64,000 nt of DNA. It comes from Candidatus Hydrogenedentota bacterium. Lineage in GTDB: Bacteria > Hydrogenedentota > Hydrogenedentia > Hydrogenedentales > JAGMZX01. Shown here piece after piece: positions 1-64,000 of the stretch. How positions within the stretch are numbered: the stretch's first letter is position 1; every line of letters starts with the position of its first letter. A program made the translations under genes and the position numbers. The stretch is taken from NCBI GenBank assembly GCA_018005585.1, contig JAGMZX010000009.1:6185-70184 (forward strand). Direction: 5' to 3'. The notes below the pieces were generated by a model. It was not told the origin of the DNA, did not search any database, and was given only the letters and a program-made list of their open reading frames with translations.

Positions 1-2
1 AT

Positions 3-743
3 GAAAAGGCACGTAGGGGCGCACGCATTCCCCTCCCTTGCGAATTGGCGGCGGAACTGGCGGTCTACATCGACCGGACGCGCCGTTCGCGCAACACGGG
101 GCATCCTACGCGGTCCAATGTGCTGAAATTCGGCCCGGTCCACGACGATCCGCTGCTATTCGACTTGCCCAAGAAGATGACGCGGGTTTTCGACCGGGAC
201 TTGATAGCGGCGGGACTCGCAACAATGGACAAAGACGGGCACACCGTCAAGAAAGATGCTCGCGGGCGCACGTTGGACATTCACGCCCTGCGGCATACCT
301 TCGGAACGCTACTCGCTAAGGCTGGCGTACCGCTGCAACTGGTGCAGTCCGCAATGCGGCACTCGACCCCAGCATTGACGATGCGGCATTACGTCCATCT
401 CGACCTTGGCGACCTTGCCGGAGCGGTATCAAACCTGCCTTCACTGAGCGGTCAAGAAGAGGAATCGGCGGCGGTCTATGCGGGCGCGCGCAACCTTCCC
501 CCGAATCCTCCCCCCGATCCTCCCCTCATGGCGGGCAAATCAATACAAATCTCTGCAAATTCCTGCAAAAGTGGCATAGGGAAACAGGACGGCGACCGTC
601 CACATAGCTATGAACAGAAAAACGCGGAAACGTTAGGAAAACCCAATGTTTTCAGGGGTATTGAGGCGAGTAAAGAGTGGTGGGCGGTGCAAGACTCGAA
701 CTTGCGACCCCCTGCGTGTAAAGCAGGTGCTCTAACCGACTGA
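3..743 (+). CDS. Tyrosine recombinase (phage-type integrase), 5'-partial at window edge; frame is open from nt 3. The catalytic C-terminus is present. The ORF has no in-frame stop until 743, so it reads through an AT-richer spacer and about 66 bp of the antisense tRNA-Val gene.
   Basis: Translation shows the integrase catalytic signature: 'HALRHTFGTLLAKAGVPLQLVQSAMRHSTPALTMRHYVHL' (R/H..R..H..Y box II). Continuous ORF 45..743 in the track; upstream codons 3..44 contain no stop. Confidence 0.8.
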   Translation, partial: EKARRGARIPLPCELAAELAVYIDRTRRSRNTGHPTRSNVLKFGPVHDDPLLFDLPKKMTRVFDRDLIAAGLATMDKDGHTVKKDARGRTLDIHALRHTFGTLLAKAGVPLQLVQSAMRHSTPALTMRHYVHLDLGDLAGAVSNLPSLSGQEEESAAVYAGARNLPPNPPPDPPLMAGKSIQISANSCKSGIGKQDGDRPHSYEQKNAETLGKPNVFRGIEASKEWWAVQDSNLRPPACKAGALTD

Positions 744-754
744 GCTAACCGCCC
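678..754 (-). tRNA. tRNA-Val (anticodon TAC), CCA encoded
   Basis: The reverse complement folds as a canonical cloverleaf: GGGCGGT acceptor, GCTC/GAGC D-stem, CCTGC-TTTACAC-GCAGG anticodon arm (anticodon UAC), GCAAG-TTCGAGT-CTTGC T-arm, ACCGCCC, discriminator A, then CCA. Confidence 0.9.
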
Positions 755-837
755 GCAGTGGCGGATTATACGCATGGGGGGACGGGTCTATCAATGACGT
801 TGCGCGGGCGGCGCGGGCGCCGAGTGTGGGGGGCCGC

Positions 838-1989
838 TCAGGTGAGTTCGGCGAGAATGGCGTTGCCGTACAGGTGGAGGCGGTGGGGCCCGAGCGCGGC
901 GACTTCCGCGAGGTGCTCCAGGCTGTTAGGGTTATGTAGGGCAATGGCCCACATGCTCTCGCGTGTGAGGATCACGTCGGATTCGACGCCGCGGGAGCGG
1001 GCCAGGTTCTTGCGCCACTGCAGGAGTCTCTCGTACCGGTCCAGGGTGCCGCAGGGCTGGCGCTCGGGCGGGTCGGGCGCGACCGGTACCGAGCCCTTGC
1101 GCCCGCGTTGCACGGCCTGGAGCACTTTAGGGCCGAGGTAAGGCATGCTGCGCCCGCCGATGCACCGGCTCGCAGCGAGGTCTTCCAGGGTCTTGGGCAT
1201 GGCGATGGCGAGGCGCATGAGGGCCTCGTTGGAGAGCACCTTGAACGGGGGCAGGTCGCGGCGTTGCGCTTCCGCCTCGCGCAGCAGATACAACTCGCGG
1301 AGCGCCGCAAGCCGGCGCGCCGAGAGTTCGCGCGCGCCGCGCAGATACCAGAACCCGTCGGGGTCGAAGTCCCGGTCGGGCAGGCGCACGTGCGCGGCGG
1401 CGACGAAAATCTCTTGTGCTTCGGTGAGGCGGCCTTTCTCGGTCAATGCCTTCTCGAGGTCGTCTCGCAAGGCAAGCAGGTAGTGGGTGTCGACTTGGGC
1501 GTAAGCGAGTTGTTCCGCGGTGAGGGGACGGTGGTGCCAGTTGCTTTTCTGAAGGCGCTTGCGCTGTTCCACGCCGTAGAACTCGCGCAGGAACCAGGCC
1601 AGTCCCATGTGGGAATACCCGAGCACGCGCGCGGCCCACATGGTGTCGAAGAGATGGTTGAGGTCCCACCCGTAGTGGCGCTTGAGCAGGGTCAAGTCGT
1701 ACTCGGAAGCGTGGAGCACTTTTTCGGTCTTGGGATTGACGAGGATCTTGCCCAGCGCGTCGAGCGGGAAGCCCGCGAGCGGGTCTATGATGAAGTCATG
1801 GCCGGGAACCGATATCTGGATCAGGCAGACGGTTTCCCGGTAGGCATAGAGGCTGTTGGATTCGATGTCGATGGCTACGCGCGGCGCACGGCGCAGGATT
1901 GCCGCGCAGGCCTGCCATGTTTCTTCGCTATCTATCCATTCGTAAGGCGGCAGCTCAGACAAAGTATCCGTTTCCTTCTTTCCTGCCAC
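838..1989 (-). CDS. rnd: Ribonuclease D (3'-5' exonuclease DEDDy domain plus HRDC)
   Basis: 383-aa ORF with the exonuclease motifs 'VAIDIESNSLYAY...CLIQIS' and 'HASEYDL', and a C-terminal HRDC-like region. Sits immediately beside the tRNA. Confidence 0.85.
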   Translation of the reverse strand: MAGKKETDTLSELPPYEWIDSEETWQACAAILRRAPRVAIDIESNSLYAYRETVCLIQISVPGHDFIIDPLAGFPLDALGKILVNPKTEKVLHASEYDLTLLKRHYGWDLNHLFDTMWAARVLGYSHMGLAWFLREFYGVEQRKRLQKSNWHHRPLTAEQLAYAQVDTHYLLALRDDLEKALTEKGRLTEAQEIFVAAAHVRLPDRDFDPDGFWYLRGARELSARRLAALRELYLLREAEAQRRDLPPFKVLSNEALMRLAIAMPKTLEDLAASRCIGGRSMPYLGPKVLQAVQRGRKGSVPVAPDPPERQPCGTLDRYERLLQWRKNLARSRGVESDVILTRESMWAIALHNPNSLEHLAEVAALGPHRLHLYGNAILAELT

Positions 1990-2048
1990 GCCCGCATTTT
2001 ACCGTTTTCGAATGGCGGCTGTCGAAGCGCGGGTTCCGGCAAGGAATC

Positions 2049-4022
2049 CTAGCAGAAATGGAATCCCAGCAGATTCCAATAGTACAGATAAAAGAGCACG
2101 ATCGCCGATGCGGTCGTCTGGACGGTGAATGCCATGCGGAGGGGCAGGTTCCACCAGGTGCGGCGCCAGGCCGCGACGGTGGTGGCGAACGCAGGCACCC
2201 ACGCAGCGGCGGCGCCCCACGGCAGGACGAGCAGGGCCGCCAGTATCCGCGGTATCCCGTACCCGAAGGCGTTCAAATCGACTTGGAGCAGAAACGCCAT
2301 AAATGTTGCTATGAAAAGGACTTGCAGAACGCAGGCGAGGCCGCCCAGCCAGGCTGCCCACGCGGGCCAGCCCGCACGAGGGGCATCGCCGCGGCGGGGG
2401 CCCCGCCAACCGCGCCGCGCCAGCCAAGCCAGGCTGCCCAGGAGGACCACGGGCAATGCCGAACCCACTGCCGCGAGGATTACCGGCCGGGTCTCGTACC
2501 AGGCCAGCCGGTCGTACACGTTGTCGTCGATGAAGACGTGGGTCACCCGGCCTGCGGCGTCGCGTTCGAAGGCGACCCGGCCCCGGTCGAACAGGCCCAC
2601 TTCCGCGCCGTCTTCCGCGGCGTTCCGGCGAAACCGGCGATAGCAATCCGGTTCCACCTCGATGAGGTCCCATACGCCAGCCGTGCGCCCGAGCGAGGAG
2701 AGAAACGCGAGCTGGACGCGAGCGGGCTTGGCGCCGGGTCCGATTCGGATTTCGCGCACGAATTCCGCGGCGACCGTGGCGAGTTTCATGATATCCGAGC
2801 GCACGTGTCGGTTGTGGCGGAAATAGCCGCTTATGGGCGCGGCGGGCGAAGCCTGCCCTGAAGGCGCGGCCACATGCGCGGTTTCACGCGGGGCAGGGAA
2901 GTAGTGGTCCAGGAGGGCGCGGACAACGGCGCCGTCCAGTCCGCCGGTCTGTGTATTATGGGAGACAAAGACGCCAAGGCCCTTTTCTGGAACGAGGACG
3001 ACCTGCGAGATGAATCCCCAGGTCAACCCGCCTTGTTCGAGGATGCGCAGCCCGTTTTCGTAGCGTTCGCCAAAACCGAGGGCCCGCCCCGGCAGCCGCG
3101 GATGCTGCGTGAAGTGTTGCTCCTGCATGCGGCGCGCCGCCGCCTCGCTGAGGATGCGCGCGCCGCCATAACGGCCGTAACCGAGATGGGCGAGCAGGAA
3201 CCGGCCCATGTCCGTTCCGGTCGTCATCAGGCTGGACGCGGGCACGGTCTGCGCAAAATCGAACGTGACGGCCTTCCGGTTACCGAGGGAATCGGTGTAG
3301 CCCGTGGCCAGACCGGACAGCAACTCCGGCACGATTACAAAGCTGCTGCGCGACATGCCGAGCGGTTCGAGAATATGGAGGCGCGCGTATTCCGAAAACG
3401 GCATGACGGATACTTCTTCGACCACGCACCCCGCCAGCGCGAATCCGTGGTTTGAGTATGAGATGTAGTGTCCCGGCGGCATGACTCGCGGCGGGAGGCT
3501 GCGCGCCAGATAGGTGCACAGCGGCAGGATGTCCGCTTCGGTGCGCGCGCCCATGCCGATGAACCGGTCGTCGAATCCCGCCGTATGCGTGAGCAGATGC
3601 GTCAGGGTTATCGGATGAGGGTACGCAGCGGGAACCTGAAAACACGAGAGGTATTCATTGACGTCTGTGTCGAGGTCGAGCTTGCCCTGTTCCCACAGTT
3701 GCATGACGGCCGTGGCCGTGAACAACTTGGATACCGACGCCACGCGGAACAAGGTGCGGTCAGGTTCCACCGGCCGTCCTGTCGCGGTGTCCATTACGCC
3801 GTAGCCTTTGGCGAAGAGTATTCGCCCGTCGCCAACGACAACGCATACGGCGCCAGGAATGTTGAGATCGGGCATTACGCGGGAAAAGACGGGGTCCAAC
3901 AGCGTTTCAAGCGTGTCCGTATCGCCGGGCCATTCCGGCATCTGCGCGAAGAGTGGCATGGCGCATCCCAACAAAGCCAACACGAGAAACCGCGCCGTTC
4001 CGCTATGATTACGCAAAGACAT
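2049..4022 (-). CDS. Serine hydrolase of the beta-lactamase/PBP (class C-like) family, with N-terminal signal peptide and a C-terminal 4-TM membrane domain
   Basis: Signal peptide 'LVLALLGCAMPLFA', S-x-x-K motif 'FRVASVSKLFTA', about 400-aa beta-lactamase fold, then hydrophobic helices in the last about 170 aa. Confidence 0.8.
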   Translation of the reverse strand: MSLRNHSGTARFLVLALLGCAMPLFAQMPEWPGDTDTLETLLDPVFSRVMPDLNIPGAVCVVVGDGRILFAKGYGVMDTATGRPVEPDRTLFRVASVSKLFTATAVMQLWEQGKLDLDTDVNEYLSCFQVPAAYPHPITLTHLLTHTAGFDDRFIGMGARTEADILPLCTYLARSLPPRVMPPGHYISYSNHGFALAGCVVEEVSVMPFSEYARLHILEPLGMSRSSFVIVPELLSGLATGYTDSLGNRKAVTFDFAQTVPASSLMTTGTDMGRFLLAHLGYGRYGGARILSEAAARRMQEQHFTQHPRLPGRALGFGERYENGLRILEQGGLTWGFISQVVLVPEKGLGVFVSHNTQTGGLDGAVVRALLDHYFPAPRETAHVAAPSGQASPAAPISGYFRHNRHVRSDIMKLATVAAEFVREIRIGPGAKPARVQLAFLSSLGRTAGVWDLIEVEPDCYRRFRRNAAEDGAEVGLFDRGRVAFERDAAGRVTHVFIDDNVYDRLAWYETRPVILAAVGSALPVVLLGSLAWLARRGWRGPRRGDAPRAGWPAWAAWLGGLACVLQVLFIATFMAFLLQVDLNAFGYGIPRILAALLVLPWGAAAAWVPAFATTVAAWRRTWWNLPLRMAFTVQTTASAIVLFYLYYWNLLGFHFC

Positions 4023-4113
4023 TGCAGACTTGCCCCGTTGAGGCCATCGTTGATGCGCGGATAGTAGCGCACGCGGGCTCCGCCTTACAATGGCCGTGCA
4101 GTTGGCCCGCCGG

Positions 4114-4164
4114 TTGAACTTGCCGATTGCGGCAGCTATATTGAACAGGTGTTCAGATTCTGAA
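4114..4164 (+). promoter_or_regulatory. Sigma70-like promoter (TTGAAC-N17-TATATT, 4114-4142) followed by a perfect 13-bp palindrome TTCAGATTCTGAA (4152-4164): candidate TetR autoregulatory operator
   Basis: Read directly in the divergent intergenic region upstream of the TetR-Rnk gene. Confidence 0.5.
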
Positions 4165-4207
4165 TTTGGGTTCGCAACTGCCTCTGCCGGCGCGTTGAGG
4201 TGCAGTC

Positions 4208-5293
4208 ATGCCGTTCAGCGATTACAGCATGGCCCTGCCGCGGCGGGAACGCGAGAAAGCGCGCAAGAATACGGCGATTCTTGACGCGGCCCAGCGGGTA
4301 TTCCAGCGTCGCGGCTACCGTCAGGCCACCATGGAAGAGATTGCCCGGGAATCGAGTTATTCCGTGGGCACGCTGTACAACCTGTTCCGGGACAAGGATG
4401 ATTTGTACAACCAAGTCATCGCCCGGATCGGGGAAGCGGTCGTTTCGCGCGTGCAAGGGGCGGTGCTCGCGGAACGTGACCCGGAAAAGGCGATAGAGAC
4501 GCATATCCGTCTGCGCCTGTGCAACTACTTCAACGACCGGCTCTTCTTCGAGACCTTTTCGTGTCCTCCGGAACTCGGGGTACAGCCGGAACCCGGCCGT
4601 TTGGAAGCGGGCGTGCTGGCGTGTTACCGGAAATACCTCGAAGTTGCGGAGCAGTTGCTCGAACGCGTTGCGGGCCCGAAGGGCGAGGGGCGCCGCGATG
4701 ATTTTCGCATGGCGCTGGGTCTCGAAGGCATCGTAACCGCGTACATGGGCTACTGGGCCGGGCCGCGCCAGTCCGACTCGCTTACAGCCATCGCGCACCA
4801 GATACACACGATGCTGTTGCGCGGCGTGGGCTCAGACCGCTTCCGTCAGGCGGCCGCGCCGGATGCTGCGCCGGCCGCGTTGCGCGAGGTTCATCTTTCA
4901 AGTTACGACCTTGAACGGCTTCGGGAACTCATTACGGTGGCGCGCGATTTTGGCGGCGCCGCCTGTTCGGCGTATCTGGACGTGCTCGACGCGGAACTGA
5001 ATCAGGCCCGGGTTGTGCAACCGCGCGAAGTGCCGCCGAACTTGGTCACAATGAATTCGCGCGTACGGCTGCGCCATGCCGACACCGGGGAAGAACGGGT
5101 TTGCGTACTGGTGTTTCCAAAGGACGCGGAAGTGCGCGAAGAAAACGTGTCCATTCTCAGCCGTCTGGGCACGGCGCTGCTGGGCTTTCGTGTGGGCGAC
5201 ATTATCGAATACACGTCGACCCGGGGTACGGCGCGCTACCGCATCGATGCGCTGCTGTACCAGCCGGAAGCCGCCGGAGACTACCACTTGTGA
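4208..5293 (+). CDS. Fusion regulator: N-terminal TetR-family HTH domain plus C-terminal Rnk/GreA-like (Gre-factor C-terminal FKBP-like) domain
   Basis: TetR_N motif 'ILDAAQRVFQRRGYRQATMEEIARESSYSVGTLYNLFRDKDDLY'. The C-terminal 130 aa 'VTMNSRVRLRHADTGEE...VSILSRLGTALLGFRVGDII' aligns to the standalone Rnk at 23169..23564 ('VTMNSRVQLRDV...VSVLAPLGAAILGYRVGDTF'). Confidence 0.75.
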   Translation: MPFSDYSMALPRREREKARKNTAILDAAQRVFQRRGYRQATMEEIARESSYSVGTLYNLFRDKDDLYNQVIARIGEAVVSRVQGAVLAERDPEKAIETHIRLRLCNYFNDRLFFETFSCPPELGVQPEPGRLEAGVLACYRKYLEVAEQLLERVAGPKGEGRRDDFRMALGLEGIVTAYMGYWAGPRQSDSLTAIAHQIHTMLLRGVGSDRFRQAAAPDAAPAALREVHLSSYDLERLRELITVARDFGGAACSAYLDVLDAELNQARVVQPREVPPNLVTMNSRVRLRHADTGEERVCVLVFPKDAEVREENVSILSRLGTALLGFRVGDIIEYTSTRGTARYRIDALLYQPEAAGDYHL

Positions 5294-5464
5294 AGCCGGC
5301 AGGGCCCGTCGCACCCAGTTTCGCGCGTTTTTAGCTGTTTGGCGGGACGTTTGACCGGCCGCGAGGCGCGTGCTTACAATTCGCCATGCATTCAAGCGAT
5401 TACTCAGTCCGTCCTTGACTTGTCTCAAGGGACCGGATTGCGTTTCGCAAAGGTCAGAGAAATC

Positions 5465-6727
5465 ATGCCGGAAATACGACCATTTTGTGGCTTGCGCTTT
5501 AACGCGACCCGCACGGGCGCCTTGGACCGGGTTGTCACGCCGCCCTACGACGTGATCTCGCCCGAGGAGCGGCGGGAACTGGCCCGTTCGCCCTACAGCA
5601 TGGTCCATCTCATCCTTCCGCAGGGCGGCGAGGGCCGGACGCCCTACGAAGCGGCGGCGGCCCGCTTGGCGGCCTGGATCGAGACGGGCGTGCTGGAACG
5701 GGACGGCGCGCCGTTGTACTACCTCCTGGAACAGTCGTTCAGGGACCCTGCGGGCCGGGAACGGGCACGTCGCGGCTTTTTTGCGGTGACCCGATTGCCG
5801 GAAGCGGGAGACCGCTGCATTCTCGGGCATGAGCGCACGTTTCCAAAGCCTGTCGAGGATCGTCTGGCGCTCACCCGCGCGACTTGCGCGAATCTGGGGC
5901 CGGTCTTCGCGCTGTACTCGGACCCGGAAGGCGTGCTGGCGAAATTTCTGGACCAGATGAGCACACGGCCGCCTGATATGACCGCGAGGACCTTCGAAGG
6001 CACGCTGAACCGCGTCTGGCGCGTCGCGCCGGACCCGGCGGTAGCGGCGTTTCTCAAGGACAAGACGCTCTACATTGCCGACGGACACCATCGGTTCGAG
6101 ACCGCGCGTCTCTATCGCGATGAAATGCGCGCGGCGGGTCACACCGCCGCGGGCGGGGACACTCCTTGCGAATTCGTGCTCATGGGTTGTGTCGCGTTGG
6201 AAGACGCGGGGTTGAGCGTTTTCCCGACGCACCGCGTGATTGCGCGCCGCGACGGATTCGACGCGAAGGTGCTGCTGCGGGCGCTCGAACCCTGGTTTGA
6301 CAGCGAAAGCGTCGACGTTGCGGCTCTTCCGGAACGGCTGGCATCAGACCCGGCGGCCTGCGCCATCGGCATGGTCTCGCGTGACCGGGCGGTGGCCCTG
6401 TTGCGGCTGCGCGACATCGACCGGACCGCGTTATTGGGCCACGACCGGGGCCCTGCCTGGCGCGATCTTGATGTCGCGGTGCTGCATCGTGGCATCCTCG
6501 AACGCAGCCTGGGCTTGCCGCCCGAAACGGAATACGGCTACGAAAAAGAGGCGGCGGCGGCAATCCGGGCGGTGCAGGAAGGCCGCGCGGAAGTCGCGTT
6601 CCTGCTCCGCGCGACGCGGCATGACCAGATTCGCGCCTGCGCCGAGGCAGGCGAGGCCATGCCGCAGAAGAGCACGTACTTCTTCCCGAAACTGCCCAGC
6701 GGGGCCGTCATTCACCGGCTCATTTAG
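5465..6727 (+). CDS. DUF1015-family conserved hypothetical protein
   Basis: Typical DUF1015 start 'MPEIRPFCGLRF' and motif 'VTPPYDVISPEE'; about 420 aa from the internal ATG at 5465. The ORF in the track starts upstream at 5339. Confidence 0.7.
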   Translation: MPEIRPFCGLRFNATRTGALDRVVTPPYDVISPEERRELARSPYSMVHLILPQGGEGRTPYEAAAARLAAWIETGVLERDGAPLYYLLEQSFRDPAGRERARRGFFAVTRLPEAGDRCILGHERTFPKPVEDRLALTRATCANLGPVFALYSDPEGVLAKFLDQMSTRPPDMTARTFEGTLNRVWRVAPDPAVAAFLKDKTLYIADGHHRFETARLYRDEMRAAGHTAAGGDTPCEFVLMGCVALEDAGLSVFPTHRVIARRDGFDAKVLLRALEPWFDSESVDVAALPERLASDPAACAIGMVSRDRAVALLRLRDIDRTALLGHDRGPAWRDLDVAVLHRGILERSLGLPPETEYGYEKEAAAAIRAVQEGRAEVAFLLRATRHDQIRACAEAGEAMPQKSTYFFPKLPSGAVIHRLI

Positions 6728-6730
6728 CGG

Positions 6731-9091
6731 TTACTGCGCCGGGAATTCGTAAAGGCACACGCTCAGAGGCGGGAGTTGTAGCGTTTGCGTCCCGCCGGAG
6801 ATCTGCTCTTCCTGGACCGTCACGAGAGGCGGTTTGCCCGGCTCGTTGTGCGCCATAGGGCCGGGCCCGGTAAGCACCCAGCGCCTGCCCGCGCCGGTAT
6901 TGCAGCCCGACACTTCGAGTTCCAGTTCCCGCGCTTCGATGGCCGGATTCACGACGGCGACGGTCAGTGAACCGCGGTCTTCGGTCCATGCGGCGGCAAT
7001 GTCGAGGTACGCGGGCGCATCGCTGACCTCGACCGGGATCGCGCCGTAGTGGTTGCGGTACAACTGAAGCACGAGCCCGGTTGTGTCGAACGCGGCGGCG
7101 GTCTTGCTGGTCTTGACGCAACCGATGACATTCACCGTCTGCGCATAATTCGCCATGTAGACGATGTCGCTCGATCGAAAGTATTCATGGAGACCCATGG
7201 CGACGCCGACCGCGTCCTTGAGAAAGTATGGCGTGCCGAGTTCGCCGTAGACGTGGTCGCCGTACCAGTAGTTCCATTCGTCCATGCAGATGGGGACCTG
7301 CTTGCCCGCGAGAGCCGGGATAGTCTTGTGCGCCTCGCGGTGCGCGCTGACCTTGGCGCGAATGGACTGCCGGATTTGGCGCACGTGTGTCGAGACCCGC
7401 GGGGAACCGCCGCAGTAGAAGTGCTCGCTGAGCAGGTCCATGTGGTCGGCGCATTCGGCGAGCATGGTGTCGGACCACTTGCCCGTTGCGCCGACCGCGA
7501 CCAGTTTGACGGACGCGTCCGCGGCGCGCATGGCTTCGGCGAACGCGTTGTGTTTGTTCACGTATTCCTCGAGCGGCATATGGCCGAGCTGCCAATCACC
7601 GTACATCTCGTTGCCGATGCCCCACCATACGACGCCATACGGCTCCGGGTGGCCGTGTTCCGCGCGCAACCTGCTCATCGGCGAATCGGCCGGACCATTG
7701 ACATATTCGAGTTCTCCGAGCGCGAGCGACAGGTCGCCGAGGCCGCTGTTCACGACGATGTACGGCTCCGCGTTCACTTCGCGGCAGAACGTCAGGAATT
7801 CGTTGATGCCGAAATCGTTGTGCTCAATGCCCTGCCAGGCCGGGTTCTTGCGCGGCGGGCGCTTGTCCGGGTCGCCAATGCCGTCATTCCAGTTGTAGCC
7901 GCTGACGAAGTTGCCGCCCGGCCAGCGATAGATGGGCGCGTTCAATTCCTTGAGCACGGCGAGCGTGTCGGCGCGCATGCCGTGCACATGATCGGCGGGC
8001 ATGAGCGACACCGCCCCGATGTCGGCGCGGCCCGGGCCGCGCACGAGGACCTCGAGCGCGCCGTCATCGGTGTCCGCGCCTGCGGTGAACGAAAGGGGAT
8101 AGGTGCGGAATGCGCCGGCAAAGTTGCCGAGCGTAATCGTCTGCCGCTGCGCGGGTGCGGCGCCCCACGCTAGGCTTACTTCAACGGACGCGAGGCTGCC
8201 CGAGCCCGCCAACACGATGCGGCCCGTATAGACCTTGCCGGATACGAGCCCGAGCCCGCCATGGGCGATGCCCGCGGGCGCGGTCTTGGCCTCGATGCGC
8301 GGCATGTGCTCGCCCACGTAGGGCGCTTCCTGCGTCATGGTCACGGCGTTCACGTCGCCCAGCTTGCGCCAAGGGGACTCTTCTTCCCCGATGCCGTAGA
8401 AGAATTTGCGGTCCTCGAGCATCTCGGCCCAGATACCGCCATAGATACACCGGCCCAAGTGCTCGATGAACTGACCGTAGAGGTACTTCGAAATGAGGGC
8501 GCCGGTCTTTGAAGTCTCGATTCGCGCCACCGGTTGAGACGATTCCGTCTTCAGCAATGCGAGGTCGAGGTCATCGAACCACGCCTTGCCCGAGGCCGTG
8601 CCCCAACCGCCCAGCAGGCAGTTGATCTGGACTTCTTCGTTCTCCTCGCTATCGAACACGAGTTCGACGCGCGTCCAATCGTGCGTGCCCGTGACGGCCC
8701 CGGTTTGCAGTGGCTGCATATTGTGCAGATTCAGGAGCGCGCCACGCCCGTTCTGCGTCGTGACGTTCTGTGTCTTGACCCAGCCGGTCAGGCGGTACTG
8801 CGACCATGGTTCGATTCCGGCCGTGACACACCAGGCGGCGTCCGCGCCATCCTCGGAAGCGACAGCCACGCAGTGCCCGCCTCCGCGCCCGCCTTCCTCG
8901 AACGTGAAGTCCGCCTTGCCGCCCCACGTCTGGGTCGTCCAGCCCGCGGGACCATCACCGCCCTCTTCTTCGAAGGATGCGTTCTTGATGCTGTCCGCCA
9001 TGACGCGACCTTTCACCGGGAACACTATGCAGAGCGTCAGGACCGCTACGAACAGAAATCTCGCGGGCACACTCGCGACGGGCACTCTCAT
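6731..9091 (-). CDS. Secreted GH51 alpha-L-arabinofuranosidase with N-terminal CBM4/9 carbohydrate-binding module
   Basis: Signal peptide, CBM-like N-terminus ('NASFEEEGG...AGWTT...WFDDLDLAL'), and the GH51 catalytic block ('IYRWPGGNFVSGYNWNDGIG', 'WGIGNEMYGDWQLGH'). Confidence 0.8.
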   Translation of the reverse strand: MRVPVASVPARFLFVAVLTLCIVFPVKGRVMADSIKNASFEEEGGDGPAGWTTQTWGGKADFTFEEGGRGGGHCVAVASEDGADAAWCVTAGIEPWSQYRLTGWVKTQNVTTQNGRGALLNLHNMQPLQTGAVTGTHDWTRVELVFDSEENEEVQINCLLGGWGTASGKAWFDDLDLALLKTESSQPVARIETSKTGALISKYLYGQFIEHLGRCIYGGIWAEMLEDRKFFYGIGEEESPWRKLGDVNAVTMTQEAPYVGEHMPRIEAKTAPAGIAHGGLGLVSGKVYTGRIVLAGSGSLASVEVSLAWGAAPAQRQTITLGNFAGAFRTYPLSFTAGADTDDGALEVLVRGPGRADIGAVSLMPADHVHGMRADTLAVLKELNAPIYRWPGGNFVSGYNWNDGIGDPDKRPPRKNPAWQGIEHNDFGINEFLTFCREVNAEPYIVVNSGLGDLSLALGELEYVNGPADSPMSRLRAEHGHPEPYGVVWWGIGNEMYGDWQLGHMPLEEYVNKHNAFAEAMRAADASVKLVAVGATGKWSDTMLAECADHMDLLSEHFYCGGSPRVSTHVRQIRQSIRAKVSAHREAHKTIPALAGKQVPICMDEWNYWYGDHVYGELGTPYFLKDAVGVAMGLHEYFRSSDIVYMANYAQTVNVIGCVKTSKTAAAFDTTGLVLQLYRNHYGAIPVEVSDAPAYLDIAAAWTEDRGSLTVAVVNPAIEARELELEVSGCNTGAGRRWVLTGPGPMAHNEPGKPPLVTVQEEQISGGTQTLQLPPLSVCLYEFPAQ

Positions 9092-9188
9092 TCTCGGACC
9101 TCCCCGTGTATGGTGCGGGCATTATGCGGACCTGGCGCCGTTTCGGCAAATCAGCCTTGCCCGGATTGCGGCCCGGAGAGTCATCCGC

Positions 9189-10625
9189 CTAAAGGGCGGG
9201 CGCCGGCAGAAGCAAGTACCAGTGGCCGCCGACATTGAAGATTACGCGAGGGCCAAGCCCGGCCACGGCCGCGATTTCAGGATGATTCTTCAACAGCACG
9301 CGATAGAAGCGCGTGTCGCGGCGCAGTTCCGTGAGCGATTCGTCCGCGTAGTCTTCTTGCTGCCACGTGTCGCCGCATAACGTGAAGACGTGCCCGTTTG
9401 CTTCGCGAGTGGCGCCCGCTTCCACAGCTTGGGGGGAATCCTGCAAGGGCGCAGGAGCGGCGCCAAGCTGCGCGGCAGGCGGCGCGGCCTTGGGCGGCTG
9501 CGCTTCCGTGGCATGGTCCCCGCGCATGGTTCCGCCGTAGCCGCCATACCCGCCGCCGTATCCCCCAACTGTGGGCGCTCGGCGGTGCCTCTCAAGACGG
9601 TCTTCACCGAGAGACGGCACGGACTGCGGCGCGGGGAGCGGCTCGGGCACGGCTACGACCGTCTCCGCCTGGGCCGGGGGCGTTTCAGCAAGGACGGGCG
9701 GAGGTACTTCCTGCTCTATTGGTGCGGGCGCGGACACCGCCGCGACCGGGGGCTGGGCAGGCGCTGGCGCAGGAGCGGGTTCGAGACCACCCAAATCCCG
9801 CGCCGCCGCGCCAATGCGTGCATCAAATCGGATATCCCCGGTCTCCTGCTTTTCAGTTATTCCATCGAGGCGGACCGGCGGCTGCGGTGCGGCGCGAGGC
9901 GCCGCGACAGGAGGCGGGGCCTGCATCGGGATTTCCATGGCCGGCGAAGGAGCAAGGCGGGCAGGCGGCATATCCGCGGACGGCTCCGGGACCGGCGGCT
10001 CGGGCGCTGGGGTATCGGAGACTTCGGGCGCAGCCTCCGGCGCGGTGTCCAGCATAACGAAGTAGGTCCCTTCCGGCACGTGCGGCCGTCCGGACACTTC
10101 CGGCGCGGTAATCATTCCATCGCCCCGGCTTGGCTGCGGCGCGCCCGCGGCCGTTTCCATCTTCGCCTCGGGCTGCGCGCCCGGAATCCGCTGCGCTCTG
10201 GCCGCGTCGGCGGCGGCTTCCGTGGCTGCTTCCGGCATCGGCGACGGAGGCGCGGCTTGCTCCCGCGCCAATTGCGTCCGTGTTGACACGTAGCTTGTGC
10301 GCGAGAACATCAGGCCCATCACGACGAGGAAACACGCTGCGGCGGCAAGCACCGGCCACAAGCGCACGGGCGCGGCCCGGGGACGCCGGAACCGGATGCG
10401 CACGCCGCGCATTTCGTCCAGCACGGCCGCTTCCAGCGCTTCTGGGGCGCGCACGGGCTCCAACTCACGGTATAGCGCGTCCACGCGGCGCCACGCGTCG
10501 AGTTCCACGCGCAATGCCGGGTCCGCCGCGATACGCGCCTCGAACGCCGCCCGCGCCCCGGTGTCCATCTCGCCGTCGAGGTAGGCCGAAAACTGCTCGC
10601 GTATGTCTTCGTGCTCGCCGTTCAT
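9189..10625 (-). CDS. Membrane anti-sigma factor. It has an N-terminal anti-sigma domain, 1 TM, a long Pro/Ala-rich periplasmic low-complexity region with a GGYGGGYGGYGG tract, and a small C-terminal domain.
   Basis: N-terminus 'FSAYLDGEMD...RIAADPALRVELDAWRRVD', TM 'LWPVLAAAACFLVVMGLMF'. Start is 3 nt after the ECF sigma stop. Confidence 0.7.
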   Translation of the reverse strand: MNGEHEDIREQFSAYLDGEMDTGARAAFEARIAADPALRVELDAWRRVDALYRELEPVRAPEALEAAVLDEMRGVRIRFRRPRAAPVRLWPVLAAAACFLVVMGLMFSRTSYVSTRTQLAREQAAPPSPMPEAATEAAADAARAQRIPGAQPEAKMETAAGAPQPSRGDGMITAPEVSGRPHVPEGTYFVMLDTAPEAAPEVSDTPAPEPPVPEPSADMPPARLAPSPAMEIPMQAPPPVAAPRAAPQPPVRLDGITEKQETGDIRFDARIGAAARDLGGLEPAPAPAPAQPPVAAVSAPAPIEQEVPPPVLAETPPAQAETVVAVPEPLPAPQSVPSLGEDRLERHRRAPTVGGYGGGYGGYGGTMRGDHATEAQPPKAAPPAAQLGAAPAPLQDSPQAVEAGATREANGHVFTLCGDTWQQEDYADESLTELRRDTRFYRVLLKNHPEIAAVAGLGPRVIFNVGGHWYLLLPAPAL

Positions 10626-10628
10626 GTC

Positions 10629-11252
10629 TTACAACACGCCATTTTGTTCCAAGCACGCGCGCAACAGGCGCCGCGCCTGATTCAGCCGCGATTTCACGGT
10701 GCCCTCAGGACATTCGAGGGCGTCCGCGATCTCCTCGTAACTGCGCTCATCGAAAATCCTAAGCACGAACGCCAGCCGGTATGCGTCAGGCACCTGTTCC
10801 AGGCACGCCTCCAGCGCCGCCTGCAATTCACCGCGCTGCGCACGCTCGCGCGGCGTATCGCAATCCGCCGCGGCCGCCTGCGCCGCGCCCGGCGCCGCTT
10901 CCTCGAGCCCTTCGAGCGAAATCGCCTGGCCCCGGCCCTTGCGGCCCCGGTCGCGCACCCGGTTCCGCGCAAGGTTCACCGCGATCCGGTACAACCATGT
11001 ATACACTCGCGCCTCGCCGCGGAAATCGGCCATGCCGCGATACGCCCGCAGGAACACCTCCTGCGCTACGTCCAGCGCGTCCTCGCGGTTGCCCAGGAAG
11101 CGATACAGCACCGCGTAGACGCGATCTTTGTACCGGCGCATGAGCGCCTCGAACGCCGCGTCGTCGCCTTCCTGACACGCCGTCACGAGCGCCATGTCCG
11201 CTTGCCGCGTGCCTTCGCGCAATGCTTCCACGGACCGCCTGACTCCGTTCAT
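10629..11252 (-). CDS. ECF (sigma-70 family group IV) RNA polymerase sigma factor
   Basis: Region 2 'DDAAFEALMRRYKDRVYAVLYRFLGNREDALDVAQEVFLRAYRG' and region 4 'SYEEIADALECPEGTVKSRLNQARRLL'. Internal ATG at 11252 chosen for a 208-aa product. Confidence 0.85.
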   Translation of the reverse strand: MNGVRRSVEALREGTRQADMALVTACQEGDDAAFEALMRRYKDRVYAVLYRFLGNREDALDVAQEVFLRAYRGMADFRGEARVYTWLYRIAVNLARNRVRDRGRKGRGQAISLEGLEEAAPGAAQAAAADCDTPRERAQRGELQAALEACLEQVPDAYRLAFVLRIFDERSYEEIADALECPEGTVKSRLNQARRLLRACLEQNGVL

Positions 11253-11558
11253 ATCTTTGGACACCGGTTGGGGAAAAGGGTTCGCCGCCATTCTACACGC
11301 CCCGGCGCAGGCAAGGGAACCCGCGCGGTGATTCACGACCCCGGGAACACGAGGGCGCCGCACCCGTCTGCAGTCTTGGAGGCAGCGACAGGGACGTCGC
11401 GTCCGCGGGGAGAATTGTTTATAGTGTCATTCCTTATGCGCAACGACATAATTCCCCTGTTCGTTGTCCAAGCTTCAGCGTGCGGATTTTCGGGGACAAC
11501 CTGACGGTTGAACGACGAACAAGGGGCGTCGATTGTGACGCCGTGTATAGAGGCAAGA

Positions 11559-12950
11559 ATGGAGGAACAGATGAGCGTTCTGGATGCTGCTTTGGCGTAT
11601 GCGCGGGGGCGCCGGGCCGATTTTTTGAGCCGCTTGCGGGAACTGGTTGCGATTCCGAGTGTTTCGACGTTGCCGGAGCACAAGGACGACATGGCGCGCA
11701 CTGCCGAGTGGCTGGCGGCGGCGTTGCGCGCATTGGGCATGGCCCGGGTCGAAATCGTGGCCACGGCGGGGCATCCCGTCGTGTATGCGGAGACGGAGCA
11801 GCGGCCGGACCGCCCGACGGTGCTGGTCTACGGGCACTATGACGTGCAGCCGGTCGATCCGGTCGCGGAATGGCGCACGGACCCGTTCGCGGCGGCGGTC
11901 GAGGGCGACTATCTGTATGGGCGCGGCGCGTCGGATATGAAAGGCCAAATCTGGGCGCAACTGTGCGCGGTCGAGGCGCTGGCGGCGCAGGGCGCGTTGC
12001 CGGTGAACCTGAAATACCTGGTCGAGGGCGAGGAGGAGGTCGGGTCGCCGCATCTGGAGGCGTTCATCGAGGCGCGACGCGACCAACTCGCCTGCGACGT
12101 GGTCTTGAACTGCGACAGCGGCGTCCACGCGCCGGACCAGCCGTCGATCACGTATTCGCTGCGCGGGCTGGCCTATTTCGAACTCGAACTTCAGGGCGCG
12201 GCCAAAGACCTGCACAGCGGCCTGTTCGGCGGGTCCATCCGCAACCCGGTCCACGTCCTGTGCGAACTGATTGCGGGCATGCACGACAGCGCGGGGCGGG
12301 TCACCTTGCCGGGTTTCTACGACGATGTGCGGGAACTGGACGCCGAAGAGCGCGAAGTCTTGCGGCGCGTTCCGTACAACGACGAGGGCTGGCTGCAACT
12401 CGCGGGCGCCCGCGGCCTGTACGGCGAGGCGGGTTATACGACGACGGAGCGCGTGGGCGCGCGTCCGACGCTCGAGGTCAACGGCATCTGGGGCGGTTTC
12501 ACGGGCGCGGGCGCGAAGACGGTGCTGCCCGCGCGCGCGTCGGCGAAAATCTCGATGCGGCTCGTGCCGGACCAGCGGCCCGAGCAGATGGAGGCGTGTC
12601 TGCGCGCGTATCTCGAAGCCAACGCGCCCGAAGGCGTTGCGTGGACGCTGCGCGAGCATTCGCGCGGGCCTGGCGCGATCACGGACCGCAAATCGCGGTA
12701 TATGCGCGCGGCGGCGGAGGCGCTGCATGAGGTATTCGGCGTCGAACCGACCTTCAAGCGCGAGGGCGGGAGCGTGCCTGTGGTAGGCATGATGCAGGCG
12801 CGACTCGGCGTGGATTCGGTGATGCTGGGGTTCGCGCTGCCGGACGACGGCATTCACGGCCCGAACGAACGTCAATACCTGCCGAATTTCTACAAGGGGA
12901 TCGAGGCGTACATCCGGTTCCTGGGCGGGCTCTCGGCGCGGGGTGCGTGA
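11559..12950 (+). CDS. Peptidase M20 family dipeptidase/desuccinylase-like metallohydrolase
   Basis: Motifs 'VLVYGHYDVQP', 'LYGRGASDMKGQ', 'LVEGEEEVGS' (metal-ligand blocks of the M20/M28 family). Confidence 0.8.
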   Translation: MEEQMSVLDAALAYARGRRADFLSRLRELVAIPSVSTLPEHKDDMARTAEWLAAALRALGMARVEIVATAGHPVVYAETEQRPDRPTVLVYGHYDVQPVDPVAEWRTDPFAAAVEGDYLYGRGASDMKGQIWAQLCAVEALAAQGALPVNLKYLVEGEEEVGSPHLEAFIEARRDQLACDVVLNCDSGVHAPDQPSITYSLRGLAYFELELQGAAKDLHSGLFGGSIRNPVHVLCELIAGMHDSAGRVTLPGFYDDVRELDAEEREVLRRVPYNDEGWLQLAGARGLYGEAGYTTTERVGARPTLEVNGIWGGFTGAGAKTVLPARASAKISMRLVPDQRPEQMEACLRAYLEANAPEGVAWTLREHSRGPGAITDRKSRYMRAAAEALHEVFGVEPTFKREGGSVPVVGMMQARLGVDSVMLGFALPDDGIHGPNERQYLPNFYKGIEAYIRFLGGLSARGA

Positions 12951-12959
12951 ACGGCGGGG

Positions 12960-14006
12960 CTAGCGCTTCTTGAACGCGGACAGCGCTTTCCAGGCGCATT
13001 TTTCCCACGTGTATTCTGCCACGCGTTTCGCGGCGCGGCGGCGCAAGTCGAGGCTTTCGGGCCCCTGCTGGATGGCGCGGCGCAGACTGCGCACGAATGA
13101 CTCAACGCTTTCGTGGTTGTAGAAGATGGTGTTGTCGGCGGCCACTTCGGGGATTGCGCCGAGGTTCGGCGTGACCAGCATGCCGCCGGCGCGCAACCCT
13201 TCGAGCACGCGCTGGCCGCTGCCGTCGTGCAGTGCGGCGAAGACGATGGCCGCCGCGTTCTGATACAGCCCGGCGAGTTGCGCGTCCGGGCAACGCTCGA
13301 TGCGCACGCCGCGCGGGCCCCACGTAGGCGGCTCCGCGCTGCACGCCGTGCCGGTCACCACGAAATTGTGGGGCGTTTCCTTCTGAATCTGGGCGAGCCC
13401 CTTGAAGATGAGCGGATAATTGTGGGTCTTGCACGTGTCGCCCACAATCATCAGGTACGGTTTCTCGACAATCGAGCTGTTCGGCTCGCTGAATACGGTG
13501 TCCACGCCCGGCGGCGCCACGACGACCTTGTCCAGCGGCACGTCCAGCACTTCGAGACACCGGCGCCGCGTGTGTTCGGACGTCGCGATGATGCCGTGAG
13601 CCTGCGCGCAGACGCGTTTTGCCTGCTTCAGGTCGTCCGCGAGGTCGCCGCCCGGCTCCCAGGGCCGCACGTCGACGATGTACAGCCACGTGGGCAGCGG
13701 GGGACTGACCGGCGCCGCGGCCAGCGGCGCAAGCAACGCATTCACCCCTGCCTTTCTCGCGGCTCGCGCCAGTGGTCCGCCCACGCCAAGCATGCCCGCG
13801 AGCCCGCCGCGGCCGCCGCTCACCTTGCCGATGGCGACGCGCATCCAGCCTTCATAGGAGGCATGTTGCTCCTCGCTGGTGAACAGGAACAGGCGCGCCT
13901 GGTCCTGCATGCGCCGCAACGTTACCAGCAGGCGGCGCATGTAGCGTTCTTCATCCCCGTAGCAGCAGCGATGCTGCACGTCGGGTGTCAATACGCCAAG
14001 ATGCAT
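12960..14006 (-). CDS. Glycosyltransferase family 1/4 (GT-B fold)
   Basis: C-terminal GT1 domain pattern ('PYLMIVGDT...', 'EGLRAGGMLVTPNLGAIPEVA'). Confidence 0.65.
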   Translation of the reverse strand: MHLGVLTPDVQHRCCYGDEERYMRRLLVTLRRMQDQARLFLFTSEEQHASYEGWMRVAIGKVSGGRGGLAGMLGVGGPLARAARKAGVNALLAPLAAAPVSPPLPTWLYIVDVRPWEPGGDLADDLKQAKRVCAQAHGIIATSEHTRRRCLEVLDVPLDKVVVAPPGVDTVFSEPNSSIVEKPYLMIVGDTCKTHNYPLIFKGLAQIQKETPHNFVVTGTACSAEPPTWGPRGVRIERCPDAQLAGLYQNAAAIVFAALHDGSGQRVLEGLRAGGMLVTPNLGAIPEVAADNTIFYNHESVESFVRSLRRAIQQGPESLDLRRRAAKRVAEYTWEKCAWKALSAFKKR

Positions 14007-14147
14007 CGCGAATCTACAGCTTTCTGGCGCCCGTACTCGTACTCGCCATAACAAGGACCAAAAGAACCATGAGGATACGCCCGCAGACTATAAGAGGCGG
14101 AACGCCGCGGAAAGGCCGGCATTCCGCCCCAATCCAGACAGGCGCCG

Positions 14148-15302
14148 TTATTTCGCGCTGGTCGCCCAATCGATGAGCACGCGCGCGACTTCGGGCCGCG
14201 TGAATTCCTCGGGCGGCATCTCCCCGCGCTGCAGCATTTCACGCACCTTCGTGCCGCTGAGGAAGACGTGGTCTTCCGGCCCGCCGGGGCAGGTCTTCGG
14301 CGACGCCATCCCGCCGGTTATCTTGGAGTAGAAGGCGTGTTCGAAGAACAGCGGCGTGATATCCAGTTCCGCGCGGTCGAATTCGTCAAAAATGTAGTGG
14401 GCGTCGTAGGTGCCGTAATAGTTGCCGACGCCCGCGTGGTCGCGGCCCACGATGAAGTGCGTGCAGCCGTAGTTCTTGCGGATGATCGCGTGCATGATTG
14501 CTTCCTTCGGGCCCGCGTACCGCATGTTCACCGGCATAATCGAGAGCATGACGTGTTCGTGTGCGTAATACCGGTCCATGAGAACCTTGTAGCACTTCAT
14601 GCGCACGTCGCCGGGGATATCGTCGCTCTTGGTCGTGCCCATGAGCGGATGTATGAGCAGGCCGTCGCAGATTTCCAGCGCGCACTTCGTCAGATACTCA
14701 TGCGCGCGATGGATGGGATTCCGCGTCTGGAACGCGACGATACGCTTCCAGCCGCGTTCGGTAAAGGCGGCGCGTGTCTGCGCCGGCGTCAGGTTGCACT
14801 CCTGATGCTCGATCTCGCGCGCCTGGAGCACGTCCAGTTCCCCCGCGAGATAGACCGGCCCGTGCGCGTAGGTATAGGCCACGCCCGGGTGCTTCTCGTC
14901 GGTAGTCCGGTAGACTTTCTCCGCGATCTCGCGCTTGTCAAGCGAGAATTTCCCGCTGAGATGCAGGATTGCGGCCAGGTCGCCGCGGTCGTCCGCGATC
15001 GCGACTTCCTGCCCCACTTCAAGGCGGTCCGCGTCGTTCTGCGGGACATGCAGCAGCAGCGGAAAGGTCCAGGGGATGCCGGGCCGCAGATGCATCGTGC
15101 CGAGCACGCGGCGGGCTTCTTCTTCGTTCATGAAGCCCGTCAGCGGGCTGTACAGGCCCTTGGCGATGCCGTCGATCTCGAACGCCAGGTAGGTGTCGAC
15201 CTGGATGCGCGGCAGCGTGCGCGCCTTCGTCCGCGCCGCCTCAAGGGCGGCCCCTTCGAGCAGGCGGTTGACCAGCGCACCGCCGTGAGGCTTAATAGGC
15301 AT
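14148..15302 (-). CDS. sat: Sulfate adenylyltransferase (ATP sulfurylase)
   Basis: Conserved blocks 'VAFQTRNPIHRAHE', 'GRDHAGVGNYYGTYDAH', 'PLFFEHAFY'. Confidence 0.9.
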   Translation of the reverse strand: MPIKPHGGALVNRLLEGAALEAARTKARTLPRIQVDTYLAFEIDGIAKGLYSPLTGFMNEEEARRVLGTMHLRPGIPWTFPLLLHVPQNDADRLEVGQEVAIADDRGDLAAILHLSGKFSLDKREIAEKVYRTTDEKHPGVAYTYAHGPVYLAGELDVLQAREIEHQECNLTPAQTRAAFTERGWKRIVAFQTRNPIHRAHEYLTKCALEICDGLLIHPLMGTTKSDDIPGDVRMKCYKVLMDRYYAHEHVMLSIMPVNMRYAGPKEAIMHAIIRKNYGCTHFIVGRDHAGVGNYYGTYDAHYIFDEFDRAELDITPLFFEHAFYSKITGGMASPKTCPGGPEDHVFLSGTKVREMLQRGEMPPEEFTRPEVARVLIDWATSAK

Positions 15303-15456
15303 GATGCTCTACTCCTTTTCAGTGTAAGCGCCACATTGGACCGCGGAAGATTCCCGGTTTCGCCTTTTGAACCGGGGAAAGAAACGCCATTATATCAGCG
15401 GAATCGGGAGGTCTCAAGCATAGAATGCGCGGGACGGAATGCGACGCGCCGTCCCC

Positions 15457-15485
15457 TTGAAGGCCGCACGATTCAGCCTTATACT
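15457..15485 (+). promoter_or_regulatory. Sigma70-like promoter TTGAAG-N17-TATACT upstream of the epimerase gene
   Basis: Read directly in the divergent sat/epimerase intergenic region. Confidence 0.4.
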
Positions 15486-15516
15486 GACGCATCTGGCAGA
15501 ATTCGGGGAGACGAAC

Positions 15517-16488
15517 ATGCGCGTATTGGTTACAGGCGGTGCGGGTTTCATCGGGTCCCATTTATGCGAGGCGCTGCTGGCGCGGGGCGAGCAGGTATTC
15601 GTGCTGGACGACCTGAGCACGGGCCGCTTCCAGAATATTGAGCCGCTTGCTGCACGGCTGACGTGCGTCATCGATTCCACGCTGAACCAGCAGATCGTGC
15701 GGGAACTGGTGCGGGAAGTGGACGTGGTGTATCACCTGGCCGCGACGGTGGGCGTGCAGTTGGTCGTCAACGCGCCGATCCGGACAATCGTCAACAACAT
15801 TCGCGGCACGGAAACGGTGCTGGAAGAGACCTGCCGTTACCGCAGGCGCCTGCTTATCACCTCGACGAGCGAAGTGTACGGCAAGAGCATGAAGGAGGTG
15901 TTTGAGGAAGAAGACGACAGCGTCATAGGCCCGACGAGCCGGCATCGCTGGGCGTATGCGGCGTCCAAGGCCATTGATGAGTATCTGGCGATGGCGTATT
16001 GGCGCGAGAAGCGGCATCCGGTCGTCATCTGCCGCTTGTTCAATACCGTCGGTCCGCGCCAGACGGGCCGCTACGGCATGGTCATTCCCACGTTCGTGGC
16101 GCAGGCGCTGCGCGGCGAGCCGCTGACGGTCTACGGCGACGGGAAGCAGTCGCGCTGTTTCGCGTATGTGGGCGACATCGTGCCGGCCTTGGTCGGCTTG
16201 ATGGAGCAGTGCGCGCTGTGCGGTGACGTATATAACATAGGGAACGACCAGCGCGTCACGATTGAAGAACTTGCGCAACGGATCATCGAGCGCACGGGCA
16301 GCAAGTCGCAAATCCGGTATGTTCCCTATGACGCGGCCTACGGTCCGGGCTATGACGACATGCGGCACCGCCGGCCTTCCCTGAAAAAGATACGCGAGGC
16401 CATCGGCTATGAGCCCAAGACCTCGCTCGACGCCATTCTCGACGCCGTCATTGCGGATATCCGCGGGCGGCTGGATGCGGATGACTGA
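15517..16488 (+). CDS. NAD-dependent epimerase/dehydratase (UDP-sugar epimerase/decarboxylase-like SDR)
   Basis: 'MRVLVTGGAGFIGSHL' Rossmann motif and YxxxK 'YAASKAIDEY'. Confidence 0.85.
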   Translation: MRVLVTGGAGFIGSHLCEALLARGEQVFVLDDLSTGRFQNIEPLAARLTCVIDSTLNQQIVRELVREVDVVYHLAATVGVQLVVNAPIRTIVNNIRGTETVLEETCRYRRRLLITSTSEVYGKSMKEVFEEEDDSVIGPTSRHRWAYAASKAIDEYLAMAYWREKRHPVVICRLFNTVGPRQTGRYGMVIPTFVAQALRGEPLTVYGDGKQSRCFAYVGDIVPALVGLMEQCALCGDVYNIGNDQRVTIEELAQRIIERTGSKSQIRYVPYDAAYGPGYDDMRHRRPSLKKIREAIGYEPKTSLDAILDAVIADIRGRLDADD

Positions 16489-16519
16489 GCCCGGATGCCG
16501 GCGCGCCGGCCCCGGCACG

Positions 16520-19500
16520 TCAGTTGGGCGCAAAGCAGAAGCCGTCTTCCGTGCCGGAATCCGGGCACGGATAGCAGCCGCCCGCATTGTAGAACTGCAC
16601 GACCCGGAGCAGTTCGGACAAGTCGATCCGCCAGTCCGCGGGGGCGTAGTCGAGGTCGTGCGGCGGGCACCATTGGCCGCCCGGCCCGGGCGCGTATCCA
16701 TCTTCCGTGCCCAGTTCGCAATGGTGGCTCTTCGTGTTATAGAACTGGATGACGCGCAGCAGCTCGGCGAGGCCGATGCGGAAATCGCCGTTCTGGTCCG
16801 CGGTATGGCCGCAATCATCGAGGATGATGACCGTGCGTACGACGGGTTCGGCTTCGTTCCCCTGGCTGTCTGCGACACGGTAGGTGACGGGGTATTCGCC
16901 GGGTGAGTGCTCCACAATGCTGCTCTCGGCCCGGATGAAGGCGGTCCTGTCGCCGTCTACGAGGTCGAAGGCCATCGCGCCGGGGTCCATGAAGTCGTCG
17001 AAGCAACGCAGCGTCACTATGGCGTCGCCTATGAGCACGAGCGTGGGCGCGGTGGAATCGGCGACCAGCACATGGCGGACGGACGGCTGGGCCTCGTTGC
17101 CTTCCGAATCCGACACCCGATAGGTCACCGTGTATGCTCCCGGCGTGTCTTCATCCACAGTGTTTTCGACCTGCAGCAGCGCCGTAAGGTCGCCCTGGCG
17201 CGAGTCCGCGGCGATGGCGCCCGGGTCGGCATAGGCCGTGCCCGCTTCGTGCAGGAGAGTCTCCGGCCCGATTAAAGTAATGACCGGCGGCGTCGTGTCG
17301 GCCACATGGACCAGGCGCTGCGCGTCGGCCGTATTGCCCGACGCGTCTTCTACCGAATAGGCGACGGTGTAATCGCCCAGCACGGCGACGTTCACGTTGT
17401 CCGTCACCACAATGGCGGCGGTGAGGTCGCCATCCACGGTGTCCGCGGCGGTGGCGCCCGGGTCGGCATAGGGGGTCGCTGCTTCATGCGTCAGTTCAGA
17501 GGGGCCTGTGACCGTGATTATGGGGGCGGTCGTGTCCACGACATGAACGGCGCGCAACGCTTGTGCCGGATTACCAGACGAGTCGGCCAGTGAATAGGTG
17601 ACCGTGTAATCACCCGGAATCGCCGGGTTCACGTCATTCGCGGTCTGTATGGCCGCGGTGAGATCGCCGTCGTAGTTGTCGAACGCGGTGGCACCTGGGT
17701 CATTGTAGGGTTCGGGCGCTTCGTGGGTCAGGGGATTGTCTCCCGTGACGGAGAGCACGGGCGGGACCTCGTCCACGACATGAACCGTGCGCACGGCCGG
17801 GATGGACACATTCCCCGCGGCGTCCTGCGCGGTATACGTCAACACGTACGCGCCCAGTATCTCCGTATCGGCCATGCCGATGACGACTACGGCCGCGCTG
17901 AGGTCGCCGTCGAGCGCATCCCACGCCACGACCCCCGGTTCTGCGAAGGGCTCTCCGACGGGGACGGACATGTCCGCAGGCCCCAGGAGCGTCACGAAAG
18001 GAGGTTGCGTGTCAACGACATGGACAGTTCGCGAGACGGTTACCGCATCGTTGCGGTTGGCGTCACGCACGTCGTAGGCCAGCACGTACGTGCCGGGCGT
18101 CATGACATCCACGCTCCCCGTCACCCGTATCTCGGGGGTGATGTCACCGCTGAAGGAGTCCCACGCGGTCGCGCCGGGGTCATTGAACGGTTCGGCCGCC
18201 TCGACGGTCATTTCCGCGTCTCCGAGCATCGTGATGACGGGGATTGTGCGGTCGCGCACGTCCACGATGCGCGTCGCCGTCAGCGCAAAGTTGCCCGCGG
18301 TGTCCTCGACATCATAGGTGACGCTGAACGTGTCGATCAGGCTCGGATTGACGTTGTTCGTCATGTTCAAGCGTTCGCTGATGTCGCCCTCCCGGTCGTC
18401 CATGGCAGTTGCGCCGGGATCGAGGTACGGCTCCCCTGCTTCGGCCGTCAACCGGCCCGGTCCGTTCAGCGCGATGACGGGGGCTACCGTGTCGATGATG
18501 AGTTCATCGGTGGTGCTGTCGTGCCCTTCGCGGTTGTACGCGCCTACGGCCCGGACGCGCACGTCGTACACGCCGTCCGGCAGCGGGTCGGGCACGTTAT
18601 GAACCCACTCGTTGTTATCGACGAGGACAGCGCGCCACGTGGCGCCGTCCAGGCTCAGCCCCAGCGCCACCGAGTAGCGCACCGTGCCGGTAATGGCCGG
18701 GCGGGAATCGTTGGTGATCAACGGGTCGACCGTCAGTTCGGGCGCGGGCGGGTAGTAAGAGCCCAGCACGGCGCGGACGTATTCGGGCACGGTTGCGTCG
18801 AGGCCGCCTATGTTCTCGAATTCCTCATAGTTCAGCGCGCCGTCCAGGTCGAGGTCGCCCAGGGACGACAACGGCAGGTCGGCGCCGTTCGAGTAGGGGG
18901 CATAGTCGCCCTCGAGCGACAACCCCGCTTTCAGGATGTCGGCAAAGGCCTGGTCGAGCGTCGCCAGCGCGGCCATGATGTCGAACACGGGGGCCAGGAA
19001 CGGGATACCGGGTTCCACACGGAGCAAGGCCAGATTGGCGTCATGAACCTGTTGCACCGTCTCATGGAGCGGGTGATGTTCATCGCACAAGATAGCCGCG
19101 AGCACGGAAATTTCGTAGCGGTCCGGAATCATGCTGACGTCCGCGTCGGCGGTTTGCCAGACGTCCTCCTCGAACGCGAATTCATAGAAATCGCGGCCTT
19201 GGCTCTCGAACGTGACCGCCACGTCGCAATTGGGAATGGCGGCATCCGGCGCCCGGTTCGGGTCGGAGGCCTCGTCGGCATAGACCTCCGGCGAACCGCC
19301 GCGTATGAACGTCCACGTGAATTCGCGGTCATTGGAGGCGCCGTCGCCGTCCAGGTCGGACGCGGCGGCAAACGGCTCTGCGCTTTCGTACTGGAGGCCG
19401 GCGATTGGGGCGGTCAGGGCCATGTCCTGGACGATGCTGTCTGCGGCTTCCTGGGAGCTTGCGGCGAACAGGGACAGATACCCGATATAGGGCAGGAACA

Positions 19501-21580
19501 GTTCCGCGGCGGGGTCTGCTTCAAGCGCGGCGCGATTGTCCGCGTATACGAGGGCCAGCGGGTCATGGAGCGGGTGCCTCCCGTCGCAGAAGACCCGGCC
19601 CAGCAGCGCAAGTTCGTAGCGGTCAGGAATGCCATTGTCACCCCAGTCCGCGTCTTTCCATTCGATACCCTGCTGCAACGCGACGAAGAATGCCTCTGCC
19701 TCGTCATCGAACACGCTCGGATCCGGGCACGTGGGCAGGTCGTCGGGGCCGCAGCCGGCCGTGGATGCCGCGATGGCGTATTCGACGTGGGCGCACTCCT
19801 GGTCTACAACCCAGTCATATTCGAACAGGTTCGAGATTTCGTCGCCGTCCGGGTCGCCGAGGGACGCAAGCGGAAACGCCATGTCCAACTCGAAGACGCT
19901 GTATGCCGCGGTGAGAGAGAGCGCGGAAACGATGCCGTCGCGCAAGTCAGGCGATATGGCGCAGAACGCTGCAATCGCGTCCGTATAAGGTTCCAGCGCT
20001 GCAAAGCCGGGCTCCGATTCGAGTGCGGCGGCGTTGGAGGCGATAGCGGCCTGAAGCGGGTCATGTCCGGGATATGACGTGTCGCAGCACAGGCGCGCGG
20101 CGAGAGCGAGTTCGAAACGGTCCGGAATGCCGTTGCCGTCCAGGTCAGCGAAAGGCCAAGCGCCGCCGAGTTGTGCGTCATAGAGCGCGTTGCCCTGCAT
20201 TTCCAGAGCCGTAGCTTGGGCGCAGTCCAACAGGCCGCCGCCGAGCCAATAGGCTTGGACACCGCGGAAACTGCCATCGTCCAGGCGCTTCAGCGGATAC
20301 CAGACCGCGTCGTAAATCGTGTCGTCGTCCACGAGGTCGAGGGCGACCGTGCCCGCGCCCGTCATGCCGGAAACGGTGACAAAACAGGTGGCGTCCGCGC
20401 CTGACATGTCCGAAATCACGGCATCGGATACACTGGCCGAAGTGCGCACGGAGAAATCCGTGACATCGACACCGGTAACGGGCTCGGTGAACTTGACCTC
20501 AAAGATGACCTCCGGCGCGTCCGTCGGATTAGCGGCTTCCGCCAAAGGGCGAATACTGGCAACCACGGGCGGGGTGGAATCCGCGAGCCAGGCCGCGTAG
20601 CACTGGCGCACCGCGTTTTCCATGAACGTCAGGAAACCCTCCGCATTCAGGTGGAGCGGGTCCATCTCGCCGTCATCTATTTTCATGACGATACGCGGGT
20701 TGTACAGGTCTGGCCTGCCATTCGGGAAATTGGCGTAGCCGTTCTCCGGCCCGTCGGGTATGCCGGCTTCGCCCGGTTCCACCCCCTCGGCAGGCACGCC
20801 AAAAACGTGCTGGACATAGCCGAAATTGTGGATGTACGTGACGCGGCCGGGAAACTCTTGCGCGAGTTCAATCTTGCGCCGCTCCAATTCGGCCCAAATG
20901 TCGTGTACTTCCCGGACGATTTCGAGCACTTCCTGCCGGTTGGCGGGTATTGGATAGCCCCAGTAGGTGACCGCCCAGTGCGTGATGCTTTCGTAGTCCC
21001 AGACTTCGCCGAAATCGTTGATCATGAAGCCTTCGTACAAGTTGACGTAATCGTAGCCCAGCAAGGCCACGCGCACGTCCGGGCGCTGGTCGAGGCAGAA
21101 CTGCACCACGTTCCGGATGTGGCCGATGATTTCGGCCATCATCGTATCGACCTGCGCCGGGCTCATGAATTGTTTCCATGTGTGAACGATGTCGTTGCCG
21201 CCCAGGCTTACGTGGCAGATATCGAGCGTGGGCAAGGCAGCCAGCCGGTCCGCAATCTTCTGAAGCTGCTCCGGCGTGTCCCAGCCTTCCGCGAAGATAT
21301 TGGTCAAACCGATACTGCCATCTTCGCGGTACTGCCCGAGGTCGAATTCCGGGCGGGCAAGGACTTCCTCGAGCGCGGGCGGCGATTGCAGCGCGTAGGG
21401 GAAAAACACCCAACTGTCGCCAACGTCCAGGATGCGCGCGATATCCCCCCGCGCGCATACCGCGAAGCAGCATAATGACAGCACGACACCGCACGACCGC
21501 CGAAACGCATCCCGCTTGCCAACTGCGTTCCGCGCGCGCCTTGCCTTGCCGCACCACACGCTCCGCCGCTGCATTCTCAC
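16520..21580 (-). CDS. Giant secreted multidomain protein (1686 aa). Domains in order: SGNH/GDSL hydrolase domain; three ~140-aa repeats flanked by Dx[DN]xDG calcium-binding motifs; an Ig-like domain; 7 tandem DUF5011-like ~77-aa repeats; C-terminal pair of dockerin-like repeats.
   Basis: 'ILDVGDSW' (GDS) and 'HVSLGGNDI' SGNH blocks. Repeats 'DLDGNGIPDRFELA..CD..HPLHD' appear three times. Seven repeats of 'DxxxPxIxLxG...xExGxxYxDPGATAxDxxDGDLT' follow. C-terminus has 'DQNGDFRIGLAELLRVIQFYN' and 'DWRIDLSELLRVVQFYN'. Confidence 0.8.
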   Translation of the reverse strand: MRMQRRSVWCGKARRARNAVGKRDAFRRSCGVVLSLCCFAVCARGDIARILDVGDSWVFFPYALQSPPALEEVLARPEFDLGQYREDGSIGLTNIFAEGWDTPEQLQKIADRLAALPTLDICHVSLGGNDIVHTWKQFMSPAQVDTMMAEIIGHIRNVVQFCLDQRPDVRVALLGYDYVNLYEGFMINDFGEVWDYESITHWAVTYWGYPIPANRQEVLEIVREVHDIWAELERRKIELAQEFPGRVTYIHNFGYVQHVFGVPAEGVEPGEAGIPDGPENGYANFPNGRPDLYNPRIVMKIDDGEMDPLHLNAEGFLTFMENAVRQCYAAWLADSTPPVVASIRPLAEAANPTDAPEVIFEVKFTEPVTGVDVTDFSVRTSASVSDAVISDMSGADATCFVTVSGMTGAGTVALDLVDDDTIYDAVWYPLKRLDDGSFRGVQAYWLGGGLLDCAQATALEMQGNALYDAQLGGAWPFADLDGNGIPDRFELALAARLCCDTSYPGHDPLQAAIASNAAALESEPGFAALEPYTDAIAAFCAISPDLRDGIVSALSLTAAYSVFELDMAFPLASLGDPDGDEISNLFEYDWVVDQECAHVEYAIAASTAGCGPDDLPTCPDPSVFDDEAEAFFVALQQGIEWKDADWGDNGIPDRYELALLGRVFCDGRHPLHDPLALVYADNRAALEADPAAELFLPYIGYLSLFAASSQEAADSIVQDMALTAPIAGLQYESAEPFAAASDLDGDGASNDREFTWTFIRGGSPEVYADEASDPNRAPDAAIPNCDVAVTFESQGRDFYEFAFEEDVWQTADADVSMIPDRYEISVLAAILCDEHHPLHETVQQVHDANLALLRVEPGIPFLAPVFDIMAALATLDQAFADILKAGLSLEGDYAPYSNGADLPLSSLGDLDLDGALNYEEFENIGGLDATVPEYVRAVLGSYYPPAPELTVDPLITNDSRPAITGTVRYSVALGLSLDGATWRAVLVDNNEWVHNVPDPLPDGVYDVRVRAVGAYNREGHDSTTDELIIDTVAPVIALNGPGRLTAEAGEPYLDPGATAMDDREGDISERLNMTNNVNPSLIDTFSVTYDVEDTAGNFALTATRIVDVRDRTIPVITMLGDAEMTVEAAEPFNDPGATAWDSFSGDITPEIRVTGSVDVMTPGTYVLAYDVRDANRNDAVTVSRTVHVVDTQPPFVTLLGPADMSVPVGEPFAEPGVVAWDALDGDLSAAVVVIGMADTEILGAYVLTYTAQDAAGNVSIPAVRTVHVVDEVPPVLSVTGDNPLTHEAPEPYNDPGATAFDNYDGDLTAAIQTANDVNPAIPGDYTVTYSLADSSGNPAQALRAVHVVDTTAPIITVTGPSELTHEAATPYADPGATAADTVDGDLTAAIVVTDNVNVAVLGDYTVAYSVEDASGNTADAQRLVHVADTTPPVITLIGPETLLHEAGTAYADPGAIAADSRQGDLTALLQVENTVDEDTPGAYTVTYRVSDSEGNEAQPSVRHVLVADSTAPTLVLIGDAIVTLRCFDDFMDPGAMAFDLVDGDRTAFIRAESSIVEHSPGEYPVTYRVADSQGNEAEPVVRTVIILDDCGHTADQNGDFRIGLAELLRVIQFYNTKSHHCELGTEDGYAPGPGGQWCPPHDLDYAPADWRIDLSELLRVVQFYNAGGCYPCPDSGTEDGFCFAPN
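16820..18470 (-). repeat. Intragenic tandem array (about 7 units of about 230 bp) encoding the DUF5011-like repeats of the giant protein. Boundaries are approximate.
   Basis: Periodic protein motif 'DPGATA.D..DGD' and recurrent DNA strings (for example 'gcccgggtcggcatagg' at about 17221 and about 17461). Confidence 0.55.
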
Positions 21581-21840
21581 GGGTACTCGTCCACCGATTC
21601 GCCTCTTACCTAATGCGTGCGACCGTTGCTTCCCCCTCTTCCTGAGCTTCGGACGCTATTATACCCCGAAACGGTTTCACGCGTGGCGTGCGACGGGCGC
21701 CGCTGTTGGCCGGGTGTCGAAAAGCACCAGACCGTCGAATATGGCTTTGTGCCTGACAAACGGCCCGGACCGCGCGCCAAACACCGCCCGCGGCGGACGG
21801 CTGCGAACCGCCCGCCGCCATGCGTCTCCGTGACTACGGG

Positions 21841-22377
21841 TCAATAGTTCTCGGGGACAATTTCAAAATAGGACTGCGGATGCCCGCATATGGGGCATTT
21901 CATCGCGGCCTTTGCGCCCTCGTGAACAAAACCGCAGTTCCGGCAACGCCATTTGACTTTTCCGGGCTTCTGAAATACCTGGCTGTCTTCCAGATTCTTC
22001 AACAGCGCCTGATACCGTTCCTGGTGTTCCTTCTCGATCTTCCCGATGCCTTCGAGGACGCGGGCAATGTCCGCGAAGCCTTCCTCGCGTGCCTCGGCGG
22101 CCATTCGAGGATACATGTCAGTCCATTCCTCGTTCTCGCCCGACGCCGCGGCTTTCAGATTGTCGAGGGTGCCGCCGATACCGCCCAATGCCTTCAAGTG
22201 GAGCTTGGCATGCTCCTTCTCCTGTTCGGCCGTCTCCAGGAAAATCGCCGCGATTTGCTCATACCCCTCCTTCTTGGCGACGGAAGCGAAATAGGTGTAT
22301 TTGTTCCTTGCCTGCGATTCGCCGGCAAAGGCTGCCCAAAGGTTCTTCTCGGTTTTTGAGCCATTCAATTCCGCCAT
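21841..22377 (-). CDS. rbr: Rubrerythrin (ferritin-like diiron domain plus C-terminal rubredoxin-like Cys4 domain)
   Basis: 'EGESQARNKYTYFA', 'ETAEQEKEHAKL', C-terminal 'WRCRNCGFVHEG...CPICGHP'. Confidence 0.9.
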   Translation of the reverse strand: MAELNGSKTEKNLWAAFAGESQARNKYTYFASVAKKEGYEQIAAIFLETAEQEKEHAKLHLKALGGIGGTLDNLKAAASGENEEWTDMYPRMAAEAREEGFADIARVLEGIGKIEKEHQERYQALLKNLEDSQVFQKPGKVKWRCRNCGFVHEGAKAAMKCPICGHPQSYFEIVPENY

Positions 22378-22415
22378 GATACAGACTCCTTGGTTTCTTG
22401 CGGCAGGTTTGCATG

Positions 22416-22433
22416 TACATAAACATTTATGTA
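22416..22433. promoter_or_regulatory. Perfect inverted repeat TACATAAA-CA-TTTATGTA, 39-56 bp upstream of the rubrerythrin start: candidate operator for a Fur-family (PerR-like) or other redox repressor
   Basis: Palindrome read directly. It lies in an AT-rich patch within an otherwise GC-rich locus. Confidence 0.45.
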
Positions 22434-22936
22434 ACAATTGCATTCAAACCCGCGCGCATGACGACGTGCCGGAAGCGTTCAATCTAGGGCAACGCGCCAC
22501 GGCTATGCAACCTCTTGCCGGATGAGGTGTGACATCATGGAAAGACCCGCGCTGAGTCCAAATGAAAATGGCCACTCAAGGGGACGCGTGCAGAATAGGG
22601 GCAAACAAGCCGGACGCTCGTCCTCTGACAGCCCGAGAATGGGAGGGACTGTCACGTCTCCGGTCGAACGCACGGAGAGGCATGACCGGTCTAGGGAGGT
22701 TTGCCTGGACCGCGTTTGCCTTTCTGGTGTCTGGGCTTGGGTTGACTAAGAGGCGAGAACCTTATTACCATGAATTCAGGTTCAGTCTTGAATATGCGTT
22801 CAGTACCCAGGAAGGATGCGGAGTATGGCATCTGGCCAAAGAGCACGAGAACTTGTACGAACCTGCGGCTGGCCCCATCCTGGGTGCCGCCAAGTGCAGC
22901 TCTGGCAAGGAAAAGGTATCAGCACAGAAGTGTCGT

Positions 22937-22969
22937 GGCCCCGTCCCGGAGACCGGGGCCGTTTTGTTT
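22937..22969 (+). terminator. Rho-independent terminator-like hairpin on the plus strand (GGCCCCG-tcccggagac-CGGGGCC followed by GTTTTGTTT)
   Basis: 7-bp GC stem with a T-rich tail, read directly. Located in the 0.8-kb lower-GC gap between rbr and rnk. Confidence 0.5.
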
Positions 22970-23168
22970 CCTGCACGGGGATGTCATGTTGCGTATGCCG
23001 GAAGGTTGCGCGGCGCGGCGCGCCGCATGACAGACACGTGTACACACCCTTTAGGAATGCCGGCCTTTAAAGATGGGTGCGGCGATGATATTCCGCGGAG
23101 CCCGTGTCTGCATGACTCCGGCAGGGTCTGCCGGTGCTTTCTGGAAAGCTATTGGAGGAAATCCGAGC

Positions 23169-23564
23169 ATGGCTAAGCAGATTCACATCACCGCGCAGGA
23201 CAGGCAGCGGCTGCTGGAATGCCTCGCCGTGGTGCACGAGTTTCCGGACAAGCGTGACCTGCCGCATATCCGGCAGCTGGAGGAAGAGATTGCGCAGGCA
23301 CAGATAATCATCGATGCGCTCATGACTCCCGAGGATGTGGTCACGATGAATTCGCGCGTACAGCTGAGGGACGTTACCGCGGACAGAGACCTGGAATGCA
23401 CGCTGACGTATCCCGGTGAACGCGACCCGGACAACGAGAGCGTGTCGGTGCTCGCGCCACTGGGCGCGGCCATACTCGGGTATAGGGTGGGCGATACCTT
23501 TGTGGCAGACTTGCCCGAAGGACGGACGCAGTTCCGCATTGAGAGTGTCCGTCATCGGCCCTAG
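23169..23564 (+). CDS. rnk: Rnk-like regulator (GreA/GreB C-terminal domain protein; regulator of nucleoside diphosphate kinase family)
   Basis: 'MAKQIHITAQDRQRLLE...VTMNSRVQLRDV...VSVLAPLGAAILGYRVGD'. Confidence 0.8.
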   Translation: MAKQIHITAQDRQRLLECLAVVHEFPDKRDLPHIRQLEEEIAQAQIIIDALMTPEDVVTMNSRVQLRDVTADRDLECTLTYPGERDPDNESVSVLAPLGAAILGYRVGDTFVADLPEGRTQFRIESVRHRP

Positions 23565-23672
23565 GAGGCCGGAAATTGCCCGCCACGGGTTGCCCATGAC
23601 CGGCTCAACCGGTCTCAAGCCTCGCAAGGCACGATGCCTTATGCATATGCATTACTTGTGGAGACCAGCAGC

Positions 23673-24881
23673 ATGAAGTTCAAGGGTCTGGTCCTTGGGA
23701 TACCCAAGGAGATTATGCAACATGAGTACCGGGTGTCGGCGATACCTGAAACGGTGGCAAAACTGACGGATGAAGGCGCGCGTGTACTGGTGGAAAGCGG
23801 CGCGGGCGCGGCGGCGCATCACCATGATGACAGGTACCGGGAAGCGGGCGCCGGGATTGTTGCCGACAGTGACGCCGTCTTCGCGGAATCGGGCGTGATA
23901 TTGAAGGTCAAGGAGCCTCAATTCGACGCTCGGAAGAACCGACACGAGGTCACGATGATGAAGCCGGGCCAGGCGCTGGTGGCCTTTCTCCACCCGGCTT
24001 CGCCGGCCAACCACCAGATGGTGCGGGACCTCGCCGCCCAAGGGGTGACCAGTTTCACGCTGGACGGCGTGCCCCGCATATCAAACGCGCAGCCCATGGA
24101 CGCGCTGACGTCCATGAGTACGGTCGCGGGATACAAGAGTGTCGTGATGGCGGCGGACGAACTGGGCTGTTTCGTGCCCCTGACCAATACCGCGGTCGGG
24201 GTCGTGCCGGCCGCGCAGGTCTTCGTTGTGGGGGCGGGTGTCGCCGGACTTCAGGCGCTGGCTACGGCCAAGCGTCTCGGCGCCATCAACTTTGCCGCGG
24301 ACATCCGGCCCGAGGCGATGGAGCAGGCCCGGAGCATCCGCGCGCAGATTGTCGATACCGGGGTTCCGGTTGAAGCAGCGAGAGGCGCGGGCGGCTATGC
24401 CAGGGCTTTGGCGCCGGAGTGGCTCGCGCGGGAACAGGAAGCCATTAGAGAAACGGTCTGCAAGGCGGATATTCTGATACTCTCCGCGCTCGTGCCGGGT
24501 CGCATCGCGCCCGTAATCGTGACCGAAGACATGGTCAGGGGCATGAAATCCGGCTCTGTAATCGTGGATATTGCCATTGACCAAGGCGGCAACTGCGCAT
24601 TGACGGAGGCCGGCCGTACGGTTGTCAAGCATGGCGTGACCATCATGGGAGTCAAGAACATTCCCGGCTACGTTCCCGTGAGCGCTTCCTGGCTATTCGC
24701 GCACAATCTCCTTCATTTTCTCACCTACCTAGTTGAAGACGGCGCGGTGCGCGCCGACCGCCAAGACGAGATCATCGGACCGACGCTGGTAACGCTGGAT
24801 GGGCAGGTGGTGCATGCGGGGGCCCTGGAGGCCATGGCGCAGCGCGCCGGAGAGAAAGGGTCTGCCTCGTGCGATTTGTGA
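23673..24881 (+). CDS. pntAA: NAD(P) transhydrogenase subunit alpha part 1 (AlaDH/PNT domain)
   Basis: 'VFVVGAGVAGLQA' NAD-binding motif, AlaDH/PNT N- and C-domains; followed by the small membrane alpha2 and beta subunits. Confidence 0.9.
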   Translation: MKFKGLVLGIPKEIMQHEYRVSAIPETVAKLTDEGARVLVESGAGAAAHHHDDRYREAGAGIVADSDAVFAESGVILKVKEPQFDARKNRHEVTMMKPGQALVAFLHPASPANHQMVRDLAAQGVTSFTLDGVPRISNAQPMDALTSMSTVAGYKSVVMAADELGCFVPLTNTAVGVVPAAQVFVVGAGVAGLQALATAKRLGAINFAADIRPEAMEQARSIRAQIVDTGVPVEAARGAGGYARALAPEWLAREQEAIRETVCKADILILSALVPGRIAPVIVTEDMVRGMKSGSVIVDIAIDQGGNCALTEAGRTVVKHGVTIMGVKNIPGYVPVSASWLFAHNLLHFLTYLVEDGAVRADRQDEIIGPTLVTLDGQVVHAGALEAMAQRAGEKGSASCDL

Positions 24882-25147
24882 TTCTCTTGACGGTGTTCCT
24901 GGTGTCGTCGGTGGTCGGCTACCGGATTATCCGGCGGGTGCCGCCGCTTCTGCACACGCCGCTGATGTCCGGCATGAACGCTATTTCGGGCGTCACCGTA
25001 TTGGGCGCGCTGACCGCGACGGCGGCGGCGCTGGCGACGGGCAGCCGGTTCCTCGGCGCCGCCGCAATTGTACTGGCCATGACCAATGTCGTGGGCGGTT
25101 TTGTCGTGACGGACCGCATGTTACAGATGTTCCGCTCCAAGAAATAA
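24869..25147 (+). CDS. pntAB: NAD(P) transhydrogenase subunit alpha part 2 (small 3-TM membrane subunit)
   Basis: 92-aa hydrophobic protein 'ISGVTVLGAL...VVGGFVVTDRML' sitting between pntAA and pntB. Confidence 0.85.
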   Translation: MRFVILLTVFLVSSVVGYRIIRRVPPLLHTPLMSGMNAISGVTVLGALTATAAALATGSRFLGAAAIVLAMTNVVGGFVVTDRMLQMFRSKK

Positions 25148-25166
25148 CAGAAGGGCCGCTGCGCGC

Positions 25167-26606
25167 ATGCATGGTGTGGTCGAGATTGTGTTGGCCGTCG
25201 CGATTCTTTTGGGAATCCGGCTGATGGGCGCGCCGGAAACGGCGGTCCGGGGCAATCGCCTGGCCGCCTTGAGCCTCCTGACCGCAATTCTGCTCGTTCT
25301 CTGGTCTCAAGAGTTGCTGGCGCTGCCGCTCGTTCTCGTTTCGCTGTTGGCGGGAGCTGTTCTGGGTCTGGTGCTCGCGGTCCGGGTAACGATGCTGCAG
25401 ATGCCGCAGCTGGTGGCGCTGCTGAACGGGCTTGGCGGCGCGGCGTCCCTGCTGACGGCGTTCGCGGCGGCCGAAGTGTCCGCGCACGCAGGCAATCTGT
25501 ATGACCTCGTGACGGGGGGATTGGCTGTTGCCGTTGGGGGTGTTACGTTGAGCGGAAGCCTTGTCGCGGCTGCGAAGTTGCACCGCCTGCTCCCCCAGCA
25601 ACCCTTGCGCTTCCCGCTTGGGGTGCGGATTGCGGGGGCGATTCTCATTGTCCTGTTCGTTCTTCTGATTACGCTGGGAGGCGGTCTGGGCGGACCGGGT
25701 ATCATGATGGGACTCACGCTCCTGGCTGCTGGCGCTTTGGTCTTCGGGGCGCTGTTCGCCTTGCCCGTTGGCGGCGCTGACATGCCCATCACGATATCGC
25801 TGCTGAACGCGACGTCGGGAATCGCCGCAAGCATCTGCGGCTTTGTGGTGGATGACGCCTTCCTCGTGGCCGCGGGCGCGGTCGTCGGCGCGGCGGGGCT
25901 GATTCTGACGCGCGTGATGTGCGCGGCCATAAACCGCTCGCTTCTTCAGGTGCTGACGGGCGCCACGATGGCGGGGGCGAACGCGCCCGCAGCCGATGCT
26001 GTCGCCGCGTCCGAACCCGCTGCGGGCGGAGCGCCGCTTGATTCGGCCGGTGGCCCCGCTCCGGCCGCCTTTGACCCCGTCGAGGCTCTTCTTGAGGCGA
26101 ACAGAATCATCATCATTCCTGGCTACGGCATGGCGCTCGGCGAAGCGGAGGGTCCGGTACGGGACCTCTATGAACTGCTTGACCACCTGGGCAAAGACGT
26201 TCGGTTTGCCATCCATCCCGTGGCGGGCCGCATGCCGGGCCACATGACGGTGCTGCTTGCCGACGTTGATATTCCGTATGACAAGATGGTGCAACTCCAA
26301 GAAGTCAACTCCGAGTTTGCCCAGACCGACGTGGCGCTTGTCGTTGGCGCGTGTGACGTGGTGAACCCCGCGGCTATCACCGCAAGAGGCACGCCCATCT
26401 ATGGCATGCCCATCCTGCATGCGCATGACGCCAGAAACGTGATCGTCTGTAATGCGGACACGAAACCAGGATACTCCGGCATCGAGAATCCCTTGTACGG
26501 CCGCGAGAATGTCGTGCTCCTTCTTGGTAATGCCGCGACAACGCTGGAGACGCTCCTGCATGACCTGGAATCGCGCATCGCTTCCCGGCAACAGACGGGG
26601 CCATGA
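25167..26606 (+). CDS. pntB: NAD(P) transhydrogenase subunit beta
   Basis: N-terminal multi-TM region and C-terminal NADP(H)-binding domain 'IIIIPGYGMALGEAE...GHMTVLLADVDIPYD...ALVVGACDVVNPAA'. Confidence 0.9.
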   Translation: MHGVVEIVLAVAILLGIRLMGAPETAVRGNRLAALSLLTAILLVLWSQELLALPLVLVSLLAGAVLGLVLAVRVTMLQMPQLVALLNGLGGAASLLTAFAAAEVSAHAGNLYDLVTGGLAVAVGGVTLSGSLVAAAKLHRLLPQQPLRFPLGVRIAGAILIVLFVLLITLGGGLGGPGIMMGLTLLAAGALVFGALFALPVGGADMPITISLLNATSGIAASICGFVVDDAFLVAAGAVVGAAGLILTRVMCAAINRSLLQVLTGATMAGANAPAADAVAASEPAAGGAPLDSAGGPAPAAFDPVEALLEANRIIIIPGYGMALGEAEGPVRDLYELLDHLGKDVRFAIHPVAGRMPGHMTVLLADVDIPYDKMVQLQEVNSEFAQTDVALVVGACDVVNPAAITARGTPIYGMPILHAHDARNVIVCNADTKPGYSGIENPLYGRENVVLLLGNAATTLETLLHDLESRIASRQQTGP

Positions 26607-26761
26607 GAGGGATGCGGCGGCCGGCCGGAACGCGGCGCGCAGCGGCCTTGAACAGGCGACTGGACCGGAGCGGCGAGGCGTGCTCGAGCCATGTGCCGGA
26701 AGCCGGACGGCGGCTTCCTGTGACGCAGAGGTTTGCCCTGTCTTGGCGCATCCTGTCAGTG

Positions 26762-26767
26762 TATAAT
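26762..26767 (+). promoter_or_regulatory. Consensus -10 hexamer TATAAT (with upstream GTG) about 165 bp upstream of the RR-PP2C gene; possible promoter
   Basis: Read directly; no good -35 identified. Confidence 0.3.
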
Positions 26768-26934
26768 CCACTTGCGCGGCTTGTGGCGGACTGGAAAGCG
26801 TCGGATTGTCGTGACTACAGGGCAACGATTGGGGCGTCGAACTGAGGACAAGAGACAGGAGCGGATGGTCAGGAGCCAGATGTCTATAGCCAGTTAGACC
26901 TTCCAGGAACCTTTTTCGCAGGGAATCGCGCCTT

Positions 26935-28113
26935 ATGCACAACCCTCCGCGTATCTTAAGTATCGAAGATGAGGCGACCGTCCGGCGCGGCATGGCCGCC
27001 TACCTGACGGACAGTGGTTACGAGGTTATCGAGGCAGAGAACGGGCGGATCGGCCTGCAGCGCGTTCTTCTTGATGAACCGGACCTGATCCTCTGCGACT
27101 TGCGCATGCCGGAACTCGACGGCATGCGGGTGTTGTCTGAAGTGCGCCGGCTTGTTCCGGAATTGCCGTTCATCATCGTCTCAGGTTCCGGTGAGATGAT
27201 AGACGCGATCGAAGCGCTGCGCCTGGGGGCGTGGGACTATCTCCTGAAACCCATTGAGGACATGGGAATTCTGGAACATGCCGTGAAGCGCGCGCTGGAC
27301 CAGGCGCGTCTTATCCAGCAGAACCGCAAATACCGGGAGGACCTCGTCGCCACCAACCGCCGTCTGCAGCAAAGCCTGCAACAACTGGAAGAGGACGAGA
27401 CGGCGGCCCGGTACATCCAGTTCCAGTTGCTTCCCCAGCGGTCGACGGTGCTCAACGGCGTCCTGTTCGATTATTTCTTGAGGACTTCCGCGTTTCTCAG
27501 CGGAGATTTTCTGGACTATTTCAAGATCAACGACGCGCAAACGGGTTTTTACGTGGCGGACGTTTCCGGGCACGGGGTCTCGTCCGCTTTCGTCACGGTG
27601 CTGCTCAAGAATACGATCAGCCATTTGATCGACGAATACCGCGAGTTCAAGAACGATACTATCCTGGACCCCGGCCGGGTACTGAAACTGCTGAATGACC
27701 GGATTCTCGCACGGAAATTCGACAAGCACCTCACCATGTTCTTCGCGGTGATCGACACGGGGCAACAGGTCATGCGGTACGGGAACGCAGGGCATTTCCC
27801 CTATCCGGTCTTTCATGACGGGCAGTCGGCACATTTCCTGGCCGACACGCATCTGCCCGTGGGCATGTTTGAGGATTGGACGTATGCTTCCAAGACGCTG
27901 ACGCTGCCGGAGTCTTTCGCTTTGGCCATATTCTCTGACGGCGTCTTCGAGGTGTTCCCGGCACACCGGCTGCTCGACAAGGAGAACCGGCTGCTCTCGC
28001 TGATGGAGCCGTGCGTCCCGGACATCGAGACCGCGGTGGACGCTTTGGGGCTTGCGCGGCCAGGACAGGTGCCTGACGACATATCGGTGCTCTTGCTCAA
28101 GAAAGGAGGCTGA
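26935..28113 (+). CDS. Response regulator receiver domain fused to PP2C-type (SpoIIE/RsbU-like) serine phosphatase
   Basis: Receiver motif 'ILSIEDEATVRRGMAAYL...LILCDLRMPELDG...VSGSG'; PP2C region 'GDFLDYF...YVADVSGHGVSSA...FSDGVFE'. Confidence 0.85.
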   Translation: MHNPPRILSIEDEATVRRGMAAYLTDSGYEVIEAENGRIGLQRVLLDEPDLILCDLRMPELDGMRVLSEVRRLVPELPFIIVSGSGEMIDAIEALRLGAWDYLLKPIEDMGILEHAVKRALDQARLIQQNRKYREDLVATNRRLQQSLQQLEEDETAARYIQFQLLPQRSTVLNGVLFDYFLRTSAFLSGDFLDYFKINDAQTGFYVADVSGHGVSSAFVTVLLKNTISHLIDEYREFKNDTILDPGRVLKLLNDRILARKFDKHLTMFFAVIDTGQQVMRYGNAGHFPYPVFHDGQSAHFLADTHLPVGMFEDWTYASKTLTLPESFALAIFSDGVFEVFPAHRLLDKENRLLSLMEPCVPDIETAVDALGLARPGQVPDDISVLLLKKGG

Positions 28114-28115
28114 GG

Positions 28116-28628
28116 GTGGACACAGGTAACATCCTGTATGCGCGGCGGGGCGACTTGGTGGCGCTGAAGTTTGTGGGGAGAATTGGCTTTGCACAGGGCG
28201 GCTCCCGGCATCTTCTGGCATCCTTGAATACCTTCTTGAATGGCCTGTTTGAAGCCGGGGATGTCAGGTACTTCCTGGTCGACCTTACGGAAGCCTCAGG
28301 GATAGACAGCACGGGTCTGGGGCTGCTGGCCAAGATAACGAAGCACACCATACAGCGGTTCAGCCGAAAGGCCATCCTCCTGACGATGACGGAAGATATG
28401 GAACGCATTCTGGAAAGTATGGGCTTTCACGCCGTCTTCCTCATCATTCATGGGCCGCCGGAACAGTGCACGGACCTGACCTCCCTGCCGGAAGTCGAGG
28501 AAAGCGACCGTGAATGGGCGTGTACCGTCTTGGCCGCGCATAAGGAACTGTGTGCACTGAACGAGGCCAATCGCGAGACGTTCCGGGGCGTGGTCGATAC
28601 GCTCGAAGACGCACTGGAGCACCGCTAG
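28116..28628 (+). CDS. STAS-domain protein (anti-sigma factor antagonist-like) with an about 60-aa C-terminal extension. Likely substrate of the upstream RR-PP2C phosphatase.
   Basis: 3-bp spacing from the PP2C gene; STAS-like 'DLTEASGIDSTGLGLLAKI'. Confidence 0.65.
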   Translation: MDTGNILYARRGDLVALKFVGRIGFAQGGSRHLLASLNTFLNGLFEAGDVRYFLVDLTEASGIDSTGLGLLAKITKHTIQRFSRKAILLTMTEDMERILESMGFHAVFLIIHGPPEQCTDLTSLPEVEESDREWACTVLAAHKELCALNEANRETFRGVVDTLEDALEHR

Positions 28629-29001
28629 GGTCCGTTTTCCGTGGCCGTCTCTCCTGATTTGACCGGACTGCGGGTCAGGTACCCCGGCGTGTGGGGGGGC
28701 GTGCAAGTGCTGTGTCTCCCGGGGTCGTATAGCGAACGTTAGAGAGGAGGGCCCTCGCCAAAGGAAACGCGGGGTGAGGACTTCCAAGAGGACTTCGCAG
28801 GAAGCGTGGACTGCAACGCTTTGCGCCGGTGGAAGCGCCAAGGTGCACGACGAGGACGTCGGGTTTATGCGATGCGTGGTTTTGTGCGCCCCGCGAATAA
28901 CGGGTTGCCGAAGGTGGCCGGCCACAAGCTGTGTGGGCGGTCTGACAGATTGGCTACCGCTAATGGGGGTTGCGGTGGGCATCATATGGTATTTTAGGTC
29001 T

Positions 29002-29030
29002 TGACATGCCACAAGATGTTGAATACACTA
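29002..29030 (+). promoter_or_regulatory. Near-consensus sigma70 promoter TTGACA-N17-TACACT, about 270 nt upstream of the MltD-like gene
   Basis: Read directly. Confidence 0.55.
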
Positions 29031-29302
29031 TGCGCATGGAGAGCCTTACGGCACGGAGGCCGAGGGCGGTGTGGGAGGCGGGGGCGCTGGGTCGGGGAAG
29101 GCGGATGGCGGAGAGGTTCAGACCCGCTGGCGGAGATGGCCTGGTATCATGCCCGGCCGGGTGTGTCGGCGGTTCTGGACGGAGATGGGGTGCAGCGGCC
29201 GTTCCCGTCGGGATGTGCCGCGCGAGCAAGGGAAGCACGACCGGCGACGCTCTGTAACGAATCCGCGCGCGCCAACGGTAAGCACAGGAGCGTACAATCC
29301 TC

Positions 29303-31573
29303 ATGAAGCAGAGTACCCGATTTTTGTGCCTGGCCGGGATCCTGGCGATTGTGCTGGCGGCCGGTTGCGCCAAGGACGTACACCAGTTCGAGCCGTTGCC
29401 GGCGGGAAGCGTCGGTGCGGCGGACCTGGCGGCGCCGGCCGAGCCGCGTTCTGTGACGGAACTGCTGCGCGACGCGGAGAAGGCGTTCCAGGAGGCGAAT
29501 GCGGCGCAGGAACGGGGCGACCACGAGGCGGCCCTGCGCCAGTACACGGTGATGCTCGAGCTGCTCATCGAGGCCGACCTGGACCCGGGCATCTTTTACT
29601 CGCTCCGGGGGGAATTTGAGACGGTCTTGAATACATCGACGCACCACGCGAGCGCATTCGACCACCGGCGGCGCCACCTTTTCTCAGAAGACGATTTTGG
29701 GGCCCTGCAAGGCTATAGTGAAATCCCGATACCCTTTCCGCTGCCGGAGCGGGTCTTGGCGGAGATAGACGAAATCCAGACGGGCTACCCGAAGAATTTT
29801 CAGGCGGGCTTGGACCGGGCCCAGAGATATTTGCCCTATATCCGGGAGGAATTGCGCAAAGCCGGCCTTCCGGAAGAGGTTGCCTGGGTGGCCATGGTCG
29901 AGAGCCTGTTCACCCCGAAGATTGTGTCGCGTGCGGGCGCGGGCGGCATGTGGCAGTTCATGAAGAGCACGGGCAAGCGCTACAACCTGCGCATCGATAG
30001 CCATGTTGACGAACGTTACAATTGGCAGAGTTCAACACGGGCCGCTATCGGCTATTTGACCGACCTCTACCGGATGTTCGACGGCAACTGGGGGTTGGCC
30101 GTTACCGCGTATAACATGGGTGAAGGCGGGCTCGAACGGGCGATTGCGGACAATGGCGGCGACCGGAATCTCTGGACACTGCTCGAGACAGCGCCCGCAG
30201 CGAATCGTATCCCGCTGGAAGCCAAGAAGTACTATTCGCGATTTCTGGCGACGCTCATCGTGGCCAGCAACCCGGAACGCTACGGATTCCGCACGAACCC
30301 GCAGCCGCCGGAGAACACGGTACGCCTTGCGGTCAAAGGCATGTATTCGCTGAACGAGCTGGACAAAGCCATGGGCCTGCCAACGGGTACGCTCGAGGCG
30401 CTGAATCCCGACCTGGTCCAGCGCGTCACGCCGCCGACGGGCGAGTATCCCGTCGCCGTGCCGGTCGAGCATCGTCAGACCTTTCTGGCGGCACTGCAGA
30501 AGGTCAAGACGGTCCAATACGCGGGGGGCACGCACACCGTCCGCCGCGGCGAGACCGTCGCGGCAATCGCCTCACGCTATGGCGTGAGCGCGGACGAACT
30601 GATGCGGCTGAACGGGATCCGGTCCGCGCGGCACTTGCAGGCCGGTGCGCGGTTGAAGCTGCCGTCGAGCGCCCAGGTGGCGTCGAATGAGTCCGCGCAA
30701 GGCGGCGCTCCCTCGGCGATGGACACGCCGTCCCAGCCCGCGCCGCCCAAGACGTATCGGGTCAAGTCGGGCGACACATTGTATGACATTGCGCGCGCGC
30801 ATCATGTCAGCGTGAGCGACATCCAGGAGTGGAACAAGCTGGGCCGCACGGCGCGCATTCAGGTGGGCCGCACGCTATATGTGTCCGACCCGTCCTTGAA
30901 GACGGCCAAGGCCGCCCCGGCAGCCGCTCCCGAACCGGCGCCGGAACCGGAGCCTGCGCGTGGGGAAGAGGTGGCAGCGGCCAAGGACGAGCCGGAGGTC
31001 GCGTTCCATACGGTGGTTGCGGGTGAGTGTCCGGCGGTCATTGCCCAGAAGTACGGGATGAACCTCGACGCCTTTCTCGCGCTGAACCGGCTGACGAAGA
31101 CGTCGACAATCCGGGCGGGCGACAAACTGCGCGTGCGCGGCGGCGGTGGGGGCGCTGCGGCGGCGAAGGCGGCGCCCGCGCCTGAACAGCCGGAAGAGGC
31201 GAAAGTGGTGCACAAAGTGGCCGCAGGCGAGACTGCCGGCGCTATTGCCCAGAAATATGGGGTGAGCACGCGCGACCTGCTCGCCTGGAATAAGCTGACG
31301 GCGAGCTCCGTGCTCCATGTGGGCGACGAGCTCGTGATACACAGGAAAGGCGCGCCTGCCGCCGCGGAAGCGTCCTCCGAGCGGATTGTCACGGCGTCAA
31401 ATGCCTCGGAAGGCGGAACTGGGAGGATTGTGCACGTGGTGGCGCGCGGCCATAATCCCACGACAATCGCACGCCGCTACGGCGTCAGCGTCAGCGACCT
31501 GTTCCGATGGAATGAATGGCCCAGGAATCACGTGCTGCGCGTCGGCGATCAAGTCGTTGTCTTCAAGAATTGA
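29303..31573 (+). CDS. Membrane-bound lytic murein transglycosylase (MltD-like). Lipoprotein signal, SLT domain and 5 LysM repeats.
   Basis: Lipobox 'LAAGC'; SLT motifs 'WVAMVESLFTP...AGAGGMWQFMKSTG...AYNMGEG'; repeated LysM 'Y.V..GDTL..IA..Y'. Confidence 0.85.
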   Translation: MKQSTRFLCLAGILAIVLAAGCAKDVHQFEPLPAGSVGAADLAAPAEPRSVTELLRDAEKAFQEANAAQERGDHEAALRQYTVMLELLIEADLDPGIFYSLRGEFETVLNTSTHHASAFDHRRRHLFSEDDFGALQGYSEIPIPFPLPERVLAEIDEIQTGYPKNFQAGLDRAQRYLPYIREELRKAGLPEEVAWVAMVESLFTPKIVSRAGAGGMWQFMKSTGKRYNLRIDSHVDERYNWQSSTRAAIGYLTDLYRMFDGNWGLAVTAYNMGEGGLERAIADNGGDRNLWTLLETAPAANRIPLEAKKYYSRFLATLIVASNPERYGFRTNPQPPENTVRLAVKGMYSLNELDKAMGLPTGTLEALNPDLVQRVTPPTGEYPVAVPVEHRQTFLAALQKVKTVQYAGGTHTVRRGETVAAIASRYGVSADELMRLNGIRSARHLQAGARLKLPSSAQVASNESAQGGAPSAMDTPSQPAPPKTYRVKSGDTLYDIARAHHVSVSDIQEWNKLGRTARIQVGRTLYVSDPSLKTAKAAPAAAPEPAPEPEPARGEEVAAAKDEPEVAFHTVVAGECPAVIAQKYGMNLDAFLALNRLTKTSTIRAGDKLRVRGGGGGAAAAKAAPAPEQPEEAKVVHKVAAGETAGAIAQKYGVSTRDLLAWNKLTASSVLHVGDELVIHRKGAPAAAEASSERIVTASNASEGGTGRIVHVVARGHNPTTIARRYGVSVSDLFRWNEWPRNHVLRVGDQVVVFKN

Positions 31574-31577
31574 CGGG

Positions 31578-31598
31578 TTCGAGCGGCGCGCGCGGCCG
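31578..31598. terminator. Palindromic hairpin GAGCGGC-gcgcgcg-GCCGCTC between convergent genes (weak, possibly bidirectional terminator)
   Basis: Read directly; only a short T run (TT) follows. Confidence 0.3.
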
Positions 31599-31639
31599 CT
31601 CTTCCCGGAGCAGCCATGAGGGCCGCGGGGATAGACGCA

Positions 31640-31996
31640 TCACTTCTTCCGGTCCGGTTTCGCGAAATCCCACTTGACCTTGTACTTGACCGTGGCTTCC
31701 GGACCTTCTTCGTAGTCCAGGTCCGCGCTGAGGCCGGTTTCCCGCCCGATATTCAACCGCGGCCGGCCCTTCTCGTCCATATATACTGCCGCGCGCGATT
31801 TGCCTTCCTCGCCCATAAGGACGACCTCGTCGCCGCCGCGCAGCCGTTCCAGGCGCTGTTGAAACGCGCGCTCGCGGACTTGGCCGCGCCGCCAATCCTG
31901 CGTGAAGGGCTGGGGACTGTCGGGACCGGTTGCGCACGCCGCAAGCCACGCCGCAACCGACGAGGCACACACATTGATTAAAAAGGTCCTGAACAT
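31640..31996 (-). CDS. Small predicted lipoprotein (hypothetical)
   Basis: Signal plus lipobox 'VAAWLAAC'; 118-aa ORF in an intergenic-sized slot; no recognisable domain. Confidence 0.45.
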   Translation of the reverse strand: MFRTFLINVCASSVAAWLAACATGPDSPQPFTQDWRRGQVRERAFQQRLERLRGGDEVVLMGEEGKSRAAVYMDEKGRPRLNIGRETGLSADLDYEEGPEATVKYKVKWDFAKPDRKK

Positions 31997-32173
31997 GACC
32001 TTGGCCGTTGGCCTCCATGCGTCCGCTCATCGTCTCATCCCTATTCTACCGCATTTCCCCGTGGTCCTGACCGGAATTCGCGGCATCTCTCTGACGGGGC
32101 CGGGAGGCAGCGCGCACGGGGTATTCCTCGGGCCGGTTGTATTCCGGCCGGACAAGACGGTAGCATCCTTTCC

Positions 32174-33253
32174 ATGAATGCGGCCCCGGGCGCCATAAAC
32201 ATAGTTTCGCCCCTCGAATGGGAGGCGGGCCGGCTGACCATTCTGGACCAGACCCTCTTGCCGCAGGAAACGCGCCGTATCGAACTTGCCACACTGCATC
32301 AGGTCCACGAAGCCATTCGCAGTCTGCGTGTGCGCGGCGCACCGGCGATCGGCTGTTGCGCGGCCTTCGGCGTGCTTGTCGGCGTTCTCGAAAAACGCCC
32401 GGACACCGTTAGGGATGCGCTTCGTGCGGCGGAGGAAGCCGCCGCGTATCTGGCTGCTGCACGCCCGACGGCGGTGAACCTGTTCTGGGCGGTGGAGCGC
32501 ATGCGCGCGGCTGCCGTGGCTAACGCGGGCGCGGAGAGCGTGTCCGCCTTTCTGTCGCGCCTCGAAGGGGAGGCGGTGGGGATTCTCGAAGAGAACCGGC
32601 GTATCTGCCTCGCCATCGGCGAACACGGCGCGGCCCTGGTCCATGCCGGGGACGGTGTGTTGACTCACTGTAATGCGGGGCCCCTTGCCACCGCGGGCTA
32701 CGGCACGGCGCTGGCGGTGGTTTTCCGGGCATGGGAACTGGGCCGGCGCGTTCGGGTCTTTGCCGGCGAGACACGCCCCTTGCTGCAAGGCGCGCGTCTT
32801 ACCGCGTGGGAATTGGCGCAAGCGGGAATAGACGTGACGCTCATTTGCGACAACATGGCCGCGCAAGTGATGCGCGAAGGCCGCGTGCAGCTGGTCGTGG
32901 TCGGCGCGGACCGCATCGCCGCGAACGGCGACACCGCAAACAAGATCGGCACTTACGGACTCGCCTTATTGGCACAGAACCACGGAATCCCCTTCTACGT
33001 GGCCGCACCCTCTACCACCTTTGATTTTGCGTTGCGGGATGGCGCGGGCATTCCGATAGAAGAGCGCAGCGCGGAAGAAGTCACGGAAGGATTTGGCCGC
33101 AGAACCGCGCCGGAAGGGATTCGCGTCTATAACCCGGCGTTCGATGTGACCCCCGCGGAACTGATTGCGGGATTCATCACGGAAAAGGGCGTATTGCGGC
33201 CGCCGTACCTGAAAGGCTTGGAGGTTCTCGGGCCGGGGGGAAATAGGACGTGA
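32174..33253 (+). CDS. mtnA: S-methyl-5-thioribose-1-phosphate isomerase (eIF-2B alpha/beta/delta family)
   Basis: 'LTILDQTLLPQE', 'VRGAPAIGCCAAFG', 'VGADRIAANGDTANKIGTY'. Confidence 0.85.
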   Translation: MNAAPGAINIVSPLEWEAGRLTILDQTLLPQETRRIELATLHQVHEAIRSLRVRGAPAIGCCAAFGVLVGVLEKRPDTVRDALRAAEEAAAYLAAARPTAVNLFWAVERMRAAAVANAGAESVSAFLSRLEGEAVGILEENRRICLAIGEHGAALVHAGDGVLTHCNAGPLATAGYGTALAVVFRAWELGRRVRVFAGETRPLLQGARLTAWELAQAGIDVTLICDNMAAQVMREGRVQLVVVGADRIAANGDTANKIGTYGLALLAQNHGIPFYVAAPSTTFDFALRDGAGIPIEERSAEEVTEGFGRRTAPEGIRVYNPAFDVTPAELIAGFITEKGVLRPPYLKGLEVLGPGGNRT

Positions 33254-33259
33254 CGGCAC

Positions 33260-35269
33260 TTGTCGTATGACGCGTTTGTAGAGCATGTCTTGGACAGGTC
33301 TCCGGAAGAGGCCTGTTCCATGACCTTGGAGGACGTTGCGCTGTGCGCGGCGTGGTGCGAATCCAAGGGGGAGACGCTTGCGGACCAGGCGAGCCGTATT
33401 CAGGCCCTTGAGGCGCGTTGGGCCGCTGAACACGAGCCGCCAGCCACTCTGTTTGAAGGGGGCCGGCAGCAACCCCTGCTCAGGAAACTGATTGACGAAT
33501 TGCGTGCCGGGAGCCTTGCCCGGCTTGCCCGAGACGAGCTGGATTTTCTCTGCATTGCTTACGAACTCATGGGGCGCGCGGCGCGGCCCGAGGAGTTTGC
33601 CCGGCCGCGGTCCTGCATCGAACCCCACATCGAGGCTATTATCCAAAGGCGCGCGGAACTTCCGGTGGCGCCCGGGCTGCCGGCCCTGGAACACCGCGTG
33701 ACCCTGGTTCTGCCGCGGGAATTAGAGGCGGCGCCGGTGCGTCGGCTGACCGCGTTTGCCGGGATGGCCCTTCCCTTCACGGGGCATGTGCTGCAGCATT
33801 GGGGCACGGTCCGTATAGTCGGGGACGTGCCGGAAGACTGTGCGGTGGCAGTCGAGGAAGGCGACTGTTACGTGGGCGGTTACGTGCTGGGCCACGTGGC
33901 GGCTACCTTCTGTTGCGAAGTGTGCCGGAACGTGTCCGGCGCCGTGGTGGTGCGCCGGGGCGACGTATCCCTGCGCGACATCATCGACCATGCGCTTGTG
34001 GTCAGCAAGCATGGTTCGGTTCGGTGCCGCGCGTCGCGAAGGCCGCGCCTGGTCTTCGCGCAACAGCAGTTCCTCGCACGGACGTGCGTGGCGGGCGGCC
34101 TTTATTTCGCCGCGGCCGTCCAGGTGCAGGGCGAAGTCTTCGGCGGAACGCTGCACATCGCGGGTACGGGGCGGGCGTCGCGTTTTCGCTGTGATCCTGA
34201 ACACGCGCTGATGATTGTGCTGCGCCGCGGCTTGAACCACGGCGATTACGGCGAACGCATGCCGGAAGACGCGCTGCGCCTGCTATTGCGCGCGCGCATG
34301 TTGCGGCGGCGCGCGAAGGACTTGCGCGACATGACCGCAATGGCCCGGCGCGAGTCGGAGCATTTTGCGCGCAATGCCCTGCTGTTCTTGTCCGGCGGCG
34401 ACCGGGTCACGGCGTCCGTCGAGCGCCTTGAGACCGCGGAACGGCGTCTGGCGTTCCTGGACCGGGTCATCGCAGGCATGGAATCGATGATGGAACGGCT
34501 GGATGAGCGCCTGAATGCGCGCAAACTGTCGGAAGAACGGCAACCCGTTGACGAGGCCGATGACACGACGCTCGAGGCGCTGCGGCGCGAACTGCAATCC
34601 CTGGAATCCGAGGGCGGCATCGACGAGGAACTGGCGCGCAAGCGCGACGAAGTCCTCAAGCTTCAACATGACCTGCGGGACCGGCGCTCGGAGCTTGGCG
34701 AGGCGCTGGCATTGCTCCGGGGTCTGCTGGAACGCGTGTCCGCGTGGCAGAACGAACGGCAGACGCTCGCCGGCAGCATCGAAGCCATGCGCGCGGAGGT
34801 CCAACAGGGGATTGGGCGCGTGGCCGTCCTGGACCGGGCCGGCAACGGCCTGCCGGGCCTGAAAATCTTGCAGCAGGTGCTGACGGCAGCCCGCGAAGAA
34901 CCCGCAGCCTCGCCTGTGGCCGCGCGGTTGCGGCATCCTTTCATGAAGCTCATGCTGCGCAACATCGAGCAACACGGCAATCGTGTGCGCGCCTTTGCGG
35001 CAACGCTTCGGGAGACCTGCGACGAATATGCGGAGGCAGCGCGCGTCCTGCAAACAGAGCATCACGTGCAACTTCCCGGCGCGGCATCTGGCGAGGAAGA
35101 ACCCGGCGGCCGGGTCACGGGCGCGTTTGACGCAGGCGTGCGCATCTACGCGAACTTGCGCGCGTTCGAGACGGACGCCCCCGAGGGCCGCGGACGTGTC
35201 ACGACCGCCGCAAGCGCGGATTCCGTAACCTACCGGCTGGGCCACGCGGGAACGGTTGAGCGTGCCTGA
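33260..35269 (+). CDS. Large hypothetical protein (669 aa): central Gly/Val-rich beta-helix-like repeats (bactofilin/FapA-DUF342-like) followed by a long C-terminal coiled coil
   Basis: 'VRIVGDVPEDCAVAVEEGDCYVGGYVLGHVAATFCCEVCRNVSGAVVVRRGDVS' and E/R/L-rich heptad region 'ERLETAERRLAFLDRVIAGMESMMERLDERL...'. Same strand and tight spacing with mtnA and cmk. No domain confirmed; the exact start is uncertain. Confidence 0.5.
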   Translation: MSYDAFVEHVLDRSPEEACSMTLEDVALCAAWCESKGETLADQASRIQALEARWAAEHEPPATLFEGGRQQPLLRKLIDELRAGSLARLARDELDFLCIAYELMGRAARPEEFARPRSCIEPHIEAIIQRRAELPVAPGLPALEHRVTLVLPRELEAAPVRRLTAFAGMALPFTGHVLQHWGTVRIVGDVPEDCAVAVEEGDCYVGGYVLGHVAATFCCEVCRNVSGAVVVRRGDVSLRDIIDHALVVSKHGSVRCRASRRPRLVFAQQQFLARTCVAGGLYFAAAVQVQGEVFGGTLHIAGTGRASRFRCDPEHALMIVLRRGLNHGDYGERMPEDALRLLLRARMLRRRAKDLRDMTAMARRESEHFARNALLFLSGGDRVTASVERLETAERRLAFLDRVIAGMESMMERLDERLNARKLSEERQPVDEADDTTLEALRRELQSLESEGGIDEELARKRDEVLKLQHDLRDRRSELGEALALLRGLLERVSAWQNERQTLAGSIEAMRAEVQQGIGRVAVLDRAGNGLPGLKILQQVLTAAREEPAASPVAARLRHPFMKLMLRNIEQHGNRVRAFAATLRETCDEYAEAARVLQTEHHVQLPGAASGEEEPGGRVTGAFDAGVRIYANLRAFETDAPEGRGRVTTAASADSVTYRLGHAGTVERA

Positions 35270-35338
35270 AGCACCGTGATAGCATCCGTCTTCTCTCGAC
35301 GCCGCAAGAGGCCGCGGCGTTTCCGGGCCGGAGGTCTG

Positions 35339-36013
35339 ATGCCGAGAATCACCTGGATCGTGGCTATTGACGGCCCCGCGGGCGCGGGGAAGAGCACGAC
35401 GGCGCGGCGCGCCGCCGAGGCGCTCGGTTTCGCGTTTCTCGATACGGGCGCCATGTATCGCGCGGCGACGTGGTGGGCGTTGCACAACGGCGTCGACCTC
35501 GATGACGCGGCGGCGCTCGCCGCTTCCACCGAAGCCATGCAATTGGAGATAGCAGAGGCCGGGGGCAGGCAGCGGGTGACGGTCGGCGGCAGGGACGTGA
35601 CGGAAGCGATCCGCACGCCCGAAGTGACGCGGCTCATTTACAGGGTCGATCAGAATCCCGCGGTGCGGCGGCGCCTGGTCGCCCTCCAGCGGGAGCTAGG
35701 CGCGCGCGGCCCAACAGTGGCCGAAGGCCGGGATATCGGGACGGTCGTGTTTCCGGACGCCGCCTGCAAGGTCTATCTGGACGCTTCCTTGGACGAGCGG
35801 ACACGCCGCCGCGCCCGCGAACTGGAAGCCAGGGGCATCGCCGTCGATTTCGACGCGCTGCGCGCGGAAATCCACGACCGAGACGAGAAGAACAAGAACC
35901 GGCAGCAGTCGCCCTTGCGCCAGGCGGACGACGCCGTGCTGGTCGATACGACGGCTATGAGCCCCGACGAAGTCGTACACGCCATTGTGCGTCTTGCACG
36001 GGAGCGCCTGTGA
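35339..36013 (+). CDS. cmk: Cytidylate kinase
   Basis: P-loop 'IAIDGPAGAGKST', 'LDTGAMYRA', 'GRDIGTVVFPDA'. Confidence 0.9.
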   Translation: MPRITWIVAIDGPAGAGKSTTARRAAEALGFAFLDTGAMYRAATWWALHNGVDLDDAAALAASTEAMQLEIAEAGGRQRVTVGGRDVTEAIRTPEVTRLIYRVDQNPAVRRRLVALQRELGARGPTVAEGRDIGTVVFPDAACKVYLDASLDERTRRRARELEARGIAVDFDALRAEIHDRDEKNKNRQQSPLRQADDAVLVDTTAMSPDEVVHAIVRLARERL

Positions 36014-37710
36014 ACGGGGCGCCGAAACGGCAATGGCGGATTGGCGAGCAGGACCGCGCCGTCACGATGGCGCTGGCGCGCGAAGTTGGCGTCGCGCCGG
36101 TAGTGGCGAAGCTGTTGATGGCGCGCGGCGTGCATGACGGTGACGCGGCCCGTGAGTTCCTCAATCCCACGCAAAAGCAACTCAGCGACCCGTTCCTGCT
36201 TACAGACATGCTCGCCGCCGCGGACCGCATCGCCGAGGCGAGGGAGCGGGGCGAGCATGTGCGCGTGTTTGGCGATTACGATGTCGACGGGATTGCCGCG
36301 ACGGCCATCCTTTTCACGGGGCTGCGCCGGTTCGGTATCCCGCAGGTTAGTTACGGGATGCCGCAGCGGCTGGTCGAGGGGTATGGCATTAACGCCGAGC
36401 ATGTGGATGCCGCGAGCCGCGACGGCGTTTCGCTGATCATCACCGTGGACAACGGCGTGCGGGCATATGCCGCGGCCGCCCGCGCGCGGGACCTTGGGAT
36501 CGACCTCATCATCACGGACCACCATTCCATCGATGGCCCCTTGCCGGAAGCCGTGGCGGTCGTCAATCCGAAGCGCGAAACGCCGGAGCATCCGGCGTGG
36601 CGCCTTTGCGGGGCGGGTATCGCGTTCAAGCTTTCAGAGGCGCTCAACGGCACGCGCAACGACCTTGACCTGGCCGCGCTCGGCACGGTCGCCGACATTG
36701 TGCCCCTCCTTGGCGAGAACCGCGTCATTGTGACGCTGGGTCTCAAGCACATGGCGAGATACGCCCGCACGGGCCTGGCGCAGCTTGCGTCCGTGGCCGG
36801 CCTCAAGGTGCGCGAGCTACGCTCCCGCGAACTCGGTTTTCAAATCGCTCCCCGGCTCAATGCGGCGGGCCGCCTGAGCGACGGATTGACCGCGCTGCGC
36901 CTCTTGCTCGAAGAAGACACCACCGCCGCGCACGTAATGGCGCTCGAACTGCACCGGGCCAACGACGACCGCCGCGCCATCGAAAAAGCCATCTACGACG
37001 ACGCCGTTGCGGAACTGGACGGCGTATTCCGCCCGGAACAGCGCACGATCGTGCTGGCGCGGCGCGGCTGGCACCCGGGCGTCATCGGCATTGTCGCCAC
37101 GCGCGTGCAGACATGCTTTTACCGCCCCGTCTTGCTGGTCGCGATCGACGAGAACGGCATGGGCAAAGGCTCGGGCCGGAGCATCCCGGGTTTTGACCTT
37201 GTGGGCGCGCTTGGCGCGTGCGAGGGGACTTTCGAGCAATACGGCGGGCATCAGGCCGCCGCGGGGCTGACCATTCGCGAAGAGAACATCCCCGCATTCC
37301 GCGAGGCGTTCGAGGCGGAGGCGCTGCGCCGGCTTGGGCCGGACGAAATTCTGCCCGTGCTCGAAATCGACGGGCCCGTATCGCTGAGCGAACTCGACGG
37401 CGGTTTCATGAACACGCTCGCGCACCTCGAACCGTTCGGCAACAGCAATCCCGCGCCGCTCTTCTGCGCGCTGGATGTCGAACTCGTGCCGCGCTCGCCC
37501 CGCCTGTTGAACGGCGGCCATCTCAGGCTTTCCGTCCGCCAGGGCGGCCGCGTTTTTGAGGCCGTGGGTTTCGGGTTCGCCGAATGGATGCCGCCCGAGG
37601 CCGTGCCGCGCCGCCTCGACATCGCCTTCGTGCCGGAACTCAACACATACCGGAACGAGACCTACGTCCAGCTCGTGCTGCGCGACCTGCGTCCGGCTCA
37701 GGGCGGCTGA
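36010..37710 (+). CDS. recJ: Single-stranded-DNA-specific exonuclease RecJ (DHH/DHHA1)
   Basis: 'VFGDYDVDGIAA', 'IITVDNG', 'LIITDHH', DHHA1 'GGHQAAAGL'. Start overlaps the cmk stop (GTGA). Confidence 0.9.
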   Translation: MNGAPKRQWRIGEQDRAVTMALAREVGVAPVVAKLLMARGVHDGDAAREFLNPTQKQLSDPFLLTDMLAAADRIAEARERGEHVRVFGDYDVDGIAATAILFTGLRRFGIPQVSYGMPQRLVEGYGINAEHVDAASRDGVSLIITVDNGVRAYAAAARARDLGIDLIITDHHSIDGPLPEAVAVVNPKRETPEHPAWRLCGAGIAFKLSEALNGTRNDLDLAALGTVADIVPLLGENRVIVTLGLKHMARYARTGLAQLASVAGLKVRELRSRELGFQIAPRLNAAGRLSDGLTALRLLLEEDTTAAHVMALELHRANDDRRAIEKAIYDDAVAELDGVFRPEQRTIVLARRGWHPGVIGIVATRVQTCFYRPVLLVAIDENGMGKGSGRSIPGFDLVGALGACEGTFEQYGGHQAAAGLTIREENIPAFREAFEAEALRRLGPDEILPVLEIDGPVSLSELDGGFMNTLAHLEPFGNSNPAPLFCALDVELVPRSPRLLNGGHLRLSVRQGGRVFEAVGFGFAEWMPPEAVPRRLDIAFVPELNTYRNETYVQLVLRDLRPAQGG

Positions 37711-37735
37711 GACCTGCGCCGCGCCGCAGGACAGT

Positions 37736-39907
37736 TCACAGCGTATTCCGCAGGCGTTCGGTGAGGCGGGTGTTGCGGCGGGTGATCATGTTGTTGCGCA
37801 CGGCGGTGGCGATCGCCTTGGGGGTTCCGACGATGACGACGACGCGGCGCGCGCGCGTGATGGCCGTGTACAGCACGTTGCGCTGGAGCATCATGTAGTG
37901 CTGCGGCAGCAGGGCGAGCACGACCGCCGGATACTCGCTCCCCTGCGATTTGTGGACCGTCGCCGCGTAGGCGAGGCCGAGATCATCGAGGTCGTCGAAG
38001 TCGTAGAGCACTTCGTGATTGTCGAAAGAAACCCCGAGCGCGCGCTCGTCCTCGCGCACGTCCGTGATGACGCCGACGTCGCCGTTGAAGACCTCGAGTT
38101 CGTAATTGTTGCGCAATTGCATGACCTTGTCGCCTGCGCGGAAATTGCGGCGCGGCACGGGCGCGCCGTTGGGGTTGAGCGCCTGTTGCAGCGCCTCGTT
38201 GAGCCGGGTAACGCCTGCGTCGCCGCGGTGCATGGGCGCCAGCACCTGGATGTCGCGGGCCGGGTCGAAACCGAAAGAACGGGGCAGGCGGCGCTGCACC
38301 ACCTCGACGACCGTTTCGAGCGCTTGCGCCGGGTCAGAGCGCTGGATCAGGAAGAAGTCCTTTGTGTTGAACAGCGGCTGTTGACCGGTGTTGATCCGGT
38401 GCGCATTCGCGATGATCCCGCTCTCCGCCGCCTGCCGGAACACCGTATGCAGCCGCACGGTGGGGAAGCAGTTGCTCGCGATGATGTCCAGGAGCACGCT
38501 GCCGGGGCCGACGGACGGCAGTTGATCGATATCGCCGACCAGGATCAGCCGGGCGTAAGACGGCAGCGCTTTCAGCAGGTGGTGCATGAGGGCGATGTCG
38601 ATCATCGACGCCTCGTCGATGACGAGCAGCTCGACGTGCAACGGGTTATACTCGTTGCGCGTGAAGCCGCCGTTCTGCGGGCTGTATTCGAGAAGGCGGT
38701 GAATCGTGCGCGCGGGCCGGCCCGTAGCCTCTTCCATGCGTTTCGCGGCGCGGCCTGTCGGCGCGGCAAGAAGGCATACGACGCTCTTCTTCTCGTTAAT
38801 AGCCAGGATGCTCTTGATCACCGTCGTCTTGCCCGTGCCGGGACCGCCCGTGATAACCATGACCTTCGCGCTGAGCCCGATGCGCACGGCATCGCGCTGC
38901 TCCGGCGACAGTTCGATGGATTGCGCGCGCTCGGCATAGCGCAGCGCGTTGTCGACGTTCTTGATGGGGGGCAGGTCGTCCCTGGCGGCGGCCAGACGCT
39001 TCAACCGTTCGGCGCAACCGGACTCCGCGGCGTGCCAGCGCACGGCAAAGGTCCAATCGTCCTCGGCAACCATGCGGTTTTCCAGGACCAGCGCCTGAAA
39101 CGGGCTTTCAATCGCCGTTTCAGGCACTTGCAGCAGTTCCGCGCCGTCTTTCAGCAGATTTTCCCGTTTCAGGCAGACATGGCCGTCGTTTGCGGCCTCG
39201 TCCAGCACGTGCAGGAGGCCCGCCTGGATGCGTTGCGGCGCTTCGGGCGCGATGCCGAGTTCGCGCGCGATCTTGTCCGCCGTGCGGAACGCCACGCCGG
39301 AGATGTCCTGCGCCAGCCGGTACGGATTCTCGCGCAACACGGCCACGGCCCCGTCGCCGTAGCGCTTGTATATCTTGGCGGCAAGCGCCGTGCCGATGCC
39401 ATGCCCCTGCAGAAAGATCATAATCGATTGGACCGACTTCTGGCGCGCCCACGCCTCGCGGATCTGCGCCGCCCGCTTCGGGCCGATGCCGGGCACGCGC
39501 TGGAGCCGCGCCGGTTCCTCGTCGATGACGCGCAGGGTCTCGACGCCGAACGTCTCCACCAGCCGCTTCGCGTAGACCGGGCCGACGCCCTCGACCAGTC
39601 CGGAGCCGAGGTACTTCTCAATGCCCTGCACCGTCGCGGGCAGGACGGTCTGAAATGACTCGACGCGCAGTTGCCGGCCAAACCGCTTCTCGTCCACCCA
39701 GCGCCCCGTGAGCCGGACGGTTTCGCCCGGCGACACGGCCAGGAACGTGCCCACGAAGGTCAGGAGGTCCGGGCGGCCTTCCTGCTTGAGGCGGGCCACA
39801 AAGAAGCCGTTTTCGGCGTTTTCGTAGACGACGCGCTCGACCACGCCCTCGATGGTCACGAGAGGTTCGAGGTCTGTTTGTTCGGGGCTTGTGCCGCTGT
39901 TTCCCAT
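37736..39907 (-). CDS. recD2: RecD2-type ATP-dependent 5'-3' DNA helicase (RecD/TraA family, SF1B) with N-terminal HhH domains
   Basis: Walker A 'VITGGPGTGKTT', 'LLAAPTGRAAKRM', 'LLVIDEASMID', 'VGDIDQLPSVGPG', 'TVHKSQGSE'. Confidence 0.85.
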   Translation of the reverse strand: MGNSGTSPEQTDLEPLVTIEGVVERVVYENAENGFFVARLKQEGRPDLLTFVGTFLAVSPGETVRLTGRWVDEKRFGRQLRVESFQTVLPATVQGIEKYLGSGLVEGVGPVYAKRLVETFGVETLRVIDEEPARLQRVPGIGPKRAAQIREAWARQKSVQSIMIFLQGHGIGTALAAKIYKRYGDGAVAVLRENPYRLAQDISGVAFRTADKIARELGIAPEAPQRIQAGLLHVLDEAANDGHVCLKRENLLKDGAELLQVPETAIESPFQALVLENRMVAEDDWTFAVRWHAAESGCAERLKRLAAARDDLPPIKNVDNALRYAERAQSIELSPEQRDAVRIGLSAKVMVITGGPGTGKTTVIKSILAINEKKSVVCLLAAPTGRAAKRMEEATGRPARTIHRLLEYSPQNGGFTRNEYNPLHVELLVIDEASMIDIALMHHLLKALPSYARLILVGDIDQLPSVGPGSVLLDIIASNCFPTVRLHTVFRQAAESGIIANAHRINTGQQPLFNTKDFFLIQRSDPAQALETVVEVVQRRLPRSFGFDPARDIQVLAPMHRGDAGVTRLNEALQQALNPNGAPVPRRNFRAGDKVMQLRNNYELEVFNGDVGVITDVREDERALGVSFDNHEVLYDFDDLDDLGLAYAATVHKSQGSEYPAVVLALLPQHYMMLQRNVLYTAITRARRVVVIVGTPKAIATAVRNNMITRRNTRLTERLRNTL

Positions 39908-40047
39908 GTCGGGCCTGCTTCCGGTTCGCACTTGACCACGAGTAGCGGCCAAGATACGGGAATGGCGGCACGCCGCGCAAAATGGCCTTGCGCCGGCCTT
40001 TTTAAAATAGGTAAAGTAAGCCCAAACTTCCGGAGGAAGGGCGACCC

Positions 40048-40968
40048 ATGCGCGATGTAGCGGCCATATGCTGTCTGGGCTTGATCATAGCCGTTGCCTC
40101 CGGCTGCGAGGCGGGCGGCGGGGGCAAGGTCATCGGCGCCGCGATGCTCACGGCGACGCACGTGTTCTACCAGGACCTGGTAGAAGAGATGGAGGCGGCG
40201 GCGAAGGAACAGGGCTTCACGCTGCGCGTCCAGTACGCGGAATTCAACAGTCAGCGGCAAGTTGAGCAGATCGAGATGTTTATCGCTCAGGGCGTTAACG
40301 CCCTGATCATCGCGCCGACGGACTCGAGCGGCATGGGCCCGGCCATCGCGGCCGCGCGCGCGCGCGGGATACCCGTGTTTACGGCCGACATTGCCGCGAA
40401 AGATGCGGACGTGGTCAGCCATATCGCCTCGGACAACCACCAGGGCGGCGCAATCCTCGCGGAATACCTGGCGGGATTGCTCGGCGGCAAGGGTACGGTC
40501 GCGGTCATCGACAATCCCGAGGCGACATCCGTCCAGGACCGTGTGCGCGGCTTCGAGGAGACCCTGGCCAAACACCCGGATATCCGCATCGTGCAAAAGG
40601 CGCCGGGCGAGGGGCAGCGCGACAAGGCGCACAGCGCCGCCGAGAAGCTCTTGTCGGCCTATCCCGACCTGAGCGCGATCTTTGGCGTCAACGACGATTC
40701 GGCCCTGGGCGCGCTGGCGGCGGTTGAGGCGGCGGGGCTGCAGGACAAGGTCATCGTGGTGGGGTTCGACGGCACGCCCGAGGCCCGTGCGGCCATCCAG
40801 GCGGGCAAGGCGCTGAAAGCGGATACGGTGCAGTATCCGCGCGAGATTGGCCGGAAGACCATCGAGACGGTCGCGGCGTTCCTGCGCGGCGAGCGTGTGC
40901 CGAAGCAGGTCGACGTGCAGGTGGGCATCATCGACAAGGCGAAGTTGGACGCGGAGCAGGGGCCATGA
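40048..40968 (+). CDS. Sugar ABC transporter substrate-binding lipoprotein (CUT2 / ribose-type periplasmic binding protein)
   Basis: Lipobox 'AVASGC'; PBP type-I pattern 'FIAQGVNALIIAP...IPVFTADI...VGFDGTPEA'. Confidence 0.85.
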   Translation: MRDVAAICCLGLIIAVASGCEAGGGGKVIGAAMLTATHVFYQDLVEEMEAAAKEQGFTLRVQYAEFNSQRQVEQIEMFIAQGVNALIIAPTDSSGMGPAIAAARARGIPVFTADIAAKDADVVSHIASDNHQGGAILAEYLAGLLGGKGTVAVIDNPEATSVQDRVRGFEETLAKHPDIRIVQKAPGEGQRDKAHSAAEKLLSAYPDLSAIFGVNDDSALGALAAVEAAGLQDKVIVVGFDGTPEARAAIQAGKALKADTVQYPREIGRKTIETVAAFLRGERVPKQVDVQVGIIDKAKLDAEQGP

Positions 40969-42533
40969 AGACGCAAATTCCCGGACAAGGCCGGGTCATT
41001 CTCGAGATGCGGGGCGTCTCGAAGTCGTTTCCCGGCGTGAAGGCGCTGGACCGTGCGGAACTCGAGGTGCGCGCGGGCGAGGTGCACTGCCTCGTGGGCG
41101 AGAACGGCGCCGGGAAATCGACCTTGATGAAAATCCTCGCGGGCGCAGTCCCTCTGGACGAGGGCGAGATCCGCATCGACGGGCAACCGGTTCATGTTCG
41201 CTCGCCGCACCATGCCCAGCAACTGGGCATCAGCATGATCTACCAGGAATTCAACCTCAGCCCGTACTTGAGCGTGGCCGAGAATATCTTTCTCGGACGC
41301 GAGCCGCGTTACGCGCGCACGCCATTCGTGAATTGGCAGGCCATGTACGACCAGGCGCGCGAACTGCTACGCCGCATCAACGTCGACATCGACGTGCGCC
41401 GCCCGGTCAATGAACTCAGCATAGCCCAGCAGCAGATGGTCGAAATCGCGAAGGCGCTCTCTTTCGCGGCGAAGGTCATCGTGATGGACGAGCCTTCCGC
41501 CACGCTGACCGAGCATGAGTTGAACGCCTTGTTCAAGCTGATTCATGAACTCAAGCGTCAGGGTGTGGGCATTATCTACATCTCGCACCGGCTCGAGGAA
41601 CTCTTCGAGACCGGCGACCGCGTCACGATCATGCGAGATGGCAAATACGTGGGCCGCCTCGACATCAGCGCGATTACCGAACGGCGCGACGACCCGGAGC
41701 GTGCGGCGAAAATCACGGCGACACGGGACGAGATCATCCGCATGATGGTGGCGCGGAAGCTCGAAGAGGGCCTGTTTCCCAAAGAGAAGTTCCATCGCGG
41801 TGAACAGATTCTGCGCGTCGAAGGCTTGTGCCGCTACGGCGTATTTCATGACATCAACTTCTCCGTGCACAAGGGCGAGATCGTCGGGCTTACCGGGCTG
41901 GTTGGCGCGGGCCGGACCGAGGTGGCGCGCGCTATTTTCGGCGCGGACCCGCTGGACGAAGGCACGATCTATCTCGATGGGAAGCCGATCGAAGTGCGTT
42001 CCCCGCAGGACGCAATCCGGCACGGAATCGGCCTCCTGACGGAGGACCGCAAGAATCAGGGGCTCATCCTGGGGATGACGGTGCGGGAGAATACGTCGCT
42101 GGCGAACCTCAAGCAACTGGTGCGGGGGTTGTTCTTCTTGGACAAGCGCAAAGAGCGCGATGCCGCGGCCCGGCTGTCGCGAGACCTGGAGATACGCACG
42201 CCCACGGTGGAAACCGCGGTACAGACGCTGAGCGGCGGCAATCAGCAGAAGGTAGTGCTGGCGAAGTGGCTGTTCACGCAGTCGAAGGTGCTGATCTTTG
42301 ACGAACCGACGCGCGGCATTGATGTCGGCGCGAAGGTGGCCATATATGAACTCATGAACAAGCTGGTACGGCAGGGCGTCGGGGTGCTCATCATTTCGAG
42401 CGAATTGCTCGAAGTCATCGGCATGTGCGACCGCATTCTCGTGATGAACAGCGGGTGGATGCCTAACGAGGCTTCGCGGGAATTGCAGAACTGGCCTTCG
42501 CATGAATTGACGCATGCGGAAGTGAACGCGTAG
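40965..42533 (+). CDS. Sugar ABC transporter ATP-binding protein with duplicated NBDs (RbsA/MglA type)
   Basis: Two Walker A sites ('GENGAGKST', 'GLVGAGRTE') and two signature motifs ('LSIAQQQMVEIAKAL', 'LSGGNQQKVVLAKWL'). Confidence 0.9.
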   Translation: MKTQIPGQGRVILEMRGVSKSFPGVKALDRAELEVRAGEVHCLVGENGAGKSTLMKILAGAVPLDEGEIRIDGQPVHVRSPHHAQQLGISMIYQEFNLSPYLSVAENIFLGREPRYARTPFVNWQAMYDQARELLRRINVDIDVRRPVNELSIAQQQMVEIAKALSFAAKVIVMDEPSATLTEHELNALFKLIHELKRQGVGIIYISHRLEELFETGDRVTIMRDGKYVGRLDISAITERRDDPERAAKITATRDEIIRMMVARKLEEGLFPKEKFHRGEQILRVEGLCRYGVFHDINFSVHKGEIVGLTGLVGAGRTEVARAIFGADPLDEGTIYLDGKPIEVRSPQDAIRHGIGLLTEDRKNQGLILGMTVRENTSLANLKQLVRGLFFLDKRKERDAAARLSRDLEIRTPTVETAVQTLSGGNQQKVVLAKWLFTQSKVLIFDEPTRGIDVGAKVAIYELMNKLVRQGVGVLIISSELLEVIGMCDRILVMNSGWMPNEASRELQNWPSHELTHAEVNA

Positions 42534-42562
42534 GCGCTGCGCGCCGGAAGAGGAGCGAAATC

Positions 42563-44197
42563 ATGATGCAAAAGAAGCAACCGGCGGGGGGAGGAAAGAA
42601 GAAGGGAAAGGCTTCGCCCAAGAAGAAGGAACAGCTCCCGCCGCAGGCGACCGCTGGCGGCAAACCGGCGCAGGAAACGCCGGAGGAGTCGGTGCTCGTC
42701 CGTGAAGCGGCGCGGAAAGCGGCTGAAGCGGTGAAGGCTCAGCCGGGTGCGCCCGCGGAACCGCCGCTGCGCCTCGAAGTCGAGGGGGGAAGAGGCGCGG
42801 CGGCCGCAGCCAAGAAGGGAGAGAAGACCGGCCAGGAAAAGATCATGGACCTGGCGACGAAGAAGATGCCGCCGCTGCCGCAGAAGGAGCGCGCCCGGTC
42901 GCGGCGCGGCTACGCGTGGCTGATTGTGGGTATCGTCGGGGTCGTCCTGGGCGTCGTCGCCGGCCCATACGTGGGCCCCAAGTTCGCGTTCTTGCCCAAT
43001 CCCCAATTGCGCGAGATTGAACGGCTGAACGGCGTCATTTCCGGGCTGCAGGTGGACATCGACGACTTGTCCGCCGCCAATACCGGCCTTGAAGGGCAGG
43101 TGGGGGCGTTGACCAGCGAGCGCGACACGCTGCAGAAACAGAAGGCCGCTCTCACGGACCACGCGGCGGCGCTGTCTTCCGCCGCGGTGAAGCTCGAGGA
43201 AGGCTGCGCTGCGGCGTATGCAGAGATTGAGCAGTTGCGCGGCAGGGTCACGGGCTTGACCACGGAACGGGACCAGTTGACGCAATCGGTGCAGACGTTG
43301 ACCTCCGAACAGGAACAGTTGCAGCAGGAACACGCGAACCTGGCCGCGCAATTCGAGCAATTGCAGCAGGACCATACCGCGCTCACCGCGGACAAGGAGC
43401 AGTTGGGGCAGGAATTGAATGCGGCGCTGGACGAGACGCGGCAACTTAAGGAGAACAATACGGGCCTGACGCAGGAGAACGCGGCTTTGACTGCGACGCT
43501 CGACAAGGCGCGGCAGGACGCCGCCGCGGCGCAGCAGGCGCACGAAGCGCTGGCCGCCGAGCATGCGGCGCTGCAGGAACGCGTCACGGCGCTCGAGCAG
43601 GAGCTTGCGCAGCAGAAGGAAGTCGCAGCGGCGGAAATGGACGCGTTGCGGAAAAATGTCGAGGCGCTGGGAACGGAGAACGCGGGCATCAAGGAAGTGC
43701 ATGAGAGCCTGACGGCGGAAAACAACACGTTGAAGGAGACGACCCGCGGCCTCACCGAAGAGAATGCGCGCCTGCGCGAAGAGAGCGAAACACTGGCGCA
43801 AGCGAAGGCTGCGCTGGAGGCCGAAATCGCGGCGGCGCGCCAGCAGGCGGAACAACTGGCCGCGCGCGCGGAGGCCATGCGGAATTATTACGTCACCAAG
43901 ATGATGGTTACCGACGCGGCGGGCACACAGAGCGTCGCGGTCGCGGAATGCGTCTTGCAGGGGGATGACGGCGCGTTTGTCTATCGCACGGTGGACGGCG
44001 CGCACGTGGGCTCCTTCGAACGCAAGCCGGAGACGGAAGGCGGCGCCTGGGGGTATCGCGAGAACCTCGATGACGCGGCGCGCGCCCAAGTCGAGCAACT
44101 GATTGCGGGGGCGCGCCCCGCGGACTACGAGGCGCGCCTGAACGCCCTCGCGGACGCTGCGCCCGCGCAACCGGCGCCGCCCGGCGATGGCGGCTGA
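42563..44197 (+). CDS. Membrane-anchored coiled-coil protein (544 aa): Lys-rich basic N-terminus, single TM, about 300-aa coiled coil, C-terminal globular domain. Embedded between the ABC ATPase and permease genes.
   Basis: TM 'YAWLIVGIVGVVLGVVAGPYVG'; heptad-like E/Q/L/A-rich run 'LTSEQEQLQQEHANLAAQFEQLQQDHTALTADKEQLGQELNAALDETRQLKENN...'. Starts 30 bp after the ATPase stop and overlaps the permease start by 11 bp. The antisense 678-aa ORF is an Arg-rich artefact. Confidence 0.7.
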   Translation: MMQKKQPAGGGKKKGKASPKKKEQLPPQATAGGKPAQETPEESVLVREAARKAAEAVKAQPGAPAEPPLRLEVEGGRGAAAAAKKGEKTGQEKIMDLATKKMPPLPQKERARSRRGYAWLIVGIVGVVLGVVAGPYVGPKFAFLPNPQLREIERLNGVISGLQVDIDDLSAANTGLEGQVGALTSERDTLQKQKAALTDHAAALSSAAVKLEEGCAAAYAEIEQLRGRVTGLTTERDQLTQSVQTLTSEQEQLQQEHANLAAQFEQLQQDHTALTADKEQLGQELNAALDETRQLKENNTGLTQENAALTATLDKARQDAAAAQQAHEALAAEHAALQERVTALEQELAQQKEVAAAEMDALRKNVEALGTENAGIKEVHESLTAENNTLKETTRGLTEENARLREESETLAQAKAALEAEIAAARQQAEQLAARAEAMRNYYVTKMMVTDAAGTQSVAVAECVLQGDDGAFVYRTVDGAHVGSFERKPETEGGAWGYRENLDDAARAQVEQLIAGARPADYEARLNALADAAPAQPAPPGDGG

Positions 44198-45176
44198 GCC
44201 GCGCCCAATCGACGCCGCAACGCGCCGCCTGCTCGTGTTCGGGCCGCTGCTGGCGGCGTTGTTCGTCGAGGTGATCATTTTTGAGTTTGTCGGACGGTAT
44301 CAGGGGAAACCGTCCTTCTTTTCTTTCGACAACGCAATCCTGATCCTGAATCAGTCCTCCGTGCACGGAGTCGTTGCCGTAGGGATGACTTTCGTAATCC
44401 TCACGGGCGGTATTGACCTTTCAGCGGGCTCGATGCTCGCGTTCGCGGGCGTGATCTGCGCGCTTGTGACCCGGTACGGAGGCGAACCGGCGGCGCCGTG
44501 GATCGGCGGCGGCTGGATTGCGGCCTTGGTCTTGGGCGCGGGCGCGGGCGCGCTTGTCGGGTTGCTGGTCACGCGCTTCGCCATTCCGCCGTTCATCGCG
44601 ACGCTTGCGCTGATGAGTTCGCTTCGCGGATTGGGCAACCTGATCACCGACGGCAAGCCCGTATCGCCTTTGCCTGACCTTTACGCTCAGGTGGGCCGCT
44701 ACCAATTGTTCGGGCACGTGCCCGTGAGCGTGTTGTTCTTTGTCGCCGTGCTCGTGTGCGGGGCCGTGCTGCTCAACATGACGCAATTCGGCCGGTACGT
44801 CTACGCCATCGGCGGCAGCGAGGAATCGGCCCGGCTCAGCGGCGTGAACGTCGCCCGCGTCAAGGTCAAGGTTTACATGTTGTGCAGCGCGCTCACCGCG
44901 TTGGCCGGGCTTATGCTCTCGTCGCGGCTCGGCGCGGGCAGCCCGAAGGTCGGCGTCGGCGACGAACTCGCCGTGATCGCCGCGGTCGTCGTGGGCGGCA
45001 CCAGTCTCAGCGGCGGCCGCGGCAGCGTCGTCGGGACCTTCGTCGGGCTGCTTGTGGTCTCGGTGCTCAACAGCGGCCTCACCTGGATCGGCGTCGAGAC
45101 CTTCGGCCAGCAGGTCACGCTCGGGCTGGTCATCCTCGCGGCCGTCCTGCTCGACAAGCTCAAGGGGCAGGCGTGA
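44187..45176 (+). CDS. Sugar ABC transporter permease (RbsC/CUT2 family)
   Basis: 10-TM-type hydrophobic profile with conserved 'ILTGGIDLSAGSMLAFAGV', 'YVYAIGGSEESARLSGVNV'. Confidence 0.85.
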   Translation: MAAEPRPIDAATRRLLVFGPLLAALFVEVIIFEFVGRYQGKPSFFSFDNAILILNQSSVHGVVAVGMTFVILTGGIDLSAGSMLAFAGVICALVTRYGGEPAAPWIGGGWIAALVLGAGAGALVGLLVTRFAIPPFIATLALMSSLRGLGNLITDGKPVSPLPDLYAQVGRYQLFGHVPVSVLFFVAVLVCGAVLLNMTQFGRYVYAIGGSEESARLSGVNVARVKVKVYMLCSALTALAGLMLSSRLGAGSPKVGVGDELAVIAAVVVGGTSLSGGRGSVVGTFVGLLVVSVLNSGLTWIGVETFGQQVTLGLVILAAVLLDKLKGQA

Positions 45177-45284
45177 GCGTATAGCGGCCAAAAGGACCAG
45201 GCGGATGGGTGAGGCGCTGCTGTCTACCGCGCCCTTTTCTCTTCGTCCTTCAGGCCGTTTTCGTCCTGTGGGCCCCTTTGCGGT

Positions 45285-45312
45285 TTGCGTGTGGGCCTCG
45301 AATTGCTACAAT
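45285..45312 (+). promoter_or_regulatory. Sigma70-like promoter TTGCGT-N16-TACAAT (-10 preceded by TG) upstream of the sulfatase gene
   Basis: Read directly. Confidence 0.4.
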
Positions 45313-45338
45313 GCGCGGGGAAACGGAAGGAAGGGACC

Positions 45339-46826
45339 ATGCGAGACGGAACGACGCGCCGGGACTTCATGAAACTTGCGGGCGCCGCCGCGATGGGCGC
45401 CGCGGTCGGGGAACGGGCGGAAGCGCAGGAAGCCGCCAAGCCGGGCGCGCGCAACATCGTATTCATCCTCACGGATGACCAACGTTTCGACGCGCTGGGC
45501 ATGCTCAACCCCTATTTCGAGACGCCTGCGCTGGACGCGCTCGTCCGGGGCGGAATCCTGTTCGATCGCGCGTTCGTCACGACGTCGCTGTGTTCGCCGA
45601 GCCGCGCCTCCATACTTACCGGCCAGTACGCGCACCGGCACGGTATTCTCGACAACAACACCCTGCTGCCGGAATCCACGCCGACGTTTCCCCGGGAACT
45701 GAAGCGGGGCGGCTACGAGACCGCCTACGTCGGCAAGTGGCACATGGGCGGGTCCACCGACGCGCCGCAGCCGGGGTTCGACCATTGGGTGTCGTTTCGC
45801 GGCCAGGGCGTGTACCGGGACCCGACCTTCAACATCAACGGTGAGCAGGTGAAGCAGGAGGGCTACGTGACGGACCTGATCACGGATTACGCGGAGGAAT
45901 TCATTCGCAAGCCGCATTCGGGCCCGTTCCTGCTTTACGTCGGGCACAAGGCGGTGCACGCCGATTTCCAGCCCGCGCCGCGCCACGCGGGAAGCTACGC
46001 GGACCGGACCTATCCGCGCCCGGCGTCCATGGCCGATACGGAGGAGAACTATCGCGGCAAGCCGGCCTGGGTGCGCGCGCAGCGGCGCAGTTGGCACGGC
46101 GTGGACGGGATGTACAATAACACGACCGATTTCGACCGTTTTACGCGGGAATATGCGGAGACGCTGCGCGCGGTCGACGACAGCGTGGCCCGGGTTGTTC
46201 AAGCGCTGAGCGAGACGGACCAGTTGGACTCCACGATCATCGTGTTTACTTCGGACAACGGTTTTCAGTTCGGCGAACACGGCCTGATCGACAAGCGCAC
46301 CATGTACGAAGCCTCGATTCGTGTTCCGTTGATTGTTCATTGCCCGGGACTGTTTGCGGGCGGGCAGCGCCGCCGTGAAATGATCCTGAACATCGACTTC
46401 GCACCGACTTTCATCGAGGCGGCGGGCCTGCCCATACCCGACACCGTTCAGGGCGCTTCGTTCTACGGGCTGCTGGACGGATCGCGCACGGACTGGCGCG
46501 ACGCCTGGCTGTACGAGTATTTCTGGGAGCGGTCGTTTCCGCAGACGCCGTCCGTGCTGGGTGTGCGCACGGACCGCTACAAGTTCCTGCAGTATCACGG
46601 CGTCTGGGACCGCTACGAATTGTACGACCTCGACGCGGACCCCGGCGAGAGGAACAACCTGCTCGCGGATTTCCAGGTCGCGGCGGAAGGCGGCACGCTG
46701 GACGCGTTGATCGCTCGCAGGGCGAAGGGCGAACTGAAGGAGACTTATCAGCAAATGCGGAGCACTCTGGACCGGCTCCTTGCCGAAGCGGATTGTGCGG
46801 CGGAACCCAACTGGCATGTATGGTGA
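45339..46826 (+). CDS. Sulfatase (arylsulfatase/formylglycine-dependent family) with twin-arginine signal peptide
   Basis: Tat motif 'TRRDFMKLAGAAAMGAA'; sulfatase signature 'CSPSRASILTGQY' and 'NIVFILTDDQRFDALG'. Confidence 0.9.
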   Translation: MRDGTTRRDFMKLAGAAAMGAAVGERAEAQEAAKPGARNIVFILTDDQRFDALGMLNPYFETPALDALVRGGILFDRAFVTTSLCSPSRASILTGQYAHRHGILDNNTLLPESTPTFPRELKRGGYETAYVGKWHMGGSTDAPQPGFDHWVSFRGQGVYRDPTFNINGEQVKQEGYVTDLITDYAEEFIRKPHSGPFLLYVGHKAVHADFQPAPRHAGSYADRTYPRPASMADTEENYRGKPAWVRAQRRSWHGVDGMYNNTTDFDRFTREYAETLRAVDDSVARVVQALSETDQLDSTIIVFTSDNGFQFGEHGLIDKRTMYEASIRVPLIVHCPGLFAGGQRRREMILNIDFAPTFIEAAGLPIPDTVQGASFYGLLDGSRTDWRDAWLYEYFWERSFPQTPSVLGVRTDRYKFLQYHGVWDRYELYDLDADPGERNNLLADFQVAAEGGTLDALIARRAKGELKETYQQMRSTLDRLLAEADCAAEPNWHVW

Positions 46827-46888
46827 CTGCCGGGCCTGACAGTGTTAAGATAGGAATCGCTCGGCCAGAGCAGTAAGGAGGGCCCGGG

Positions 46889-47413
46889 ATGGTTCAGAGC
46901 ACAATGCCCGCCGCGGTGCGGCAGTATGTAACGGTAATGCGCCTGCTGGGCGTAGTCTACGCGGTTGCCGGGTGCGTCTTTTTCTTCTCTCCAAAGTTCG
47001 TTTTCTGGCTGCTGAACATGTTGCCCAGCATAACGACATCGCTGGCCCCGCTCCCGGAGAGCACGGAGTTCTTCTGGGTCTCGCTCACGTTCTCCATGAT
47101 GGCCATGCTCAGCGCGCTGTCTTTCGCCGCGGCCGCCGCGCCGCAGCAGCGCAGCTACGCCTGGATCCAAGTCCTCGCGAAAGTGGTGTCCAGCCTGGGT
47201 CTTTTCTATTACTTCATGCATCATCATGTTGACGGCAAGCCCGTCTTCGGCTACCTGGCCGGTGTTATCACGGACCTGCCCATCGCGATCCTGGTGCTTA
47301 TCCTGACCCTCCGCGCGGCTATAGCGGGGCGCGCGCCGGCCGCGGGCGCGCCGGACACGGGAGCGGACGCGCCGGACACGGGAGCGGACGCGCCGCCCAA
47401 GAGCGAGGAGTAG
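46889..47413 (+). CDS. Small 4-TM membrane protein (hypothetical) with C-terminal APDTGAD tandem repeat
   Basis: Four hydrophobic segments; 6 bp upstream of the tocopherol-cyclase-like gene. Confidence 0.5.
   Translation: MVQSTMPAAVRQYVTVMRLLGVVYAVAGCVFFFSPKFVFWLLNMLPSITTSLAPLPESTEFFWVSLTFSMMAMLSALSFAAAAAPQQRSYAWIQVLAKVVSSLGLFYYFMHHHVDGKPVFGYLAGVITDLPIAILVLILTLRAAIAGRAPAAGAPDTGADAPDTGADAPPKSEE
47349..47390 (+). repeat. Perfect 21-bp tandem direct repeat x2 (cgccggacacgggagcggacg), encoding APDTGAD-APDTGAD
   Basis: Read directly. Confidence 0.8.
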
Positions 47414-47418
47414 CGGTC

Positions 47419-48459
47419 ATGGGGCAGCGCGGCACGCTCGCCTCGGGGAACCGGCCGCTCTGGAGCCCTGCGCTCGAAGGGCCCGGACGCGGTTTTCAGG
47501 AAGTGTGGTACCTCAAGCTCAATGACGCAGGCGCGGGCCGCGCGCTCTGGCTGCGGTTTACGATCCTGGTGCGCAGCGACGGCTCAAAACGTATCGCGGA
47601 GACGTGGGCCATCGCGTTTCACCGCACGGACGGCAGCGTACTCAAGACGGCGCTCAAGCACACGCGACGGCTTGACGTTTTTGTGCCCGGCGCGGAGGAA
47701 GAAATGCCCAGCCTGCGCATCGGCAACTGCTTCTTCTCCGAAAACGCCACGGGTGGCGAACTCCAGGACAAGGGGCGCAGCATCCGCTGGGACTTGACGA
47801 TGCGGCCGGAACGTGACCTGGGTTTCGATTTCGTGCCTCAGTCCCTGGCGCGGGCGCGGCTGGTCAAGAATACGGCCCTGACCGTGTTCGAGGACCTGCG
47901 TTTCAACGGCTGGAGCGAGGTGGATGGCCAACGCCACGAGTGGCGCGACGCCCCAGGCATGCAGGGGCACCTTGCCGGGCCGAAAAACGGCCACTCCTGG
48001 GTCTGGGGCCACTGCAACACGTTTCGGGACGAACAAGGAAACCCGGTGGACTGCGTGTGGGACGGGTTGATGGCTCGCGCGCGCCTGGGCCGCGCCAAGG
48101 GCACGCCTCCGTTGACGAGCATGCTGATTTTCCACGAGGGGCGTGCATACCGTCTCAACCGTACGCGTCAGGCCCTGCGCACTCCGTCCCACGCCGATGA
48201 CACGGGATGGAGCTTCGACGCGCGCTTCCAATCGATCACGTTTCACGGCCAAGTGCGCGCGGCGCGCGGCCAGTTCGCGGGCGTCACCTACGAAGACACC
48301 GACGGGAGCCTCTTGTACTGCTACAATTCGAAGGTGTCGGACATGACGATCCGGGTACGGCGCGGGGACGCGCTCGAGCGGACGCTTACCGCCGTGGGTA
48401 CGGTCGCCTTCGAAGTCGTGACGCGCGAACGTTGGGCCGATGTGCCCCTCCTGATCTGA
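47419..48459 (+). CDS. Tocopherol cyclase-like family protein (bacterial homolog of VTE1/SXD1; function unknown)
   Basis: N-terminal 'FQEVWYLKLND' resembles the cyclase 'FFEGWYFKV' block. 'HEWRDAPGMQGHLAGPKNGHSWVWGHCNTF' resembles '[30 protein letters not shown]' of plant/cyanobacterial tocopherol cyclase, from memory. Confidence 0.6.
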   Translation: MGQRGTLASGNRPLWSPALEGPGRGFQEVWYLKLNDAGAGRALWLRFTILVRSDGSKRIAETWAIAFHRTDGSVLKTALKHTRRLDVFVPGAEEEMPSLRIGNCFFSENATGGELQDKGRSIRWDLTMRPERDLGFDFVPQSLARARLVKNTALTVFEDLRFNGWSEVDGQRHEWRDAPGMQGHLAGPKNGHSWVWGHCNTFRDEQGNPVDCVWDGLMARARLGRAKGTPPLTSMLIFHEGRAYRLNRTRQALRTPSHADDTGWSFDARFQSITFHGQVRAARGQFAGVTYEDTDGSLLYCYNSKVSDMTIRVRRGDALERTLTAVGTVAFEVVTRERWADVPLLI

Positions 48460-48561
48460 GGACTCCGTGAAACCGTGCAGACGCCGCGGTACTTGACGCC
48501 GCGCGGGCGTTTGTGCCAGAACACAGCGTAGATTTTCGCACCTTCCAAGGGAGGGAGCTTC

Positions 48562-49041
48562 ATGAACGCGGAACGTGAGGGGTCATGCCGCGCCCTGTCG
48601 CCGCGCGCGCGGCTGACGATGGAGGCGTTGATTGTCACGCTGGCCGGCGACGAGCGGGAACTGCTGGACCGCGTGGCGATGCCGGACGTCCTTGACCGAG
48701 CCGACCTGACGTTTCAGCATCTCCCTCCATTATTCCGGGCCGCCTGCCGGGTAACTCTGGGGGTCTTCGAATACCTGCCGTGCTTGTTGGCCCGGAAGGT
48801 CAGGCCGTTTTGCCGGCTGTCGCTCGAAGCGCGGACCAGGTACGCGGAGGTGTGGGCGCATCACTACCTCAGCGGGGTGCGCAACATTTTCAAGATCCTG
48901 CGTCTTATCGCCATTGGAAGTCTGGTCCAGGATCCCGCCGTGACCGCCGGGACCGGCTACGCGCCATTCCTCGAACACCGGCTCACGCGCCCGGCCGATG
49001 GCGCCGGCGGCCCCTGCGCCCCGGCGAGGACCGCGCCATGA
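48562..49041 (+). CDS. Hypothetical 159-aa protein. Stop overlaps the GMC oxidoreductase start (ATGA); possibly a partner subunit.
   Basis: ORF and translational coupling only; no motif recognised. Confidence 0.4.
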   Translation: MNAEREGSCRALSPRARLTMEALIVTLAGDERELLDRVAMPDVLDRADLTFQHLPPLFRAACRVTLGVFEYLPCLLARKVRPFCRLSLEARTRYAEVWAHHYLSGVRNIFKILRLIAIGSLVQDPAVTAGTGYAPFLEHRLTRPADGAGGPCAPARTAP

Positions 49042-50576
49042 CAAACGCCACGGCTTCTGGCATCGCTCCCGCGGATGCCGCGCAACTGGACGCGGACGTG
49101 GACGCCGCGTTCGACGCCGTTGTCGTGGGCAGCGGCGCGGGTGGCGCGGTCATTGCGAAAGAACTTGCGGAAGGCGGCCGGCGTGTCGCCATAGTCGAGG
49201 AGGGTGGAGTTCATACAGCCCACCGCGACGTGCCGTTCGCGTCGCTCGCGCGCCTCTACCGCGACTGCGGCTTTACCGGCACGCTGGGCCGGCCTGCGGT
49301 CGTCGCGCCCGCTGGCAAATGTTTCGGCGGCACAACGACCATCAATTCCGGCACGTGTTTCCGGACGCCCTCAGACGTGATTGCGCGTTGGCGCGGGGAT
49401 CTCGGGCTTACGGAGATTGAACCCGGGGATCTTGCCCGCGCGTCTGAGCGGGTCGAGCGCGAGATCAACGTTACCACGACCGACCTTGCCCTGATGAGCC
49501 GGGGGAATCAGCTCATTCATGAACTGCTGGAACGGGAAGGTCTGCGCGGCGCGCCGTTGCGGCGCAACGTCCGCGGTTGCGAGGGTTGCGGCACGTGTTG
49601 TTACGGCTGCACGTCAGGCGCGAAACAGAGCATGGACCGTTGCTACCTGCCGAAAGCGTTGCGCGCTGGCGCAACGGCCTTCGTGCATGCCCGCGCCGGG
49701 AAGATACTGTGCGACAGCGCGGGCAGGGCTGCGGGCATTGCCGCGGTTGCCGCGGGCGGACAACGCAGGCGTTTGACGCTGCGCGCGCCCGTCGTCGTGT
49801 TGGCGTGCGGCTCGTTCCTCACGCCGCAGGTGTTGAGAGACAACGGCATCGCGCACGGCAACCCGCATCTGGGCAGACACCTCACGGTGCACCCCGCAAC
49901 CAAGGTTTACGCGGAATTCGAGGAGCGGGTCGAGGACTGGAAAGGCGTGCCGCAATCGTATTCCTACGACGGCCTGCATGATGACGGGATCATGTTCGAG
50001 GGCGCGAGCATGCCGCCGGAATTGGCCGCCATGGCCATGCCCTTGATCGGTCCCCGGCTCGCGCATTTCATCAGGCGATACGCTCACATCGCGTCTTTCG
50101 GCATGATGGTCAGTGACACCACGGAAGGCCGCATGATGCGCGCGCCGGGCTACGGCTGCGTATTCCGTTACTCGCTGACAAAGACCGACCTCGAGCGCAT
50201 GCGGCGCGGCATCGCTTTTCTCGCGCGCCTGTATCTTCGCCATGGCGCGTTGCGCGTGTATACGCCCGTGAACCGGAAGGAAAACGTGTTTCACAGTCTC
50301 AATGACGTGGACCGCTTCGAGCGGGCGCCCCTGCGCGCGTCGGAAATCGAGGCGATGGCGTTTCACCCGCTGGGAACGTGCCGCATGGCCGCCTCGGCCG
50401 GGTGCGGCGTTTGCGGTCAGGACCATCAGGTCTATGGCGTGCCCGGCTTGTACGTGTGCGACGGCAGCATTGTGCCGAGCGCGCTCGGGGTGAATCCGCA
50501 AGTGACCATCATGTCGCTGGCCACGCGCCTCGCCGAACGCCTGCTGGGCCGGGAACTGCCGCCCGCGGCTTCGTAA
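49038..50576 (+). CDS. GMC-family FAD-dependent oxidoreductase (choline/glucose dehydrogenase-like)
   Basis: 'AVVVGSGAGGAVIAKELAEGG' FAD-binding GxGxxG near the N-terminus; C-terminal GMC block 'HPLGTCRMA...VCDGSIVPSALGVNPQVTIMSLA'. Confidence 0.85.
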   Translation: MTNATASGIAPADAAQLDADVDAAFDAVVVGSGAGGAVIAKELAEGGRRVAIVEEGGVHTAHRDVPFASLARLYRDCGFTGTLGRPAVVAPAGKCFGGTTTINSGTCFRTPSDVIARWRGDLGLTEIEPGDLARASERVEREINVTTTDLALMSRGNQLIHELLEREGLRGAPLRRNVRGCEGCGTCCYGCTSGAKQSMDRCYLPKALRAGATAFVHARAGKILCDSAGRAAGIAAVAAGGQRRRLTLRAPVVVLACGSFLTPQVLRDNGIAHGNPHLGRHLTVHPATKVYAEFEERVEDWKGVPQSYSYDGLHDDGIMFEGASMPPELAAMAMPLIGPRLAHFIRRYAHIASFGMMVSDTTEGRMMRAPGYGCVFRYSLTKTDLERMRRGIAFLARLYLRHGALRVYTPVNRKENVFHSLNDVDRFERAPLRASEIEAMAFHPLGTCRMAASAGCGVCGQDHQVYGVPGLYVCDGSIVPSALGVNPQVTIMSLATRLAERLLGRELPPAAS

Positions 50577-50590
50577 AAGGCGAGAGCGCG

Positions 50591-52405
50591 CTACGAAAGG
50601 CCCGAAAACTCCAGGATGTCTACCTGTTCTTCGCCCGCGCCGTGCATTCTGGGCAGCTGGAAGTCCTTGACTGTCCGGAAATGGGTCAAGTCCGCTTGCC
50701 ACTGCTGAAACATGGGCAGGAGCCCATCACGCAGTTCGTTTGAGCTTTCGAGGTACGTCCACGGAATGATCACATAGCGGATGCCGTGTTCGCGCAGCCA
50801 CGCGCGCTGCCGTTCCGCGTCGAGTCCGGCGATGCGCCGCATAGCCGCATGATTCTGGAACGCGGGACCTTCCAGGTAGTAGGTGCGCTGGTCCGGGGTG
50901 AGAATCACACCCTTGTCGGCGAGGTACCGGTTCGCATACTCGAAGACGGGGAATCGTTCGATATGCTCACGCAGGTATGCTTCGCGTGTCTGCTTTCCGA
51001 ACAGCACGGGTAACTTGGCTTGGAAAGTCATCACGTGGAGCGCCAGGCCATAGACGAAGGCGCACGTCAGCAGCACGGCGACGCCGTTCCAGAGCCAGCG
51101 CGCGCGGTTGGTCATCACCGCGGCGACAACCATCATCGGCAGGAAGAACGGCAGCAGGTATCGGGCGAGACGCTGATAGAAGAAGAAGAACGTGCCGCCC
51201 GCGATGCTGAACGCGCCCAGCGCCAGCGCCCTGCGCCCGCCCAAAACCAACCCGGGCATGCCCAGCGCCAGCACCATGCCGCCCGGCGACCTGCTCCAGC
51301 CGTCGTAGAGGTGCGGGCGCATGATGATGTCCCAGGGAAAGCGCATCAACGTCACCAGGCCGGCGCCGCCGGTGTCGCGCACGGATTCAGCAGCCCCAAA
51401 ACCCGGAAGAGCGGCATGTTCCATGCCGTGCGCCGGGAAAACAGACGACAATAGCGGGAAGACGGGATTGCCGGTAACGGCCGTGCTGCGCGCGAGCCAA
51501 GGCAGCGCGGTGACCGCGGCGAGCGCGGCGAAAAGCGTCGCGGCGCGGAATCGCCGTGCGCGCCCGCACCACAGGACGCCCGCGAACAGCAGCATGCAGA
51601 CGAGCAGGCCCGCGTGGCGCGCGCCGCAGGCGCTGCCCGCCAGCGCGGCGCTGAGCAGGAGCCAGCCGTCACGGCGCTCGTCGGCCCACGCGGCCAGAGC
51701 GGCCAGGGCCGCGGTTGTCATCGCCGCGAAGCCCAGGTCGATGGCAGGCGCACCTGCCTGGTCCAGGAATACCGGCGCCGTGGCGAGCAGCGCTGCGGCG
51801 GCAAAGCCGCAGCGCCGGTTCTCGATGCGTTTGCCGAGCGCGTATACGGCGAAACAGGCGAGCGCGCCGAAGGTCCAATTGACGAGTGAAACGGTCTGTT
51901 CGCCGCCGCCGGCATAGGCCGCCGCATACAGGCTGTGCAACAAGTGAGGATAGCCCGAGTATCCGTTACCGGGAAGCGCGTGTATGTAACCGTCGCGCGC
52001 GTATGCGGCAGGCAACGCGAGATGTGCCGCGGCCGCGTCCCAACTCGTCACGGGCGCCAAGGCCGACAGGAGCGCGATAAGCAAAGCGCCTGTAACGGCG
52101 CCCAGACTTATGAAATCGAAGAGGGTCAGCGGGGCACCGGCGGGCGCGGGTGCTGCCGCAGGGGCGTTGTGCGTGCGCCGGGCGCGTGAAATTTCCCAAA
52201 GCAATCCCGCGGCGGCGATGGTGTAGAGCGCGGTAGTCGCCAGGCTGAGACTGCTGCTGCCAAGGAGCATCGCCAACAGCGCGCAGAGCCCGAAACCCGC
52301 AAGCATGCGGTAGAGCCATCCTTCCACGCTCGTGCCAACGCCAAGCAGACGCGTCGCGAGCGTCCCCAGAACGGCTGCCGCTGCTATCAATGCCGGATAG
52401 GCCAT
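50591..52405 (-). CDS. Integral-membrane glycosyltransferase of the GT39/GT83 (PMT/ArnT-like, dolichyl- or undecaprenyl-phosphate-sugar dependent) type
   Basis: More than 10 predicted TM helices; N-terminal loop region and general architecture of ArnT/PMT-like 4-amino-arabinose or mannosyl transferases; no precise family confirmed. Confidence 0.65.
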   Translation of the reverse strand: MAYPALIAAAAVLGTLATRLLGVGTSVEGWLYRMLAGFGLCALLAMLLGSSSLSLATTALYTIAAAGLLWEISRARRTHNAPAAAPAPAGAPLTLFDFISLGAVTGALLIALLSALAPVTSWDAAAAHLALPAAYARDGYIHALPGNGYSGYPHLLHSLYAAAYAGGGEQTVSLVNWTFGALACFAVYALGKRIENRRCGFAAAALLATAPVFLDQAGAPAIDLGFAAMTTAALAALAAWADERRDGWLLLSAALAGSACGARHAGLLVCMLLFAGVLWCGRARRFRAATLFAALAAVTALPWLARSTAVTGNPVFPLLSSVFPAHGMEHAALPGFGAAESVRDTGGAGLVTLMRFPWDIIMRPHLYDGWSRSPGGMVLALGMPGLVLGGRRALALGAFSIAGGTFFFFYQRLARYLLPFFLPMMVVAAVMTNRARWLWNGVAVLLTCAFVYGLALHVMTFQAKLPVLFGKQTREAYLREHIERFPVFEYANRYLADKGVILTPDQRTYYLEGPAFQNHAAMRRIAGLDAERQRAWLREHGIRYVIIPWTYLESSNELRDGLLPMFQQWQADLTHFRTVKDFQLPRMHGAGEEQVDILEFSGLS

Positions 52406-52570
52406 CGCTGCTTTTTCAATCCTCCTCCCAACGCCGGTGCACGATACCATGGCGGATTGAAGCAAGTCATTCGGTGCGTGAGCGCTTTCCAGCCATCTTG
52501 CCCCTGGCCGCGCGAATATCCAAGAATTCAAACGGGTTTCCCGTCAAAGAGGTATTCCCTGACAGCAGAA

Positions 52571-52599
52571 GCGCCCCCAAGAGCGATTCTTGGGGGCGC
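52571..52599 (-). terminator. Strong hairpin GCGCCCCCAAGA-gcgat-TCTTGGGGGCGC downstream of rpoD: likely terminator of the dnaG-rpoD operon
   Basis: 12-bp perfect stem read directly. The minus-strand downstream tract TTCTGCTGTC is only moderately T-rich. Confidence 0.45.
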
Positions 52600-52628
52600 G
52601 CACCGTTGCAGGGCGGGCGTGCAGCGTC

Positions 52629-54389
52629 CTATTGATTCAGACTCCACTCGACGAATGACTTCAACTCGCGCGCGCGCGTCGGGTGGCGCATCTTGCGCAG
52701 CGCCTTGGCTTCGATCTGGCGCACGCGTTCGCGCGTCACGTTGAATACGCTGCCCACTTCTTCCAGCGTGCGCGGGTAGCCGTCACCGAGGCCGAACCGC
52801 AACCGCAGCACCTTCTCTTCGCGCTCGGTGAGTGTCGCGAGCACTTCGGAGAGCTTTTCCTGGAACACGCTGAACGCGGTGGCGTTCGCAGGGTTCTCGG
52901 CGCTCTTGTCTTCGATAAAATCGCCGAAACTCGAATCGCCTTCGTCGCCTACGGGCGTTTCGAGGCTGATAGCCTCCTGAGCGATCTTGAGGATCGAGCG
53001 CACCTTATCGGAAGACATGATCATTTCCTCCGCGATCTCTTCCGGGCTCGGTTCGCGGCCCAGCTGCTGGACCATCCGGCGGCTCGTGCGCACGAGCTTG
53101 TTGATGCTCTCGATCATGTGCACTGGAATGCGGATTGTGCGCGCCTGATCGGCGATCGAGCGGGTGATGGCCTGGCGGATCCACCACGTGGCGTACGTGC
53201 TGAACTTGTAGCCGCGCTGGTATTCGAACTTGTCTACGGCCTTCATCAGGCCGATGTTGCCTTCCTGGATCAGGTCGAGAAAGGACATGCCGCGGTTGGT
53301 ATACTTCTTGCCAATGCTGACGACCAGCCGCAAGTTGGCCTCGACCAGTTCCATCTTGGCCTTGTAAATCTTTTCTTCCTTCGCCTTGACTGTGTCGATG
53401 AGGGCGTTAATTTCATCCGCGCCGAGCTTGGCGTCGGCCTCGATCTGTTCGATGCGGCGCAACGACAATTGCAGACGCCGTTCCGCGTCGAGCACGACGT
53501 CCTTATCCAGGTTATACTTGGCTGCGGCGACAGGCGAGCGGCGCACCTGCACAGCCATCTTGTGCACATCGCGCCCTTCAAACCCGATTTCGCGCTCGAC
53601 CCGGTCAATCTCGTCGCGCGCAGCGTGGATGCGCCGCCTCAACCCCTTGATCTTGCGCGCGATCTTCATGATTTCTTTGGGCTTGAGACAGAACTGGCGG
53701 ATGATTTCGACCTGCTTCGAGCGATAGGCATCGACGCGTTTCTTGATGTTGTCGCGGCTCTTGCGCGAAAGGCGGGAACGCCGCTGCCGCTTTTCCTGAG
53801 ATTCGATGAGCACGTCGAGCGCGCCGATTTTCTCCATGAGTTCCGGCAGCCGCTTCACGAATTGGTGCTGCGTCCGCGGGTCCTCGATGTCGGTAATCTG
53901 GACAAAGCTGAGCCTGCCCGCGAGCAGGCGCGCGGCAATCATCGTGATTTCTTTGAGCGTGTAGGGCGTATGCAGGAGGACTTCAATGAGCTCCTGTTCC
54001 GCGGCCTCGATCCGCTTGGCAATCGCGACTTCCTGGTCCTTGGTCAAGAGGGGCACGCGGCCCATCTCGCGCAAATACATGCGCACGGGGTCGTCCGCCC
54101 GTTCGAGGCGGCTGTGCGCCGCTTCGCGCTTGAGTTCCTGCTTGCGTGCCTGGGCCGCCTGCTTCTTCGCCTGTTCCTGCGACTCGGTGTCGATCTTGAA
54201 TTCATCTACGACCTCGACGTTCATGTCGCTCAGCGCTACCATGACCTCATCGAAGTCCACGACCGGCGCGTCTTCCGGCAGCATCTCGGCGAGTTCGTCG
54301 TAGGTTACCTTGCCCTTTTTACGAGCCTCTTCGAGCGCCTTGCGTGTCTTTTCGGATTCAATTGCCTTGGTCTTGGAAGTTACCGCCAT
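52629..54389 (-). CDS. rpoD: RNA polymerase primary sigma factor sigma-70
   Basis: Regions 1.2-4.2 present: '[17 protein letters not shown]', '[36 protein letters not shown]', '[30 protein letters not shown]'. Confidence 0.95.
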
Positions 54390-54517
54390 GTGCTGTTACC
54401 ACCTGAATTGTGCCCTTGCCGATTGAACCACCATTTCCGCATGTGCCGCCGGCGCCTGCGGCGGGCCGCGCAAACTGCGCCGCCTCGCACCGCCTCGCCG
54501 CGCAAGCACCTTTTCCG

Positions 54518-56281
54518 CTACGTAAGCCCCGTTTTCTCGCGAAGCTCCTGTTCCACGCGCACCTTTTCCTGCAAAAGCGCCACCACCCGTTCCTGGTCTT
54601 GCGCCCGTTCCGCCTCGCGGATGGCCGCCTGCAACGAGGCTGCGCGCGCGCGCAACGCCTCCTGTTCGAACCGGGACAGCCGTTTCTCAACCAGGGAGTC
54701 GGCGGCTGCGCCGCGGGGCGGCTCAGAGGTCGCCGCCGCGGTATAGAGCGACATCGCCATATCATTCTCGAAATTCGGAGTAAGTTCCGCGCCGCCCGTT
54801 TCCTCACCGAGAATTGCGCTCAGCACGTCCTTCACGGGGCCCGGCTCCAGCGTTACGGCTCGCAACGCATCCCGCGCGCGGGCGCGCAACGGCTCGCTCT
54901 GCACGAGCGCCGCCACGAAATCGATATCGTCGCGGCTCCAACGCGGACTGGGCGCCGCCTCGCGGGGCCGCACCGGCCGCTCTCCCGCTCGCCGGAACTT
55001 TTCGAATTCCCCGCGGAACGACCATTCATTCAGACCCAACTCCCGCGCACCTCGTTTCAGGTAATCATCGAGCCGCAACTGGTCCTCGATATGCTGCAGC
55101 ACGGCAAACATCTCCCGCGCCACCGCGGACTTGCCCTCGATACTGCCCAGACGCGCCTGGTTCATCCTGGCGCAGAACGTGATGAAATCTGGCGCTTCCT
55201 CTACAAGACCTTGAAAGGCTTCGGCGCCGGCCTGCCGCAGGAAGTCGTCCGGGTCCTGCCCTTCGGGCAGGGCCATCGCACGCACCTGCAGGCCCGCCGC
55301 CACCAGCAACCCAATCCCGCGCAACGCCGCCTGGATGCCCGCCGCGTCGCCGTCGTATACGACCACGACATCCGCAACGTGGCGGCGGATCATGGCCGCT
55401 TGTTCCGAAGTCAAGGCCGTGCCGCATGTCGCCACGACGTTTTCGATACCGGCGTCAAAACAACGCAGCAGATCGATGTAGCCCTCGACCAGCAACACCC
55501 GTTTCTCGCGCCGTATTGCCTCCCGCGCTTCGTACAAACCGTACAGCACGCGGCCTTTCTTGTAGATCAACGTTTCGGGCGAGTTGATGTATTTCGCCTC
55601 GCCTTCGGCAAGCGCGCGGCCGCCGAACGCCACCGTATTGCCCGAGGGGTTGCGTATGGGAAATATCAACCGGTCGCGGAACATGTCGTACCAGGAACCG
55701 CGTTCGCCCCGCTTGAACAGACCGGAGGCTTCGACGACGTCCTGTGCAAAGCGTTTCTTGCGCGCCACGTCGAGGAGATTCGACCAGCCCTCGGGGGCAT
55801 ATCCGACGCCGAACCGTTCCACGGTTTCATGCTTCAACTTTCGCGTTTCCAGATAGCGGCGGCCTCGCTCGCCACGCTCCGGGGCCCGCAGCGTTTCCCG
55901 GTAGAAGTGCTCCGCCTGGCGGCACAACTCCATGGCCTGCGTCCGCAGGAAATCCGAGCGCTGGTCGCTGTTCGGCACGGCAGGCAGCCGCACGCCCGCG
56001 CGGTCCGCGAGCTTGTGCAGTGCCTCGGCAAAACTGAGTCCCTCGTACTCCACGATGAAGGCGATGGCGTCGCCGCCTTTGCCGCAGCCGAAACAATGGT
56101 ACATTTGCCGGTCGCGGCTTACGATGAACGAGGGCGTCTTCTCGGTGTGAAAGGGGCACAGGGCCCTGAATCGCGATCCCGCCGGTTTTAGTTCGAGATA
56201 TGCGCCAATGACATCGACAATGTCGATTGCCGCAAGTACTTCAGAAATGTGGTCCCGGTTGTACCTCTGCGGACTGGCCAT
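54518..56281 (-). CDS. dnaG: DNA primase (CHC2 zinc finger, Toprim)
   Basis: 'CPFHTEKTPSFIVSRDRQMYHCFGCGKGGDAIAFI'; Toprim 'VLLVEGYIDLL...VVATCGTALT...VVVYDGDAAG'. Confidence 0.95.
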   Translation of the reverse strand: MASPQRYNRDHISEVLAAIDIVDVIGAYLELKPAGSRFRALCPFHTEKTPSFIVSRDRQMYHCFGCGKGGDAIAFIVEYEGLSFAEALHKLADRAGVRLPAVPNSDQRSDFLRTQAMELCRQAEHFYRETLRAPERGERGRRYLETRKLKHETVERFGVGYAPEGWSNLLDVARKKRFAQDVVEASGLFKRGERGSWYDMFRDRLIFPIRNPSGNTVAFGGRALAEGEAKYINSPETLIYKKGRVLYGLYEAREAIRREKRVLLVEGYIDLLRCFDAGIENVVATCGTALTSEQAAMIRRHVADVVVVYDGDAAGIQAALRGIGLLVAAGLQVRAMALPEGQDPDDFLRQAGAEAFQGLVEEAPDFITFCARMNQARLGSIEGKSAVAREMFAVLQHIEDQLRLDDYLKRGARELGLNEWSFRGEFEKFRRAGERPVRPREAAPSPRWSRDDIDFVAALVQSEPLRARARDALRAVTLEPGPVKDVLSAILGEETGGAELTPNFENDMAMSLYTAAATSEPPRGAAADSLVEKRLSRFEQEALRARAASLQAAIREAERAQDQERVVALLQEKVRVEQELREKTGLT

Positions 56282-56626
56282 GACCCACCAACAATAGGAA
56301 TTTACCTGCTTAAACCTTTTAGTGAGAACCGGTTAACGCCCTGCCGCACCGCGAAGCGCAAGGGAGGTGTCTATGTGCAAGCATAGACCTCCCCTCGGAG
56401 TTGTCAAGCATCATAAGCTTACCACATTGCCGCCGCGCTGTCAACTCGACTCGCGTATCGGGTGATGCGCGCGTCGCTGACTGGCCTTGGCCTTCAGGCC
56501 GTGCGTCCTTGATGGAAAGCCACGGCGGGAATGGTTGCAGCCCCGTTCAGGAATGCCTACAATGTCGCGCGACTCGGGGAAATGAACCTGTCGCGGCGCG
56601 GATGTCGTGTTACGGGGAGGCATGTC

Positions 56627-57655
56627 ATGAACAAACTCGGAGTGGGCATGGTCGGGGCCGGTTGGGTCGCCGGAGAATATCTGCGTGCTTTCTCTGCAAA
56701 CCCGCACACGGAAATACGCGCGGTCTGCGCAAGGAACAAGGACCGCGCCAACGCGCTTACGGGCCAGAAGGGCGTGTCCTGCGAGATTCTGACCGACTAC
56801 GAGCGGCTGCTCGCCATGGACGGCATCGATATCGTCGTGATTGCCACGCCGCCAGACTGTCATTGCGCGCAGGCCGTCGCCGCTGCGCAGGCGGGCAAGC
56901 ATATGGTCCTGGAAAAGGCGATGGCAGTCGGCATCCAGGAAGCGCGCGCCATCCGGGACGCAGTGGCCAAGGCGGGCGTGAAATCGGTGGTCAGCTTCGT
57001 GCTTCGCTGGAACCCGCTTTTCGAGATCATCAAGAAGCAGCTGGCGGACGACACCATAGGCGACATCTTTTTCGGCGAGGTGGACTATTTCCACGGCATC
57101 GGGCCGTGGTACAAACTCTACGGCTGGAACGTGAAGCGGGAGGTGGGCGCCAGTTCGCTGCTTGCGGCGGGCTGTCACGCGATGGACGCGTTGCGCTGGT
57201 TCATGGGCGGTGAAGTGGCGGAGGTGTTTCAATACTCGACGTTCGGCCGCGGCGCCGATTTCAAGGAATACGAGTACGATCCCACCTCCTGCACGGTATG
57301 CAAATTCACGGACGGGCGCATCGGCAAGGTCGTCTCGTGCATCGAGTGTATCCAGCCCTACGTTTTCGACATCAATCTCGTTGGCACACACGGCACGATC
57401 CGCAATAACCAGATTTATTCGCGCGCCAAGTTCCCCGGTCAGACGTCTTGGGTTCAGGTGCCTACGGTGCTGCCGGACAGCGGCGATGTAACGCATCATC
57501 CCTTCACGGACGAGGTTGCGCACCTCGTCGATTGCATTCAGCGGGACCGGGAGAGCCACGCTAATGTGGCCGACGCCTACAAGACGCACGAGATCTGCTA
57601 TGCCGCGGATTTGTCGGGGAAGGAAGGGCGGCCGGTTGCGCTGCCCTTGCCGTAA
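56627..57655 (+). CDS. Gfo/Idh/MocA-family NAD(P)-dependent oxidoreductase
   Basis: 'LGVGMVGAGWVAGEYLRAF' Rossmann N-terminus; 'MVLEKAMA' typical EKP-like block. Confidence 0.85.
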   Translation: MNKLGVGMVGAGWVAGEYLRAFSANPHTEIRAVCARNKDRANALTGQKGVSCEILTDYERLLAMDGIDIVVIATPPDCHCAQAVAAAQAGKHMVLEKAMAVGIQEARAIRDAVAKAGVKSVVSFVLRWNPLFEIIKKQLADDTIGDIFFGEVDYFHGIGPWYKLYGWNVKREVGASSLLAAGCHAMDALRWFMGGEVAEVFQYSTFGRGADFKEYEYDPTSCTVCKFTDGRIGKVVSCIECIQPYVFDINLVGTHGTIRNNQIYSRAKFPGQTSWVQVPTVLPDSGDVTHHPFTDEVAHLVDCIQRDRESHANVADAYKTHEICYAADLSGKEGRPVALPLP

Positions 57656-57691
57656 CGCACTGCAAATGCCGGGGGCCAAGGGCCGGACATC

Positions 57692-58675
57692 ATGTGGAAC
57701 GAAGAAATAAAGCGGGTCGTAGCGAAGCATTCGCCGCTGTTCATCCTTGCGGGATTGTGCGTCCTGTTTGCGGTTATCTCGCCTCCGTTTCGCATGCCGC
57801 ACAACGTGCAGCAGGTCATGGCGCGCACAACCTTTGTCGGCGTGCTTGCCGTGGGTCAACTGCTTGTGATCTTGACCGCGGGCATCGACTTATCCGTGGG
57901 CAGCGTGGCGGCGCTCGCGGGCATGGCCGGCTGTTTCTGCATGAAATCGGCCGGGCTGGAACAGGTCTTTGGCGATGACTCGCTCGCGCTTGCCGCGCTG
58001 GGCGTGCTCGCGGGTGCAGCCACGGGTCTCGCCTGTGGACTGACCAACGGCCTGCTGGTGGCGAAAGGCCGTATTCCGCCGTTTATCGTGACGCTGGGCA
58101 TGATGATGATTGCGCGCGGCGCCGCGCGGCTGCTCTCCGGCGGAACCAACATCTCCGATCTGCCGGAAGTCTTCGCCTGGCTCGGCGGTTCGCGTGCCTG
58201 GTGGTTTCCTGTCGCAATAACGTTGACCATCACGGCAGCCGGCGCCGTGACCTTGGCCCTTGCGCGGTTTGGGCGGTATCTATATGCCGTAGGCGGCAAC
58301 CGCGAAGCCGCGCGTTTGTCTGGTTTGCCCGTAGACCGGATCCGCATCGCCGCCTATGCGATTTGCGGCCTCCTCGCGGGGTTCGGCGGGATGGTCCTGG
58401 CGTCGCGCACGATGATCGGGTCGCCGAACGCCGCCGAGATGAGCGAATTGGACGCCATCGCCGCGTGCGTGATAGGCGGCGCGAGTCTGATGGGCGGCGA
58501 GGGCGGCGCGTTGACGTCGCTTGCGGGCGCGCTCATCATGGCCGTGCTCACCAATTTCTGCATTCTGATGGGCTTGAACGACAACTGGCAGCGGGTGTTG
58601 ATCGGGTCGCTGATCATCGCGCTCGTCTTCTACGACAATCTGCGCAAACGGCGCGTCGGACTGCTTAAGGAATAA
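57692..58675 (+). CDS. ABC transporter permease (CUT2/RbsC-type). No cognate ATPase or binding protein adjacent.
   Basis: 'ILTAGIDLSVGSVAALAGM', 'YLYAVGGNREAARLSGLPV', paralogous to the permease at 44187..45176. Confidence 0.8.
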   Translation: MWNEEIKRVVAKHSPLFILAGLCVLFAVISPPFRMPHNVQQVMARTTFVGVLAVGQLLVILTAGIDLSVGSVAALAGMAGCFCMKSAGLEQVFGDDSLALAALGVLAGAATGLACGLTNGLLVAKGRIPPFIVTLGMMMIARGAARLLSGGTNISDLPEVFAWLGGSRAWWFPVAITLTITAAGAVTLALARFGRYLYAVGGNREAARLSGLPVDRIRIAAYAICGLLAGFGGMVLASRTMIGSPNAAEMSELDAIAACVIGGASLMGGEGGALTSLAGALIMAVLTNFCILMGLNDNWQRVLIGSLIIALVFYDNLRKRRVGLLKE

Positions 58676-58834
58676 GCCGGACCCCGCAAAAGGAATCGCA
58701 CCGTGCCTTGCCGGTTGCGCATAGGCTGTCTGTGACTTGACACCACCCGCGCAGTCCGATTGAATACCCACGACAGACCGGATCCGCCAGGAGGCCCGGT
58801 GGGCGGCCGCGGCATTGCAGAAGGAGGCCTACAC

Positions 58835-59782
58835 ATGCGCGCACTCGTGTTTGACGGCGAGTTACGGCTTGTGGAAGCGCCGTTGCCGCGCGTGAGACCC
58901 GGTGAAGCACTGATTCGCGTGCTGGTGGCGGGCGTCTGCAACACCGACCTCGAGATCATGCGGGGCTACATGCGGTTTGAAGGCATCCCCGGCCATGAGT
59001 TCGTCGGGATTGTGGAAGACGCGGAACACCGTCACCTGATTGGCAAACGGGTGGTCGGAGAGATCAACTGCGTCTGTCACGCTTGTCAGTTCTGTCAACT
59101 CGAGATGCCGCACCACTGCCTGAACCGCACGGTGCTCGGTATCCAGGGCCGGAATGGCGCATTCGCGGAGTTTCTCGCCCTGCCGGAGGAAAACCTGCAC
59201 CTGGCGCCGTCCTCCATCCGGGACGATGTGGCCGTGTTCACGGAACCGGTCGCCTCCGCGTTCCGGATCGCGGAGCAGGTAGTCATCACGGGCGATGACC
59301 GCGTCGTAGTGCTGGGGGATGGCAAGTTGGGCCAGCTCTGCGCCCAGGTCTTATGGCTGCAAACGAAGAATCTGGTGTGCGTGGGCAAGCATCCCTGGAA
59401 GCTGGAAATGCTGGCCCGTCTGGGGATCGGCACGGTGCTCGCCGACGAGCCGGTCGAACGAGGGGCCGACATTGTCGTCGAGGCAACCGGTTCGGAGAGC
59501 GGCCTGGCGCGCGCGCTTGAACTGGTGCGCCCCGAGGGCTCGATCATCCTGAAGACGACCGTTCCGCGGGCGACCGCACTCGAATTCAGCGTGCCGGTGG
59601 TCAACGAAGTGCGCATTGTGGGCAGCCGTTGCGGCCCCTTCCGCCCGGCCATGGACGCGCTGGCGATGGGCAACGTCGAGGTGCGGCCCATGATCTCCGA
59701 GGTGTTCCCGCTCGCCGATGGGGTCGCCGCGCTCCGCCGCGCGCAGGATGCCGGGGTGATGAAGGTGCTGATTCAAGTGTGA
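58835..59782 (+). CDS. Zinc-dependent alcohol/polyol dehydrogenase (MDR family)
   Basis: 'GHEFVGIVE' zinc-ligand motif, structural-zinc Cys cluster 'CVCHACQFCQLEMPHHC', GxGxxG 'VVLGDGKLGQL'. Confidence 0.85.
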   Translation: MRALVFDGELRLVEAPLPRVRPGEALIRVLVAGVCNTDLEIMRGYMRFEGIPGHEFVGIVEDAEHRHLIGKRVVGEINCVCHACQFCQLEMPHHCLNRTVLGIQGRNGAFAEFLALPEENLHLAPSSIRDDVAVFTEPVASAFRIAEQVVITGDDRVVVLGDGKLGQLCAQVLWLQTKNLVCVGKHPWKLEMLARLGIGTVLADEPVERGADIVVEATGSESGLARALELVRPEGSIILKTTVPRATALEFSVPVVNEVRIVGSRCGPFRPAMDALAMGNVEVRPMISEVFPLADGVAALRRAQDAGVMKVLIQV

Positions 59783-59824
59783 CGCGGGAGGCGGCGTGGG
59801 GGGGACCGCTGCCAGCAGACGCGA

Positions 59825-61276
59825 TTATGCGCGGTGTTGATCGAGCAGAGCGCGTATTGCCGGCACCATCTCGCCGCGTGGCACCGTCACCTGCCCGGTC
59901 TTGCCCGCTTCGCGATAGGCTTCGCGGTCGACGATGTGCTCGCGCTCGGCCTTGCCCGCGCACAGATCTTTTACCGCTACGACGCCATGGGCCAGTTCGT
60001 CCTCCCCGAGAATGACGGCGACGGGAATTCCGTAGTGGTCCGCGTGCGAAAGCTGGTTGCCCATCTGCATCTTCTTCTTTGAGGCGAAGAACGTCTCGGT
60101 GCAGAGCCCTGCGGCGCGCAGTTCCGCGCCAAGCCGCAGCGTTTCCGTTTTCGGCACGTTTCCCATCGTCACCACGAGCACCTGCACGGGCGTGCTGACA
60201 TCGTCGAGGCACCCCGTGTGCCTGAGCGCCGCGACCAGCCGGTCGAGTCCGACCGACATGCCCGTGCAGGGGACCGGGCGGTCCAGGAACCGCGAGACCA
60301 GGCCGTCGTAACGGCCCCCGCCCATCACGGAGCCGAATTGCGGCGCATCGGGGAGCGCCATCTCGAACACGGGCCCGGTGTAGTAATCGAGTCCACGGGC
60401 GAGGCTCGGCGTGAAGCGGGCGTGTGCCTCGTCTACGCCCAAAGCATCCAGTGCGTCCGAGAGTTCGAGCATCTCCGCAATGGCCTCTTGCGCGGCCTTG
60501 CTGTCTGGCAGCGCGGTCTCCAGCGCCGCGGCGACAGCCGCGCGGCTGCCGCCCTCAATCGCGATGAAGTCCAGGATCCGTCCAATGGTTGCGCCATCGA
60601 GCTTCGCGCCGGGAATAGGGTCCCCCGATTCGTCGACGCGCCCGGGACCGAGTTCGAGGCGTACATTGTCTGCCCCGGCCTTGTCCAGCTTATCGATAAT
60701 GCGCAGTACGTGTTTCTGCCGGGCCTGCTCCGTGACCCCGCAAGCGTCCAGCAGGGCGTCGATGACCTTGCGGTTGTTGATAACGGCCGTGAAGCGTGTC
60801 GCGCCCGCGGCGCGCATGATGTCCGCCATCACGGCGATGATCTCCGCATCCACCGCAACCGTCGCGGCGCCTGCGACGTCGATGTCGCACTGCACGAACT
60901 GGCGGAAACGGCCCACGCCCGGCTTGTCCGCGCGCCAGACCGGGCCGATGGCGTAGCGCCGGAACGGCGGTTTCAATTGTTCGGGGTACTGGGCGAGCAG
61001 ACGCGCGAACGGCACCGTGAGGTCGAACCGCAGCGCAATGGCTTCGTTTTCGGGGCTTTCGAAGCGGAACAGTTCCTTGTTTGCGCCTTCGCCGCCTGCG
61101 CCAAGCAGCACGTCGAGATACTCCATGGCGGGCGTCTCGACGGGCGCGAACCCGTATCGCTCGAAAACGGACTCGATTGCGCGCAAGAGGCGCTGTCTCG
61201 GGAGCACATCGCCCGGGAACAGGTCCTGGAAGCCTTTCAGCGTGCGTGGTTCAACGAATTGTCTTTTTTCGGTCAT
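59825..61276 (-). CDS. hisS: Histidine--tRNA ligase (class II)
   Basis: 'RTLKGFQDLFPGD', motif 2 'FRRYAIGPVWRADKPGVGRFRQFVQCDID', motif 3 'GGGRYDGL', C-terminal anticodon-binding domain. Confidence 0.9.
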   Translation of the reverse strand: MTEKRQFVEPRTLKGFQDLFPGDVLPRQRLLRAIESVFERYGFAPVETPAMEYLDVLLGAGGEGANKELFRFESPENEAIALRFDLTVPFARLLAQYPEQLKPPFRRYAIGPVWRADKPGVGRFRQFVQCDIDVAGAATVAVDAEIIAVMADIMRAAGATRFTAVINNRKVIDALLDACGVTEQARQKHVLRIIDKLDKAGADNVRLELGPGRVDESGDPIPGAKLDGATIGRILDFIAIEGGSRAAVAAALETALPDSKAAQEAIAEMLELSDALDALGVDEAHARFTPSLARGLDYYTGPVFEMALPDAPQFGSVMGGGRYDGLVSRFLDRPVPCTGMSVGLDRLVAALRHTGCLDDVSTPVQVLVVTMGNVPKTETLRLGAELRAAGLCTETFFASKKKMQMGNQLSHADHYGIPVAVILGEDELAHGVVAVKDLCAGKAEREHIVDREAYREAGKTGQVTVPRGEMVPAIRALLDQHRA

Positions 61277-61407
61277 GAGAGGATTCACCCGGCGTTCAGA
61301 CACAGGAGTATGCAGACAACGCTGACTCTAACAAACCCCCCCGCATGCCCTCAATGCAAGGCGGGACCGCCGCGCGCGTGCGAGCGTCTTCTATCGGGGG
61401 TTGGCAA

Positions 61408-61557
61408 TCAGGGGACGATGCCGTTGCCTGTGCCGTTCACACCAAATATCCAGTTGACCAGCCCGGCGATCAAATGCGTAAACGCCGTCATCCAGTAGTC
61501 CAGCGCCATCGTCCAGACCTGCTCCGTCACATCGCCCCAAAAGTCACCCCAGCCCAT
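61408..61557 (-). CDS. Candidate small hydrophobic protein (49 aa; MGWGDFWGDVTEQVWTMALDYWMTAFTHLIAGLVNWIFGVNGTGNGIVP) immediately upstream of hisS in a lower-GC stretch
   Basis: ORF only (internal Met of the 61408..61635 track ORF); no homology recognised. Confidence 0.25.
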   Translation of the reverse strand: MGWGDFWGDVTEQVWTMALDYWMTAFTHLIAGLVNWIFGVNGTGNGIVP

Positions 61558-61909
61558 TGAGACATGCTCCTTTGCTCGAATTTTGCAGAGACTATATGGT
61601 GATGGTCCTGCCGAACAATGCCAGAATGAACTCAATTACCTGGAAAAGCGGCAGGCTGGACAAGAGGCCCGTTCCGCGGTCGACGAGACCGTCAACGACG
61701 TCCGAGCACCAATCGTCAAACCACGCGACAAATCCGGTCCAATTCGACATGCTGCGTCTCCCCGCATTGCATTCCCTGCGTGCGCTTTGGATTTCACCCC
61801 GGCAACCCCGCCTCGCCATGGACACATGCTTGCCCGCGTTCGTATGTGCGACGATATGGTAACGGAAGGACGTTTCACGCTGCAACCGGCGCGTATTGAC
61901 AGCGGCGCA

Positions 61910-61938
61910 TTGACACGCGGCGCGCCGTCTGGTACTAT
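61910..61938 (+). promoter_or_regulatory. Consensus sigma70 promoter TTGACA-N17-TACTAT upstream of the TetR gene, with a second TTGACA copy 14 bp upstream (direct repeat ATTGACA...ATTGACA)
   Basis: Read directly. Confidence 0.5.
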
Positions 61939-61969
61939 TTTGAGCGAGCGCTCAGTCAGGAGATACCCC

Positions 61970-62644
61970 ATGCCGTCCACTCAGACCGCGCACAAACGCA
62001 AATGCATACCCGCGCGTGTGAAGAACAACGAATTGGTCGAGAAGAAACGCCGCGAACTTGTCAATGCGGCCGTGGGCCTGTTCACTCGGAAGGGGTTCCA
62101 CCGGACGACGACACGCGAATTGGCCGAGGCGGCGGGCTGGTCCGTGGGGCTGCTGTATGAGTACGTGAAGAGCAAGGAGGACGTGCTTTACCTGGTTTGC
62201 GAGGCGATCCACAGGGACATGGAGCATGCGTTGCGTGAGCGGATTGGGGGGGCGGCAACGGGCCGCGCGTCGCTTGAGGCGGCGATTGCGGAGTACATGC
62301 GCGTCTGCGACCGGATGCAGGACGCGATTCTGCTGATTTACCGCGAAACGGGCGCGCTGGACGCGGTATCCCGCCGCTTCGTATTGCGAAACGAAGAGCG
62401 GATCACCCGCATCTTCGAGGAAATCCTGCGCGCCGGGCGGGAAGATGGCACGCTGCGCCTTCGCGACGGCAGGGCGCTGCGGCTCATGGCGCACAACGTC
62501 GTCGTGCTCGGACATATGTGGGCGTTCCGGCGCTGGTTCCTTGCCAAGAGCTACACGGTGGATGAATACAGCCGCCAGCAGACGGCGTTGATCTTGAATG
62601 AAATGACTTCGGCAAACGAGGGATCCAGGACATGGCCGCCGTGA
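61970..62644 (+). CDS. TetR-family transcriptional regulator
   Basis: 'LVNAAVGLFTRKGFHRTTTRELAEAAGWSVGLLYEYVKSKEDVLY'. Confidence 0.8.
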   Translation: MPSTQTAHKRKCIPARVKNNELVEKKRRELVNAAVGLFTRKGFHRTTTRELAEAAGWSVGLLYEYVKSKEDVLYLVCEAIHRDMEHALRERIGGAATGRASLEAAIAEYMRVCDRMQDAILLIYRETGALDAVSRRFVLRNEERITRIFEEILRAGREDGTLRLRDGRALRLMAHNVVVLGHMWAFRRWFLAKSYTVDEYSRQQTALILNEMTSANEGSRTWPP

Positions 62645-64000
62645 CGCTTGCACTCGAAACGCCTGATACTTGGGTTCGCGGACCCGTCCGGGTAATAACG
62701 GCGACAGCGCTCTTTGACGGACACGACGCCGCCATCAGCATCATGCGCCGCGTGTTGCTTGAGGCCGGCGCGGAAGTCATTCATCTCGGTCATAACCGGC
62801 CGGCGCAGGAAATCGTGCGCGCGGCCATACAAGAAGATGCGGACGCCATTGCCGTGAGTTCTTATCAGGGCGGGCACATGGAATTCTTTCCCTACATGCT
62901 CGACCTGTTGCGGGAGGCCGGCGCCGGCCATATCAAAGTATTTGGGGGCGGCGGCGGCGTCATCGTGCCGCGTGAAATCCGGGAACTCGAGGCGCGGGGC
63001 GTCGCGAAGATCTATTCTCCGGAAGACGGGCGGCGCCTGGGCTTGCGCGGCATGATCGACGACTTAGTCGCGCGGACGCTGGCGGACCGGCAGGCGCTCG
63101 AGCCCGGACGCGTGTACCACCTCGATGATCAACGTGAACTGGCCCGGTATATCACCGTTCTCGAAGCCGCAAGGGCTTCCCGCGGCGTGGACGTTCTCCC
63201 CGTGAAAACGGAGATCCCGCGGGCGGGTGAATCGGATGCTCATGGCGCGGCAGGTGACATGGGCGCCGCGACGGCGGTTGTCGGCATTACCGGCCCGGGC
63301 GGCGCGGGAAAATCGTCGCTCATTGACGAATTGGCAACCCGTTTTCTCCACGATTTCGCGGAGAAGCGCGTGGCGATACTGTCGACCGACCCGACGCGCA
63401 GGCGCACGGGCGGCGCCCTGCTCGGGGACCGCATTCGCGTCAACAGCGCGGCGCATCCGCGGGTTTACATGCGGTCGCTGGCTACGCGCGCGCAGGGGGG
63501 CGAAGTCGCCGCGGTACTGCAGGAAGCGATTCTCGCCGTTGGCGCGGCAGGGTATGAACTCGTTATTGCGGAGACGGCCGGGGCGGGCCAGAGTGACGCG
63601 GCCATCGCGCCCTTGGCCGATGTGGCCGTATACGTGATGACGCCCGAATATGGGGCTGCGTCGCAACTCGAAAAGATCAGCATGCTGGACTACGCGGACC
63701 TCGTGGTCGTCAACAAGTTCGACCGGCCCGGCGCGTTGGACGCCTTGCGCGACGTGCGCAAGCAGTACCAGCGCAATCACCGTCTGTTTGAAAGTCCCGT
63801 TGAGCGCATGCCGGTATTCGGCGCGATCGCGTCGCGGTTCAACGACGACGGCGTCACGGCCTTCTACCACGCCCTGATAGATGCGCTCAATGCCAAGCGC
63901 GGACTTGCGCTGCGTTCCGAATTGCCGCGTCCCGCGTCCCAATGCTCGACGGATTCCACGGTTGTCGTGCCGCATGGTCGTGCGCGGTACCTGGCGGAGA
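62632..64000 (+). CDS. IcmF-type fused acyl-CoA mutase, N-terminal part (B12-binding domain plus MeaB/ArgK-like G-protein domain). 3'-partial; continues beyond the window.
   Basis: Translated manually from 62632 with no stop to the window end. B12-domain 'ALFDGHDAAISIMRRVLLEAGAEVIHLGHN...AIAVSSYQGGH'; GTPase P-loop 'GITGPGGAGKSS' and NKxD 'VVNKFD'. Confidence 0.75.
   Translation, partial: MAAVTLALETPDTWVRGPVRVITATALFDGHDAAISIMRRVLLEAGAEVIHLGHNRPAQEIVRAAIQEDADAIAVSSYQGGHMEFFPYMLDLLREAGAGHIKVFGGGGGVIVPREIRELEARGVAKIYSPEDGRRLGLRGMIDDLVARTLADRQALEPGRVYHLDDQRELARYITVLEAARASRGVDVLPVKTEIPRAGESDAHGAAGDMGAATAVVGITGPGGAGKSSLIDELATRFLHDFAEKRVAILSTDPTRRRTGGALLGDRIRVNSAAHPRVYMRSLATRAQGGEVAAVLQEAILAVGAAGYELVIAETAGAGQSDAAIAPLADVAVYVMTPEYGAASQLEKISMLDYADLVVVNKFDRPGALDALRDVRKQYQRNHRLFESPVERMPVFGAIASRFNDDGVTAFYHALIDALNAKRGLALRSELPRPASQCSTDSTVVVPHGRARYLAE

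What the first reader, a model, noticed from the sequence alone, without database searches (positions are those of the whole stretch)
42563..44197. Membrane-anchored coiled-coil protein embedded inside a CUT2 sugar ABC transporter operon
The gene order is SBP (40048), duplicated-NBD ATPase (40965), a 544-aa ORF, then permease (44187). The 544-aa ORF starts 30 bp after the ATPase stop and overlaps the permease start by 11 bp. It encodes a Lys-rich basic N-terminus, one TM helix, about 300 aa of heptad-like E/Q/L/A coiled coil and a C-terminal about 110-aa globular part. CUT2 (ribose/galactose-type) transporters normally consist only of SBP, ATPase and permease. An additional long coiled-coil membrane component in the middle of the operon is not a described transporter subunit. 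It could be a tether/scaffold, a regulatory or sensor partner, or an unrelated gene that has invaded the operon.
Basis: partly seen in the sequence, partly recalled or inferred. Interest (0 to 1): 0.7.

Follow-up and report, generated by a model that had tools for sequence, protein, structure and literature searches.

The report
Coiled-coil membrane protein inside sugar-transporter operon
A real, conserved gene for a membrane-anchored protein with a very long rod sits inside a ribose-type sugar ABC importer operon of a small group of Hydrogenedentota bacteria, and it belongs to a previously undescribed protein family of that phylum whose function is still unknown.

Summary
ORF 42563-44197 (544 aa) lies between a two-domain RbsA-like ATPase gene and an RbsC-like permease gene. 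It starts 29 nt after the ATPase stop and overlaps the permease start by 11 nt. It is a real gene: GC3 is 0.82 and dN/dS is 0.21. The order SBP, ATPase, coiled-coil gene, permease is seen in full in two other lineages, and a third, partial contig shows the gene just before the permease. The closest insert-free operons (72-75% permease identity) lack it. The protein is predicted N-in. It has a Lys-rich cytoplasmic tail, one TM helix, an invariant juxtamembrane motif (GPYVGPKFAFLPNPQLREIERL), and a roughly 290-residue leucine zipper of conserved length (286-300 aa). It ends in a roughly 90-residue beta/alpha domain with no match among solved structures. An exhaustive search found about 60 distant relatives; every one that carries a source name is from Hydrogenedentota. 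These 560-630 aa "long forms" share the TM motif and C-terminal domain. They are not in transporter operons. They sit after a TPR-protein gene and, in 4 of 5 loci, an RbsD/FucU gene. Their non-coil region matches DUF3450 (TtpB of Vibrio TonB2 systems) weakly but specifically. ATPases of insert-bearing operons share a 15-aa insertion and a remodelled C-terminus. The best reading is a recruited accessory partner of the importer, acting as tether or sensor. The function is untested.

The parts
40048..40968 (+). Substrate-binding protein gene (306 aa), RbsB-like, with a lipobox-like VASGC after the signal peptide
   Evidence: Peripla_BP_4 E 7.9e-63. Best NCBIfam hit is RbsB at 1.8e-49, below the equivalog cut-off. 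It is 80% identical to the L001 orthologue. A [VA][AS]GC motif is present in all homologues aligned.
40965..42533 (+). Fused two-NBD ATPase gene (522 aa), RbsA-like
   Evidence: Two ABC_tran stretches. RbsA model 2.2e-171, below the equivalog cut-off. It is 87% identical to L001.
41676..41720 (+). 15-aa insertion in the ATPase (aa 238-252, TERRDDPERAAKITA), present only in operons that carry the coiled-coil gene
   Evidence: Alignment A3. The insertion is present in window, L001 and L004 and absent in L005 and L007. The L016 ATPase also lacks it.
42447..42530 (+). Remodelled ATPase C-terminus (SGWMPN..S.EL..WPSHELT.AEVNA) replacing the canonical EGRLAG.L.R.EATQE.IMRLATG
   Evidence: The canonical C-terminus is seen in the insert-free L005, L007, L015 and L016.
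42534..42562 (+). 29-nt intergenic spacer with Shine-Dalgarno-like GAGGAG (42550-42555)
   Evidence: Sequence read. The fold is not unusually stable, z -0.99. No promoter-like site was found. No Rfam match.
42563..44197 (+). The 544-aa bitopic coiled-coil protein gene (short form of a Hydrogenedentota-specific family)
42563..42910 (+). Predicted cytoplasmic tail (aa 1-116): Lys-rich start, conserved helix ESVLVREAARKAAEAV (aa 42-57), conserved motif KTGQEKIMDLATKKMPPLP (aa 88-106)
   Evidence: Net charge +14. The blocks are largely invariant across window, L001 and L004 and recur in L017. dN/dS is 0.04 for aa 41-60.
42911..42973 (+). Single transmembrane helix (aa 117-137)
   Evidence: Kyte-Doolittle maximum 2.26 at aa 120-138. 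No other hydrophobic segment ranks among the top windows.
42962..43027 (+). Juxtamembrane motif GPYVGPKFAFLPNPQLREIERL (aa 134-155), the family signature shared with the long forms (GP[YF]...[FL]PNP)
   Evidence: Identical in window and L001, one substitution in L004 (A142S), and diverged after LPNPQ in L017. Found in many long-form members.
43004..43882 (+). Leucine-zipper rod (aa 148-440), with an unbroken heptad register from 155 to 344, one 4-residue shift near 350, then 362 to 432
   Evidence: Heptad analysis. AF2 helices 147-296 and 304-440. Rod length is 297, 300, 286 and 300 aa in the four short-form proteins. Only generic coiled-coil profile hits.
43883..44155 (+). C-terminal beta/alpha domain (aa 441-531): five strands then two helices. 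Residues aligned to the family-invariant columns are E462, G467, D478, G479, G483 and R518, plus the near-invariant C463 and R475
   Evidence: Gap-poor alignments with about 45 long-form members. AF2 with that alignment gives pLDDT 84.3 and pTM 0.70. There is no significant structural or sequence match.
44187..45176 (+). Permease gene (329 aa), RbsC-like. Its ATG lies 11 nt inside the coiled-coil gene
   Evidence: BPD_transp_2 7.8e-40. RbsC model 1.5e-71. It is 90% identical to L001. The same 11-nt overlap occurs in L001.

Best explanation
The 544-aa protein is a lineage-specific accessory partner of the Rbs-like CUT2 sugar importer. It derives from a Hydrogenedentota-specific family of bitopic envelope proteins. 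Shown: it is a real gene under purifying selection. It is packed tightly between the ATPase and permease genes, and the four-gene cassette is conserved as a unit. Its architecture is a basic tail, one TM helix, a conserved juxtamembrane motif, a rod of about 290 aa with conserved length, and a small conserved beta/alpha domain. Inferred: the N-terminus is cytoplasmic, so the rod and end domain are extracytoplasmic. The rod is a parallel coiled coil, up to about 43 nm if straight, that holds the end domain at a fixed distance from the inner membrane. The TM helix and the invariant segments on both sides of it dock on the transporter. The Lys-rich tail contacts the RbsA-like ATPase, whose two clade-specific changes occur only with this gene. 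The distal domain binds something in the outer envelope, such as an outer-membrane or cell-wall component or a glycan. In this reading the protein tethers the importer to, or senses, the site where substrate enters the periplasm.
For: It is a real gene: GC3 and dN/dS. The junctions are tight and preserved: 28-29 nt after the ATPase gene, and an 11-17 nt overlap with, or direct abutment to, the permease gene in window, L001, L004 and L017. Only the four cassette genes are shared between the window and L001/L002, and the flanks differ. The nearest operons without the gene (72-75% permease identity; L005, L007, L015, L016) have ATPase directly followed by permease. The ATPase insertion and altered C-terminus co-occur with the gene in 3 of 3 operons and are absent in 4 of 4 without it. 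Topology follows from the charge distribution. The segments flanking the TM helix are highly conserved, while the rod keeps little beyond its heptad Leu positions and its length. The wider family recurs next to sugar-related genes (RbsD/FucU in 4 of 5 loci, GH38 in one), so it is linked to Rbs-type genes in two independent arrangements. One relative carries a Ser/Thr kinase domain in place of the tail, which fits an extracytoplasmic binding or sensing module. The non-coil part of the long forms matches DUF3450/TtpB, an essential accessory of a trans-envelope uptake system (PMC6957404).
Against: There is no direct evidence of physical interaction or of any effect on transport. The insert-bearing operons form one clade, so the ATPase features could be plain shared ancestry rather than co-adaptation (3 against 4 sequences). 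The permease and SBP show no clade-specific indels. The long-form relatives are never inside transporter operons in the five loci examined, so the family's ancestral role is not transport-subunit-like. Topology rests only on the positive-inside rule. A straight rod of about 43 nm is longer than a typical periplasm, and the envelope of this phylum is not described. The window protein itself has no DUF3450 hit.
Confidence: 0.4

Rival explanations
1. Co-transcribed bystander. The protein is an envelope structural or spacer protein with its own job, for example setting envelope spacing or anchoring another complex. Its gene landed in this operon in one lineage and stayed because excision would disturb permease expression. 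It does not work with the transporter.
For: The about 60 family relatives lie outside transporter operons, next to TPR-protein genes. Rod length is tightly conserved in both subfamilies, as expected of a spacer. Permease and SBP carry no matching changes. The insert is confined to one narrow clade.
Against: The short form differs systematically from the long form: a basic rather than acidic tail, a rod about 85 aa longer, and loss of the C-terminal Q..F.SL tail. This points to adaptation after relocation. The tail and juxtamembrane blocks are under strong constraint. The ATPase changed at two sites only where the gene is present. The position is kept across saturated synonymous divergence with different flanks.
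Confidence: 0.3
2. Trans-membrane regulator. The extracytoplasmic rod and end domain sense a ligand or an envelope state. The cytoplasmic tail then switches the RbsA-like ATPase on or off, so the protein gates the importer and has no tethering role.
For: A family member has a Ser/Thr kinase domain in place of the tail, the usual layout of a sensor with a cytoplasmic output. The tail has conserved short motifs. The ATPase C-terminus, a common site for regulatory elements in ABC importers (established knowledge, e.g. MalK), is remodelled only in these operons. The end domain's conserved E, D, R and aromatic residues would suit a small-ligand or glycan site.
Against: Signalling through a single TM helix and a rod of about 290 aa is mechanically unexplained. 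No ligand-binding fold was recognised. This reading overlaps the main explanation and cannot be separated from it with sequence data.
Confidence: 0.17
3. Periplasmic adaptor (membrane fusion protein) or MCE-like conduit. This would make the system an exporter or a trans-envelope channel.
For: The layout is superficially similar: N-terminal TM helix, long periplasmic helices, and a gene embedded in an ABC operon. AF2 on the single sequence breaks the helix at aa 297-303, which could be read as a hairpin.
Against: No HlyD, lipoyl, beta-barrel or MCE domain hit was found. The heptad register runs straight through the supposed turn, and the residues at that turn are not conserved. The transporter parts are typical importer parts, including an SBP.
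Confidence: 0.03
4. Not a functional gene: a chance long ORF in GC-rich DNA, or a decaying insertion.
For: GC-rich DNA yields long spurious ORFs. A 678-aa antisense ORF covers the same region. The first full-length word-based search found no homologue.
Against: GC3 is 0.82 against 0.74 for the antisense ORF. dN/dS is 0.21 with dS above 1. Intact orthologues occur in three further lineages, and distant homologues exist.
Confidence: 0.01

Closest known systems
TtpB (Pfam PF11932, DUF3450), accessory protein of Vibrio TonB2 systems, encoded with the TPR protein TtpD (PMC6957404). DUF3450 is also found fused to ExbB-like subunits (PMC12505986).
   Same: Both are envelope proteins with a leucine zipper followed by a non-coil C-terminal part, and both act as accessories encoded with an uptake system. 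The long-form relatives of the window protein match PF11932 in 24 of 42 sequences (best E 2.4e-9). The match lies in the non-heptad last 200 aa, not the generic coil. Like ttpB, the long-form genes sit near a TPR-protein gene.
   Different: The window protein gives no PF11932 hit, and most of the relatives' hits are below the gathering score. TtpB is about 255 aa (PMC6957404). The window protein is 544 aa, with a predicted cytoplasmic tail and its own TM anchor. No exbB, exbD or tonB gene is in the operon. The partner here is an ATP-driven inner-membrane importer, not a proton-driven Ton motor.
EnvC / PcsB with FtsEX (coiled-coil partners of a type VII ABC complex). From established knowledge.
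   Same: In both, an extracytoplasmic coiled-coil protein with a distal globular domain works with an ABC complex.
   Different: EnvC is secreted, not TM-anchored. It carries a LytM domain, binds the large periplasmic domain of FtsX, and its partner is not an importer. No LytM or CHAP hit was found here, and the RbsC-like permease has no large periplasmic domain.
Membrane fusion proteins / periplasmic adaptors (HlyD, MacA) of ABC exporters. From established knowledge.
   Same: Both have an N-terminal TM anchor and long periplasmic helices, and both are encoded inside ABC operons.
   Different: Adaptors have an alpha-hairpin flanked by lipoyl and beta-barrel domains and serve exporters that work with TolC. 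Here the heptad rod is continuous, a single small end domain follows it, no HlyD-family hit was found, and the partner is an SBP-dependent importer.
TolA / TonB (inner-membrane-anchored, periplasm-spanning proteins with a small C-terminal domain). From established knowledge.
   Same: The overall logic is shared: an N-terminal TM anchor, a long extended spacer and a small C-terminal domain positioned far from the inner membrane.
   Different: There is no sequence or fold similarity to the TonB or TolA C-terminal domains. The spacer is a heptad leucine zipper, not a Pro-rich or Ala/Lys-rich segment. There is a conserved 116-aa cytoplasmic tail, and no ExbBD or TolQR partner genes are nearby.
FtsB / FtsL / DivIC (bitopic proteins with a periplasmic leucine zipper)
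   Same: Both show N-in bitopic topology with a leucine zipper starting right after the TM helix. There are weak DivIC, ZapB and bZIP profile hits.
   Different: Those proteins are about 100 aa, with 5-6 heptads and divisome context. The hits here are generic coil similarity (DivIC E 0.2).

Membership tests
CUT2 (TC 3.A.1.2) sugar ABC importer (the host operon) | Periplasmic binding protein of the Peripla_BP_4 / RbsB type | tested here: met
   PF13407 E 7.9e-63. The RbsB model is the best NCBIfam hit.
CUT2 (TC 3.A.1.2) sugar ABC importer (the host operon) | One ATPase polypeptide with two fused nucleotide-binding domains | tested here: met
   Two ABC_tran stretches in 522 aa. RbsA, XylG and AraG models score 1e-160 to 1e-171.
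CUT2 (TC 3.A.1.2) sugar ABC importer (the host operon) | Permease of the BPD_transp_2 (RbsC/AraH) type | tested here: met
   PF02653 E 7.8e-40. RbsC model 1.5e-71.
CUT2 (TC 3.A.1.2) sugar ABC importer (the host operon) | Ribose as substrate (equivalog level) | tested here: inconclusive
   All three best hits are Rbs models, but far below the equivalog cut-offs: 168.6 against 337, 571 against 745, and 241 against 398 bits. The substrate is unknown.
DUF3450 / TtpB (PF11932) | Profile match at or above Pfam's gathering score (32.6 bits) | tested here: not met
   The full-length window protein has no PF11932 hit at E up to 0.01, and its N-terminal 170 aa and C-terminal 115 aa give none at E up to 10.
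DUF3450 / TtpB (PF11932) | Homology by transitivity through the long-form relatives | tested here: inconclusive
   24 of 42 family sequences hit PF11932 (best E 2.4e-9), while every other family is hit by 5 or fewer. The last 200 aa (non-heptad) hit almost only PF11932 in 3 of 5 cases, E 2.8e-5 to 3e-3. The C-terminal domain alone gives only 3 of 46 at E 0.056 or worse. NCBIfam shows that generic coil models can also hit 37 of 42.
DUF3450 / TtpB (PF11932) | Encoded with exbB/exbD/tonB (a Ton-type motor) | tested here: not met
   The operon holds only SBP, ATPase and permease genes. The flanks are RecJ, a RecD2-like helicase and a sulfatase. The rest of the 64-kb window was not scanned for Ton genes.
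Membrane fusion protein / periplasmic adaptor (HlyD family) | Alpha-helical hairpin flanked by lipoyl and beta-barrel domains | tested here: not met
   No HlyD-family hit was found. The heptad register is continuous through aa 297-303. A single small C-terminal domain follows the rod.
TonB / TolA | TonB_C or TolA domain III fold at the C-terminus | tested here: not met
Unnamed Hydrogenedentota family defined here (about 60 representatives) | Single TM helix followed by the GP[YF]...[FL]PNP juxtamembrane motif | tested here: met
   The window has GPYVGPKFAFLPNPQ. The same pattern is in many long-form members.
Unnamed Hydrogenedentota family defined here (about 60 representatives) | C-terminal domain with invariant E, G, D-G, G and R columns, and Y-[YF]-x-[AT]-K and AEC motifs | tested here: met
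   The alignment is gap-poor over about 110 columns with 22-34% identity to the window. Invariant columns are E462, G467, D478, G479, G483 and R518. phmmer E-values run from 1e-10 to 3e-17.
Unnamed Hydrogenedentota family defined here (about 60 representatives) | Long acidic, Pro-rich N-terminal region with GLGNLPPLSDF, DTPMFDSAFGG and PDFSPDTG motifs, and the C-terminal Q..F.SL tail | tested here: not met
   The window form has a 116-aa Lys-rich tail, with only MPPLP resembling the LPPL motif, and a Pro/Ala tail at the C-terminus. It is therefore a distinct short-form subfamily.
Unnamed Hydrogenedentota family defined here (about 60 representatives) | Gene neighbourhood: lipoprotein-like genes, a TPR-protein gene, RbsD/FucU, then the family member | tested here: not met
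   Seen in L009, L010/11, L012/13 and L014. L018 has the TPR gene only. The window has no RbsD or TPR homologue (tblastn).

The most novel reading that the evidence does not exclude
The short form turns an ordinary SBP-dependent sugar importer into a trans-envelope machine. A dimeric rod anchored beside the permease, and gripped on the cytoplasmic side by the modified RbsA-like ATPase, reaches an outer-membrane or cell-wall partner through its end domain. It either couples outer-membrane entry to inner-membrane import in space, or transmits the ATPase cycle outward. That second option would be an ATP-driven counterpart of the TonB/TtpB arrangement, and it would be the first accessory envelope-spanning subunit described for a CUT2 importer.
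Probability: 0.12. Interest if true: 0.8.

Novelty: new variant of a known kind. Interest (0 to 1): 0.5.

Why it matters
CUT2 importers are textbook three-part systems of binding protein, fused ATPase and permease. A fourth, conserved, envelope-spanning component would show that SBP-dependent importers can acquire accessory subunits, as exporters and Ton systems do. It would also give a handle on how a poorly known, uncultured phylum organises sugar capture across its envelope. Separately, the work defines a phylum-restricted protein family of about 60 representative clusters. The family has a new small domain, a rod of fixed length and a recurring link to sugar-related genes. It also has a possible remote tie to TtpB (DUF3450), whose mechanism in TonB2 systems is itself unknown, so each could inform the other.

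Tried and rejected
- **Full-length word-based search.** It returned nothing. The 8000-candidate limit was probably filled by coiled-coil proteins. Searching the C-terminal 115 aa alone found only a fragment from the same organism.
- **Genome and metagenome scans with the protein.** They gave only the L001/L002 lineage. Further lineages were reached indirectly through permease homologues and their contigs.
- **AF2 on the single full-length sequence.** pLDDT was 63.8 and below 50 in the end domain, so it was not usable for fold search. Its helix break at 297-303 was rejected as a hairpin turn, because the heptads run through it and the residues are not conserved.
- **PDB sequence and profile searches.** Nothing was found.
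- **ZapB, bZIP, crescentin, SMC and Rad50 hits.** These were rejected as generic coiled-coil similarity.
- **Promoter and terminator scan.** There were 0 promoter-like sites, and 7 terminator-like sites against 6.0 expected, so it was uninformative.
- **RNA fold of the ATPase/coiled-coil junction, and Rfam.** Nothing was found.
- **DNA tandem repeats in the rod.** None were found, so the rod is not a recent repeat expansion.
- **Clade-specific indels in the permease and SBP.** None were found.
- **Literature searches for a coiled-coil or bitopic accessory of ABC importers.** No precedent was found.
Full report
**1.

One search lists an ATG-initiated ORF at 42563..44197 (+) of 544 aa. Upstream are a 306-aa binding-protein gene (40048..40968; Peripla_BP_4, E 7.9e-63) and a 522-aa ATPase gene with two ABC_tran domains (40965..42533). 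Downstream is a 329-aa BPD_transp_2 permease gene (44187..45176).

NCBIfam ranks RbsB, RbsA and RbsC models first for the three transporter proteins. All score well below the equivalog cut-offs. The system is therefore a CUT2-type sugar importer of unknown specificity.

The sequence shows the ATPase stop codon at 42531-42533 and GAGGAG at 42550-42555. The ATG follows 7 nt later, so the spacer is 29 nt, not 30. The ORF's TGA lies 11 nt inside the permease gene.

**2. It is a real gene**

The window is about 65% G+C and full of long spurious ORFs, including a 678-aa antisense ORF over the same region. Third-position GC of the ORF is 0.82, like its neighbours (0.81-0.86). The antisense ORF has 0.74.

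Against the orthologue in L001, dN/dS is 0.21 with dS about 1.3. The SBP, ATPase and permease genes give 0.16, 0.09 and 0.10. Block aa 41-60 has dN/dS 0.04 with saturated synonymous change. Translation therefore starts at or near the annotated ATG. The start M-[MD]-[QP]-K-K is shared by all four lineages.

**3. Architecture**

- **TM helix and charge.** The only hydrophobic segment is aa 117-137. The 117 residues before it carry 27 K+R and a net charge of +14, with +4 in the 15 residues next to the helix. The remainder is net -32. By the positive-inside rule the tail is cytoplasmic and the rod and end domain are extracytoplasmic. This is an inference, not a measurement.
- **Rod register.** From aa 155 to 344 Leu occupies the same heptad position in nearly every heptad. 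After one 4-residue shift near aa 350, the pattern resumes from 362 to 432. The partner core position is often polar (N, H, K, R, Q). From general coiled-coil knowledge this favours a parallel dimer.
- **AF2 on the single sequence.** It gave two helices (147-296 and 304-440) with a break at 297-303. The heptads run through that break, and those residues are not conserved in the orthologues. I therefore read the rod as continuous. A straight rod of about 290 residues would be about 43 nm long.
- **End domain.** With an alignment of 45 distant relatives, AF2 models the last 117 residues at pLDDT 84.3 and pTM 0.70. The model has five beta-strands followed by two helices.

**4. Conservation and synteny of the short form**

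A scan of species-representative genomes found one locus, L001, a Candidatus Hydrogenedentota MAG. A metagenome scan found L002, with the same gene layout. Both have the order SBP, ATPase, coiled-coil gene, permease with the same spacings.

The coiled-coil protein is 58-63% identical between the window and L001. The SBP, ATPase and permease are 80%, 87% and 90% identical. A tblastn of 15 window genes against these loci shows that only the four cassette genes are shared, and the flanks differ. L003 is a short contig from the window's own organism.

Starting from permease homologues, I examined the neighbourhood of seven:

| Permease identity to window | Locus | Layout |
|---|---|---|
| 78% | L004 | 535-aa homologue (43% identical) between ATPase and permease |
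| 78% | L017 | partial contig; 553-aa homologue directly before the permease, ATPase region not covered |
| 72-75% | L005/L006, L007/L008, L015, L016 | ATPase directly followed by permease |

The gene is thus confined to one narrow clade of this transporter family. It has been kept at that position across saturated synonymous divergence.

Across the four short-form proteins the rod sequence diverges freely, apart from the heptad Leu positions. Its length stays at 297, 300, 286 and 300 residues. The cytoplasmic motif KTGQE[KR]IMDLATKKMPPLP is invariant or nearly so across window, L001, L004 and L017. The motif GPYVGPKF[AS]FLPNPQLREIERL is likewise nearly invariant in window, L001 and L004, and diverges after LPNPQ in L017.

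**5. The ATPase changes together with the gene**

Aligning ATPases from three insert-bearing and two insert-free operons shows two features unique to the former. One is a 15-aa insertion (aa 238-252, TERRDDPERAAKITA) near the end of the first NBD. The other is replacement of the canonical C-terminus (EGRLAG.L.R.EATQE.IMRLATG) by SGWMPN..S.EL..WPSHELT.AEVNA. This includes loss of about five residues of the last strand region.

Two more insert-free operons have the canonical C-terminus. Permease and SBP alignments show only scattered substitutions. This fits co-adaptation of the ATPase with the cytoplasmic tail. Because the insert-bearing operons form one clade, it is not proof.

**6. A wider family**

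I queried the tail, TM and end domain without the rod against 1.84 billion representative proteins. There were 64 hits at E up to 0.001, and 23 at E up to 1e-10. Two are the short form itself and two are repeat artefacts (P0123, P0179).

The rest are proteins of mostly 560-630 aa that match the end domain at 24-38% identity. Most also match a second stretch. In many, a separate motif scan finds a GP[YF]...[FL]PNP motif after the TM helix. Every one that carries a source name comes from Candidatus Hydrogenedentota, apart from one labelled only "bacterium".

These long forms differ from the short form in four ways:

- They have an acidic, Pro-rich N-terminal region of about 250-300 aa with repeated short motifs (GLGNLPPLSDF, FQDLAADSDFSPETPEIGPGP, DTPMFDSAFGG, APTQAMETPMFG, TP.PDFSPDTG).
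- Their helical region is shorter and very constant in length, with a median of 211 and a maximum of 217 residues from LPNP to EYFFA.
- That region includes a conserved non-heptad part (...AN.RR..TK..L......EG.PLTP.KY...).
- They end in a conserved Q..F.SL tail.

One member (P0164) has a Ser/Thr kinase domain (Pkinase, E 3.5e-43) in place of the N-terminal region.

**7. Context of the long forms**

In four loci the gene follows the same cluster: one or two lipoprotein-like genes, a gene for a TPR protein of about 545-573 aa, and an RbsD/FucU gene (PF05025, E 1e-31). The loci are L009, L010/L011, L012/L013 and L014. Their family proteins are only 42-47% identical to one another, and the outer flanks differ.

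The kinase-fused member follows a TPR/YfiO-like gene without rbsD. None of the five loci has ABC transporter genes within 5-10 kb. L012 has a GH38 mannosidase gene downstream, as does the insert-free transporter locus L007. The window has no RbsD or TPR homologue.

The family as a whole is therefore not a transporter subunit. It does appear beside Rbs-type sugar genes in two independent arrangements: next to rbsD in most lineages, and inside rbsB-rbsA-[gene]-rbsC in the window's clade.

**8. A possible remote tie to DUF3450/TtpB**

- **Per-member Pfam scan.** Scanning 42 family sequences one by one against Pfam, 24 hit PF11932 (DUF3450; best E 2.4e-9). No other family is hit by more than 5.
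- **Control with NCBIfam.** Generic coil models can also hit most members, for example SMC in 37 of 42, so I split five long forms.
- **Split test.** The pure-coil segment hits dozens of coiled-coil families, and DUF3450 only once in five at E 0.007. The last 200 residues hit almost nothing except DUF3450, in 3 of 5 cases. Those E-values are 2.8e-5 to 3e-3, over profile positions 81-206 of 241 and reaching into the first strands of the end domain.
- **End domain alone.** It is not significant, with 3 of 46 at E 0.056 or worse.
- **Window protein.** It has no DUF3450 hit.

DUF3450 is the domain of TtpB2. This 255-aa leucine-zipper protein is essential for the Vibrio vulnificus TonB2 outer-membrane uptake system and is encoded with the TPR protein TtpD2 (PMC6957404). 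The domain also occurs fused to ExbB-like subunits (PMC12505986). I treat this as a lead: a resemblance in kind, with membership not shown.

**9. Most likely mechanism**

Shown: a conserved gene packed tightly in the operon, an architecture with a rod of fixed length, strongly constrained segments on both sides of the TM helix, ATPase changes that occur only with the gene, and a family link to sugar genes.

Inferred: the N-in topology, a parallel dimeric rod, docking of the TM and juxtamembrane segment and of the tail on the transporter, and an end domain that binds a distal envelope partner or glycan.

I put the accessory tether or sensor reading at 0.40. A co-transcribed bystander with its own envelope role gets 0.30. 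A pure trans-membrane regulator of the ATPase gets 0.17. An adaptor or conduit gets 0.03, and a non-gene 0.01.

**10. Novelty and score**

I found no described CUT2 system with such a component. Pfam, NCBIfam and PDB searches gave nothing, and two literature searches found no precedent. The short form is rare, with four contigs and three lineages beyond the window. The family is restricted to one uncultured phylum, and no function is demonstrated.

I rate it a new variant of a known kind: an SBP-dependent importer with an added envelope-spanning partner. Interest is 0.5. The most novel reading not excluded is a trans-envelope coupling device analogous to TonB/TtpB but attached to an ATP-driven importer. 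I give it probability about 0.12.

Noticed in passing
L009, L010, L012, L014 (for example L010:6001-6800); proteins P0124-P0182: The long-form relatives have a 250-300-aa acidic, Pro-rich N-terminal region, predicted cytoplasmic. It carries five or six sharply conserved short motifs (GLGNLPPLSDF, GGLPPISDI, FQDLAADSDFSPETPEIGPGP, DTPMFDSAFGG, APTQAMETPMFG, TP.PDFSPDTG). These look like docking motifs in a disordered region. The window protein keeps only an MPPLP remnant.
   Followed up: partly
L018:1415-3739 (P0164): One family member has a Ser/Thr protein kinase domain (Pkinase E 3.5e-43) in place of the N-terminal region. The usual TM helix, helical region and end domain follow. The gene lies after a TPR/YfiO-like gene. 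The contig is short (4.6 kb), so an assembly chimera was not excluded.
   Followed up: partly
L010:3632-5332 and equivalents in L009, L012, L014: The TPR protein encoded two genes upstream of the long forms has Pfam hits only in its C-terminal third. Its N-terminus (RRFGVVASLLLLALVVLAYAPSFKGGYVWDDYS...) looks like a membrane domain. From memory, the GG[FY]VWDD motif recalls PMT/TMTC-type GT-C glycosyltransferases. This was not tested.
   Followed up: no
L016:3834-4460: In one insert-free operon the ATPase gene was called as 720 aa. The extra 210 N-terminal residues contain a TM helix and have no Pfam hit. This may be a mis-called start over a separate small gene, or a real fusion.
   Followed up: partly
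window 40048-40130; L001, L004, L005, L007, L016 SBP genes: All SBPs of this transporter group have a lipobox-like [VA][AS]GC followed by a Gly/Ser-rich linker. The binding protein is probably lipid-anchored rather than free in the periplasm.
   Followed up: partly
window 45285-46826: A sulfatase gene with a twin-arginine signal (Sulfatase 4.8e-60, SGSH_C 1.3e-41, TAT_signal) lies 108 nt downstream of the permease gene on the same strand. It is not conserved next to the cassette in L001.
   Followed up: partly
window 46889-47413 and 47419-48459: A 174-aa hydrophobic protein with no Pfam hit is followed by a 346-aa protein with a weak, sub-threshold tocopherol-cyclase match (E 1.7e-4).
   Followed up: no
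L007:7084-9882 and L012:7346-10102: A GH38 alpha-mannosidase gene lies directly downstream of an insert-free Rbs-like transporter in one genome. In another genome it lies downstream of a long-form family gene. This hints that both belong to the same carbohydrate-use neighbourhoods.
   Followed up: no
window 16520-21580 (-): A very long ORF of 1686 aa lies on the minus strand. It was not examined.
   Followed up: no
window 36010-39952: Upstream of the operon are a RecJ gene (DHH, DHHA1, RecJ_OB) and, on the opposite strand, a RecD2-type helicase gene (HHH_RecD2, AAA_30, SH3_13). Neither has a homologue in the 21.5 kb of L001 that was fetched.
   Followed up: partly
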